IMG/VR virus record: IMGVR_UViG_2778261300_000003
Source: a virus
Taxonomy: Duplodnaviria; Heunggongvirae; Uroviricota; Caudoviricetes
Reading direction: 5' to 3' (one strand)
Length of the DNA stretch: 16,753 nt
A model generated the notes under the pieces. That model was not told the origin of the DNA. It saw nothing but the letters and a program-made list of their open reading frames with translations, and ran no database searches. Shown piece after piece: positions 1 through 16,753 of this stretch (positions are counted from its first letter, which is position 1; each line of letters starts with the position of its first letter). The translations under genes were made by a program, and so were the position numbers.

Positions 1-273
1 ATAGTTAAATGCGATGTTTTTGACGGTGTTTTCCGCGTTACCAGCAGCGTTAACGGTGATGGTGTGTCCATGTGAGCCAATCGCAACGGAGTGCGTATGA
101 GCACCAATATCCATATTCATAACCTGTACATCATCGCCGGATGACTGCATTTCCTCTTCCCATTCTGCCACCCGCTGCGCTATCTCTGCGGCACTCCCGG
201 ATATATCCGGCTCACGCCCCAGAATCAGGGCCAGTTCATCAAGCCGTTTCAGATTTTGCTCTTTCGTTGCCAT
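1..273 (-). CDS. FI-like DNA packaging protein, N-terminal 91 codons (C-terminus runs off the window start)
   Basis: Minus-strand frame open from ATG at 273-271 to position 1 (checked codon by codon, no stop). Translation [42 protein letters not shown] resembles the lambda gpFI N-terminus as recalled; it sits directly downstream of the capsid gene as in lambda. Confidence 0.45.
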
Positions 274-298
274 ATCAGCCCCCTGTGAAAAAAGACAC

Positions 299-315
299 GG
301 GGGCATTTCGCCCCC
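299..315 (-). terminator. GC hairpin plus T-run downstream of the capsid gene (possible intrinsic terminator)
   Basis: Plus strand gggggcatttcgccccc forms a 6-bp GC stem with 5-nt loop; on the minus strand it is followed after 4 nt by a TTTTTT run. Lies between the capsid stop (325) and the FI-like start (273). Confidence 0.35.
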
Positions 316-324
316 GCTCACGGA

Positions 325-1353
325 TTATTTCACCTGTACCACCACAAACTCATCCGGGTCCGGCAACACCATCAGCGGCGCGGACTGCGTCATGGTAAAT
401 TCACGGGCGGGATCCCCTACCGTCAGCCAGTGTTTCGGATAACGGGAAGATGCCACCACACCTTCGGACAACGCCTGAGCATCCTGAATGGCACCGTAAC
501 AACGGATCCCATCTGCAGCAGTATTCCCCAGAACCAGCATGCCATCTGGAAGATAACGTTTTTCGATACCGTCTTCTGCTATATAAGACGTTTTCGCCAC
601 CACAATGGCCAGATCGCCGTAATACCCCTTGAAGGACACCACTGCGCCCAGATCTTTCACTGCCGTTTCGAGTTGAGAATTTGAACCGCGACGGGTATCC
701 AGTTTTTCGCGGAACAGCTTAAAACCATTCAGAAGACGCCAGACGGTACCGTCCATAATGGCAATATTCACAAGACCGCTGGCCTGGTCGCAGTAGAGGT
801 CAATATCATGTGTAGGATCGAACGTGTCACGATCCTGTTTTGACCACTCCTTACCACTACCCTGAGTGATGTTATTCTTCGTCGACCTGCCAAAATCGAC
901 CTCAATTTTCTCGAACTGGTCTCCTTCCATGGTGTATTTGCCATACAACACAGCATTTACCGCCTGCATTTCTTCCACCTGGACAATCGCGTGCTCTTCC
1001 TGTTTGAGGTTATCGGTAATGATACGCAGACGGCGGTAAGCCGGATCATTCAGTTGAGATGGATCTTCACCAGGAAGGCGCTCAACCGCCTGCTGGTAAT
1101 TAAATTCGTGTTTCGGCTTGACGTAGCCCGGACGCAACACGCGGGTTTCACCACCACGATGACGCAGCACTTTTCCTTCAACAACCGGGGAGACATAGGC
1201 CGCCACCGGCGTTTTTCCGGTAATTTTGTCCAGCATCACCTCTTCGGTATGGAAATTCACCGTACGGCGGAAAAACAGCTCCAGAAACAGCGCACGAAAT
1301 TTAACTTTTTGTTCGGTATAACCGAGTAACTGGCGGGTCGTAAACAATCCCAT
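325..1353 (-). CDS. Major capsid protein, lambda gpE family, apparently full length (342 aa)
   Basis: ATG at 1353-1351, TAA at 327-325. Translation MGLFTTRQLL...PGYVKPKHE...GNTAADGIRCYGAIQDA...DPAREFTMTQSAPLMVLPDPDEFVVVQVK aligns along its length with lambda gpE as recalled. Upstream SD-like aaagga. Confidence 0.9.
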   Translation of the reverse strand: MGLFTTRQLLGYTEQKVKFRALFLELFFRRTVNFHTEEVMLDKITGKTPVAAYVSPVVEGKVLRHRGGETRVLRPGYVKPKHEFNYQQAVERLPGEDPSQLNDPAYRRLRIITDNLKQEEHAIVQVEEMQAVNAVLYGKYTMEGDQFEKIEVDFGRSTKNNITQGSGKEWSKQDRDTFDPTHDIDLYCDQASGLVNIAIMDGTVWRLLNGFKLFREKLDTRRGSNSQLETAVKDLGAVVSFKGYYGDLAIVVAKTSYIAEDGIEKRYLPDGMLVLGNTAADGIRCYGAIQDAQALSEGVVASSRYPKHWLTVGDPAREFTMTQSAPLMVLPDPDEFVVVQVK

Positions 1354-1410
1354 AAATCAGTTCCTTTCATTCAGAAATCAGTCAGGCCACCGCGGTGGCC
1401 TGATAACGTG

Positions 1411-1563
1411 TTACGGCAGCGCCGCGTGACTCAGGGCACTGCCAGCAAAGGCGTTGGCCTTTTTGTGTTCATCCACACTTTCAGGCCAGTGGATTGCCTC
1501 CGTCGCAAAGGTTCCCGACTTGTAATACGTCAGCGCCGTCTCTGTGCCGTCAAGCGGCAGTAT
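1411..1563 (-). pseudogene. Head decoration protein (lambda gpD-like), C-terminal fragment only
   Basis: Minus-strand frame open 1563 to 1414, stop TAA at 1413-1411, no start codon. Translation ...[42 protein letters not shown] matches the gpD C-terminus (TLTFYKSGTF...AFAGTAISIV) as recalled. N-terminal two thirds missing. Confidence 0.6.
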
Positions 1564-1979
1564 TTACGCTGTAATGTCAACGGCACACGCACAAGTATCC
1601 CCGAAATCTCCTGTGCCACACGTTGCAGAATGAAGGTAAACAGTTCAGTTTCCAGCACTACTCCGTCTTCACGGGCATTTTTCAGTTCCTGCGCATCTGC
1701 CTGCGCTTTTGTGAGCCTGTAGCGTTCATAGTCAATGGTGCCGGGTTGTAAATCTGACTCCGCTGCCGCACGCAAATCGTCCAGTTCTTTGCGGAGCTTT
1801 TCGTTTTCGATATCAGTTTCCCTCTGCGCATACCACTGAATTGCCATGGCAGTATCAAATACAGATTCAATGCCCTTACTACCTTTGGAGGCGCAAGGGA
1901 GTCCCTGAGACTGCCAGCGTTCAATCGTCCGCGGGTCCACGTTGAAAATTTCGGCAAGCCTCTTTTTATTAACCTTCAT
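1530..1979 (-). CDS. Terminase small subunit Nu1 homologue (NohA/NohD-like), C-terminally truncated at a deletion junction
   Basis: ATG at 1979-1977. [28 protein letters not shown]...[47 protein letters not shown] matches lambda Nu1 over about 140 residues, then diverges (CRLTAQRRR) and stops where the D fragment begins in another frame. Confidence 0.8.
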
Positions 1980-2200
1980 GAAAACAACCCATTATCAAAT
2001 ACAAGGCCCGACATGAAAACGCCAGAAAAAGGCATTTTCGGACACTTTCATGTCGGACCTTTACGGATAAAATATTAAAAAAAACAAAAAGTTATATTCG
2101 AGAAGTACCGACACGATTTTCCCTGAAAAATTTTCATAAATAGTGAAAAACCGCGAGGTCGCCGCCCCGTAACCTGTCGGATCGCCGGAAAGGACCCACA
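1980..2200 (-). other. cos site: cosB (between Nu1 start and cosN), cosN cohesive-end sequence at 2156-2167, cosQ side to the right
   Basis: Plus strand 2156-2167 aggtcgccgccc is the reverse complement of the lambda 12-nt cohesive end GGGCGGCGACCT. Flanking sequence (ttttcataaatagtgaaaaaccgcg | aggtcgccgccc | cgtaacctgtcgg) matches the reverse complement of the circularised lambda cos junction as recalled. Confidence 0.75.
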
Positions 2201-2366
2201 AAATGATAATAATTATCATCTACATGTCACAACGTGCATCTACGCCATCAAACCACGTCAAATAATCAATTATGACGCAGGTATCGTATTAATTGATCCG
2301 CATCAACTTAACGTAAAAACAACTTCAGACAATACAAATCAGCGACACTGAATACGGGGCAACCTC

Positions 2367-2600
2367 ATGTCAACGAAGAACAGAACCCGCAGAACAACAA
2401 CCCGCAACATCCGCTTTCCTAACCAAATGATTGAACAAATTAACATCGCTCTTGATCAAAAAGGGTCCGGGAATTTCTCAGCCTGGGTCATTGAAGCCTG
2501 CCGCCGGAGACTGTGCTCAGAAAAAAGAGTTTCTCCTGAAGCAAACAAAGAAAAGAGTGACATTACTGAATTGCTCAGAAAACAGGTCAGACCAGATTGA
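2367..2600 (+). CDS. ynfO: YnfO-like small protein (77 aa), possible ribbon-helix-helix DNA-binding fold
   Basis: ATG at 2367; translation MSTKNRTRRTTTRNIRFPNQMIEQINIALDQKGSGNFSAWVIEACRRRL... Basic N-terminus followed by a strand/helix/helix pattern. Position next to cos matches the small ORF at the lambda right end and K-12 Qin ynfO (from memory). Confidence 0.55.
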   Translation: MSTKNRTRRTTTRNIRFPNQMIEQINIALDQKGSGNFSAWVIEACRRRLCSEKRVSPEANKEKSDITELLRKQVRPD

Positions 2601-2657
2601 AGCAATTTAGATAATCGTGCAGACTACGCCCCCTCATATCACATGGAAGGTTTATCT

Positions 2658-3068
2658 ATGGATCAGGTAGTCATTTTTAAACAAATATTTGATAAAGTTC
2701 GAAACGATTTAAACTATCAATGGTTTTATTCTGAGCTAAAACGTCACAATGTCTCACATTACATTTACTATTTAGCCACAGAGAATGTTCATATTGTATT
2801 AAAAAATGATAATACAGTGTTATTAAAGGGCCTAAAAAACATTGTGTCTGTCAAATTTTCAAAGGATAGGCATCTTATAGAAACGACCTCTAATAAGCTG
2901 AAATCCAGAGAGATCACATTTCAGGAATACAGAAGAAACCTTGCTAAAGCAGGAGTTTTTCGGTGGGTTACAAATATCCACGAACAAAAAAGATATTACT
3001 ATACCTTTGATAATTCATTACTATTTACTGAAAGCATCCAGAAAACTACACAGATCTTACCACGCTAA
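2658..3068 (+). CDS. DUF1398-family protein (YdfO/YbcV-like)
   Basis: ATG at 2658 with SD GGAAGG 8 nt upstream (the ORF track starts earlier at 2643). Translation [47 protein letters not shown]... resembles K-12 prophage YdfO/YbcV as recalled. Confidence 0.65.
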
Positions 3069-3219
3069 ACCATAACGTCCGGCTTCTCTCACTCCTGAGC
3101 CGGACTGCATTGGTTTAATAAAAACCATCAACAATTGTGATTTAGATATTCGGAACCATTCAAATATAACAAAACCCCGTAAAAACGAGGTTTATGGATA
3201 AATTTTATTATTGAATACA

Positions 3220-3396
3220 TCAGATTAAATTAATCTTGACATCATAGCTTTCAAGACCCGTCATTTTTTCCCGTGCGGTAAACTGAATACTGGTAACTTC
3301 TTTCCCGGTCTTTTTCTTAAGTTCAATAATTTTTTTTGTTATATATTCAGAAATATCTGCTTCTGCTTTTGTTTTTAAGTTTTCAATATTCATCAT
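3220..3396 (-). CDS. gnsB: GnsA/GnsB-family small protein (58 aa), not in the supplied ORF track
   Basis: Hand-translated minus strand: ATG at 3396-3394, TGA at 3222-3220; MMNIENLKTKAEADISEYITKKIIELKKKTGKEVTSIQFTAREKMTGLESYDVKINLI. Closely resembles GnsA/GnsB (about 57 aa) as recalled. Confidence 0.6.
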   Translation of the reverse strand: MMNIENLKTKAEADISEYITKKIIELKKKTGKEVTSIQFTAREKMTGLESYDVKINLI

Positions 3397-3564
3397 TTCC
3401 TCTTTTAGTCTGTTATGACTTTCCAGTTACACAGTAAGTCGATTATATGGTGCAAACGTGTAAAAGATAAGATGAAACATCGCAATAATCAACATACGAT
3501 AGTCTAAATTTTACACAAACAGACAAAGAGAATTTTCCTGAATTATCAATGCAATAGCATCAAA

Positions 3565-3795
3565 TCAACTCAAGAGCCTTATTGCTGCTTCCACAATTTC
3601 TTCTGAAGTAACATGTCGATCCGCGGCTACATAAATGACTTTATGATCTCCGGTCAGAGATGGAAACCCTGCGGCCATTACAGTAAGGTGTGTTTTTTCG
3701 CCATTTGGATATTCACGCATGATGGTGTTAACTCCAGTCATCGCTGGCACTACCACTGCTGGTTCAGAGTTAAAAAAAACTATGATTTTTTTCAT
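3565..3795 (-). CDS. Hypothetical small protein (76 aa); positionally equivalent to K-12 Qin ynfN, identity not established
   Basis: ATG at 3795-3793 (the ORF track start at 3837 is a TTG); MKKIIVFFNSEPAVVVPAMTGVNTIMREYPNGEKTHLTVMAAGFPSLTGDHKVIYVAADRHVTSEEIVEAAIRLLS. No strong SD. Family not recognised with confidence. Confidence 0.4.
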   Translation of the reverse strand: MKKIIVFFNSEPAVVVPAMTGVNTIMREYPNGEKTHLTVMAAGFPSLTGDHKVIYVAADRHVTSEEIVEAAIRLLS

Positions 3796-3839
3796 GATGT
3801 TACCGTAGTATGTGAGTATCCATCGAATAGACACCAAGC

Positions 3840-3875
3840 AAAAAAGCTCCCGAAGGAGCCTTCATTTTCACTTTT
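3840..3875 (-). terminator. Short hairpin with flanking A/T runs, candidate terminator about 200 nt downstream of the cspI-like gene
   Basis: gctcc cgaa ggagc (3846-3859), a 5-bp stem with 4-nt loop, preceded by aaaaaa on the plus strand, which is UUUUUU after the stem on the minus strand. Confidence 0.3.
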
Positions 3876-4066
3876 TCAAATCCAACGACAGACGGCTGGC
3901 ATTTAAGTATTGTGAAATATTATCAAATGTAATCATCATTGATTTACAAAAGATACATTTTGCCCCGAAAGGATTCATGTCAGAAACATCAAAAGATGAT
4001 GTTCTATACTGGGAACCATGACAACACGGGCATCTAAAGTGAATATGGTTTGTAATATTGTCTACC

Positions 4067-4279
4067 TCAAAGCGCCACTACATGAACAGCGGCAGGACCT
4101 TTAGGTCCGTTCTCAATACCAAATTCAACTTCCTGATTCTCAGTTAATGTTTTGAAATCGTTGCTCTGAATTGCTGAGAAATGGACAAACACATCTTTGC
4201 TGCCATCTTTCGGCGTGATGAAACCAAAACCTTTTTCAGGGTTAAACCATTTCACTAAACCAGTCATTTTGTTAGACAT
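4067..4279 (-). CDS. cspI: Cold-shock protein, CspA family (CspI-like)
   Basis: ATG at 4279-4277; [53 protein letters not shown]... carries the RNP1 motif KGFGFI and RNP2 VFVHF of the cold-shock domain. Confidence 0.85.
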
Positions 4280-4640
4280 AATTATTACCTTTTGAAGAAA
4301 TTAGCCCTTGGGCAGAATGGTCCGAAAAAAATATCAGAGAGAAAAACCAACAAGGAAATCTCAAGAGGTACAAATAATAAAATTATAACAATGACTGCTT
4401 CAGATAAATTTGTAACAAACCAGAACACCATTAACGCATGATTAACCACCCATAGCAAGGATTACTTTTGTAAAGAAAAACACAGCAATGAAAGAATAGC
4501 TTTATTTATTAATAAAACGTGTCATTCTGATTAAGACCTTTTATCTTACCCTTAAGATTTCAGGAATTTTGGCTCATGGAAGAGTCCTTTTTATTTAAAT
4601 TTTACATTCCGCGATGTAAATGTTCCGATTTAATATTACC

Positions 4641-5664
<1,024 letters not shown>

Positions 5665-5668
<4 letters not shown>

Positions 5669-5976
5669 AGATATTTATGATGAGGACGCTCGTGCTTATT
5701 GGCAGGATTTTCAATCTTAAAGGAGTACTGATGCTGCAGATAAGACTCAACTTTTTCTGACAATTTTTCTGCTACTTCCAGGAAGACTTGCCGGACGCTC
5801 CTTCTGGCTGCTGCCTCATAAAACTCCAGCGCAGCTCCTTCAACACGGTCCATGGCGACATACAGGTCAAAAATTTCACCGTCAAAGCGTTCTTTGTCCT
5901 GTAAGGCTACAGTTACCGTAACTTTATTCTCAAAATTACGGACTCCTTTCACAACCAGTTCATAGTCTTGAGTCAT
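5665..5976 (-). CDS. DUF1327-family protein (YdfR-like) between holin and endolysin
   Basis: ATG at 5976 with SD GGAGAG; 103 aa MTQDYELVVKGVRNFENKVTVTVALQDKERFDGEIFDLYVAMDRVEG... Stop overlaps the endolysin start. Family name from recollection. Confidence 0.55.
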
Positions 5977-5980
5977 TGGA

Positions 5981-6196
5981 TTACTCTCCTCTCGCAGCCT
6001 TACGCCTGTCTTCTTTAATCTTGAAATAAAGATTTGTCAGATACGTCAGCAGGCCAAAAACCAGGCTACCCAGCACACCGATTGCAGCCCACTGTGACGG
6101 AGTTACTTTATCGAGTAACTGCAATGCCCAGAAACCAGCATTACCCGCCGATGTGCCATAGGCAACACCTGTTGTTAACTTATCCATTGATTTCAT
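5981..6196 (-). CDS. Class II holin, phage 21 S21-type pinholin with dual-start motif
   Basis: [71 protein letters not shown]: two TM segments, Met-Lys-Ser-Met dual start (ATGs at 6196 and 6187), SD GGGGTGAGG upstream; very similar to S21 as recalled. The track ORF 5981..6271 begins at an upstream start with a non-holin-like leader. Confidence 0.8.
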
Positions 6197-6415
6197 ATCC
6201 TCACCCCGATGTACACGGATGGTGCAATATGTTTGAAAAGATCGGAGTCTACGGGGTAGTTTTGACAGCACACGTTGTTCTCAACGGCGCTAAAAAAACA
6301 TACACATTAAAAATGTGGGTAATTATTTTGAAAGAAAGTCATATATAAAATAATAATACGAGAAATGTTTTCATATTTAGTGTACTGTATACGGCCATTT
6401 ATACAGGAAAAGCCT

Positions 6416-6586
6416 ATGTCAGAACGTAAAAACTCAAAATCACGCCGTAATTATCTCGTTAAATGTTCCTGCCCAAACTGCACCCAAGAGTCAGAACACA
6501 GTTTTTCAAGAGTACAAAAAGGTGCCCTTTTGATCTGCCCTCATTGCAACAAAGTATTCCAGACAAATCTTAAAGCTGTAGCCTGA
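6416..6586 (+). CDS. Small zinc-ribbon protein (56 aa), possibly YnfU-like
   Basis: ATG at 6416 with AGGAAA upstream; MSERKNSKSRRNYLVKCSCPNCTQESEHSFSRVQKGALLICPHCNKVFQTNLKAVA has two Cys pairs (CSCPNC ... CPHC) typical of a zinc ribbon. Oriented opposite to the late genes. Confidence 0.45.
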   Translation: MSERKNSKSRRNYLVKCSCPNCTQESEHSFSRVQKGALLICPHCNKVFQTNLKAVA

Positions 6587-6644
6587 TTGATTTTATTAGT
6601 AACAAGTATTTTTTATATTTTAATAAAATATTTAAAGCAGATAA

Positions 6645-6670
6645 TAAAAAACCCGCCTGAGCGGGTTTGA
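6645..6670. terminator. Bidirectional intrinsic terminator
   Basis: aaaaaa-aacccgc-ctga-gcgggtt-tga: a 7-bp GC-rich stem with 4-nt loop, flanked by an A-run on the left (U-run on the minus strand, strong) and TTT on the right (weaker). Confidence 0.55.
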
Positions 6671-6949
6671 GATTGTGGTGCTTTTTGTGGGAGTCATCCA
6701 CTTACGCACTTTGTTTTGCCATGCCAGCAGTTAGCTTCTGCTGTAAAACTATTCATGCAGCAAACCTGCACTTCACCACAATGGTTAGCATACTTTTCCT
6801 GATTAAGATTTTGCCAAATATGCTAGCCATTGTTTCATGTATTGGACCTCCTTACTTTTTATTAAAGAGATCCAATATTCACTACTCTGTCCGTATCTCT
6901 ACTCAGGCCTCAGCCTTCTTCGTTATCGTATACAGACGAGCGATGAATT

Positions 6950-7165
6950 TTAATCAGTAATGATGACATTTGCTGCTGCAGGACCTTTAGCACCACTCTC
7001 TATAGAGAAGGTAACCTTTTGACCTTCAAATAAGGTTCGATAATTATCATTCTGAATCGCAGAAAAATGCACAAACACATCTTTACTACCATCAACAGGA
7101 GAAATAAAGCCGAAACCTTTATCAGCGTTAAACCATTTTACTAAACCAGTCATTTTATTTGACAT
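6950..7165 (-). CDS. cspB: Cold-shock protein, CspA family (CspB-like)
   Basis: ATG at 7165; [71 protein letters not shown] with RNP1/RNP2 motifs. Confidence 0.85.
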
Positions 7166-7465
7166 TCTACATTCCTTAACTTGAGCCTTTCGGCATAAAT
7201 GGTTTGCATAACAGAAACGACTTCGTACTTAATTGGAGAGACTCAAAGAAGGAATAAGTGAATAACACCTGAAATGAGAACTGCTTTAGTAAACTACTTC
7301 GTATATCGTCTGTTCTTCAAACCGACGCAATCATTAACGCATAGTTGAACATATGAAGCAATGTTTATTTTAGACATCCAGCCATCTTCAACCCCATCAA
7401 AAAACTATAGCTTTCTTCAGGAACGTGTGTATAGTGCGCCAAGTTATCAGTATTAAGGAATTTTT

Positions 7466-7678
7466 TTGTCCCGTAAAATGACAGGAATTGTCAAAACCTT
7501 TGACGGCAAAAGCGGCAAGGGTCTTATCACCCCATCCGATGGTCGTATCGATGTCCAGCTTCATGTTTCAGCGCTCAATCTCCGCGATGCAGAAGAAATT
7601 ACCACCGGATTACGCGTGGAATTTTGCCGGATAAATGGTCTGCGTGGCCCTTCAGCTGCCAATGTTTATCTTTCATGA
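7466..7678 (+). CDS. cspF: Cold-shock-domain protein, CspF/CspH-like (divergent from cspB)
   Basis: [70 protein letters not shown]. The first codon at 7466 is TTG with SD AAGGA 7 nt upstream; the first ATG (7478) is too far from the SD. Confidence 0.8.
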
Positions 7679-7970
7679 GCTATATTAAAGCTTTAATTTC
7701 AGGCCCCATCGGATCACACATGGAGAGTTTTTATGAATAACCCCGTCTGTCTTGATGACTGGTTGATTGGCTTTAAAAGCTTATGCTGTACTTTGGCCGT
7801 AATAGCTCTGCTAATAATATAATAAGCAGACTCATTGTGTTTAGGGACATTGTCCTGGAAGAAAACATTTTAAACATCAGGCAAATAACCAAGTCACCAG
7901 CTAAATAATAAGTTAACAGACATGAGTCCCGGGATGAGATTCAACATTACCATTGCCCCATTTAAAGCAC

Positions 7971-7995
7971 AAAACCCGCTCATCAGCGGGTTTTC
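7971..7995. terminator. Bidirectional intrinsic terminator; on the minus strand a tR'-like terminator of the short late-promoter transcript
   Basis: aaaacccgct-catc-agcgggtttt followed by ctactttttc on the plus strand; the reverse complement gives the stem followed by uuuugugcuuu. Confidence 0.6.
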
Positions 7996-8034
7996 TACTT
8001 TTTCTTAACGTCGGGTATACAAAGCCCATCGTTG

Positions 8035-8070
8035 AAAAAATTTTATCCATATTTTTTGAAAAATGCAAAC
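8035..8070 (-). promoter_or_regulatory. Candidate late promoter (pR'-like), with expected Q-utilisation region, immediately downstream of Q
   Basis: Minus strand reads TTGCAT (plus 8063-8068), a 17-nt spacer, then TAAAAT (plus 8040-8045). It starts about 30 nt after the Q stop and about 60 nt upstream of the terminator at 7971-7995, the classic Q / pR' / tR' arrangement. Sigma-70 match judged by eye only. Confidence 0.4.
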
Positions 8071-8099
8071 ATCATGTCGCCATCTTCAGCAAAAATCAT

Positions 8100-8852
8100 T
8101 TATCTCGTCACCTTCCTCAATTGCGCTTCCGCGTATGCTTCTTCCTGCCAGCACTTTGTTACCAGTTTACCAATGACGTCCGCATACCCCTTATACCACT
8201 GATAATCGGTCAGGTCTGGTACCAGCTTCTGGACATGACGTCGTGCCAGCGTGGTCGGTAAACGACTAAACCGGTTTCCATTACAACGCCCACAAATCTT
8301 ATATACCGGTACGCCATGAAACCGGGTTCTTTTTTCATCCAGAACAATCCCTTTACCCTTACACCCTCTGCACGCTGTGCTGGCTTCGCCCTTACCATGG
8401 CAATGCTGACATAGTTCCTTCACCCATTCTTCCTTGATTACAGATTCCCCGCGTCTGTAGTGTTTCACCACTTCGCGCAATACATTATAAAATCCCGTAC
8501 CTGAACAATGCTCACAGCGAGCCTTACTTGCCGCAGACCTGGAGTAATCAGCAAAGGCAAAACTCACGAGGTAAGGAATAATCTGTAACCGGATTTCTTC
8601 ACTCAATTTGTTCAATGTCGGGTTATCCAGTGCCATCGCGTAATTTAGCAGGCCTTCAATCGCAAACTGAGGGTCCTGAACACCAACTTTTGCCAGAAAT
8701 AAGGCCAACCCAAGTGGTGCTTTCGACTGCACCATCCCCTGCGCTGCCATTACATCCGTAATTGTTAAACAACCGGTGCCTGTCGCTGGAGCGTCATCGC
8801 TCAATTTTGGAGATTTTGGGGAGTAATATTTTGGTAAGGCTTCAAGGTTCAT
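8100..8852 (-). CDS. Late-gene antitermination protein Q (Q21/Q82/QuuQ-like), 250 aa
   Basis: ATG at 8852 with SD GGAG 8 nt upstream (the track ORF starts at a TTG at 8882). Cys/His-rich zinc-binding region (CEHCSGTG ... CQHCHGKG ... CRGCKGKG ... CGRCNG) and position just upstream of the late promoter and lysis genes. Confidence 0.8.
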   Translation of the reverse strand: MNLEALPKYYSPKSPKLSDDAPATGTGCLTITDVMAAQGMVQSKAPLGLALFLAKVGVQDPQFAIEGLLNYAMALDNPTLNKLSEEIRLQIIPYLVSFAFADYSRSAASKARCEHCSGTGFYNVLREVVKHYRRGESVIKEEWVKELCQHCHGKGEASTACRGCKGKGIVLDEKRTRFHGVPVYKICGRCNGNRFSRLPTTLARRHVQKLVPDLTDYQWYKGYADVIGKLVTKCWQEEAYAEAQLRKVTR

Positions 8853-8865
8853 GCTCGTTCTCCAC

Positions 8866-9915
8866 TTACGCCAGTACGCCAATTGCCAGCGCGCGATCGA
8901 TAAAACGAAATATCAGCTCCAGTTGGGAGCCATACTTATCTTCAAATGCCACTGTATCCGTATGCAGCTCGTTGTGATGCTTTCTGCACAAAGGCAACAC
9001 AAAGAGATCATGTGCTTTTGTTCCCATTCCGCCCTGCCCGTGACCAATCAGATGATGCGGATCGTCGGCTGGCATACCGCAGCAAGCACACGGCTGTGTC
9101 TTAACCCAACGTGTGTATTTCTCCTTAACCCAGCGGCGACGTTTAGGCAGCTTCATGAAAGATTCCGGAGACTCTGGATCAACGGTGATGCTTACCACCG
9201 TCTTTTCCTGTGGTGATTTTTGTTGCTGGTGGGCGTAAGGCAACGGTGCAAGATTTTTTGTGCGTTGTTTCAATATGCTGGTGGCGGTCTGCTCTCCCGG
9301 TACGATGTCGCTTTCGCGGTACACCGAGCAGATTTTTTCCGCTGGTAATCCCAGCGAACGACGCGATACAGCCTCAGGTAGTGCATCCACCACCTGATTG
9401 CAGACCGCCCACCAGGATAATTCAGCCAAAGATAATTCCCGCTCCTGCGTACCGCTTATTGCGTGACGGATGACGTCAATCACCCATGCTGTCAGATTTT
9501 GTTGAGCAAGCAGCTCCAGTGATTCCGATGTCTGGTCACGCAGTTGGTTGTCGCAGTGCCAGCACAACACCATTGCGCCGGTACCATAACGGTGAATGAC
9601 TGTTTCAGTGTGATGGTAATCGCCATTAGGCCACTGGCAGGATGTAACATGACGTAATAGCCAGTCGGACAATGCGCCAACGCCGCCAGCAGCACGAATC
9701 ACCCGTTCGTTACTAAAAAACGGCAGCAATGTTTTGTCTTCCGCCAGCGGCTGGCGAACGGCAGGAACGACTCCGGATGGCAGATTACGCATGCTTTTTG
9801 GTTCCGGTTCCACCAGCACTCGAGGATTATGAAATATCTGTATGGATTCACGGCCCGGCTTAAGGACCACCAGCCCAAGCTCAGGCACCAGAACAGGTCT
9901 AAGTAATACCCGCAC
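8866..9915 (-). CDS. YdfU-like (DUF968) protein with C-terminal Cys/His HNH-like motif
   Basis: Frame open from 9954, but the 9954 start is a GTG with no SD; a GTG at 9915 is preceded by GGAGG (4-nt spacer) and gives 349 aa. C-terminal region has CACCG...DDPHHLIGHG...HDLFVLPLCRKHHNELH, resembling HNH/zinc-finger nuclease motifs. Family name from recollection. Confidence 0.55.
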   Translation of the reverse strand: MRVLLRPVLVPELGLVVLKPGRESIQIFHNPRVLVEPEPKSMRNLPSGVVPAVRQPLAEDKTLLPFFSNERVIRAAGGVGALSDWLLRHVTSCQWPNGDYHHTETVIHRYGTGAMVLCWHCDNQLRDQTSESLELLAQQNLTAWVIDVIRHAISGTQERELSLAELSWWAVCNQVVDALPEAVSRRSLGLPAEKICSVYRESDIVPGEQTATSILKQRTKNLAPLPYAHQQQKSPQEKTVVSITVDPESPESFMKLPKRRRWVKEKYTRWVKTQPCACCGMPADDPHHLIGHGQGGMGTKAHDLFVLPLCRKHHNELHTDTVAFEDKYGSQLELIFRFIDRALAIGVLA

Positions 9916-10205
9916 GTTACCTCCAGATCCGTTGCTGGAAAGTGCGGGACGCACGTGGTGGGCGTTCGGAATAAGGCAGCCTGACAGAGATTATCCAGTG
10001 CCGATATCTTCACTCGATTAACGCCAAGCGCTCGCTGATCAACCGCGCCACCTTCATCTGTGACACGCTGAACATCGATGTTCGGGCGCTCTTTCAAAGC
10101 CCAGAATGCTTCAGTGATTAATATCGTCGCCTGCTCCTGTGTCATTCCTGGTCGACATATCCAGGCATCCAGAGCCTCACGAGCCTGTTCAGGAGTGATT
10201 TTCAT
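9699..10205 (-). CDS. rem: Rem-like protein; ORF here is 168 aa and overlaps the YdfU-like start in another frame
   Basis: ATG at 10205; N-terminal about 80 residues (MKITPEQAREALDAWICRPGMTQEQATILITEAFWALKERPNIDVQRVTDEGG...) look protein-like and Rem-like; the C-terminal half (W/C-rich, CGYYLDLFWCLSLGWW...) looks like out-of-frame translation of the ydfU 5' region. Confidence 0.45.
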   Translation of the reverse strand: MKITPEQAREALDAWICRPGMTQEQATILITEAFWALKERPNIDVQRVTDEGGAVDQRALGVNRVKISALDNLCQAALFRTPTTCVPHFPATDLEVTCGYYLDLFWCLSLGWWSLSRAVNPYRYFIILECWWNRNQKACVICHPESFLPFASRWRKTKHCCRFLVTNG

Positions 10206-10416
10206 TGTTCAACCGCCCCGCCCGCTTCGTCTTACGATATTCGTCATAAACTTTGGGATCATACTGAAGCTCCCCGCCAGATGCCTCCTGTAGACGCATC
10301 GCGCGACCTTCAGGAACCAGTATCCCCCAAGCAGCAACACTTGCCAGTCTCACTCCTGCGGCATTGGCAAGCTTTGTTTTGCTGCCAAAAAAAGTAATTG
10401 CGTCAGCTTTAAGCAT
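10189..10416 (-). CDS. dicC: Cro-type repressor, DicC-like (75 aa)
   Basis: ATG at 10416 with SD AGGAGG 5 nt upstream (the track start at 10419 is a TTG). MLKADAITFFGSKTKLANAAGVRLASVAAWG...EGRAMRLQEASGGELQYDPKVYDEYRKTKRAGRLNNENHS, with an HTH in the N-terminus; divergent from the DicA-like gene. Confidence 0.75.
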   Translation of the reverse strand: MLKADAITFFGSKTKLANAAGVRLASVAAWGILVPEGRAMRLQEASGGELQYDPKVYDEYRKTKRAGRLNNENHS

Positions 10417-10428
10417 CAAAGCCTCCTA

Positions 10429-10448
10429 TTGTTAGACTTTTCTAACAT
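10429..10448. promoter_or_regulatory. Operator-like inverted repeat in the dicC-dicA intergenic region
   Basis: TTGTTAGA-cttt-TCTAACAt, a near-perfect 8-bp inverted repeat with 4-bp spacer, between the divergent repressor genes and overlapping the dicC SD region. Confidence 0.5.
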
Positions 10449-10496
10449 TATTGTGCGCGGGATACCTAAGTCAAGAAAAATTAGAATTACCTAACT

Positions 10497-10904
10497 ATGG
10501 ATACAAGAACCCTAGGCCAGCGAGTTCTGGCGCGACGAAAAGAATTACGCTTAACACAACGAGAAGCTGCGCGCCTCGCTGGGGTTGCTCACGTCACAAT
10601 TTCACAATGGGAAAGAGACGAAACCCAGCCAGTCGGAAAACGATTGTTTGCTTTAGCGGATGCTCTGAAGTGCTCACCTACATGGCTAATGTTTGGTGAC
10701 GAAGACAAGGCACCAGTGCCGGCACAAGAACTTCATGTGGAAACAGAGCTAACTCCCAACCACAAAGAATTGATCGAATTATTCGATGCTCTTCCATCTT
10801 CCGAGCAGGAAGCCTTGCTGTCTGAAATGCGCGCAAGAGTAGAAAACTTCAACAAACTCTTCGAAGAAATGCTTAAAGCGCGTAAAAATAAATCAATAAA
10901 ATAA
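10497..10904 (+). CDS. dicA: Prophage repressor, DicA-like (XRE-family HTH, cI analogue)
   Basis: MDTRTLGQRVLARRKELRLTQREAARLAGVAHVTISQWERDETQP... N-terminal HTH (QREAARLAGVAHVTISQWE); C-terminal SPTWLMFGDEDK...EMRARVENFNKLFEEMLKAR resembles K-12 DicA as recalled. Confidence 0.85.
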   Translation: MDTRTLGQRVLARRKELRLTQREAARLAGVAHVTISQWERDETQPVGKRLFALADALKCSPTWLMFGDEDKAPVPAQELHVETELTPNHKELIELFDALPSSEQEALLSEMRARVENFNKLFEEMLKARKNKSIK

Positions 10905-10939
10905 CATTCTTTTCAAGTGATTAGTTGCGCCCACTCTTT

Positions 10940-10959
10940 TTGTTAGACTAATCTAACAA
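10940..10959. promoter_or_regulatory. Perfect operator palindrome upstream of the dicB-operon promoter
   Basis: TTGTTAGA-ctaa-TCTAACAA, a perfect 8-bp inverted repeat with the same half-site as the 10429-10448 element. A weaker related repeat lies at about 10978-10994. Confidence 0.55.
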
Positions 10960-10965
10960 AAAACA

Positions 10966-10994
10966 CTTGCCTCTTATGTTAGGTTATTCTAAAT
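10966..10994 (+). promoter_or_regulatory. Candidate promoter of the ydfABC-dicF-dicB operon (pL analogue)
   Basis: TTGCCT (10966-10971), 17-nt spacer, TAAATT (10989-10994), directly downstream of and overlapping the operator-like repeats. By-eye sigma-70 match only. Confidence 0.35.
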
Positions 10995-11072
10995 TACTTT
11001 CCATCAAGACACCGCACGGTGTTCTCAGCAAACAGTTCCGCTACCCCGGCGTTAAGGGGAAATGAGGTCAGC

Positions 11073-11228
11073 ATGGATACTATCGATCTTGGCAACAGCG
11101 AATCTCTGGTGTACGGCGTGTTTCCAAACCAGGACGGCACGTTCACCGCAATGACGTATACCAAAAGCAAAACGTTTAAAACCGAAAATGGTGCCCGTCG
11201 CTGGCTGGAAAGAAACTCAGGTGAGTGA
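11073..11228 (+). CDS. ydfA: YdfA-like small protein (51 aa)
   Basis: ATG at 11073 with SD GAGGT; MDTIDLGNSESLVYGVFPNQDGTFTAMTYTKSKTFKTENGARRWLERNSGE. The track ORF starts upstream at 11019. Confidence 0.65.
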   Translation: MDTIDLGNSESLVYGVFPNQDGTFTAMTYTKSKTFKTENGARRWLERNSGE

Positions 11229-11229
11229 T

Positions 11230-11358
11230 ATGGATTTCGACACAATCATGGAAAAGGCTTACGAAGAATACTTCGAAGGCCTTGCCGAAGGCGAAGAAGC
11301 TCTCAGCTTCAGTGAGTTTAAACAGGCGCTTTCCAGTTCGGCAAAATCTAACGGCTGA
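11230..11358 (+). CDS. ydfB: YdfB-like small protein (42 aa), not in the ORF track
   Basis: Hand translation: ATG at 11230, 2 nt after the ydfA stop; MDFDTIMEKAYEEYFEGLAEGEEALSFSEFKQALSSSAKSNG; TGA at 11356-11358. Confidence 0.5.
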   Translation: MDFDTIMEKAYEEYFEGLAEGEEALSFSEFKQALSSSAKSNG

Positions 11359-11387
11359 TAAGCGAAACAGCACCGCGAGGAATCAGT

Positions 11388-11606
11388 ATGCAGAAACGAG
11401 AACCCGTCATCATCGCGCCAGACTATACCGATGATGAACTTTATGAGTGGATGCGCCAGAAAATTAATGCAGCGCAGGATCTGAAATGGGCTAATGAAGC
11501 CAGGGCTAAGCAGGCTGAAAATCTGTCCGCTCTGGAGCAGGATATCACCAATCTGGAAAAAGCAGCGGCATTAAGCATTGCCAGAATGATTACATACCCG
11601 CGTTAG
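11388..11606 (+). CDS. ydfC: YdfC-like protein (72 aa)
   Basis: ATG at 11388 with SD GAGGAA; MQKREPVIIAPDYTDDELYEWMRQKINAAQDLKWANEARAKQAENLSALEQDITNLEKAAALSIARMITYPR. Confidence 0.65.
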   Translation: MQKREPVIIAPDYTDDELYEWMRQKINAAQDLKWANEARAKQAENLSALEQDITNLEKAAALSIARMITYPR

Positions 11607-11946
11607 TAGCTAATCAACAAAGCTAAGGTTAGTAATTAAGGAGTTCTCCACGGGTGAGGTGGAGTGCGTGCGCCGGACACGGGTGCGCATCCGGAACTGA
11701 CAGTTTACTGAAAGGATATTTCCCTGAAAAGTCAGACCATAACGCGAAAGCGCACGGCGAGGTAGCTGGTTCATAGATAGCCTGTCGTTAAATTTTCGTC
11801 GACCGTGCGCTTCCGGTTGTGGCAACCCGCGAAATGGCGCGGCGGTAAGTATGGCGGGGTTATTCCTTCCCCGTTGAGGACACCGGGTTGTCAGGTTGAC
11901 CATACGCTTAAGTGACAACCCCGCTGCAACGCCCTCTGTTATCAAT

Positions 11947-12004
11947 TTTCTGGTGACGTTTGGCGGTATCAGTTTTACTCCGTGACTGCTCTGCCGCCCT
12001 TTTT
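11947..12004 (+). ncRNA. dicF: DicF small RNA (ftsZ-targeting antisense sRNA)
   Basis: tttctggtgacgtttggcggtatcagttttactccgtgactgctctgccgcccttttt matches DicF as recalled; it ends in a GC stem (ggcgg...ccgcc) plus U-run and lies between ydfC and dicB. The upstream 330 nt is GC-rich and structured. Confidence 0.7.
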
Positions 12005-12173
12005 AAAGTGAATTTTGTGATGTGGTGAATGCGGCTGAGCGCACGCGGAACAGTTAAAACCAAAAACAGTGTTATGGGTGGATTCTCTGTATCCGGCGTT
12101 AATTGTTAACTGGTTAACGTCACCTGGAGGCACCAGGCACTGCATCACAAAATTCATTGTTGAGGACGCGATA

Positions 12174-12362
12174 ATGAAAACGTTATTACCAAACGTTAAT
12201 ACGTCTGAAGGTTGTTTTGAAATTGGTGTCACTATCAGTAACCCAGTATTTACTGAAGATGCCATTAACAAGAGAAAACAAGAACGGGAGCTATTAAATA
12301 AAATATGCATTGTTTCAATGCTGGCTCGTTTACGTCTGATGCCAAAAGGATGTGCACAATGA
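12174..12362 (+). CDS. dicB: Cell-division inhibitor DicB (62 aa)
   Basis: ATG at 12174 with SD GAGGA; MKTLLPNVNTSEGCFEIGVTISNPVFTEDAINKRKQERELLNKICIVSMLARLRLMPKGCAQ matches K-12 DicB as recalled. The track ORF starts upstream at 12069. Confidence 0.85.
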   Translation: MKTLLPNVNTSEGCFEIGVTISNPVFTEDAINKRKQERELLNKICIVSMLARLRLMPKGCAQ

Positions 12363-12550
12363 ATTCAGCATTTGTGCTTGTTCTGACAGTTTTTCTTGTT
12401 TCCGGAGAGCCAGTTGATATTGCAGTCAGTGTTCACAGGACAATGCAGGAGTGTATGACTGCAGCAACCGAACAGAAAATTCCCGGTAACTGTTACCCGG
12501 TCGATAAAGTTATTCACCAGGATAATATCGAAATCCCGGCAGGTCTTTAA
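12359..12550 (+). CDS. ydfD: YdfD-like small membrane/lysis protein (63 aa)
   Basis: ATG at 12359 overlaps the dicB stop (ATGA). MNSAFVLVLTVFLVSGEPVDIAVSVHRTMQECMTAATEQKIPGNCYPVDKVIHQDNIEIPAGL with an N-terminal hydrophobic segment. Confidence 0.75.
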   Translation: MNSAFVLVLTVFLVSGEPVDIAVSVHRTMQECMTAATEQKIPGNCYPVDKVIHQDNIEIPAGL

Positions 12551-12642
12551 AACAGTTCCGTAATAAATATCCGGTTTCATTCTTATATGCCAGCAATGGC
12601 AGGGATTTGTTCATCCTTAAATCTGTCATGAGGTTAAAACAA

Positions 12643-15114
12643 ATGAGTAAAGTCTTTATTTGCGCCGCTATTCCTGACGAACTGGCAACAAGGGAAGAAG
12701 GCGCTGTGGCTGTAGCCACAGCCATTGAAGCTGGCGACGAACGCCGTGCTCGAGCAAAATTTCACTGGCAATTCCTGGAACATTATCCGGCTGCTCAGGA
12801 CTGCGCTTATAAATTTATTGTCTGCGAGGATAAACCTGGCATACCCCGCCCTGCCCTCGATTCATGGGATGCTGAATATATGCAGGAAAACCGCTGGGAT
12901 GAGGAGTCTGCTTCTTTTGTCCCGGTTGAGACTGAATCCGATCCGATGAACGTCACTTTTGACAAGCTGGCCCCTGAAGTACAGAACGCTGTCATGGTTA
13001 AGTTCGACACATGTGAAAACATCACCGTTGATATGGTTATTAGCGCACAGGAATTGTTGCAGGAAGACATGGCAACATTCGACGGACATATCGTTGAAGC
13101 GTTGATGAAAATGCCAGAAGTTAACGCCATGTATCCGGAGCTTAAGTTGCACGCCATTGGGTGGGTTAAGCATAAATGTATTCCTGGTGCTAAATGGCCC
13201 GAAATTCAGGCAGAGATGCGCATCTGGAAAAAACGTCGCGAAGGTGAACGCAAGGAAACCGGAAAATACACGTCTGTTGTTGATCTCGCCCGCGCCAGAG
13301 CCAATCAACAGTACACTGAAAATTCAACAGGAAAAATCAGCCCGGTCATTGCTGCCATTCATCGCGAATACAAGCAGACATGGAAAACACTGGATGACGA
13401 ACTGGCCTACGCTCTCTGGCCTAGTGATGTGGATGCCGGAAACATTGACGGCAGCATCCATCGCTGGGCAAAAAAAGAAGTTATCGACAACGACCGCGAA
13501 GACTGGAAGCGTATCTCGGCATCAATGCGCAAACAGCCTGATGCCCTTCGCTACGACCGCCAAACTATTTTTGGCCTTGTCCGTGAGCGTCCGATCGACA
13601 TTCACAAAGATCCCGTAGCACTGAACAAATATATCTGCGAATACCTGACGACAAAGGGCGTGTTTGAGAATGAAGAAACAGACCTGGGCACTGTTGATGT
13701 TCTCCAGTCATCAGAAACACAAACTGATGCAGTGGAAACTGAGGTATCTGATATCCCAAAAAATGAAACCGCGCCGGAAGCTGAACCATCTGTAGAGCGT
13801 GAGGGGCCGTTCTATTTCCTCTTCGCAGATAAGGACGGAGAAAAATACGGTCGCGCAAACAAACTCTCTGGTCTGGATAAGGCACTGGCTGCTGGCGCCA
13901 CTGAAATCACAAAAGAAGAATATTTTGCCCGAAAAAATGGCACATACACGGGCTTACCGCAAAATGTAGATACCGCTGAAGATTCAGAACAACCAGAGCC
14001 GATAAAAGTTACCGCTGACGAAGTAAACAAAATTATGCAGGCAGCCAATATCAGCCAGCCTGACGCCGATAAGTTGCTTGCTGCATCACGTGGTGAATTT
14101 GTTGAAGGGATTAGTGACCCGAATGATCCGAAATGGGTTAAGGGGCTCCAGACCCGCGATTCTGTGAACCAGAACCAGCATGAATCGGAACGGAACTACC
14201 AAAAAGCGGAACAAAACAGTCCAAATGCGTTACAAAACGAGCCAGAAACGAAACAGCCTGAACCAGTAGCGCAACAGGAAGTGGAAAAAGTCTGCACCGC
14301 CTGCGGTCAGACCGGCGGCGGCAACTGCCCTGATTGTGGCGCGGTGATGGGCGACGCAACATACCAAGAAACATTCGATGAAGAGTATCAGGTTGAAGTT
14401 CAGGAAGATGATCCGGAGGAAATGGAAGGCGCTGAACATCCACACAAGGAGAACACTGGCGGCAATCAGCATCACAATAGCGATAATGAAACTGGCGAGA
14501 CGGCAGATCACCCAATTAAGGTGAACGGTCATCACGAAATCACATCCACCAGCAGGACGTGTGACCATCTAATGATCGACCTTGAAACCATGGGAAAAAA
14601 TCCTGATGCCCCGATCATCTCAATAGGTGCAATATTTTTCGATCCGCAAACCGGAGATATGGGACCGGAATTTAGTAAGACTATCGATCTGGAAACTGCT
14701 GGCGGAGTCATTGATCGGGACACCATTAAATGGTGGCTTAAGCAATCACGCGAAGCGCAATCTGCCATTATGACCGATGAAATCCCGTTAGATGATGCAC
14801 TGTTACAATTGCGAGAATTTATCGACGAAAACTCCGGTGAATTTTTTGTTCAGGTTTGGGGAAATGGAGCCAACTTCGACAACACGATTTTGCGCCGTTC
14901 ATACGAACGGCAGGGGATCCCCTGCCCGTGGCGTTACTACAACGATCGCGATGTACGCACAATCGTTGAGCTGGGGAAAGCCATAGACTTCGATGCCAGA
15001 ACGGCTATTCCATTCGAAGGTGAGCGCCATAATGCACTTGATGACGCCCGTTACCAGGCAAAATACGTTTCAGTTATCTGGCAAAAACTGATCCCGAGTC
15101 AGGCTGATTCTTAA
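12643..15114 (+). CDS. Large exonuclease: RecE/YdfE-like N-terminal region and zinc-ribbon linker fused to a C-terminal DEDDh (DnaQ-like) 3'-5' exonuclease domain (823 aa)
   Basis: ATG at 12643 with GAGG upstream (track start 12607 is a TTG). CTACGQTGGGNCPDCG zinc ribbon around 14294-14340. C-terminal domain (about 14560-15114) carries Exo I MIDLETMG, Exo II WGNGANFD and Exo III HNALDDARY motifs, read directly from the translation. The N-terminal two thirds resemble the Rac RecE N-terminal region and K-12 YdfE as recalled. Confidence 0.8.
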   Translation: MSKVFICAAIPDELATREEGAVAVATAIEAGDERRARAKFHWQFLEHYPAAQDCAYKFIVCEDKPGIPRPALDSWDAEYMQENRWDEESASFVPVETESDPMNVTFDKLAPEVQNAVMVKFDTCENITVDMVISAQELLQEDMATFDGHIVEALMKMPEVNAMYPELKLHAIGWVKHKCIPGAKWPEIQAEMRIWKKRREGERKETGKYTSVVDLARARANQQYTENSTGKISPVIAAIHREYKQTWKTLDDELAYALWPSDVDAGNIDGSIHRWAKKEVIDNDREDWKRISASMRKQPDALRYDRQTIFGLVRERPIDIHKDPVALNKYICEYLTTKGVFENEETDLGTVDVLQSSETQTDAVETEVSDIPKNETAPEAEPSVEREGPFYFLFADKDGEKYGRANKLSGLDKALAAGATEITKEEYFARKNGTYTGLPQNVDTAEDSEQPEPIKVTADEVNKIMQAANISQPDADKLLAASRGEFVEGISDPNDPKWVKGLQTRDSVNQNQHESERNYQKAEQNSPNALQNEPETKQPEPVAQQEVEKVCTACGQTGGGNCPDCGAVMGDATYQETFDEEYQVEVQEDDPEEMEGAEHPHKENTGGNQHHNSDNETGETADHPIKVNGHHEITSTSRTCDHLMIDLETMGKNPDAPIISIGAIFFDPQTGDMGPEFSKTIDLETAGGVIDRDTIKWWLKQSREAQSAIMTDEIPLDDALLQLREFIDENSGEFFVQVWGNGANFDNTILRRSYERQGIPCPWRYYNDRDVRTIVELGKAIDFDARTAIPFEGERHNALDDARYQAKYVSVIWQKLIPSQADS

Positions 15115-15186
15115 TGTTCAACTGTCGCCGGTTGTGACTGGTATTCTGCAACCGGCGCTCGTCTGATGTAAGAGATAAAGAAATCG

Positions 15187-15438
15187 ATGAGCGAAGTAAT
15201 CATGATTGTCTCTCCCGGCAAATGGGTATCCGAAGAGCAGTTAATTGCGCTGAAAGGAATAAAAAAAGGTACGTTAAAAAAGGCCCGGGAAAAATCGTTT
15301 ATGGAAGGAAGGGAATATAAGCATGTCGCTCATGACGGTATGCCATGGGATAACAGTCCATGCTTTTACAACCTGGAAGAAATTGATCGCTGGATTGAGC
15401 GCCAGGCATCAGCGAGACCAAGACGTCATCTTACTTGA
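15187..15438 (+). CDS. Excisionase-like protein (lambda Xis family)
   Basis: MSEVIMIVSPGKWVSEEQLIALKGIKKGTLKKAREKSFMEGREYKHVAHDGMPWDNSPCFYNLEEIDRWIERQ... The GREY..H segment resembles the lambda Xis winged-helix core; it sits immediately upstream of the integrase. Confidence 0.55.
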   Translation: MSEVIMIVSPGKWVSEEQLIALKGIKKGTLKKAREKSFMEGREYKHVAHDGMPWDNSPCFYNLEEIDRWIERQASARPRRHLT

Positions 15439-15472
15439 CTAAAAGCCACACTAACTAATGAGAGAAGTTGAA

Positions 15473-16753
15473 ATGAAATATCCGACAGGCGTGGAAAACC
15501 ATGGAGGGAAATTACGTATCTGGTTTGTTTATAAAGACGTAAGAGTCAGGGAAAATCTGGGGGTTCCTGACACAGCAAAAAACAGGCGCGTTGCAGGTGA
15601 ACTACGCTCCTCTGTTTGTTACGCAATAAAAACTGGTGTTTTCGACTATGCAAAACAGTTTCCCTCCTCACGCAATCTGGAAAAATTTGGTGAGGCCCGA
15701 CAAGATTTAACCATAAAAGAACTGGCTGAAAAATTTCTGGCACTGAAAGAAACTGAAGTCGCCAAAACATCACTCAACACATACCGTGCCGTCATCAAAA
15801 ATATCCTGAGCATAATCGGTGAAAAAAATCTTGCCTCATCGATTAATAAAGAAAAATTACTGGAGGTTCGTAAAGAGTTACTGACTGGATACCAGATCCC
15901 CAAAAGTAACTATATTGTTACACAACCAGGGAGATCGGCTGTAACTGTAAATAATTACATGACAAATCTTAACGCCGTGTTCCAGTTTGGTGTTGATAAC
16001 GGTTACCTGGCAGATAATCCGTTTAAGGGGATCTCGCCATTAAAGGAATCAAGAACCATTCCGGATCCTCTTTCGCGGGAAGAATTTATCCGTCTTATCG
16101 ATGCGTGCAGAAATCAGCAAGCAAAAAATTTATGGTGTGTTTCTGTTTATACTGGAGTTCGCCCTGGTGAGCTGTGTGCACTTGGATGGGAGGACATAGA
16201 TCTGAAAAATGGAACAATGATGATCAGGAGAAATTTAGCAAAAGACCGTTTCACGGTACCAAAAACACAGGCGGGAACCAATCGGGTCATTCATCTTATT
16301 AAGCCAGCAATCGACGCTCTCCGGAGTCAGATGACATTAACGAGACTGAGCAAAGAGCATATCATTGATGTTCACCTCAGAGAGTATGGCAGAACAGAAA
16401 AACAAAAATGCACCTTTGTTTTTCAACCTGAAGTGTCAGCGAGAGTAAAAAATTATGGTGACCATTTTACCGTTGACTCAATAAGGCAGATGTGGGACGC
16501 AGCGATAAAACGTGCCGGACTCCGCCATCGAAAATCATATCAGTCGAGACATACTTATGCCTGCTGGTCGCTGACAGCTGGTGCTAACCCGGCATTTATA
16601 GCAAACCAGATGGGCCATGCAGATGCGCAAATGGTATTTCAGGTATACGGAAAATGGATGTCTGAAAACAATAATGCACAGGTAGCTTTGTTAAATACAC
16701 AGTTAAGCGAGTTTGCCCCAACCATGCCCCATAACGAAGCAATGAAAAATTAA
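15473..16753 (+). CDS. Tyrosine-type site-specific integrase (phage integrase family), 426 aa
   Basis: ATG at 15473 (an upstream ATG at 15458 lacks an SD). Catalytic-domain signatures: TGVRPGELCALGWEDIDL, RHTYACWSLTAGANPAFIANQMGHAD, VYGKW (catalytic Tyr region). Stop TAA is the last three bases of the window. Confidence 0.9.
   Translation: MKYPTGVENHGGKLRIWFVYKDVRVRENLGVPDTAKNRRVAGELRSSVCYAIKTGVFDYAKQFPSSRNLEKFGEARQDLTIKELAEKFLALKETEVAKTSLNTYRAVIKNILSIIGEKNLASSINKEKLLEVRKELLTGYQIPKSNYIVTQPGRSAVTVNNYMTNLNAVFQFGVDNGYLADNPFKGISPLKESRTIPDPLSREEFIRLIDACRNQQAKNLWCVSVYTGVRPGELCALGWEDIDLKNGTMMIRRNLAKDRFTVPKTQAGTNRVIHLIKPAIDALRSQMTLTRLSKEHIIDVHLREYGRTEKQKCTFVFQPEVSARVKNYGDHFTVDSIRQMWDAAIKRAGLRHRKSYQSRHTYACWSLTAGANPAFIANQMGHADAQMVFQVYGKWMSENNNAQVALLNTQLSEFAPTMPHNEAMKN

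Follow-up and report, generated by a model that had tools for sequence, protein, structure and literature searches.

A probable recent deletion scar that retains cos and the capsid gene in a cryptic lambdoid prophage of Escherichia coli, and the reuse of its left breakpoint in other prophage remnants

Introduction

Why does a stretch of lambdoid phage DNA that has lost its large terminase, its portal and most of a head decoration gene still carry a cos site, the DNA-binding part of a small terminase and a complete capsid gene? These could be the leftovers of prophage decay, or the parts that an element packaged by a helper phage would need to keep. The question is raised by IMG/VR virus record IMGVR_UViG_2778261300_000003 (Caudoviricetes), the whole of which, 16,753 nucleotides, is referred to here as the window. 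An earlier note, made from the sequence alone, had read the locus as the result of a single deletion relative to lambda and had pointed to a satellite-like role. We compared the locus with phage 21, with intact and decayed prophages and with known satellites, and describe the junction, what it retains, and how its left breakpoint recurs elsewhere.

The deletion junction

Using BLAST, window positions 2167 to 1561 align with positions 1 to 607 of phage 21 (OL657228) at 99.5% identity with 3 mismatches, and window positions 1562 to 107 align with phage 21 positions 6144 to 7599 at 99.8% identity, also with 3 mismatches. The two blocks overlap by a TA dinucleotide at window positions 1561 to 1562, which is common to the small terminase gene (gp1, Nu1; phage 21 positions 606 to 607) and the decoration gene (shp, D; 6144 to 6145). 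The deletion at this junction, J1, is therefore 5,538 bp and covers phage 21 positions 608 to 6145. With a slash marking the break, the left side reads ...CAGCGTAAATA/TCCGGAC in phage 21 gene 1, the right side reads ...CATACTGGTA/CTGCCGC in shp, and the window reads ...CAGCGTAAATACTGCCGC across J1. Codon 140 of the small terminase gene is fused, out of frame, to the final 49 codons of shp/D. The C-terminus of gp1, gp2, gp3, the portal, the protease/scaffold and two thirds of shp are gone.

In an intact prophage of strain ARS-C101 the missing 5.5 kb is in place, and the identity of its flanks to the window is 100% and 98.9%. The DNA lying between Nu1 and D in this prophage identifies J1 as a deletion. 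Together with the phage 21 comparison it confirms the view of the earlier note that one event removed the Nu1 C-terminus, the large terminase, W, the portal, the protease/scaffold and most of D. Lambda, which the note had used as the relative, had to be abandoned as reference, as the block is only approximately 68% identical to lambda versus 99.5-99.8% to phage 21. The predicted 140 codons of Nu1 were correct; the junction, placed around 1545 to 1565, lies precisely at 1561/1562, and the D remnant is 49 codons long rather than approximately 45.

The same junction does occur in related DNA, as the note had suggested to check, but sparsely: the exact 149-aa product of J1 was found on 5 contigs only, and none of 5,426 complete E. 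coli genomes spans the junction. Three NCBI assemblies share J1 in identical form, as do Logan contigs of several runs, and the exact 35-mer across J1 had no match in GTDB representatives, IMG/VR or JGI metagenomes. It is extremely improbable that J1 is an artefact of annotation or assembly, that is, a short-read mis-join. The window begins 2 bases from a contig end and contains a crossover between Qin and DLP12 sequences within a shared stretch of approximately 200 bp, and both features would fit such an error. Against it stand the recurrence of J1 in independent assemblies and runs and the presence of other junctions at the same base in complete long-read genomes. Moreover, a k-mer graph cannot mis-join at J1, because the join shares 2 bases only.

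The retained block

The truncated small terminase ORF (1530 to 1979, minus strand) encodes 149 aa, namely residues 1-140 of gp1/Nu1 followed by 9 unrelated residues (CRLTAQRRR) and a stop. It matches Pfam Phage_Nu1 (E=1.8e-72) over profile positions 1-145 of 164, and the part for residues 1-140 differs from phage 21 by synonymous changes only. PDB entry 7LWR, the phage 21 DNA-binding domain, is identical to the ORF over 54 aa, and 6HN7_B matches its residues 1-98. The truncated protein keeps the winged-HTH DNA-binding domain and the helical oligomerisation region and lacks the last 42 residues. The C-terminal approximately 40 residues of gp1 bind the large terminase subunit (domain map in PMC9026076).

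The shp/D head decoration remnant, codons 67-115 and the stop, lies at 1411 to 1560 on the minus strand and covers positions 74-114 of 116 in the Pfam HDPD profile. It is not translated as a fusion to the truncated Nu1 because the reading frames differ. Between D and E there is a G+C-rich stem-loop (1382 to 1403, minus strand), native to phage 21 and inside the 99.8% block, that looks like a terminator. The major capsid gene (325 to 1353, minus strand; homologue of phage 21 gene 7 and lambda E) is full length, encodes 342 aa and covers positions 1-329 of 329 in the Phage_cap_E profile. Its product differs from phage 21 gp7 by one residue, L190Q, and its DNA is 100% identical to that of the intact prophage of strain ARS-C101.

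The cohesive-end sequence cosN, GGGCGGCGACCT, is present in a single copy in the window (2156 to 2167, minus strand) and is 100% identical to phage 21. A cosB of phage 21 specificity (2002 to 2118, minus strand) was recognised from the annotated phage 21 subsites. These are R1 (2002 to 2018), R2 (2046 to 2061), the IHF site I1 (2082 to 2094) and R3 (2103 to 2118), each 100% identical to phage 21, and the only differences in the cos region are 2 bases between I1 and R2. The cosQ/R4 region (2188 to 2199, minus strand), mapped from the R4 annotation of M81255, holds the heptamer GGGTCCT at 2191 to 2197, which we take to be cosQ. Judged from the sequence, cosQ, cosN and cosB (R3-I1-R2-R1) have the order and spacing of a lambda/21-type cos site. 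The survival of cosN/cosB, of the DNA-binding N-terminus of Nu1 and of a full-length E, as put forward in the earlier note, is thus borne out, and the likeness of 2156 to 2167 and its flanks to functional cos sites amounts to 100% identity with the annotated subsites. Just upstream of cos there is a site that faintly resembles a promoter.

Compared with phage 21, the element is without the last 42 residues of gp1, gp2, the portal, the protease/scaffold and most of shp. Its cos would be recognisable by a phage 21 terminase, but unlike phage 21 the element is unable to make one. This supports the claim that it cannot package itself.

The rest of the element and its other deletions

E. coli contig NOMQ01000003.1 (GCA_002518655.1) carries the window, without differences, as its first 16.7 kb, starting 2 bases inside the contig end. 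Positions 2127 to 16753 correspond to the Qin prophage adjoining rspB, at 99.3-99.7% identity, in 251 complete E. coli genomes. In brief, the plus-strand gene order is ynfO, ydfO, gnsB, ynfN, cspI, rzpQ, rrrQ, essQ and cspB/F, followed by the Q antiterminator, ydfU, dicC/dicA, ydfABC, dicB, an exonuclease, xis and int. This means that the phage map is oriented along the minus strand, with the J1 block at its late end. The window ends in a Qin-type integrase, which adjoins rspB in relatives.

A second deletion junction, J2 (104 to 109), joins FI ...GGATAT/CCGGGA to stf ...GTAGGTAT/TGGTGC across a TAT microhomology. At window position 106/107, FI continues in frame into the final 40 codons of the side tail fibre, and tfaD is next in relatives. 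The resulting FI'-'stf ORF (1 to 273, minus strand; 3' end beyond the window) was translated from a 100% identical remnant, L001. It consists of FI codons 1-56 at 107 to 273 (Pfam Packaging_FI) and a C-terminal tail-fibre segment at 1 to 106. Since phage 21 homology ends in FI and the ORF runs into the stf tip, all tail genes are gone, together with the FI C-terminus, FII and most of stf. The third junction, J3 (10004 to 10006), was found by comparison with the Qin prophage of strain UC4224 and joins GCCGATA/G to CAAATA/T with an ATA microhomology. Approximately 7.8 kb present in that Qin prophage was lost here, including rem, hokD, relBE, flxA, the replication gene O and part of ydaT.

Window positions 1 to 2503 are 100% identical to the block in L001, and this block sits at the argU/sfm-ompT (DLP12) locus in two NCBI assemblies (L001 and L003). 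The order at that locus is sfm, fimZ, intD, a deletion, Rz1, bor, ybcV, ybcW, ylcI and cos, followed by Nu1', 'D, E, FI', 'stf, tfaD, ybcY and ompT. L001 has a fourth junction, from just past intD into rzpD, where CCTGTA/G is joined to GATTA/TATCCGC. In the window, a crossover zone inside ynfO/ylcI (2457 to 2503) separates the DLP12-locus sequence on the left from Qin-type sequence on the right. Given the identity with L001 up to 2503 and the switch to Qin-type sequence after it, the J1 block belongs to a DLP12/phage 21-type remnant. In this genome, either homologous recombination between the two prophages linked it to Qin, or the assembly wrongly bridged approximately 200 shared bases. The YnfO protein was tried as a marker of Qin/DLP12 chimeras and rejected as too widespread (5,511 index blocks).

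Satellite or decaying prophage

The gene order is lambdoid, and the identity values (99.5-99.8% to phage 21 at 107 to 2167, 99.3-99.7% to Qin at 2127 to 16753) place the element among the cryptic prophages. Genes for lytic growth, namely the large terminase, portal, protease/scaffold, tail genes and O, are absent through three mapped deletions. DLP12 and Qin of strain K-12 (nohD-aaaD'-tfaD; nohA fused to stfQ) share the gene content of the element and probably its chromosomal loci. The gene orders are alike for DLP12 (sfm-argU-intD...bor-ybcV-ybcW-ylcI-cos-noh...tfaD-ybcY-ompT) and for Qin (ynfO-ydfO-gnsB-cspI...dicB-intQ-rspB), and the K-12 prophages also keep cos and a Nu1 homologue beside a large deletion of morphogenetic genes that ends in the tail-fibre/tfa region. 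The K-12 noh genes, however, are lambda-type and (nearly) full length, whereas the block studied here is phage 21-type and breaks at residue 140. In K-12 the junctions are at other places; the A'-tfaD join shares a single T, and nohA breaks at residue 176. Unlike K-12 DLP12 and Qin, the element has two deletions with E and part of FI preserved between them.

The satellite reading of the earlier note, by which cos is kept for packaging and transfer of the remnant by a superinfecting helper (here one of phage 21 type), was not borne out, and we regard it as very unlikely. It draws on the intact cosQ/cosN/cosB of phage 21 specificity, on the intact int and xis at the opposite end of the window and on the natural occurrence of cos-dependent island transfer by lambda and phi80 (PMC6092414). 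The element also resembles the Gram-negative cos-type PICIs (EcCICFT073 etc.) in that cos is followed by a protein of approximately 140-150 aa with a winged-HTH and an oligomerisation region and no TerL-binding tail, and in having an integrase. PICIs have a replicon of their own (pri-rep and ori), AlpA, a PICI-specific cos without phage cosB and an Rpp in place of a TerS fragment, and they transfer at high frequency. In the element, O is deleted and pri-rep is absent, leaving no replicon. Neither alpA nor rpp is found among the window genes, and all genes in 2127 to 16753 are Qin homologues. The cosB is that of phage 21, and the ORF after cos is a TerS fragment with marginal similarity to RppC (E=0.24). 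Capsid E, holin, lysozyme and Rz-like genes are present, whereas PICIs are without phage lysis and structural genes (PMC6092414, PMC9026076).

The left part of the element comes from a DLP12-locus block, and the Qin integrase would probably have no partner att site. J1 is rare and gives no sign of spread; in L001, hardly anything besides the block is left in the remnant. A lone chromosomal cos could at most initiate packaging into flanking DNA. The window has a single cosN, whereas lambda-type termination requires a second, downstream cosQ-cosN (PMC9026076).

We conclude that the locus is probably the scar of a recent deletion in a cryptic lambdoid prophage that is decaying. The lack of satellite hallmarks, the rarity of J1, the identity to intact DNA and the DLP12 precedent together point to a young scar that is probably neutral. 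The block is 100% identical to intact phage DNA, and the survival of E and cos is therefore no evidence of selection. Illegitimate recombination across a TA dinucleotide took 5,538 bp out of a phage 21/DLP12-type head block. The leftovers are cosQ-cosN-cosB, a small terminase ending at residue 140, the dead remainder of the decoration gene and a complete capsid gene. In this genome the block, with its second deletion, adjoins a Qin-type late and early region whose own replication genes are lost. We suggest that cos and the capsid gene survive only because the deletions missed them and point decay had too little time. A phage 21-type terminase should still be able to cleave such a remnant cos, and infecting phages should be able to rescue the block by recombination. 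In K-12 DLP12, the retained cos and nu1 are functional and recombine with infecting phage, namely lambda (PMC3945230). Some observations sit less easily with this scar. The cos is entirely intact. Purely neutral, random decay does not predict nucleotide-exact reuse of a breakpoint, and the truncation strips almost exactly the TerL-binding domain and leaves an Rpp-like layout, for which a selected function is conceivable. As a single locus, it is ordinary prophage decay and should not count as a new satellite.

A reused breakpoint in the small terminase gene

What the earlier note had missed as an unusual feature is the breakpoint itself. A search with the 149-aa ORF gave many fusion proteins whose Nu1 part stops at ...VPLTLQRKY (residue 140) and then diverges, and a fusion of Nu1(1-140) to the portal, in frame, came from a look-up of clusters. 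The junction contigs were fetched and compared with intact IMG/VR phages, and the left side was always ...CAGCG(T or C)AAATA/. To the nucleotide, the left breakpoint of J1 is common to approximately 15 distinct junctions (J1 included), which involve three Nu1 alleles, several prophage families and different right partners. The hotspot in 21-type Nu1 reads ...CAGCG(T or C)AAATA/TCCGGA, the Nu1 sequence at this hotspot, coordinate 607, is AAATATCCGGA, and the 20-mer at its left flank is C or T followed by TGACATTACAGCGTAAATA.

In the window, the partner is D, with CTGGTA/C at the break. Elsewhere the hotspot is joined to the portal (P0129, AGTTA/C), the nuclease domain of a large terminase, an A homologue (L032, GGGATA/C), two alleles of H (L024 and L027, GGCTA/T), the 5' end of lom (L029, GTGTA/T), the middle of lom (L022, GGGTA/T), stf (L170, GGGTA/T; L183, CAT or TGA and then TA/C), the I/J region (L180, GGCTA/T), a sheath-like gene of an Stx2e prophage (L020, GTGTA/T), a baseplate-region gene (L031, GATTA/T) and a tail-fibre-like gene (L168 and L176, AGATA/A). 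The shared left base is also seen in L175, where the partner is the tail fibre of an LT-II prophage, and in L171, with the third Nu1 allele.

All 13 mapped partner sites end in TA on the deleted side, in a region where TA occurs at 3.1% of positions. The microhomology is 2-4 nt and always includes TA. In every case the left end is fixed, the downstream ends vary, the orientation is the same and no element is left behind; the deletions, of differing length, extend rightwards from the hotspot to TA(Y) sites. Some junctions are nested, such as the L168 partner inside L020 and the potB-locus series L029, L022, L183 and L170, and such nesting would follow from a determinant within the left flank, which is retained. 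We infer that some junctions within one prophage lineage are independent.

The 21-type Nu1 gene has 19 TA dinucleotides, and only two other breakpoints inside it were seen among 120 listed clusters. The left flank is intact in all 129 IMG/VR copies. Among 687 complete-genome records with the site, 664 have it intact and 23 have a broken site only, and both of the broken records that were sampled stop exactly at coordinate 607. Lambda-type Nu1 has CGTTTTCCGGAA, without TA, at the equivalent place, and no such hotspot was seen in it. Leftward deletions from the same site were not seen in IMG/VR, a collection biased to intact phages. An apparent insertion in Nu1 of strain Nissle (CP007799) was set aside, as the cos-Nu1 region is tandemly repeated there, probably through assembly. 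We found no description of a deletion hotspot in a terminase gene in the searchable literature, and as far as we found, a nucleotide-precise and repeatedly used deletion breakpoint is new.

The same signature at other breaks

J2, J3 and the fourth junction of L001 also cross in TA-containing microhomology. The tail-fibre site reads ...GGTAT/TGGTGCGCATACGCAC, and this stf side of J2 is likewise reused, with at least 14 different N-terminal fragments joined to the same stf tip (...RLA). The fusion partners include lambda-type Nu1 at residues 16 and 35, lysozyme, holin, a ParB-like protein, a P27-type terminase and genes A, E, G and T. A few more fusions break 2-12 codons upstream of the stf site. 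The stf break falls on the left boundary of the conserved stf-tip/tfa module.

The motif TATCCG is found at or beside the break at five independent sites. At three of them (Nu1-21, FI-21 and rzpD) it was read directly; at lambda Nu1 codon 17 and lambda E it is presumably present, as deduced from the protein fusions and the lambda sequence. A universal TA rule had to be rejected, given the single T shared at A'-tfaD in K-12 DLP12 and two inferred gene A-stf fusions that use AT or CTG. An A-lom junction shares TAAC.

Origin of the fixed DNA end

We speculate that a fixed 3' DNA end arises where the A/T run TAAATAT meets the following CCGG. The end could come from a nick, from a replication pause with fraying or from a lost insertion sequence, and would then re-pair downstream at TA(T) sites via 2-4 nt of microhomology. 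A TA-specific transposase-like or nuclease activity would be an alternative source of the breaks. No IS, inverted repeat or unusual hairpin was found that would account for the fixed end. In detail, the retained end has no inverted repeat, as expected of a transposon end, within 1.8 kb; at phage 21 positions 570-670 neither strand folds in an unusual way (z = -0.95 and -0.59), against a hairpin or stall; and no Chi octamer that could protect an end was seen beside either hotspot when the flanks were read by eye. The IS30 hotspot of lambda, LHS at 33.2 kb, is unlike the Nu1 site. RAYT/REP cleavage, suggested by CCGGATA and by GTAG with a hairpin at the stf site, was rejected. RAYT cuts a C/T dinucleotide next to GTAG plus a hairpin (PMC8266576), whereas the breaks here follow TA.

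Deletions next to an IS that are promoted by IEE, and classical short-homology deletions, are alike in having one fixed end, a variable other end, 2-4 nt of microhomology and nothing left behind. They differ from the present junctions, in which no IS was found at the fixed end, the same TA is always shared and TATCCG recurs beside the break. That the hotspot is the footprint of an IS, which inserted at the TA and was then removed with variable adjacent DNA by IEE or its transposase, is a doubtful proposition. IEE-mediated removal would match the junction geometry (PMC9943667) and the short microhomologies, IS30 makes 2-bp duplications and has strong hotspots (PMC9333248), and several prophages with these junctions are Stx or LT phages whose pathotypes abound in IS629 and IEE. 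Yet no IS was found at the fixed endpoint in the 129 IMG/VR copies, in the 2 sampled complete genomes, which have the site at a single place, or in the metagenome and GTDB scans, and the metagenome scan for non-intact continuations gave deletions only. The footprint would also need repeated insertion at one nucleotide in three alleles, and the same TA signature is seen at the tail-fibre site and at other junctions.

Selection cannot explain the hotspot, given its single-base precision. This bears on the idea that the truncated TerS is domesticated as a decoy, kept since it poisons or misdirects an incoming phage 21-type terminase in an Rpp-like or dominant-negative way, a benefit that would account for the frequent remnants ending at residue 140. 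The truncation falls where the TerL-binding region begins, exactly TerS residues 1-98 take part in the Rpp-TerS complex (6HN7), Rpps are 135-153 aa long and directly follow cos, there are many independent Nu1(1-140) remnants, and the faint promoter-like site upstream of cos would fit expression of such a protein. Selection on a protein, however, has no way of fixing a break at a single nucleotide. What follows residue 140 is arbitrary, be it junk, H, lom or portal in frame, or a stop at once, and this speaks against a protein under selection; each junction is rare, and the similarity to RppC is marginal. On balance we find the decoy role improbable, and by analogy it may apply in so far as the product resembles Rpp in layout. 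We are equally hesitant about enzymatic targeting, in which the TA at codon 140 of 21-type small terminase genes would be a targeted breakpoint that repeatedly yields remnants of cos plus TerS(1-140). If this improbable case were true, the agent would be a nick at a specific site, a transposase-like activity with TA specificity or a defence nuclease for TATCCG-type sites, and the cos plus TerS(1-140) remnants would be raw material for Rpp-like redirection proteins or terminase decoys.

Significance

The hotspot is a defined and testable substrate for illegitimate recombination in vivo, and a plausible origin of TerS-derived proteins without a TerL-binding tail. If deletions in lambdoid prophages do repeatedly start from one base in a terminase gene, and repeatedly end at one base in a tail-fibre gene, prophage domestication would be partly channelled by sequence and not random erosion. 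This would explain why so many E. coli remnants are alike in what they keep: late genes, cos, a noh stub, a tail-fibre tip and tfa.

Deletion hotspot in the side tail fibre gene

The FI'-'stf fusion occupies positions 1-273 of the window, with the junction between a phage 21-type FI gene (FI-21) and the side tail fibre gene stf at 106/107. The breakpoint on the stf side reads GGTAT/TGGTGCGCATACGCAC, with the slash marking the break, and encodes a peptide ending in RLA. Across other E. coli genomes, the same stf site is joined to at least 14 unrelated N-terminal gene fragments (proteins P0172-P0254). The stf site is a second deletion hotspot, positioned where the conserved stf-tip/tfa module has its left boundary.

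Further deletions and sequence at the breaks

At window 10004-10006, approximately 7.8 kb is missing relative to the Qin prophage of strain UC4224, with ATA as microhomology. The lost region encodes rem, hokD, relBE, ydfV, flxA, ydfW, IS remnants, a methyltransferase, a DUF977 protein, replication gene O and part of ydaT. The DLP12-locus relatives carry an additional deletion, at 7296/7297 of the remnant contig L001, through which sequence immediately beyond intD abuts rzpD, with TA microhomology; the retained side begins with TATCCGC. In relatives with this deletion, only int, Rz1, bor, ybcV, ybcW and ylcI are left before cos.

The hexamer TATCCG is found at or adjoining the break in five independent deletion sites. 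Those in the phage 21-type small terminase gene Nu1-21 (window 1561-1570), FI-21 (window 104-112) and rzpD (L001 7290-7305) were read directly, while those at codon 17 of lambda Nu1 and in lambda E were deduced from protein fusions (P0184 and P0222) and the lambda sequence. Recombination between FI and gpT has occurred via GGATAT (P0153). Together with the recurrence of TATCCG, this suggests that the breaks have a sequence preference beyond TA.

The cos region and the DLP12-Qin switch

A candidate promoter, predicted from consensus match alone, is located on the minus strand at window 2203-2230, just upstream of cosQ and directed at cos and Nu1' (GTGACA, 16 nt, TATCAT; 10 of 12 consensus matches). 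Inside ynfO/ylcI, at window 2457-2503, 100% identity to L001 gives way to Qin-type sequence. On its left side the contig extends just 2 bases past the window, stopping where the tfa repeat begins. The switch reflects either a mis-join or DLP12-Qin recombination, possibly an inversion of approximately 1 Mb, since DLP12 and Qin are inverted relative to each other in K-12.

Other genomes and Stx2e prophages

An older assembly of Nissle 1917 (CP007799.1, 1348691-1351403; L169) contains a tandem repeat of the cos-Nu1-A' region that includes partial copies, probably an assembly effect from reads of a cos-ended phage. In another genome (L015 2919-4234), FI lies approximately 0.7 kb from ynfO and Nu1 through E are absent; this is an additional independent scar, starting near cos.

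In porcine strains, the prophages that encode Stx2e at the yciE-trp locus are remnants; all are broken at the Nu1 hotspot, with right ends in four different places (L168/L176, from ETEC6333 and ETEC1748; L020; L031; L032). The toxin genes are therefore carried by phages unable to package.

Follow-up and report, generated by a model that had tools for sequence, protein, structure and literature searches.

A 29-codon ORF downstream of cspF in a lambdoid phage sequence is ynfS, a known small protein gene of Qin-type prophages

Introduction

Does the 29-codon ORF that follows the cold shock-like gene cspF in this phage DNA encode a genuine protein, has it been described before, and what might its product do? 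An earlier note on the window (the whole stretch of 16,753 nt analysed here) had presented the ORF as an unannotated gene for a small hydrophobic prophage protein, possibly a toxin or a regulator, which it did not recognise. We address these questions with sequence searches, published translation data and a comparison of homologous loci.

Results

The ORF and its ribosome-binding site

The ORF starts with an ATG at 7733 on the plus strand and is closed by a TAA at 7820-7822, with a second TAA immediately 3’ of it. As described before, GGAG (7722-7725) precedes the start codon with a spacer of 7 nt (AGTTTTT). The reported location between the cspF stop codon (7676-7678) and a bidirectional terminator is likewise correct: the ORF begins 54 nt past cspF, and the hairpin follows another 148 nt beyond its end. 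The local features are as follows.

7466 to 7678, plus strand: cspF, cold shock-like protein CspF with a TTG start (NCBIfam NF012007 CspF, 160 bits; RefSeq K-12 locus)
7679 to 7732, plus strand: cspF-ynfS spacer of 54 nt, partly conserved, with indels between E. coli and Citrobacter
7722 to 7727, plus strand: Shine-Dalgarno sequence GGAGAG, 5-7 nt 5’ of the ATG, read from the sequence
7733 to 7822, plus strand: ynfS coding region, 29 codons plus TAA (identity to K-12 YnfS, Pfam PF23697, conserved frame)
7823 to 7970, plus strand: variable 3’ untranslated region, unconserved and with indels; Citrobacter loci have no homology here
7971 to 7994, both strands: bidirectional intrinsic terminator with a 10-bp G+C-rich stem, a 4-nt loop and a T-rich tail on both strands (terminator scan)

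The encoded peptide consists of polar residues 1-10, a conserved core L-x-D-W-L-x-G-x-K-S-x-C-x-T and a hydrophobic C-terminus; its cysteines are C6, C18 and C19. Residues 11-29 reach a mean Kyte-Doolittle value of 2.46, consistent with one transmembrane helix behind a polar head as proposed in the earlier note.

Taken by themselves, these sequence features show no excess over chance. Within 2.5 kb we count 53 ORFs with a length of 20 aa or more, and the pattern GGAG-N5-9-ATG occurs 10 times in the window where 8.2 occurrences are expected. Hence the case for a gene stands on comparative data and on published experiments.

Identity with YnfS and published evidence for translation

It is practically certain that we are dealing with ynfS, a gene known before from lambdoid prophages of the Qin type. 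DNA and protein are 100% identical to an annotated CDS of E. coli K-12 MG1655, WP_120795389.1 (‘hypothetical protein’). Since RefSeq carries the exact ORF, it was wrongly called unannotated. A Pfam search with the window protein returned the YnfS family (PF23697) as its sole match, with 80.9 bits (E=4.7e-23; gathering threshold 27 bits) and residues 1-29 aligned to positions 1-29 of the 29-position model. The peptide that had not been recognised is thus YnfS of the Qin prophage.

Moreover, the protein agrees letter for letter with the YnfS sequence in Table 1 of PMC6001520 (VanOrsdel et al. 2018). In that paper ynfS is listed with cspF / ydfT, coordinates 1642122-1642211 and 29 aa. The authors report detection of YnfS by chromosomal SPA tagging and immunoblot as well as a positive signal of the ORF in tetracycline ribosome profiling. 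For ynfS, Weaver et al. (2019, bioRxiv 10.1101/511675) describe ‘strong start peaks’ in the presence of retapamulin and Onc112, along with detection of the protein in stationary phase. The map position fits as well: the ORF lies between cspF and quuQ (8100-8852, minus strand), as is the case for Qin-type YnfS.

Taken together, the identity with published YnfS, the RefSeq entry and the Pfam match mean that the ORF is not new: a known small protein gene, already verified by experiment, has been found again. What stands of the earlier description is that of a genuine small hydrophobic prophage protein gene, borne out by the conserved frame (see below) and the published translation of the identical K-12 sequence. 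In a 2024 survey (PMC11551758) ynfS still counts as one of the uncharacterised ‘y-ome’ genes in Qin. Our literature search for a functional study of YnfS, including overexpression toxicity, found none, and sequence searches against PHROGs, PADLOC, NCBIfam and PDB gave nothing useful.

In comparison with K-12, the window has the same protein, ORF DNA, Shine-Dalgarno sequence, flanking genes (cspF upstream; quuQ/ydfT downstream on the opposite strand) and terminator. Two SNPs separate it from the K-12 Qin prophage in 7400-8000, both outside ynfS, and the distal prophage structure is different. The window differs from MG1655 at 7669 (T; a synonymous minor allele in cspF codon 68) and at 7854 (C). 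The best complete E. coli genomes cover 87-88% of the window with 99.3-99.7% identity. Given this limited coverage, the distal prophage structure differs. The window is not K-12 but derives from a Qin-like prophage carried by another strain.

Variation among E. coli-type copies

Homologues were gathered using degenerate DNA patterns together with a cspF anchor. Of 5,426 complete E. coli genomes, about 1,400 contain the region 7400-8000 (megablast). The 125 E. coli-type copies in IMG/VR differ little from each other: we found nine ORF alleles with neither an indel nor an internal stop, and in a single copy the start ATG has become ATA. cspF and ynfS are conserved as a unit in these loci. Mean nucleotide diversity (pi) is 0.0195 in the ynfS ORF versus 0.098 in 7823-7970, and the jump occurs directly past the ynfS stop codon.

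In the E. coli clade, ynfS shows 1 synonymous and 8-9 nonsynonymous changes, versus 19:12 for cspF in the same loci (Fisher p=0.009). As the changes are mostly nonsynonymous, the E. coli sample alone is no evidence of protein-level constraint. Judged from these counts the changes look neutral, and constraint may be relaxed in this clade. The 1:9 pattern could stem from a relaxation of constraint in prophages that are defective, from diversifying selection or from small-number noise. The substitutions fall almost entirely on positions which also vary between clades.

Citrobacter homologues and selection on the protein

To retrieve diverged homologues, we scanned a single genome of each species using CspF as anchor and then ran tblastn. 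This yielded the following Citrobacter YnfS proteins.

MYQKIYLNDWLTGLKSSCCTLIVTLLVFI
MNQTVYLSDWLTGLKSLCSTIAMTILLFI
MYPKIYLNDWLTGLKSSCCTLIATILLFI
MYPKIYLNDWLTGLKSSCCTLIVTTLSVI

The Citrobacter ORFs have exactly 29 codons and a GGAGAG Shine-Dalgarno sequence, and are located 60-66 nt past a cspF of 83-87% identity. Their products share 52-59% of the amino acids with the YnfS of the window and clear the Pfam YnfS cut-off with 32-37 bits. A second pattern scan added 22 further Citrobacter-type copies from IMG/VR, all intact. Length, Shine-Dalgarno sequence, place after cspF, cassette and core motif are common to both groups. Unlike the window YnfS, the Citrobacter proteins carry Tyr and not Cys at position 6, the terminator follows about 15-25 nt past the stop codon and the adjoining Q alleles are different. 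A pattern scan for more clades, in which residue 12 is neither I nor T, gave one chance match. The taxonomic range is thus narrow: ynfS was found in Escherichia/Shigella and Citrobacter only.

DNA homology between E. coli and Citrobacter spans from the Shine-Dalgarno sequence to exactly the stop codon; the ORF is free of indels and both flanks contain them. The GGAGAG motif is invariant in all aligned E. coli and Citrobacter homologues. Over 161 copies (21 haplotypes) all 29 codons are kept, with no indel and no internal stop, and variable sites are distributed as 15/11/24 over the three codon positions. Omega of ynfS is 0.23 as pairwise mean and 0.20-0.24 among unsaturated Citrobacter pairs; cspF yields 0.07-0.11 for comparison. 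In the largest Citrobacter clade (‘MY’), a minimum-spanning tree gives 14 synonymous and 9 nonsynonymous codon changes, where about 23% synonymous changes are expected under neutrality (binomial p=1.8e-4). These substitution patterns indicate that YnfS is under purifying selection, at least in Citrobacter, and that the reading frame is conserved. The earlier note had named frame conservation in related prophages as a check; with 29 codons throughout, omega of about 0.2 and the Citrobacter ratio of 14:9, the frame is indeed kept.

Citrobacter meridianamericanus lacks the 5’ half of cspF, but its ynfS ORF (907-993 on the minus strand of the examined locus) is intact and adjoins ynfU and an integrase fragment.

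Transcription and flanking elements

cspF and ynfS are presumably located on one transcript. A promoter and terminator scan of the plus strand at 7679..7732 revealed no promoter-like or terminator-like site, which suggests co-transcription. The spacer together with the ynfS ORF folds with a z-score of -0.84, indicating no unusual RNA structure. The hairpin at 7971-7994 folds on the minus strand with -30.5 kcal/mol (z=-4.6). It is invariant among the E. coli alleles.

On the minus strand just downstream of the Q gene, a promoter-like sequence TTTGCA-18-TAAAAT is found at 8040-8069, with the hairpin about 45 nt further on. By sequence and arrangement the two elements look like a lambdoid PR’/tR’ pair producing a short 6S-like RNA, and, read on the minus strand, the hairpin is probably the tR’ that goes with the late promoter past Q. 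With such a pair at this place, Q-modified late transcription would run antisense through ynfS and cspF.

The cassette and its losses

The gene order in K-12 is rzpQ, rrrQ, ydfR, essD/essQ, ynfU, cspB, cspF, ynfS, ydfT/quuQ, ydfU, rem, hokD, relE, and the surrounding genes, together with DicF farther on, identify a Qin-type lambdoid prophage. In Citrobacter we find ynfU (+), cspB (-), cspF (+), ynfS (+), a terminator, Q (-) and DUF968 (-), with Q alleles that differ. One order beside different Q alleles fits a mobile accessory cassette of ynfU, cspB, cspF and ynfS, whose right-hand junction would lie just past ynfS. The cassette is flanked by the Q antiterminator gene on one side and by the lysis genes on the other. 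ynfS is its last gene, cspF precedes it in every intact cassette examined, and the direction of both opposes late transcription. AZT induces cspF (PMC11228462). Further elements of the window are listed here.

4040 to 4424, minus strand: cspA-type thermoregulator leader upstream of cspI (Rfam, 114.2 bits)
6365 to 6586, plus strand: ynfU, YnfU-family CxxC zinc-binding small protein (NCBIfam NF038384, 78 bits)
6934 to 7326, minus strand: cspA-type thermoregulator leader upstream of cspB (Rfam, 158.8 bits)
11948 to 11999, plus strand: DicF sRNA (Rfam, 76.7 bits)

In the cassette that Citrobacter keeps along with ynfS, ynfU, likewise a recently named small gene, comes first. ynfS is also carried by the isolated temperate phages HannyBb, PhiR42_1, PhiR63_1 and 2H10. 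HannyBb and PhiR63_1 have about 1.9 kb of extra DNA between ynfS and Q (3588-5560 and 2588-4560 of the examined loci, respectively), annotated with numerous tiny hypothetical ORFs only.

A ynfS-like ORF is absent from the chromosomal paralogue locus cspH-cspG, where similarity ends at the csp stop codon, and the chromosomal cspH-type gene of C. sedlakii beside icd has no ynfS either. In decayed cassettes a frameshifted cspF is joined to the terminator region by a deletion (window 7670..7928), and ynfS is lost. This fusion was found in about 216 E. coli genomes and in E. ruysiae (at about 1975-2300 of three examined loci); RefSeq still names the remnant ‘cspF’.

Discussion

A proposed membrane peptide of the lysogen

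On balance we consider it probable that ynfS is a cassette gene expressed with cspF in the lysogen; the likeliest role of its product would be that of a membrane peptide modulating a larger membrane protein. ynfS would share with cspF a promoter that the lysogen keeps active and be translated from its own strong Shine-Dalgarno sequence, and the transcript would end at the bidirectional hairpin. The C-terminal 19 residues (L11-I29) would insert into the inner membrane as a single helix, placing the interfacial motif D9-W10 and K15 near the membrane surface. A small/polar stripe of D9, G13, S16 and T20 may serve as face for helix-helix contacts. Through it YnfS could bind and modulate a larger membrane protein, like other enterobacterial membrane proteins of less than 50 aa, and it would not kill the cell.

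The conservation pattern is in line with such a role. The invariant residues L7, D9, W10, L11, G13, K15, C18, T20 and L26 concentrate where the head meets the helix and in the helix’s first half; its C-terminal half changes in sequence yet is always hydrophobic. On a helical wheel D9, G13, S16 and T20 lie within 60-120 degrees, i.e. on one face. The chain ends within the hydrophobic stretch, and the uninterrupted hydrophobic core after K15 comprises 14 residues only, which is short for a membrane span. The pattern as a whole points to a peptide that is anchored in the membrane and offers a specific surface for contacts, and not to a non-specific membrane-damaging toxin. The specific proposal of a C-terminal inner-membrane helix whose contact face modulates a larger membrane protein is tentative, with a chance that we put a little short of even.

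AcrZ, MgtS, MgrB and CydX form a class of enterobacterial single-helix membrane regulators of less than 50 aa. YnfS resembles them in size, in its one predicted hydrophobic helix, in a conserved small/polar helix face and in a synthesis that is constitutive or condition-dependent and would be free of toxicity. Different from them, it has no sequence relationship to the class and is prophage-borne; its membrane localisation is predicted and its partner putative.

Alternative explanations

A type I toxin-like peptide, which damages or depolarises the membrane when in excess and is held in check by an antisense RNA, is very unlikely. TisB and ZorO have 29 aa and ShoB has 26 aa, and YnfS resembles toxins of this type in length and hydrophobic C-terminus; a prophage or accessory location is common for them, and hokD and relBE are found in the same prophage. 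Type I toxins are normally silent, mostly through a structured leader which masks the Shine-Dalgarno sequence. YnfS, however, is readily translated and detectable from the chromosome during ordinary growth in LB and has strong initiation peaks according to the published data. Leader and ORF are no more structured than shuffled sequences, with no sign of a repressive leader, and the Shine-Dalgarno sequence is strong and invariant. The one antisense candidate, a weak promoter-like match (9/12) on the opposite strand (7843..7814), might give a transcript complementary to the 3’ part of ynfS, but its two hexamers are both altered in the other E. coli allele and Citrobacter lacks the region. As the site is not conserved, a type I toxin-antitoxin system driven by it was rejected. 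Comparison with known toxin families (Hok, Ldr, Ibs, TisB, ShoB, DinQ, Zor) gave no match: in Pfam only YnfS was hit and PADLOC returned nothing, neither toxin nor defence family. Moreover, the conserved part of YnfS is a specific interfacial motif and it is the hydrophobic tail that varies. The toxin role suggested in the earlier note thus finds itself opposed by normal chromosomal expression, the lack of a conserved antisense RNA gene and an ordinary mRNA structure. A holin, antiholin or spanin was also considered and finds no support: Q and essQ/rrrQ/rzpQ are encoded on the other strand, and ynfS has no lysis-family match. The sole match in PHROGs was insignificant (E=0.12) and belongs to a family of unknown function.

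A phage-facing membrane factor of the lysogen, which would cause superinfection exclusion by blocking DNA entry or modulate holin triggering and lysis timing, is unlikely. The position of ynfS between Q and the holin gene is a classic moron site, and with an orientation opposite to late transcription and its own terminator it would be expressed in the lysogen. Besides, the gene is present in viable temperate phages, and the nonsynonymous excess in E. coli would suit a target of an arms race. Against this, no PADLOC defence model or annotated PHROG was matched, ynfS is off the lysis-operon strand, and it is always linked to cold-shock-family genes and not to lysis genes. We assign a similarly low probability to YnfS being a lysogenic-conversion factor with a specific target, which would alter the biology of host or phage by superinfection exclusion, by setting the time of lysis or by a membrane function tied to the CspB/CspF cold-shock cassette; the nonsynonymous excess in E. 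coli would then be diversifying selection and not decay. Quite unlikely is a peptide without function of its own, which would be made only owing to a good Shine-Dalgarno sequence in the 3’ region of cspF and the translation of which would matter at most in cis, e.g. by shielding the cspF mRNA against Rho or RNases. The E. coli ratio of 1 synonymous to 9 nonsynonymous changes is compatible with neutrality, the taxonomic range is narrow, one copy has no start codon, ynfS is lost along with decaying cspF, and a Shine-Dalgarno sequence with ATG and short ORF is no rarer than chance. Such a peptide is hard to reconcile with the Citrobacter data (14:9, p=1.8e-4; omega of about 0.2 between clades). 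Nine residues are invariant despite 52-59% identity, the length is kept exactly and without ORF indels while both flanks carry indels, and the E. coli substitutions are nearly all at positions variable between clades. The neutral-looking E. coli polymorphism keeps the reading as a minority view. A mere chance ORF has practically no probability left. Short ORFs and Shine-Dalgarno-like motifs are indeed common by chance in the window, but the published tagged protein and initiation peaks, the conserved frame and omega of about 0.2 refute it.

Conclusions

Publications of 2018-2019 already cover the gene, its product and its translation, and RefSeq, EcoCyc-derived lists and Pfam include it, so ynfS is no new discovery and the residual novelty concerns function only. 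For the function of YnfS, the starting points are the mobile lambdoid cassette of Escherichia and Citrobacter, the core motif, and the purifying selection seen in Citrobacter versus the neutral-like change in E. coli.

Follow-up and report, generated by a model that had tools for sequence, protein, structure and literature searches.

The stretch of viral DNA analysed here (IMG/VR record IMGVR_UViG_2778261300_000003; 16,753 nucleotides at its full length, hereafter the window) is recognisable as a defective, Qin-like prophage of E. coli. A dicC-like gene lies divergently beside a dicA-like repressor gene and, on the dicA strand, these are followed by ydfA, ydfB, ydfC, the DicF RNA and dicB, the order that defines a Qin-type locus and that is found in annotated genomes (Table 1). 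By sequence, these genes belong to the DicA, DicC and DicB families. The DicA-like protein matches the NCBIfam DicA model (NF007257) with 224.7 bits, against a cut-off of 101, over residues 1-134 of its 135, and over residues 1-71 it aligns with the DNA-binding domain of the P22 c2 repressor (1adr/2r1j; E = 1e-18). It has the form typical of the DicA family, a short repressor with an N-terminal HTH_3 domain like that of P22 c2; Pfam reports helix-turn-helix families only in this protein, and no LexA/S24-type self-cleavage domain. The DicC-like protein scores 165 bits with NCBIfam NF007282 (cut-off 130) and matches Pfam P22_Cro with E = 1.1e-12. The 896-bp immunity region is present, at a coverage of at least 80%, in 565 of 5426 complete E. 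coli genomes. Relative to its close relatives, the window has a 7.84-kb deletion, with the junction at 10004-10006, that removes rem, hokD, relBE, flxA and a replication gene and, with rem deleted, this copy is without the only known DicA antirepressor.

Table 1. Genes, predicted promoters and operator-like sites of the immunity region and of the operon that it would control (positions in the window)
Feature	Position	Strand	Details
dicC-like gene	10189-10416	-	Cro analogue, 75 aa; NCBIfam DicC NF007282, Pfam P22_Cro
O1	10429-10448		18-bp core 10430-10447; TTGTTAGACTTTTCTAACAT; aligns with K-12 Oc
Predicted dicC promoter	10447-10474	-	-35 TTGACT 10474-10469, 16-bp spacer, -10 AATAAT 10452-10447
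O2	10477-10496		AAATTAGAATTACCTAACTA; weak, asymmetric; adjoins dicA ATG; homologue of K-12 'Oa'
dicA-like repressor gene	10497-10904	+	135 aa; identical to RefSeq WP_000381212.1
O3	10940-10959		perfect palindrome TTGTTAGACTAATCTAACAA; arms reach 10937-10962 (11-nt arms)
Predicted dicB-operon promoter (dicBp homologue)	10967-10995	+	-35 TTGCCT 10967-10972, 17-bp spacer, -10 TAAATT 10990-10995
O4	10975-10994		TATGTTAGGTTATTCTAAAT; core 10977-10994, TGTTAGGTTATTCTAAAT; in dicBp spacer, overlaps -10
Controlled operon ydfA-ydfB-ydfC-DicF-dicB	11073-12362	+	gene order as in annotated genomes
ydfA	11073-11228	+	Pfam DUF1391
ydfB	11230-11358	+	
ydfC	11388-11606	+	
DicF RNA	11948-11999	+	Rfam DicF, 76.7 bits
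dicB	12174-12362	+	product 100% identical to K-12 DicB

The predicted dicC promoter is the only sigma-70-like match between 10150 and 11150 (10 of 12 positions) and has the register of the K-12 promoter. Its -10 adjoins O1 and its predicted start site falls within O1, and the homologue of the K-12 operator Oc therefore overlaps the -10/start region, the start being a predicted one. The dicB-operon promoter aligns with that of K-12 (TTGACC-17-TAATCT) and its hexamers are kept across loci; they are weak, with 8 of 12 positions agreeing with the consensus, under the threshold of the sigma-70 scan, which counts against the model proposed below. Upstream of dicA, O2 includes a -10-like sequence, TAGAAT (10482-10487), 9 nt from the ATG, and a TAnnnT hexamer is located 6-10 nt upstream of this codon in every allele class. 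No Shine-Dalgarno sequence is present before the dicA ATG and, taken with the hexamer, this suggests that the dicA mRNA is leaderless or nearly so, as is the mRNA of lambda cI, and is transcribed from a weak promoter. A candidate leftward promoter through O2 (TTGTAT 10506-10501, 17 bp, TAATTT 10483-10478) resembles dicBp and also exists in K-12; it was dropped because its -35 lies within dicA codons and is missing in O157-type alleles.

Four operator-like sites around the repressor gene

The original prediction placed an inverted repeat, TTGTTAGA-N4-TCTAACAA, in the dicC-dicA intergenic region, a perfect copy upstream of the dicB promoter and a weaker third copy overlapping the promoter spacer. 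When the whole window was searched for this pattern with up to 3 mismatches, and compared with 200 shuffles of the sequence, the first two copies were recovered and were the only matches: O1 has one mismatch, its last base being T, and O3 has none. The shuffled sequences gave a mean of 0.10 matches, and two matches were reached in only 1 of the 200. The 18-bp core, TGTTAG-N6-CTAACA, is found with up to 2 mismatches at three places, O1, O3 and 10977-10994 (mean 0.66 in the shuffles), the last of which is the predicted third copy, positioned between TTGCCT and TAAATT hexamers 17 bp apart. A fourth copy, O2, had been overlooked. In a further search that allowed up to 3 mismatches, there were 10 matches, with 6.5 expected, and the third and fourth copies (O4 and O2) are weak on sequence statistics alone; their support comes from position and conservation. 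On the minus strand O2 reads GTTAGGTAATTCTAATTT, which agrees with O4 in 16 of 18 positions; a degenerate pattern built on the two finds no third place (0.01 expected).

O3 lies upstream of the dicBp -35, at a distance of 7 bp, and the gap between O3 and O4 is only 15 bp. The centre-to-centre spacings, 36 bp for O3-O4 and 49 bp for O1-O2, do not correspond to whole helical turns, another point against the model. A third operator on each side, as proposed for K-12, was searched for and none was found, nor is a middle site (Om) recognisable in the window; there are two recognisable sites per side, and not the three operators at each early promoter that are customary in lambdoid phages, and the shortfall relative to K-12 also counts against the model. 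The DNA upstream of O3 is unconserved across loci, and the only palindrome-like element between O1 and O2 is a lone CTTAGG beside the dicC -35.

Conservation was evaluated at loci taken from one genome per species, from annotated E. coli genomes and phages and from viral contigs, with 249 distinct loci among the matches listed. The viral-contig scans each provided the best 80 matches to the first query sequence, and four more were run with reordered alignments for other alleles. In the one-genome-per-species scan, which gave 23 loci, 12 short Campylobacter matches (residues 19-115 or 82-115) were left unused and 3 loci with a broken reading frame were excluded. At the ~65 window-type loci among the matches listed, the arms TGTTAG/CTAACA are invariant and the centre varies freely. 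Across the 30 distinct upstream and 50 distinct downstream sequences from these loci, there is zero entropy at TGTTAG and CTAAC of O1, O3 and O4, and the six central operator positions are variable; the centre of O3 has at least 10 forms among loci with an identical repressor. The TGTTAG and TCTAA of O4 are invariant in all 50 downstream sequences, and O2 is kept in all window-type loci. The repeats are, in keeping with the role first suggested for them, present and conserved in homologous immunity regions, with arms that are invariant in dozens of independent loci. The P22 c2 repressor recognises an 18-bp site, in which it contacts positions 2-7 and 12-17 and none of positions 8-11 (PMC4267663). 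The sites in the window have this geometry, as 18-bp dyads that specify positions 2-7 and leave the four central bases free, and invariant arms around a free centre are thus what the homologous P22 repressor would lead one to expect (PMC4267663).

A proposed immunity switch and its relatives

The four 18-20-bp sites very probably serve as operators in the immunity switch of a defective lambdoid prophage of the Qin family. DicA-like dimers would bind TGTTAG-R-N4-Y-CTAACA through the P22 c2-like helix-turn-helix domain, reading positions 2-7 of each half-site and leaving the central four bases uncontacted, with O1 and O2 as the presumptive counterpart of lambda OR, and O3 and O4 as that of OL. 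At the dicC promoter the main repressor site is probably O1 and, as it adjoins the -10 and covers the expected start, repressor bound there would cover both and shut off the leftward dicC promoter, and with it the Cro analogue. O3, the best site, would anchor the repressor and help to fill its weak neighbour O4 in the dicBp spacer and -10; repressor at O3 and O4 would then block the rightward ydfABC-dicF-dicB promoter and keep the cell-division inhibitors silent. O2 is the likely site at which DicC, or excess DicA, turns dicA down, much as OR3 serves PRM in lambda. The sites themselves, their homology to K-12 Oc, their conservation, their covariation with the repressor allele and the edges of the mosaic block are observed. 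Binding of Oc-type repeats and repression of dicC and dicBp by the DicA-like protein are supported by this homology, conservation and covariation; binding as such, the protein that would act at each site, the cooperativity and the dicA promoter we infer.

The dicA-dicC-dicBp region of K-12 Qin was reportedly described as immunity-like by Bejar et al. in 1986 and 1988. Oc, the K-12 operator (TTGTTAGTCATAACTAACAA), is by alignment the positional homologue of O1. A K-12 dicA-dicC promoter fragment could be cloned on high-copy plasmids only when Oc had been point-mutated (Yun et al. 2012, PMC3441716). Oc is bound by DicA in vivo and single-base changes destroy this binding; when placed before a reporter, Oc conferred DicA-dependent repression that was abolished by one A-to-C change (PMC3441716). 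It overlaps the -10 of the dicC promoter, the start of dicC having been mapped by 5′ RACE (PMC3441716), and the DicA site at this promoter emerged again from a mutational reporter scan in K-12 (PMC7567609). Bound at Oc, DicA activates dicA, for which K-12 has no obvious promoter (PMC3441716), and the weak, O2-shut dicA promoter proposed here agrees with both observations. DicA did not bind either of the other sites proposed for K-12, Om and Oa, alone (PMC3441716), and O2, perhaps also O4, may therefore need cooperativity or be sites for DicC. The K-12 dicB promoter is repressed 22-fold by DicA, and repression is relieved by the antirepressor Rem, by urea and by heat (Ragunathan et al. 2023, PMC10448788). 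The location at which DicA binds there is regarded as unknown, and as low-evidence, by the authors of PMC7567609; the role proposed for O3 and O4 is accordingly one drawn only from comparative data, which are useful in placing DicA sites at the dicB promoter.

Likeness to K-12 Qin extends to the gene order (leftward dicC, rightward dicA and ydfABC-dicF-dicB) and the family models matched, to an Oc-type palindrome at the dicC -10, a further site next to the dicA ATG and a pair about dicBp, with matching distances, and to the TGTTAG outer half-site, a 135-aa repressor without a self-cleavage domain and flanks that are 96-100% identical. The window differs from K-12 in its repressor (57% identical), in the N-terminus of DicC, in an operator centre that is free where that of K-12 is Y-A-T-R, and in the loss of rem, the gene of the DicA antirepressor. 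With P22 immC it shares a homologous N-terminal repressor domain, a Cro-like protein (DicC matches P22_Cro) and an 18-bp dyad in which positions 2-7 are conserved, 3-5 of them reading T-T-A, and the A/T-rich centre is uncontacted. The P22 half-site is ATTTAAG, whereas that of the window is TGTTAGR with two recognisable sites per side, and the short C-terminal domain of the window repressor, of 65 aa, bears no relation to the LexA-like self-cleaving domain of c2. Given that a self-cleaving domain is lacking, the switch would be controlled by antirepressor, urea or heat and not by RecA (PMC10448788). As in lambda cI/cro, the repressor and cro genes are divergent and operators are shared by both early promoters, with the repressor gene between them; also as in lambda, K-12 DicA stimulates transcription of its own gene, in a switch that is bistable (PMC3441716, PMC10448788). 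Unlike lambda, there is no RecA-mediated cleavage and there are two sites, not three, and the repressor fold details and the operator sequence differ. The window therefore contains an uncharacterised but common natural allele, present in about one-tenth of complete E. coli genomes, of the well-known K-12 dicA-dicC-dicB switch; this switch and Oc are textbook K-12 biology and, in this respect, there is little that is new.

Probable cassette exchange and repressor alleles

The window was aligned to K-12 Qin and identity was computed by segment. Positions 10150-10312 are 99% identical, followed by 61% in the 5′ part of dicC, 63% in the dicC-dicA intergenic region, 52% and 60% in the N- and C-terminal domains of dicA, 57% in the dicBp region and 96-100% from 11006 onwards. 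The diverged block, 10313-11005 (52-63% identical), has sharp edges at ~10312 and ~11005 and is set between flanks of 96-99% identity, and it is in this alignment with K-12 dicA/dicC that O1 pairs with Oc. All four sites, dicA, the dicB promoter and the DicC helix-turn-helix lie inside the block, as expected of an exchangeable lambdoid immunity cassette. Window DicC is 86% identical to K-12 DicC with every difference in the N-terminal part, and the first ~35 dicC codons, including those for the helix-turn-helix, fall within the diverged cassette. The observation that the repressor differs from K-12 DicA and the downstream genes are nearly identical holds (57% for DicA, 100% for DicB and 96-100% for the DNA past 11006), and the mosaic immunity region that was proposed from it is real; it is not confined to the repressor N-terminus, and is the larger block defined here. 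At least three other cassette types in E. coli (at least four in all) sit between these conserved flanks and, as in lambdoid phages generally, it is the repressor, the DNA-binding part of cro and the operators that are exchangeable within them. The block 10313-11005 is most probably an immunity cassette that is swapped by recombination between the conserved flanks.

At least five repressor classes were recognised, each with its own palindrome at the same two places. Repressors with T-Q-R at the start of helix 2 are accompanied by (T)GTTAG-N6-CTAAC(A), those with S-Q-A at this position and a helix 3 identical to that of the window by CCTTAG-N6-CTAAGG, those with a VSGSSISLWE helix 3 by ATTGAG-N4-CTCAAT and more distant alleles by CTAAC-N4-GTTAG, CTTAAC-N4-GTTAAG or CTTGCA-N4-TGCAAG. 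The DicA of O157:H7-type and PPompW prophages (WP_000787428.1) and a third E. coli allele (WP_001003381.1) share with the window the conserved flanks, the four-site layout and the C-terminal domain. The O157 type differs in having CCTTAG-N6-CTAAGG, even though helix 3 is identical to that of the window, and SQA rather than TQR at the start of helix 2; the third allele has ATTGAG-N4-CTCAAT and a different helix 3.

Two positions of the half-site vary with the repressor. Counted over distinct sites, G occupies position 2 in 105 of the 126 half-sites of the window type, and C occupies it in 62 of the 86 of the O157 type. Position 7, the last base of the 8-bp half-site (TTGTTAGA in the window, TTGTTAGT in K-12), is a purine in 117 of the 126 half-sites of the window type versus a pyrimidine in all 126 of the K-12 type (from 56 K-12-type loci), and this rule holds at all eight half-sites of the window type and of the K-12 type. 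From these counts, the last base of TTGTTAGA is the sole operator position that separates the window allele from K-12. The proposal that the repeat defines the immunity specificity of the element is therefore borne out in part: position 7 does distinguish the allele, but the outer TGTTAG is common to the K-12 DicA operators. DicA helix 3 and the DicC helix-turn-helix change together with position 7.

Tentatively, and with less than even confidence, these associations can be read as a two-part code in which the start of helix 2 sets position 2, and DicA helix 3 and the DicC helix-turn-helix set position 7. T-Q-R alleles, through a hypothetical contact between Arg22 and guanine, may specify G at position 2 and S-Q-A alleles C; A-HVTI may go with a purine at position 7 and S-HVSV with a pyrimidine. 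If so, Qin prophages of the window and K-12 types would be heteroimmune by virtue of one base pair per half-site, and exchange of either part would give rise to new immunities. It is quite possible, if somewhat doubtful, that the sites are real operators that do not make the prophage heteroimmune to K-12 Qin, the cassette having diverged by neutral drift and recombination. Both repressors have the same outer six bases in their operators, TGTTAG-N6-CTAACA, and the presumed contact residues Q21, R22, H32, V33, S36 and Q37 in common and, as position 7 varies within each class by transitions only, ancestry and mutation bias, not selection, are a possible alternative explanation for the pattern. 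Against such homoimmunity, the purine/pyrimidine split at position 7 extends to all eight half-sites, the position is within the block contacted by P22 c2 (PMC4267663), and DicA helix 3 (A-HVTI vs S-HVSV) and the DicC helix-turn-helix change with it. The allele series is useful as a set of natural specificity swaps with which the reading of positions 2 and 7 by P22 c2-like repressors could be probed, as could cross-repression of cell-division inhibitors between Qin-like prophages.

The weak sites and the dicB-operon leader

That O2 and O4 are mainly targets of DicC, or promoter elements for RNA polymerase, with DicA acting only through O1 and O3, is a rather unlikely reading, and one that is compatible with the switch proposed above and not exclusive of it. 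K-12 Oa alone is not bound by DicA (PMC3441716) and, as O2 has the -10-like TAGAAT and O4 the dicBp -10 TAAATT, the conservation of these sites could partly be promoter conservation. O2 is, moreover, nearly the same in the window and O157 types, which have a near-identical DicC helix-turn-helix and different strong palindromes. The TGTTAG half of O4, however, lies in the spacer, where there is little constraint from polymerase, and yet is invariant; in O157-type loci this half becomes CTTAG, following the rule of the class, and class-specific changes at position 2 are seen in O2 too (CCTAAC vs CCTAAT). We give almost no weight to the reading in which the repeats have no function as operators, being chance palindromes, leftovers of an old duplication or, for O3, the dicA terminator: A+T-rich intergenic DNA does yield many weak matches, 10 at 3 mismatches where 6.5 are expected, and O3 can form an 11-bp hairpin just 3′ of dicA, but no T-run follows O3, the terminator scan makes no call there, two near-perfect copies far exceed chance expectation, invariant arms with a variable centre are the reverse of the pattern for a hairpin terminator or for neutral DNA, and chance, a neutral repeat and a terminator are excluded for practical purposes by this conservation, by covariation of the palindrome with repressor class and by K-12 genetics, the homologue Oc having been proven genetically (PMC3441716).

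Downstream of the sites, the dicB operon has a 70-nt leader. An Rfam search of this leader gave no family match and its folding energy (z = 0.05) is uninformative. The leader is kept across all immunity classes, and a 5′ hairpin and two interleaved 4-bp helices within it show compensatory changes.

Conserved elements around the dicA switch

The leader of the dicB operon, between its promoter and the ydfA initiation codon, is kept in all immunity classes and in several genera. It contains a hairpin (ACACC-GCAC-GGTGT) whose stem sequences differ in relatives while the pairing is kept, followed on the 3′ side by two interleaved 4-bp helices that could possibly form a small pseudoknot. Of the cells, 86% are paired, whereas sliding the partners gives 20-39%; at 5 pairs both sides have changed. 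The leader matches no family in Rfam, and its folding energy is not out of the ordinary.

Promoter spacers usually vary freely; that of the predicted dicC promoter is kept among window-type loci, those with the window-type repressor, of E. coli, Citrobacter and Buttiauxella, and carries one isolated minus-strand CTTAGG half-site. In every allele class of the DicA-family loci, a −10-like hexamer, TAnnnT, lies 6-10 nt upstream of the dicA ATG, in the forms TAGAAT, TAGCAT, TAAGAT and TATATT, and no Shine-Dalgarno sequence precedes this ATG. The hexamer and the missing Shine-Dalgarno sequence suggest that the repressor mRNA is leaderless, or nearly so, as is the mRNA of lambda cI.

Coordinates of features in the window
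Feature	Position (strand)	Detail
cspA-type thermoregulator leader	4040-4424 (-)	Rfam RF01766, 114 bits
cspA-type thermoregulator leader	6934-7326 (-)	Rfam RF01766, 159 bits
Deletion junction	10004-10006	3-bp overlap
Predicted dicC promoter spacer	10453-10468	GCGCGGGATAYCTAAG
Hexamer before dicA ATG	10482-10487	
dicB-operon leader	11001-11072	
Leader hairpin	11009-11022	
First interleaved helix	11040-11043/11049-11052	
Second interleaved helix	11045-11048/11057-11060	

Operator recognition and the DicA homologues

The repressor encoded at 10497-10904 was compared with those of four O157-type and PPompW prophages (L026-L028 and L034). Helix 3, VAHVTISQWERDETQP, is exactly the same in the O157-type and window proteins, but the operators differ, with CCTTAG in the O157 type and TGTTAG in the window. 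The two DicA proteins differ consistently at residues 6 and 8 and where helix 2 begins, which reads SQA in the O157 type and TQR in the window. Arg22 of the window DicA is a candidate for reading the guanine at operator position 2.

Three homologous loci, L011-L013 (E. coli ECMA0423 and Shigella flexneri SFBU1023 and SFBU0723), were left out of the analysis: their dicA frame is broken and ends after 5-23 residues, which reflects either a pseudogene or an assembly error. In Campylobacter concisus (L014-L025), sequences without the N-terminal domain are 53-62% identical to DicA over residues 82-115, the ELIELFDALP..E..RARV region of its C-terminal domain, and this C-terminal module may therefore occur alone or within other proteins.

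Loss of rem, and the cold-shock leaders

Relative to near-identical prophages, the window has a 7.84-kb deletion that corresponds to 7883-15722 of one such locus, L036, and affects the ORFs at 8866-9954(-) and 9699-10205(-). It takes out rem, the DicA antirepressor gene, together with hokD, relBE, ydfV, flxA, ydfW and an O-like replication gene, and cuts off the 3′ portion of a ydaT-like gene. The window's copy of the dicA switch is left without any known inducer protein.

Both RF01766 leaders are located upstream of prophage cold-shock genes, identified by comparison with L036 as cspI and cspB.

Follow-up and report, generated by a model that had tools for sequence, protein, structure and literature searches.

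Few bacterial small RNAs have been known for longer than DicF, whose 190-nt precursor was already visible on gels in 1990. The window analysed here, a stretch of 16,753 nt from a virus of the Caudoviricetes (IMG/VR record IMGVR_UViG_2778261300_000003), contains a 340-nt spacer between ydfC and dicF, and the question that this locus raises is whether the spacer is only the leader from which DicF is excised or also holds an RNA element of its own. The initial annotation had entertained both ideas, and both proved right: the spacer is the processed leader of DicF, as experiments on RNase III and RNase E in E. coli K-12 show (PMC10448788), and positions 11816-11930, hereafter the core, form a separately conserved, covarying domain with no match in Rfam.

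Organization of the spacer

The spacer had been placed at positions 11607 to 11946, and these limits are correct, with the ydfC ORF ending at 11606 and the Rfam DicF model (RF00039) matching 11948-11999 at 76.7 bits (gathering score 48). Its description as GC-rich against AT-rich surroundings holds in direction but less so in degree: the GC content is higher in the spacer (52.9%) than in the 340 nt upstream (48.5%), downstream (42.6%) or in the whole window (45%), but the contrast is modest, and 58% is reached only in the last 115 nt of the spacer. Both complementary pairs named beforehand are present, namely GCGCACGG (11750-57) with CCGTGCGC (11803-10), in inverted repeat I1 with its 13-nt arms, and GGGTTGTCA (11885-93) with TGACAACCC (11913-21), inverted repeat I7, complementary at 9 of 9 positions. 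The + strand of the spacer folds at -123.4 kcal/mol, compared with -109.9 +/- 5.1 kcal/mol for dinucleotide shuffles (z = -2.64; none of 100 shuffles equalled it); since the - strand gives a similar z of -2.51, the strand is not chosen by folding energy alone.

The spacer is a processed DicF leader assembled from separable modules, listed here together with the small RNA that follows them:

11607-11635, + strand: AT-rich linker following the ydfC stop codon (31% GC)
11636-11740, + strand: upstream hairpin module (fold -35.8 kcal/mol, z = -2.0)
11645-11664, + strand: CUCCAC/GUGGAG hairpin within the upstream module
around 11666-11696, + strand: GC-rich hairpin within the upstream module
11697-11735, + strand: CUGAC...GUCAG hairpin within the upstream module
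11741-11818, + strand: long interrupted hairpin, arms ~11741-11763 and 11796-11818 (fold -28.2 kcal/mol)
11816-11930, + strand: the core, a cloverleaf-like four-way junction with a pseudoknot (model R1, 140.8 bits)
11931-11947, + strand: single-stranded AU-rich linker with the RNase E-dependent cut (DicF 5′ end at 11947/11948; PMC5069750 and the RF00039 match)
11948-12004, + strand: DicF small RNA and intrinsic terminator, GGCGG...CCGCC followed by a U run (RF00039, 76.7 bits)

In many E. coli copies the match to the window begins near 11627, a mosaic breakpoint. Phage phi367 has the upstream hairpin module alone, and phiSTEC1589 has it together with a DicF-like RNA. An internal promoter was considered and rejected: a promoter scan of the + strand of the spacer returned no promoter-like site, in agreement with the K-12 work, in which no internal promoter was found in the dicF region (PMC10448788).

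Processing of the DicF leader

In E. coli K-12, the stable 190-nt DicF species has a 5′ end made by RNase III (PMC10448788, confirming Faubladier 1990), and the 53-nt DicF requires RNase E; inactivation of RNase E leads to more of the 190-nt RNA, with the 53-nt form then undetected, and the stable 190-nt RNA accumulates in stationary phase (PMC10448788). Both RNAs end by termination at the DicF terminator, which is efficient in this host, the 53-nt, 190-nt and 1,146-nt species predominating; transcripts of 1,146 nt (terminated) and 1,608 nt (read-through) are found, so that both outcomes occur in vivo (PMC10448788). With an RNase E-dependent 53-nt form and a 3′ end made by intrinsic termination, DicF resembles the small RNAs that RNase E cuts from the 3′ regions of mRNAs.

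A long stem is predicted for the hairpin at 11741-11818, the dependence on RNase III and the primer extension being taken from the literature, and Rac-type copies keep this stem with a compensatory A-U to G-C change, as judged by eye. The difference between 190 and 53 nt leaves 137 nt before DicF, from which we infer an RNase III cut near 11811, in the 3′ arm of the hairpin. By this arithmetic the cut would fall just 5′ of the core, which would then be the 5′ body of the 190-nt RNA, so that this species would consist of the core plus DicF. The closing helix P1 of the core and the RNase E-dependent DicF 5′ end are 17 nt apart, and in this window the intervening linker (11931-11947) can form a hairpin with the DicF 5′ region. 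Although the core thus lies inside a known RNA, the studies of DicF precursor processing (Faubladier 1990; Ragunathan 2023) treated the 137 nt upstream as mere precursor sequence. In published DicF work we found no description of the core fold, of the unrelated small RNAs and terminators downstream of it or of its copy in phage P1, older accounts of similarity upstream of DicF being possible; the core itself, not the processing of the leader, appears to be the new part.

A conserved four-way junction upstream of DicF

The core is an autonomous, conserved + strand RNA domain. In the model, its junction is formed by helices P1, P2, P5-P3 and P4, and a 6-bp pseudoknot joins the strand preceding P3 to the P4 loop:

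11816-11823, + strand: 5′ strand of P1, GUUGUGGC, pairing with GCUGCAAC at 11923-11930 (96.5% of cells paired, 2 compensatory pairs)
11827-11842, + strand: P2 hairpin, CCGCG-AAAUGG-CGCGG (95.5% of cells paired, one-sided changes only)
11843-11846, + strand: 5′ strand of P5, CGGU, pairing with ACCG at 11882-11885 (99.7% of cells paired)
11849-11854, + strand: pseudoknot strand GUAUGG, pairing with CCAUAC at 11900-11905 in the P4 loop (99.3% of cells paired)
11855-11873, + strand: P3 hairpin, CGGGG-UUAUUCCUU-CCCCG, its stem variable and its loop rich in pyrimidines (3 compensatory pairs)
11886-11920, + strand: P4 hairpin, GGUUGUCA ... UGACAACC, with the near-invariant 19-nt loop GGUUGACCAUACGCUUAAG (compensatory changes at 6 of 8 pairs)

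Folding and covariation across homologues bear this model out. In an alignment of 76 distinct sequences (A3), 96.1% of the cells are paired, against at most 56% when the partners are slid, and compensatory changes occur at 13 core pairs, with none of 500 shuffles as good. An unfitted MAFFT alignment gives 93.4% against at most 54%, and from it RNAalifold recovered P2, P5, P3 and P4 independently. Model R1, which scores 140.8 bits here, gives at least 86 bits to all relatives and at most 13 bits to chance matches. Folded by itself as a single sequence, the core has this cloverleaf as its minimum-energy structure, at an energy that is not unusual (z = -1.3).

Of the six helices, all but P2 show compensatory changes. 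U-A is replaced by C-G in P5 of P7-type copies and in the pseudoknot of P1-type copies, and a U-G wobble in the pseudoknot is tolerated in four sequences. The P3 hairpin is kept through at least nine different stem sequences, its loop varying both in length (8 to 14 nt) and in sequence. About 40 positions of the core are invariant, including the 19-nt P4 loop, whose positions do not change among 23 diverse sequences, and GGCGGUAAG; A26, A28 and G30 of the P2 loop are likewise invariant. Helix P1 is absent from the copies in phages P1 and P7 and from the deletion variants L016, L061 and L142. Pairing of the P3 loop with the J3/4 junction, as a local pseudoknot, could be drawn by eye in about 6 of 13 types and was left out of the fold. 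Taken as a whole, the core is almost certainly a real, selected, non-coding RNA structure.

Known families do not account for it. The Rfam scan of the spacer region matched DicF only, at 11948-11999, and RF00039 (at least 48 bits) found nothing in 11607-11946 even at E <= 10; a search of 11805-11945 against Rfam 15 at E <= 10, on either strand and with permissive filters, gave no match, nor did the core in 10 related loci reach the gathering score of any family. The Rfam Y RNA and C4 models did not recognize the core. A tRNA or tmRNA identity was rejected, as ARAGORN predicted no such gene in the window and 8 related loci and the Rfam tRNA and tmRNA models were negative, so that only the four-way-junction topology is tRNA-like.

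Distribution and genomic context

The core occurs in 4417 of 5426 complete E. coli genomes (~80%), at up to 8 copies per genome, as well as in further prophages of the Enterobacterales and in over 500 P1-like plasmids; among the matches listed it is unannotated in RefSeq E. coli records. Most E. coli copies are more than 95% identical. The copies of P1, P7, Erwinia, Serratia and Izhakiella show 77-89% identity within the core only, their flanks being unrelated, and the BLAST similarity between P1 and Qin lies wholly within it (window positions 11827-11923). The core is more widely conserved than DicF. The same locus carries the label 'dicF-like region' in phage P1 (GenBank 68791-68892, NC_005856), which covers the 3′ half of the P1 core and the terminator; the label credits dicF, whereas what P1 shares with Qin is the core that precedes DicF, and the Rfam DicF model has no match in P1.

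What follows the core is constant in kind and variable in sequence. An intrinsic terminator stands directly 3′ in every copy checked, and behind each copy examined comes a DicF-like small RNA or terminator, the same core being followed by at least six unrelated small RNA or terminator sequences; the distance from core to terminator is 17-45 nt, at the head of the operon. In phages P1 and P7 the core comes right after the repressor-controlled ban promoter. In P1 it starts ~25-35 nt past this promoter, which has operators for the repressor C1, and the order is core, 8-bp UUCG terminator with a T6 run, tRNAs and ban; 3′ of the core a short hairpin precedes the canonical terminator, with only ~6 nt of single strand between. 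An Stx2c phage has a near-consensus early-left promoter (11 of 12 positions matching) and a ~280-nt leader without an ORF of 50 aa or more, then the core, a 14-bp terminator and genes. The order is repressor, core, terminator, xis and int in a Citrobacter prophage, and repressor, ydfABC, core, DicF, dicB, exonuclease, xis and int in the Qin, Tritos and PPompW types. A simple scan of Qin found no + strand terminator 5′ of the core.

The setting varies in two further respects. No hairpin comparable to that at 11741-11818 precedes the core in the P1, cdtI and Stx2c types, and the core is cleanly absent, the RNase III hairpin and the DicF-like terminator being kept, in Rac-SA53 (which lacks N), in other Rac-like prophages and in two phages that bear N. 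No N gene is annotated in the core-bearing operons inspected, and in the unannotated Stx2c phage no ORF separates the core from the repressor gene. We considered whether the core is missing where N is present: two core-less phages have an annotated N, but Rac-SA53 and the other Rac-like prophages have neither, so that no strict rule connects core and N.

Resemblance to known regulatory RNAs

One of the closest parallels is offered by putL and putR of phage HK022, cis-acting RNAs that bind the zinc-binding domain of the RNA polymerase beta′ subunit and suppress pausing and termination. Like the core, they are folded RNAs made early by lambdoid phages in which the usual place of N holds no N gene, and they are located between a repressor-controlled promoter and the terminators further along the transcript; the core is found in this setting, with no N evident, in the P1 ban leader, the Stx2c phage, cdtI, Citrobacter, Tritos and PPompW. 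The distances from the start site are also alike (~270 nt for putR, ~280 nt for the Stx2c core), and a dedicated protein is evident for neither RNA. Two short motifs, GCNCGGCG and then CA(A)GGWUGA, occur in the same order in the core and in putL (located via a published primer) and putR (located by similarity), and over the 3.03 Mb compared the pair co-occurs only in core copies and the two put sites; this sharing was noticed post hoc and is a weak lead. Homology to put was rejected, with a blastn E of 0.48 (a 9-mer) and no match of model R1 in the HK022 immunity region. The two also differ in architecture and placement: put consists of ~70 nt in two stem-loops one nucleotide apart, the core of 115 nt in a four-way junction with a pseudoknot, and each phage has a single core, confined to the side of the left operon, with a terminator immediately 3′ that is efficient in vivo.

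Riboswitch and attenuator leaders resemble the core, whose ~115 nt form a compact domain that is closed by a helix, contains a pseudoknot and has invariant nucleotides in its junction and loops; here, too, a conserved structured domain stands directly 5′ of an intrinsic terminator. The core differs from them in having no Rfam riboswitch match and no alternative pairing that we found conserved across terminator types. In the window, the 5′ arm of the terminator has a possible partner in the 3′ strand of helix P1 plus the linker (GCUG/CAGU plus CGCC/GGCG), but the other terminator types offer only 4-6 bp (GCCA/UGGC); as an antiterminator, this pairing is clear in Qin and weak or absent elsewhere, so that it is not convincingly conserved.

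With tRNA and tRNA-like signals the core shares a cloverleaf, an 8-bp closing helix, three arms, few or no linker nucleotides and a position in a transcript matured by host RNases; the RNase P-cut precursor of the P1 C4 RNA is an example of such tRNA-like processing. Its arm lengths and loops are unlike those of tRNA, and its tertiary contact is a 6-bp pseudoknot instead of the D-loop/T-loop contact. Two other candidates were discarded. A lambda-type nut site is at odds with the lack of an N gene in core-bearing operons; boxA-like bases of the GCUCU type lie 5′ of helix P1 in some types only, and the P2 loop, AAAUGG or ACAGG, is in our estimation unlike the boxB pentaloop. An anti-Shine-Dalgarno role of the P3 loop towards the downstream toxic gene fared no better, as the duplex energies at 14 loci were not better than those of shuffled loops of equal composition.

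Possible functions of the core

From the comparative context, the core seems to travel as a unit, always directly 5′ of the intrinsic terminator that comes first in an early operon under repressor control, and it is probably not there for pairing with DicF targets. The reading that we tentatively favour is a putative control in cis, by the core, of termination versus read-through. The core would act on the elongating transcription complex or the nascent RNA at the adjoining terminator. Termination would yield the stable long small RNA, and read-through would give access to dicB or kil, exonuclease, xis and int, or, in P1, to the tRNAs and ban. In the manner of HK022 put RNA, the core might bind RNA polymerase or else a host factor; alternatively, it might be a folded sensor, with its closing helix in competition with the terminator. 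Efficient termination at the DicF terminator in K-12 makes a constitutive put-like antiterminator seem unlikely, so that any control would be conditional or partial. Against control in cis count the unremarkable folding energy of the core alone, the failure to find an antiterminator pairing shared by the small RNA types, a resemblance to put that is post hoc and not significant by alignment, and the optional nature of the core, as shown by its absence from Rac-SA53, other Rac-like prophages and the two N-bearing phages. A broader proposal, possible and rather doubtful, is that the core represents a second, structurally unrelated class of phage RNA putatively acting directly on the host transcription machinery, either as a put-like RNA on RNA polymerase or as a sensor for a host factor or metabolite, and in either case gating read-through of the first terminator in the early-left operon of N-less lambdoid phages and in the P1 ban operon.

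The core may instead serve as a compact domain at the 5′ end of the long small RNA, where it would shield the RNase III-made end, insulate the folding of the small RNA from the upstream mRNA and position the AU-rich single strand for a precise RNase E cut, a role in processing and stability that we regard as possible but doubtful. The stability of the 190-nt RNA and its build-up in stationary phase and on RNase E inactivation (PMC10448788) are consistent with such a scaffold, as are the RNase E-dependent DicF end 17 nt past helix P1 and the DicF-like small RNA or terminator behind every copy examined; core-less variants join the RNase III hairpin straight to the small RNA, and since they keep both, the core looks like an add-on to the processing cassette. 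Some 40 invariant loop and junction nucleotides and a pseudoknot would, however, be needless for protection. The P1 terminator follows the core with almost no single-stranded seed, so that there may be no small RNA to mature, and a hairpin of the RNase III type is missing before the core in the P1, cdtI and Stx2c types.

It is unlikely that the ~180-190-nt RNA of core plus terminator is itself the product, the core binding or mimicking a host macromolecule, for instance as a tRNA-like decoy or a protein sponge. In P1 such an RNA would be the primary transcript itself, and in Qin it would result from RNase III processing; the terminator would merely end it, and the DicF-type seeds would be passengers. 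The product would be of similar size in both (~180 nt in P1, judged from the -10 element at L001 2453-2458 to the terminator end at ~2645, and 190 nt in Qin), and the cloverleaf with its strongly conserved loops, the accessory-like presence or absence of the core among related phages and the copy number of up to 8 per genome would fit a trans-acting RNA. The ARAGORN, Rfam tRNA, tmRNA and Y RNA searches speak against it, as does P3, which would be the anticodon loop and varies from 8 to 14 nt and in sequence, and it would be left unexplained why the core so strictly adjoins a terminator where long operons begin.

That the region has no RNA function, being conserved DNA, a recombination linker between phage modules or young undiverged sequence, is very improbable. 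Mosaic breakpoints do fall at module borders (query positions 328, 368, 428 and 484, plus the junction where helix P1 ends), and most E. coli copies are nearly identical, but five of six helices show compensatory changes, the P3 hairpin persists with many sequences, the copies of P1, P7, Erwinia, Serratia and Izhakiella are 77-89% identical within the core alone, amid unrelated flanks, and the region lies within a known stable RNA (PMC10448788).

Hardly any weight can be given to a protein-coding gene. The antisense frame (111 aa, 11610-11945) had been called the only ORF, which is incorrect, the + strand also having frames of 40 aa (11654-11776) and 36 aa (11805-11915); its suspected non-coding nature is confirmed, as it is open in only 45 of 76 variants. 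The 36-aa ORF matches phrog_8854 (E = 7e-12) and hypothetical proteins are annotated across the region in several phage records, but 1-nt P3 indels and stop codons break the frames across the 76 variants, the first stop of the + frame falls at many different positions, the P1 and P7 copies carry stops in both frames, neither ORF has a Pfam match nor the antisense ORF a PHROG match, and the substitutions compensate base pairing rather than being synonymous; the phrog_8854 match is best explained by ORFs mis-called on RNA.

Implications for prophage biology

The 5′ two-thirds of the 190-nt DicF RNA, long treated as disposable, are a conserved covarying fold, and the 'dicF-like' similarity of P1 is reframed as similarity of the core. 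Were the core only a scaffold, it would still be a new RNA family worth curating. It also provides a mutable target for asking how N-less lambdoid phages of the Qin and Rac types and the P1 ban operon pass a terminator at the head of the operon. If the core gates that terminator, it would determine how production of a division-inhibiting small RNA is balanced against expression of kil or dicB and of the recombination and excision genes, and control of termination by the core would offer a new handle on prophage induction, on toxic genes such as dicB and kil and on RNA-based control of RNA polymerase.

A conserved RNA fold upstream of DicF

The last part of the spacer between ydfC and DicF harbours a 115-nt RNA element, the core, and the covariation analysis proposed in the initial annotation, run across homologues, finds for it a conserved, covarying fold.

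Helices of the core (window coordinates)
11816-23 / 11923-30 (+): P1, closing helix
11827-31 / 11838-42 (+): P2, hairpin
11843-46 / 11882-85 (+): P5
11855-59 / 11869-73 (+): P3, variable stem and pyrimidine-rich loop
11886-93 / 11913-20 (+): P4, near-invariant 19-nt loop
11849-54 (GUAUGG) / 11900-05 (CCAUAC) (+): pseudoknot, 3′ side inside the P4 loop

P1, P2, P5 and P4 are joined with few or zero linker bases, thus forming a cloverleaf-like four-way junction. When 23 diverse copies are aligned by MAFFT without fitting to the model, 93.4% of cells are paired, against at most 54% with slid partners, compensatory changes occur at 9 pairs, and RNAalifold independently recovers P2, P5, P3 and P4. 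An alignment of 76 distinct sequences, fitted to the covariance model and hence biased towards structure, gives 96.1% of cells paired (at most 56% when slid) and 13 compensatory pairs, with no shuffle out of 500 matching any measure. The P3 hairpin is preserved across at least 9 distinct stem sequences, and of the roughly 40 invariant positions most belong to the loops of P2 and P4 and to the GGCGGUAAG stretch. By itself, the 120-nt core has the cloverleaf as its minimum-energy fold, at an unremarkable energy (z = -1.3), and G-U pairs give a modest strand preference (96.1% paired on the + strand, 92.9% on the - strand). Helix P1 is not universal, being absent from phage P1, P7 and three deletion variants. 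Together, these comparative data indicate selection for the fold and for specific loop sequences; that the core has no RNA function is very improbable.

A protein-coding explanation is more improbable still. Across the 76 variants, 1-nt indels and stop codons disrupt the antisense frame, which the initial annotation correctly judged to be non-coding, and likewise the candidate frame on the + strand. A viral protein family without assigned function, phrog_8854, matches a 36-aa ORF (11805-11915, +; E = 7e-12), a frame that is not conserved, so the family was probably built from ORFs mis-called on the core RNA. The Rfam scan suggested earlier returns no match to the core, even at E <= 10, and ARAGORN makes no call on it.

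The DicF operon and the composition of its spacer

The core lies within an operon on the + strand.

Features of the operon (window coordinates)
10497-10904 (+): dicA
between dicA and ydfC (+): ydfA, ydfB
11388-11606 (+): ydfC
11607-11946 (+): spacer
11948-11999 (+): DicF (Rfam, 76.7 bits; gathering score 48)
12175-12362 (+): dicB, downstream of DicF
downstream of dicB (+): ydfD
12607-15114 (+): intact exonuclease gene, 835 aa, downstream of ydfD

At the place of the 835-aa ORF, homologous operons have a ~2.5-kb gene for exonuclease VIII. The whole spacer had been described as GC-rich against its surroundings, a contrast that is real but modest (52.9% versus 48.5% upstream and 42.6% downstream); the window averages 45%, and only the last 115 nt of the spacer reach 58%. 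Both complementary pairs quoted in that description are present, and each strand of the spacer yields a more stable fold than its dinucleotide shuffles (z = -2.64 for +, -2.51 for -). Contrary to that description, the 111-aa antisense ORF is not the only one, since two short ORFs lie on the + strand.

The first hairpins of the spacer, a CUCCAC/GUGGAG pairing with a GC-rich hairpin (window 11636-11708; comparison loci L008, 2501-2573, and L007, 2501-2600), are seen again in phi367 and phiSTEC1589. They are preceded each time by a small gene in opposite orientation, the phi367 copy stands alone upstream of a PAPS-reductase gene, and they may be another separable element. Elsewhere in the window, two cspA-type thermoregulator leaders (6934-7326, -, 158.8 bits; 4040-4424, -, 114.2 bits) presumably belong to Qin cold-shock gene copies.

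Processing of the DicF precursor

The reading of the spacer as the processed leader of DicF is correct and already documented by the RNase III and RNase E data from K-12 (PMC10448788). Ragunathan et al. 2023, confirming the results of Faubladier 1990, describe DicF species of 190 and 53 nt that both build up in stationary phase; the 190-nt species is gone without RNase III, and it builds up upon RNase E inactivation, the 53-nt form then being undetected (PMC10448788). Primer extension mapped the RNase III cut to a site within the sequence of their Fig. S1; K-12 has no internal promoter here, and its transcripts are either 1,146 nt long, stopping at the DicF terminator, or 1,608 nt long, by read-through (PMC10448788). 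Subtracting 53 from 190 leaves 137 nt, and the end made by RNase III would then fall at about window 11811, on the 3′ side of a long interrupted hairpin (11741-11818). By the same arithmetic on published species, the core belongs to a stable cellular RNA.

The sequence AGCGCACG occurs twice and its complement once (11749-11756, 11804-11811 and 12038-12045), so the RNase III hairpin could also pair, through its 3′ arm, with a site downstream of DicF; such a pairing would enclose the core and DicF, much like an rRNA processing stalk. Further along, the DicF-dicB leader, hairpin CACCUGGAGGCACCAGG included, is spanned by an Rfam match to STnc100 that stays below threshold (11997-12206; 34.4 bits, gathering score 47, E = 1.4e-5).

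A mosaic spacer and an optional core

The spacer is a mosaic, in which matches from E. coli genomes start at discrete points (query 328, 368, 428 and 484, or window 11627, 11667, 11727 and 11783). The end of helix P1 is exactly where recombination joints occur. Sequence-level inspection of four phages and one further prophage, with Rac-SA53, the COL60J Rac-like prophage, phiSTEC1589 and PhiR5_2 among them, shows that the RNase III hairpin is retained together with a DicF-like terminator. Where other phages have GTTGTGG, about 105 nt and then CCACAACGAC, these have only ...CCGGTTGT(A/G)AATAAC(G/A)AC..., and the covariance model finds no core in them, nor in a second Rac-like prophage and phage GER2. 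The core is thus optional. Among core-less phages, an N gene is annotated in PhiR5_2 and phiSTEC1589 and not in Rac-SA53.

Pattern scans of viral contigs and species-representative genomes gathered true copies from Escherichia, Shigella, Citrobacter, Serratia symbiotica, Trabulsiella, Erwinia tracheiphila and Izhakiella, scoring at least 86 bits with the covariance model; the remaining pattern matches, at 13 bits or less, are chance. Of 5426 complete E. coli genomes, 4417 carry the core (median 2 copies, maximum 8), and none of the 25 E. coli records listed has an annotated feature beneath the match; it is also present in 511 plasmid records, nearly all non-mobilizable and of phage P1-like size. 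In the phage collection, a sub-segment (~11816-11938) recurs with 78-89% identity in contexts that are otherwise unrelated, including cdtI, Stx2c-converting phages, Ayreon, phages P1 and P7, P1-like phages and a Rac-like phage recorded from Actinobacillus.

An intrinsic terminator hairpin follows the core by 10-45 nt in every copy examined. Lambdoid copies have in common a terminator base, GGCGG...CCGCC, and a U run, while the rest of the small RNA or terminator is of at least six differing types; that of phage P1 is a plain UUCG type whose single-stranded seed is nearly nil. The core is independent of the DicF seed.

Gene order around the core
Phage P1: ban promoter with repressor C1 operators, core (25-35 nt past the transcript start), terminator, tRNAs, tciABC, ban
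Stx2c phage: repressor gene and terminator, TTGACA-16-CATAAT promoter, ~280-nt leader (no ORF of at least 50 aa), core, 14-bp terminator, genes
Citrobacter prophage: repressor, core, terminator, xis-int
Qin, Tritos, PPompW and O157 types: repressor, small genes, core, DicF, dicB, ydfD, exonuclease, xis, int

None of these core-bearing operons has an annotated N gene, and a simple scan finds no + strand terminator upstream of the core in Qin. The Erwinia, Izhakiella and Serratia copies have a long downstream terminator hairpin whose loop contains a Shine-Dalgarno-like sequence and an ATG (CCAGGAGAGCGAAGATAATG). Two T-arm-like hairpins (GGGTTCAATTCCTGCC and GTCCGTTCAATTCGGAC), in which ARAGORN finds no tRNA, occur some 20-90 nt ahead of the core in the leaders of the Erwinia and Izhakiella copies and of one viral-contig copy. 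C4 antisense RNA and isrK match together on the rightward-operon side of two core-bearing elements, cdtI (L003 40-228, -) and a Citrobacter prophage (L153 1630-1815, -).

Possible functions of the core

The core always adjoins the first terminator, heads long early operons without an annotated N gene and has conserved loops, from which we infer, tentatively and at somewhat less than even probability, that it would act in cis on the choice between termination and read-through at the adjoining terminator.

The antiterminator RNAs of HK022, putL (L004 8238-8313, -) and putR (L004 9479-9519, +), differ from the core in architecture and, like it, contain two short motifs, GCNCGGCG followed by CA(A)GGWUGA. 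Each put site has GCNCGGCG then CA(A)GGATGA, the core counterpart being GCGCGGCG and, ~46 nt on, CAGGTTGA; putL also has ACCATGCG, present in the P4 loop of the phage P1 copy. Within 90 nt, the pair occurs only in core copies and the two put sites (3.03 Mb of sequence), for motifs defined only after the match was seen, and the put-core alignment is not significant (E = 0.48). The motifs hint weakly that the core may bind RNA polymerase. Constitutive put-like action is countered by efficient termination at the DicF terminator in K-12 (PMC10448788), by the core being optional and by the finding that no alternative pairing is kept across terminator types.

A scaffold for processing or stability is a possible but less favoured role, and a trans-acting domain is unlikely. 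The 9-mer GTTGAGGAC at the P3-P5 junction (11873-11881) is repeated exactly in the dicB ribosome-binding region (12159-12167); pairing of the P3 loop with ribosome-binding sites is no better than that of shuffled loops.

The DicF precursor itself and the similarity of phage P1 to Qin are already known; for the core fold, its independence of DicF and its constant pre-terminator position, we found no description in Rfam 15 or in the literature, the older part of which was incompletely covered. The phage P1-Qin similarity spans window 11827-11923, upstream of DicF, and the Rfam DicF model does not match phage P1. Judged by sequence, the 'dicF-like region' annotated in GenBank for phage P1 (record 68791-68892, L001 2553-2654) owes its similarity to the core rather than to DicF.

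Follow-up and report, generated by a model that had tools for sequence, protein, structure and literature searches.

A RecE-Type Scaffold Fused to a DexA-Like DEDDh Exonuclease Domain in Annealase-Lacking Lambdoid Prophages of Escherichia coli

An Intact ydfE Gene with a Modular Product

The gene at positions 12643..15114 (+ strand) of the window, the whole stretch of 16,753 nucleotides of viral DNA that was analyzed, is the early-left-operon nuclease gene of widespread E. coli lambdoid prophages that have neither an annealase nor an anti-RecBCD protein. Qin-type prophages and phages Tritos and PhiR42_1 are examples of this class. The 823-aa product is modular: a RecE-family non-catalytic scaffold is fused to a DexA-like DEDDh domain. 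In the scaffold, a YdfE_N module is followed by a helical subdomain resembling that of RecE and by a hinge with a zinc ribbon and an acidic tail. The complete gene was defined by its translation and by identity to a RefSeq protein. The open reading frame extends from an ATG at 12643 to a TAA at 15112-15114 on the + strand, contains no internal stop codon, and encodes a protein identical to WP_000048342.1. The precomputed Pfam annotation for the identical protein includes YdfE_N (PF27430), YdfE_C (PF27432), and the Rv2179c-like domain. The gene corresponds to the K-12 pseudogene ydfE in its intact form.

Across all segments of the gene, dN/dS is 0.14-0.33 between alleles with dS of 0.2-0.9, indicating that the gene is under purifying selection. 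It is very improbable that the gene is a functionless cryptic-prophage relic kept by hitch-hiking. The prophage in the window is indeed heavily deleted, and the copy in K-12 is broken by IS2. However, the exonuclease gene itself is intact, its catalytic residues are invariant, and the low dN/dS extends over every segment. The gene is also 99-100% identical in phage records with names of their own (PhiR42_1, HannyBb, and Tritos), and an assembly collection has 6079 indexed blocks with exactly this protein.

The C-Terminal DEDDh Exonuclease Domain

Pfam, fold, and motifs all indicated a DEDDh (DnaQ-like, Rv2179c-like/DexA-like) exonuclease domain at aa 644-823 (14572..15111, + strand). The five catalytic residues D646, E648, D746, H796, and D801 are all present. 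In the translation, the three DnaQ-like motifs are found where a preliminary description of this DNA had placed them: MIDLETMG at aa 644-651 (14572-14595, + strand), WGNGANFD at aa 739-746 (14857-14880, + strand), and HNALDDARY at aa 796-804 (15028-15054, + strand). The Rv2179c-like family PF16473 matched aa 642-813 with an E-value of 2.4e-67 and 226.5 bits against a cut-off of 27, covering positions 2-177 of the 177 in the profile. No PD-(D/E)XK family, including PF12684, matched the 823-aa protein in Pfam. The AlphaFold2 (AF2) model of aa 623-823 showed a pLDDT of 86.2 and a pTM of 0.83, and its best Foldseek match was T4 DexA (8KEL; E = 8.5e-12, TM 0.71), followed by RNase T, Orn, and REXO2. 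The profile search and the structure prediction thus agree with the earlier proposal that the C-terminal domain is of the DEDDh rather than the PD-(D/E)XK type. The domain belongs to the DEDDh/DnaQ-like family PF16473, with an RNase H-like alpha/beta fold in the model.

T4 DexA (exonuclease A; PDB 8KEL/8KEN) is the nearest solved structure by both sequence and fold, and it was the only sequence match in the PDB (phmmer, E = 1.5e-6). The catalytic residues occupy identical positions in the two proteins; the five residues align to D7, E9, D119, H186, and D191 of DexA and are invariant in the alignments. DexA differs in being a stand-alone protein of 227 aa with extra loops, and the identity is just ~26%. 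Rv2179c of M. tuberculosis, the namesake of PF16473, belongs to the same Pfam family, which was matched over its full length, but it is a stand-alone chromosomal exoribonuclease. Rv2179c was not matched in the phmmer search of the PDB, and is therefore more distant than DexA.

Because PF16473 takes its name from an exoribonuclease, both DNA and RNA are possible substrates as far as the sequence goes. An exoribonuclease like Rv2179c could act during induction on host RNAs or on the transcripts of the operon, the DicF precursor for example, by trimming or degrading them. The name of the best Pfam family, the structural neighbors RNase T, Orn, and REXO2, and the presence of DicF in the same operon are in line with such an activity. 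It is nonetheless quite unlikely, as the nearest characterized relative by sequence and fold, T4 DexA, is a DNA exonuclease, the close stand-alone homologues reside in DNA recombination or replication modules, and the domain takes the place of a DNA exonuclease on a RecE scaffold.

The similarity to DexA also raises a role in defence of the HREX kind, in which a prophage-encoded DexA homologue would destroy the 5hmC DNA of superinfecting T-even phages and spare host DNA. EcD, a DexA homologue from E. coli, is reported to digest T4 DNA and to protect cells, and in the same study Escherichia and Citrobacter were the commonest bacterial carriers of such homologues (Kang et al. 2025, PMC12153337). 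Scaffold-DEDDh fusions occur in the same two genera, the closest solved structure is DexA, and the gene has stayed intact despite the deletions in its prophage. Against this, W152 and D169, the residues proposed for 5hmC recognition in DexA, are replaced by Y766 and A780. D90, the tetramer-forming aspartate whose loss belongs to the HREX signature, is retained as D718, and P715 aligns to S87, in a segment where the alignment is less certain. Membership in HREX was rejected on the signature residues (W152, D169, and D90). PADLOC returned just a weak match to a generic Cas-associated DEDDh protein (E = 1.8e-5), and the assignment to a known defence system was rejected. Such a defence role, which would also leave the 640-aa RecE-type scaffold and the swap with RecE and RecT unexplained, is unlikely. 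Identity with EcD itself was rejected as well; the cloning primers for EcD give a start of MIDTET..., unlike that of the 823-aa protein, and none of the proteins compared matches it.

The RecE- and YdfE-Like Scaffold

The preliminary description had likened the entire N-terminal ~640 residues to RecE and YdfE. This holds in part: aa 262-622 resemble RecE and aa 1-256 resemble YdfE, whereas aa 1-261 are unlike Rac RecE. The first 261 residues (12643..13425, + strand) make up YdfE_N, which is PF27430 in the precomputed annotation, with a dN/dS of 0.14. The model shows an alpha/beta head here and, after it, a helical subdomain. Residues 1-256 are 100% identical to the K-12 ydfE pseudogene, and BLASTP detected no similarity of aa 1-261 to Rac RecE. 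PF06630 (Exonuc_VIII), the RecE-type N-terminal domain, had no Pfam match in the 823-aa protein, which has YdfE_N there instead.

Downstream of YdfE_N, the protein is homologous to RecE. BLASTP against K-12 RecE aligned aa 262-627 with RecE 278-592 (2e-61). A helical subdomain at aa 262-350 (13426..13692, + strand; pLDDT 75-93) aligns with Rac RecE aa 278-365. The next segment, aa 351-453 (13693..14001, + strand), was delimited by alignment and contains an acidic low-complexity linker and a small domain (~aa 386-440); it differs among alleles. It is followed by the conserved hinge, or YdfE_C core, at aa 454-622 (14002..14508, + strand), which was defined by DNA homology to Rac recE. This DNA homology is common to Rac recE and every scaffold variant compared, and recombination breakpoints are observed at both ends of the hinge. 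The sequence is nearly identical to RecE from ~aa 470 through the zinc ribbon to ETGETAD. The zinc ribbon, CTAC at aa 551-554 (14293-14304, + strand) and CPDC at aa 562-565 (14326-14337, + strand), falls within the RecE alignment, in accordance with the earlier proposal that it is RecE-like. The hinge ends in an acidic tail that finishes in ETGETAD (aa 616-622). The NCBIfam RecE equivalog model NF007259 gave 281.6 bits against a cut-off of 1269, which is below the equivalog level, and its match was restricted to model positions 271-600 of 877.

The model of the scaffold showed a pLDDT of 68, and no structural match to it was found in the PDB. With a profile built from distant scaffold representatives, almost all matches were E. 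coli fragments. The K-12 YdfE of the Qin prophage, whose first 256 residues are the same, is truncated by IS2 and has neither the hinge nor the nuclease domain. Because of this truncation, the K-12 literature is silent on the intact protein, and the 19 papers that name YdfE do so only in passing.

Exchange of Nuclease Cassettes at the Hinge

Both DNA and protein homology to recE end right after ETGETAD (codon 622, nt 14509; recE codon 588), in agreement with the switch that had been proposed at this segment. The homology to both of the PD-(D/E)XK genes compared stops at the same nucleotide. The pairwise alignment with Rac RecE, which the preliminary description had suggested, stops at RecE residue 592. 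The junction is the very boundary at which RecE bears its PD-(D/E)XK domain. It is followed by a linker at aa 623-643 (14509..14571, + strand), delimited by the end of the recE homology. The terminus of the linker, DHL, matches the MNHL start of stand-alone homologues of the nuclease domain.

Rac RecE (exonuclease VIII) and the 823-aa protein share homology over aa 262-622 (RecE 278-588), including the zinc ribbon and the acidic tail, with 78-89% nucleotide identity in the hinge. They also share the domain boundary, at ~RecE residue 588, and the slot in front of xis-int in the early-left operon of a lambdoid prophage. In contrast to the 823-aa protein, RecE has PF06630 at the N-terminus, where YdfE_N covers the first 261 residues here, and it has a PF12684 PD-(D/E)XK domain together with RecT, both of which are missing here. 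The RecE nuclease has 5'-3' polarity, whereas the opposite polarity, 3'-5', is expected for the DEDDh domain.

The combinations of scaffold and nuclease are mixed. Proteins that are 97% identical over aa 1-~630 bear PF12684 instead of the DEDDh domain; these relatives are followed by RecT-Lar-DUF1187-xisR-intR and are located at the Rac site. Conversely, in phage 813R8 the DEDDh domain is preceded by an N-terminus of the RecE type (59% identity to RecE aa 50-591). Since 97%-identical scaffolds carry the RecE nuclease and RecE-type N-termini carry the DEDDh domain, the nuclease is a cassette that can be exchanged. The scaffold-bearing representatives of 50%-identity clusters comprise 10 with DEDDh, 16 with PD-(D/E)XK, and ~26 with neither. 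The natural scaffold is thus loaded with a 5'-3' PD-(D/E)XK nuclease (with RecT), with a presumptive 3'-5' DEDDh nuclease (alone), or with no recognizable nuclease. The gene recT was observed only beside the PD-(D/E)XK cassette. These patterns show that prophages swap the two cassettes through recombination within the conserved hinge.

Distribution and Known Relatives

The gene is very common in E. coli prophages and has already been annotated. Of 5426 complete E. coli genomes, 4069 contain the DEDDh cassette and 1750 contain the recE nuclease with recT. By copies, the ratio is ~4.4 to 1 (8098 DEDDh vs. 1841 recE-recT), and no RecE-like gene is commoner in E. coli than the DEDDh form. Database entries include the identical RefSeq protein, Pfam YdfE_N/YdfE_C, PHROG 2082, and phage Tritos. 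In Tritos this gene is TRITO_27, with 99.0% aa identity and the same order, dicB-ydfD-exo-xis-int; the record labels it 'exonuclease VIII, ds DNA exonuclease'.

A DnaQ-like nuclease of P22-like Rec modules, represented by epsilon34 gp34 and Bas106_0031, was described by Zheng et al. 2025 (PMC12315714). These stand-alone homologues of ~180 aa are 56-58% identical across the nuclease domain (55.9% over aa 641-816 for epsilon34 gp34), and they are likewise encoded in a lambdoid early-left operon. Their N-terminal MNHLM(I/V)DLETMG corresponds to DHLMIDLETMG here. They are located between SSB and Abc2, beside the annealase Sak4, whereas in the window the domain is attached to a RecE-type scaffold of 640 aa, and the gene has no annealase, SSB, or anti-RecBCD neighbors. 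The main text of Zheng et al. 2025 (PMC12315714) includes neither the scaffold-DEDDh fusion nor the cassette exchange with RecE and RecT.

The Early-Left Operon and Chi Sites

The gene order in the window is dicA, set apart from the rest, followed by ydfA-C, DicF, dicB, ydfD, exo, xis, and int. At the head of the early-left operon is a gene for a DicA/CI-like HTH repressor (10497..10904, + strand). The DicF sRNA (11948..11999, + strand; 76.7 bits, E = 9.5e-16) lies upstream of exo in the same operon. By annotation, dicB (12174-12362, + strand) and ydfD/DUF1482 (12359-12550, + strand) come next, and both are found upstream of the exonuclease gene in every related locus examined. The excisionase gene xis (DUF1233; 15187-15438, + strand) and the tyrosine integrase gene int (15458-16753, + strand) directly follow the exonuclease gene, with no recT between, as the preliminary description had noted. 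Its further statement that an annealase is missing extends beyond the window. An annealase was absent from the window and from 10 other contexts with the identical protein. None was seen at three attachment sites, each with a different integrase, nor in PhiR42_1 and Tritos, both of which are complete phages. Pfam searches of the larger ORFs of the window and of all genes of 17 related loci detected no RecT, Erf, Bet, Sak, Sak4, or SSB, and the operon in the window contains no annealase, SSB, or anti-RecBCD gene. Three findings had been named as contrary to the earlier proposal, namely a PD-(D/E)XK fold, a lack of RecE/YdfE similarity, and a recT/bet gene nearby; none of them was observed.

Defence genes are normally expressed in the lysogen. 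The exonuclease gene is the last in a repressor-controlled early-left operon, and no sigma-70-like site was found on the + strand from dicA to the gene in a consensus scan, which is weak negative evidence; this does not favor the HREX-like defence role. Alternatively, the product might be an anti-defence nuclease that acts early in the lytic cycle and destroys free 3'-ended nucleic acids made or used by host immune systems, for example retron msDNA, DRT cDNA, or linear oligonucleotide signals. An early slot alongside the host-takeover genes dicB and DicF would suit this role, the exonuclease polarity and the small-substrate relatives (Orn/REXO2) are compatible with it, and a recombination partner is absent. 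We consider it distinctly improbable, as the protein is not similar to any known anti-defence protein, and the alternation of cassettes with RecE and RecT on the same scaffold would be left unexplained.

Tritos is the prototype of a 'nuclease-only' lambdoid class with no anti-RecBCD protein, which is reported to be Chi-rich (Zheng et al. 2025, PMC12315714). Tritos, in which annealase (SAP), SSB, and anti-RecBCD protein are all absent, has 9 Chi sites on the top strand and 2 on the bottom strand. The window has 6 Chi sites, compared with 0.36 expected. One of them, GCTGGTGG (14546..14553, - strand), lies 37 nt past the junction; the exo genes of Tritos, PhiR42_1, and 813R8 have a Chi site at the equivalent position too. 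PhiR42_1 has just 6 Chi sites in 48.7 kb, which is below the E. coli average, and the link to Chi is therefore uneven. Abundant Chi holds for Tritos and the window but is contradicted as a general property by PhiR42_1. The association between the gene and Chi is suggestive but not firm.

Discussion

The explanation that we favor, and hold to be somewhat more probable than not, is that the 823-aa protein is a modular 3'-end-trimming DNA exonuclease of lambdoid phages that rely on host recombination. The protein would be a Mg2+-dependent 3'-to-5' DNA exonuclease. The position in the operon and what is known of dicBF suggest that it would be made from the DicA-repressed operon after induction. 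The scaffold would bring the DEDDh nuclease to the target of the RecE nuclease, which is most likely linear phage DNA ends or replication/recombination intermediates. As such an enzyme would remove 3' strands and not expose them, it could not feed an annealase and would need none. Most likely, 3' tails would be trimmed or blunted, and host RecBCD/RecA could then recombine the DNA at the phage Chi sites. It should be considered against this model that 3'-5' exonucleases usually inhibit recombination and do not promote it (Zheng et al. 2025, PMC12315714).

In terms of annotation, many phage and prophage records describe such genes as "exodeoxyribonuclease VIII", though the nuclease domain of RecE is absent and the polarity is likely to be opposite. 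The bacterial DexA homologues of HREX may include such prophage genes; the genera overlap. The proposed trimming activity also suggests what the sole DNA-metabolism gene of the early-left operon may do in those lambdoid phages, Chi-rich and poor in Rec modules, that were described in 2025.

To our knowledge, the N-terminal two-thirds of RecE have lacked an assigned function ever since it was shown that the nuclease domain suffices for recombineering. The full-length protein is of help only in linear-linear recombination (reviewed in PMC11611040). The occurrence of the same scaffold with nucleases of opposite predicted polarity, or with none, argues for a role of the scaffold itself, and the natural swap supplies matched natural alleles for probing it. 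A more tentative possibility is that the RecE-family N-terminal region is an autonomous targeting platform, whichever nuclease is attached, and that the DEDDh form represents a second, annealase-independent route of end processing. If so, lambdoid phages without Gam or annealases would cooperate with host RecBCD and Chi rather than oppose them.

The DEDDh Nuclease Gene in Qin-type Prophages

The exo gene, at 12643–15114 on the plus strand of the window, runs without interruption from its ATG to its TAA and has 823 codons. It belongs to a set of Qin-type lambdoid prophage genes adjoining rspB, with the order dicC | dicA-like repressor, ydfA, ydfB, ydfC, DicF sRNA (Rfam; 11948–11999, plus strand), dicB, ydfD, exo, xis, and int. 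The K-12 ydfE pseudogene corresponds to the first 256 codons of exo (100% identical), truncated by IS2.

By megablast, many complete E. coli chromosomes have exo at 100% identity; the gene is matched partly in 4800 of 5426 E. coli genomes, and over 80% or more of its length in 3537. The matching genes are annotated as "exonuclease" or "3'-5' exonuclease". The identical protein is listed for 6079 blocks in the public assembly collection. The cassette DNA encoding the C-terminal nuclease domain (14510–15114) is found at 8098 places in 4069 of the 5426 complete E. coli genomes, and the DNA of Rac recE-nuclease plus recT at 1841 places in 1750 genomes of the complete set. Among phage genome records, three have exo at 99–100% identity: those of PhiR42_1 (host ECOR13), HannyBb, and Tritos. 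The records PV340562, ON470619, and OV696610 name it "exodeoxyribonuclease VIII" or "exonuclease VIII, ds DNA exonuclease" despite the absence of a PD-(D/E)XK domain, which looks like a propagated misannotation.

Domain Structure and Junction

The preliminary description proposed a DEDDh nuclease in place of the PD-(D/E)XK domain of RecE, and this assignment is secure, based on Pfam, residue alignment, and predicted structure. PF16473 (Rv2179c-like 3'-5' exoribonuclease domain) matches aa 642–813 (E = 2.4e-67) with an additional weak match to RNase_T, and no PD-(D/E)XK family in Pfam matches the protein. The only sequence match in PDB is T4 DexA (8KEL/8KEN; E = 1.5e-6). In the alignment with DexA and stand-alone homologues, D646, E648, D746, H796, and D801 correspond to DexA D7, E9, D119, H186, and D191, and all five catalytic residues are invariant. 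The AF2 model of aa 623–823 (pLDDT 86.2, pTM 0.83) has DexA as its best fold match (Foldseek E = 8.5e-12, TM 0.71), followed by RNase T, a Cas2-associated DnaQ domain, REXO2, and Orn.

The proposed resemblance of the N-terminal region to RecE and YdfE holds in part. In BLASTP, aa 262–627 correspond to K-12 RecE 278–592 (2e-61, 39% identity overall), and the identity is near-complete from ~aa 470 to 622, zinc ribbon included; but aa 1–261 show no similarity to Rac RecE, the similarity there being to YdfE. The NCBIfam RecE equivalog matches positions 271–600 only, with a score far under the cut-off. In newer Pfam releases, the scaffold is YdfE_N plus YdfE_C.

DNA homology to Rac recE stops at nt 1867 of the gene (14509 of the window), after codon 622 and at recE codon 588, right after ...GAAACTGGCGA....GCAGATC. 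The breakpoint is just past the ETGE(T/V)AD segment, where the preliminary description placed it. This endpoint is close to the edge of the RecE nuclease domain; a review gives residues 564–866 for that domain and describes the N-terminal region as having no known function. Past the junction, a 21-residue linker is followed by DHLMIDLETMG, while stand-alone homologues begin with MNHLMIDLETMG. Such an arrangement would be the expected trace of a whole stand-alone gene fused onto the scaffold.

Exchange of Nuclease Cassettes

Scaffold relatives were sought with aa 1–640 as a query. They include 900-aa proteins that are 97% identical to exo over this region, with PF12684 (the RecE PD-(D/E)XK domain) replacing PF16473. 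Their loci, dicB-ydfD-[YdfE scaffold+PD-(D/E)XK]-RecT-Lar-DUF1187-xisR-intR-ttcA, represent the Rac right arm. The DNA homology between the window gene and the gene for these proteins (92% identity) likewise ends at nt 1867. The protein of phage vB_EcoS-813R8 has a true RecE-type N-terminus, 59% identical to RecE aa 50–591; from aa 444 to the end, its gene shows 98% DNA identity to the window gene, and xis-int is next. Thus, both N-modules (YdfE_N and RecE-type) pair with both C-cassettes (DEDDh and PD-(D/E)XK), and these comparisons demonstrate the architecture and the cassette exchange. A second breakpoint is near aa 453/454: dS between exo and the L025 allele is 0.006–0.018 upstream of this point, against 0.26 for the hinge and 0.90 for the nuclease domain.

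When 1.84 billion cluster representatives were searched exhaustively, only 149 clusters matched the scaffold. Among ~53 long clusters, 10 end in DEDDh, 16 in PD-(D/E)XK, and ~26 in no recognisable nuclease. Where named, the DEDDh-ending members belong to Escherichia, Citrobacter, and Kluyvera. The group with no recognisable nuclease resembles the "RecE-2" proteins, which were found to lack a nuclease domain (Zheng et al. 2025, PMC12315714).

About half of the long relatives (outside the window; P0324, P0298, P0291, P0364, P0354, and P0390) have 300–400 C-terminal residues without a Pfam match; an example is an 814-aa protein of Salmonella bongori named "RecE family". One Enterobacter protein carries YdfE_N, YdfE_C, and PF17762. 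The scaffold therefore also carries unknown or non-nuclease C-termini. Two short proteins, P0055 (214 aa) and P0070 (261 aa), have in-frame internal deletions, so that the YdfE N-terminus runs straight into a portion of the DEDDh domain. They occur on 19 long contigs (the longest 995 kb) and may be either functional mini-proteins or decay products.

Selection and Prophage State

The selection data contradict the view that exo is a functionless relic. Between alleles with dS of 0.2–0.9, dN/dS ranges from 0.14 to 0.33: 0.14 for YdfE_N, 0.17 for aa 262–350, 0.25 for aa 351–453, 0.33 for the hinge, and 0.18–0.23 for DEDDh. Most head genes and all of the replication/relBE/hokD region are gone from the window prophage, yet exo is still intact.

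The region 1–10006 is heavily deleted. A tail-fibre scrap (1–109) and major capsid E (325–1353, minus strand) abut an Nu1 fragment (1530–1979, minus strand). ydfU (8866–9954, minus strand) is joined to dicC near 10004–10006, and the replication, relBE, hokD, and flxA region of PhiR42_1 is missing; a 168-aa ORF (9699–10205, minus strand) spans this junction. For the segment 10327–10824, which covers the operator and the dicA-like repressor gene's 5' portion, megablast gives no match to PhiR42_1 or K-12 Qin, while the flanks on both sides are 98–99% identical; this indicates a replaced immunity region. Two cspA-type thermoregulator leaders (Rfam; 4040–4424 and 6934–7326, minus strand) belong to prophage cold-shock genes. 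In one strain (L017:1–727), a Qin-type prophage with an identical exo also has KwaA/KwaB (Kiwa defence) and QueH beside the replication region.

Recombination Context and Proposed Function

The lack of an annealase partner, noted from the window, extends to related DEDDh loci. At each of three attachment sites (rspB, ompW, and potC), which have three different integrases, xis-int comes straight after the DEDDh form. RecT, Erf, Bet, Sak, Sak4, SSB, Gam, and Abc2 are absent from the gene tables of all these DEDDh loci, from their Pfam families where listed, and from the complete PhiR42_1 and Tritos genomes. RecT was seen only beside the PD-(D/E)XK cassette. Stand-alone homologues (56–58% identity) are located in P22-like Rec modules, with SSB on one side and Abc2 on the other, and adjoin a Sak4 annealase; further ones adjoin helicase, nuclease, and primase genes.

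The Chi octamer (GCTGGTGG) occurs six times in the window (5243, 9225, 9277, 9810, 9867, and 14546), versus 0.36 expected from shuffles. Two close pairs of opposite orientation are inside ydfU. The site at 14546 is inside exo, 37 nt downstream of the RecE/DEDDh junction; Tritos, PhiR42_1, and 813R8 have it in their exo genes too. Tritos has 9 top-strand and 2 bottom-strand sites. The "Tritos" type was defined as a nuclease without annealase, SSB, or anti-RecBCD, and 4/4 members are Chi-rich (Zheng et al. 2025, PMC12315714). The same study described the occurrence of DnaQ-like 3'-5' nucleases in Rec modules of lambdoid phages as new and puzzling, since recombination is usually inhibited by nucleases of this kind.

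Databases already cover the protein together with its domains and phage setting (RefSeq, Pfam YdfE_N/YdfE_C, PHROG 2082, phage Tritos), and DnaQ-type nucleases in lambdoid phages were published in 2025 (Zheng et al., PMC12315714). In the searchable literature, nothing was found on the intact protein (YdfE appears in 19 papers, always outside title and abstract), the fusion of a RecE scaffold to DEDDh, the two-way exchange of cassettes with RecE+RecT, or the numerical dominance in E. coli of the DEDDh form over RecET.

An E. coli DexA homologue, EcD, was claimed to defend against T4 (Kang et al. 2025, PMC12153337), and exo could be a defence nuclease of this HREX type. Against this, exo does not conserve the proposed 5hmC-recognition residues, it keeps the tetramer aspartate, and EcD differs from the exo protein. 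Moreover, exo is in a repressed early operon, and no promoter-like site of its own was found. Judged from sequence, exo may also act on RNA or be an anti-defence nuclease. In the reading that we favour, in which substrate, timing, and link to RecBCD are inferred, the RecE-type scaffold would deliver a predicted DNA 3'-5' exonuclease to DNA ends in lytic growth. There it would trim 3' tails, and the phage would lean on host RecBCD/RecA, not on single-strand annealing.
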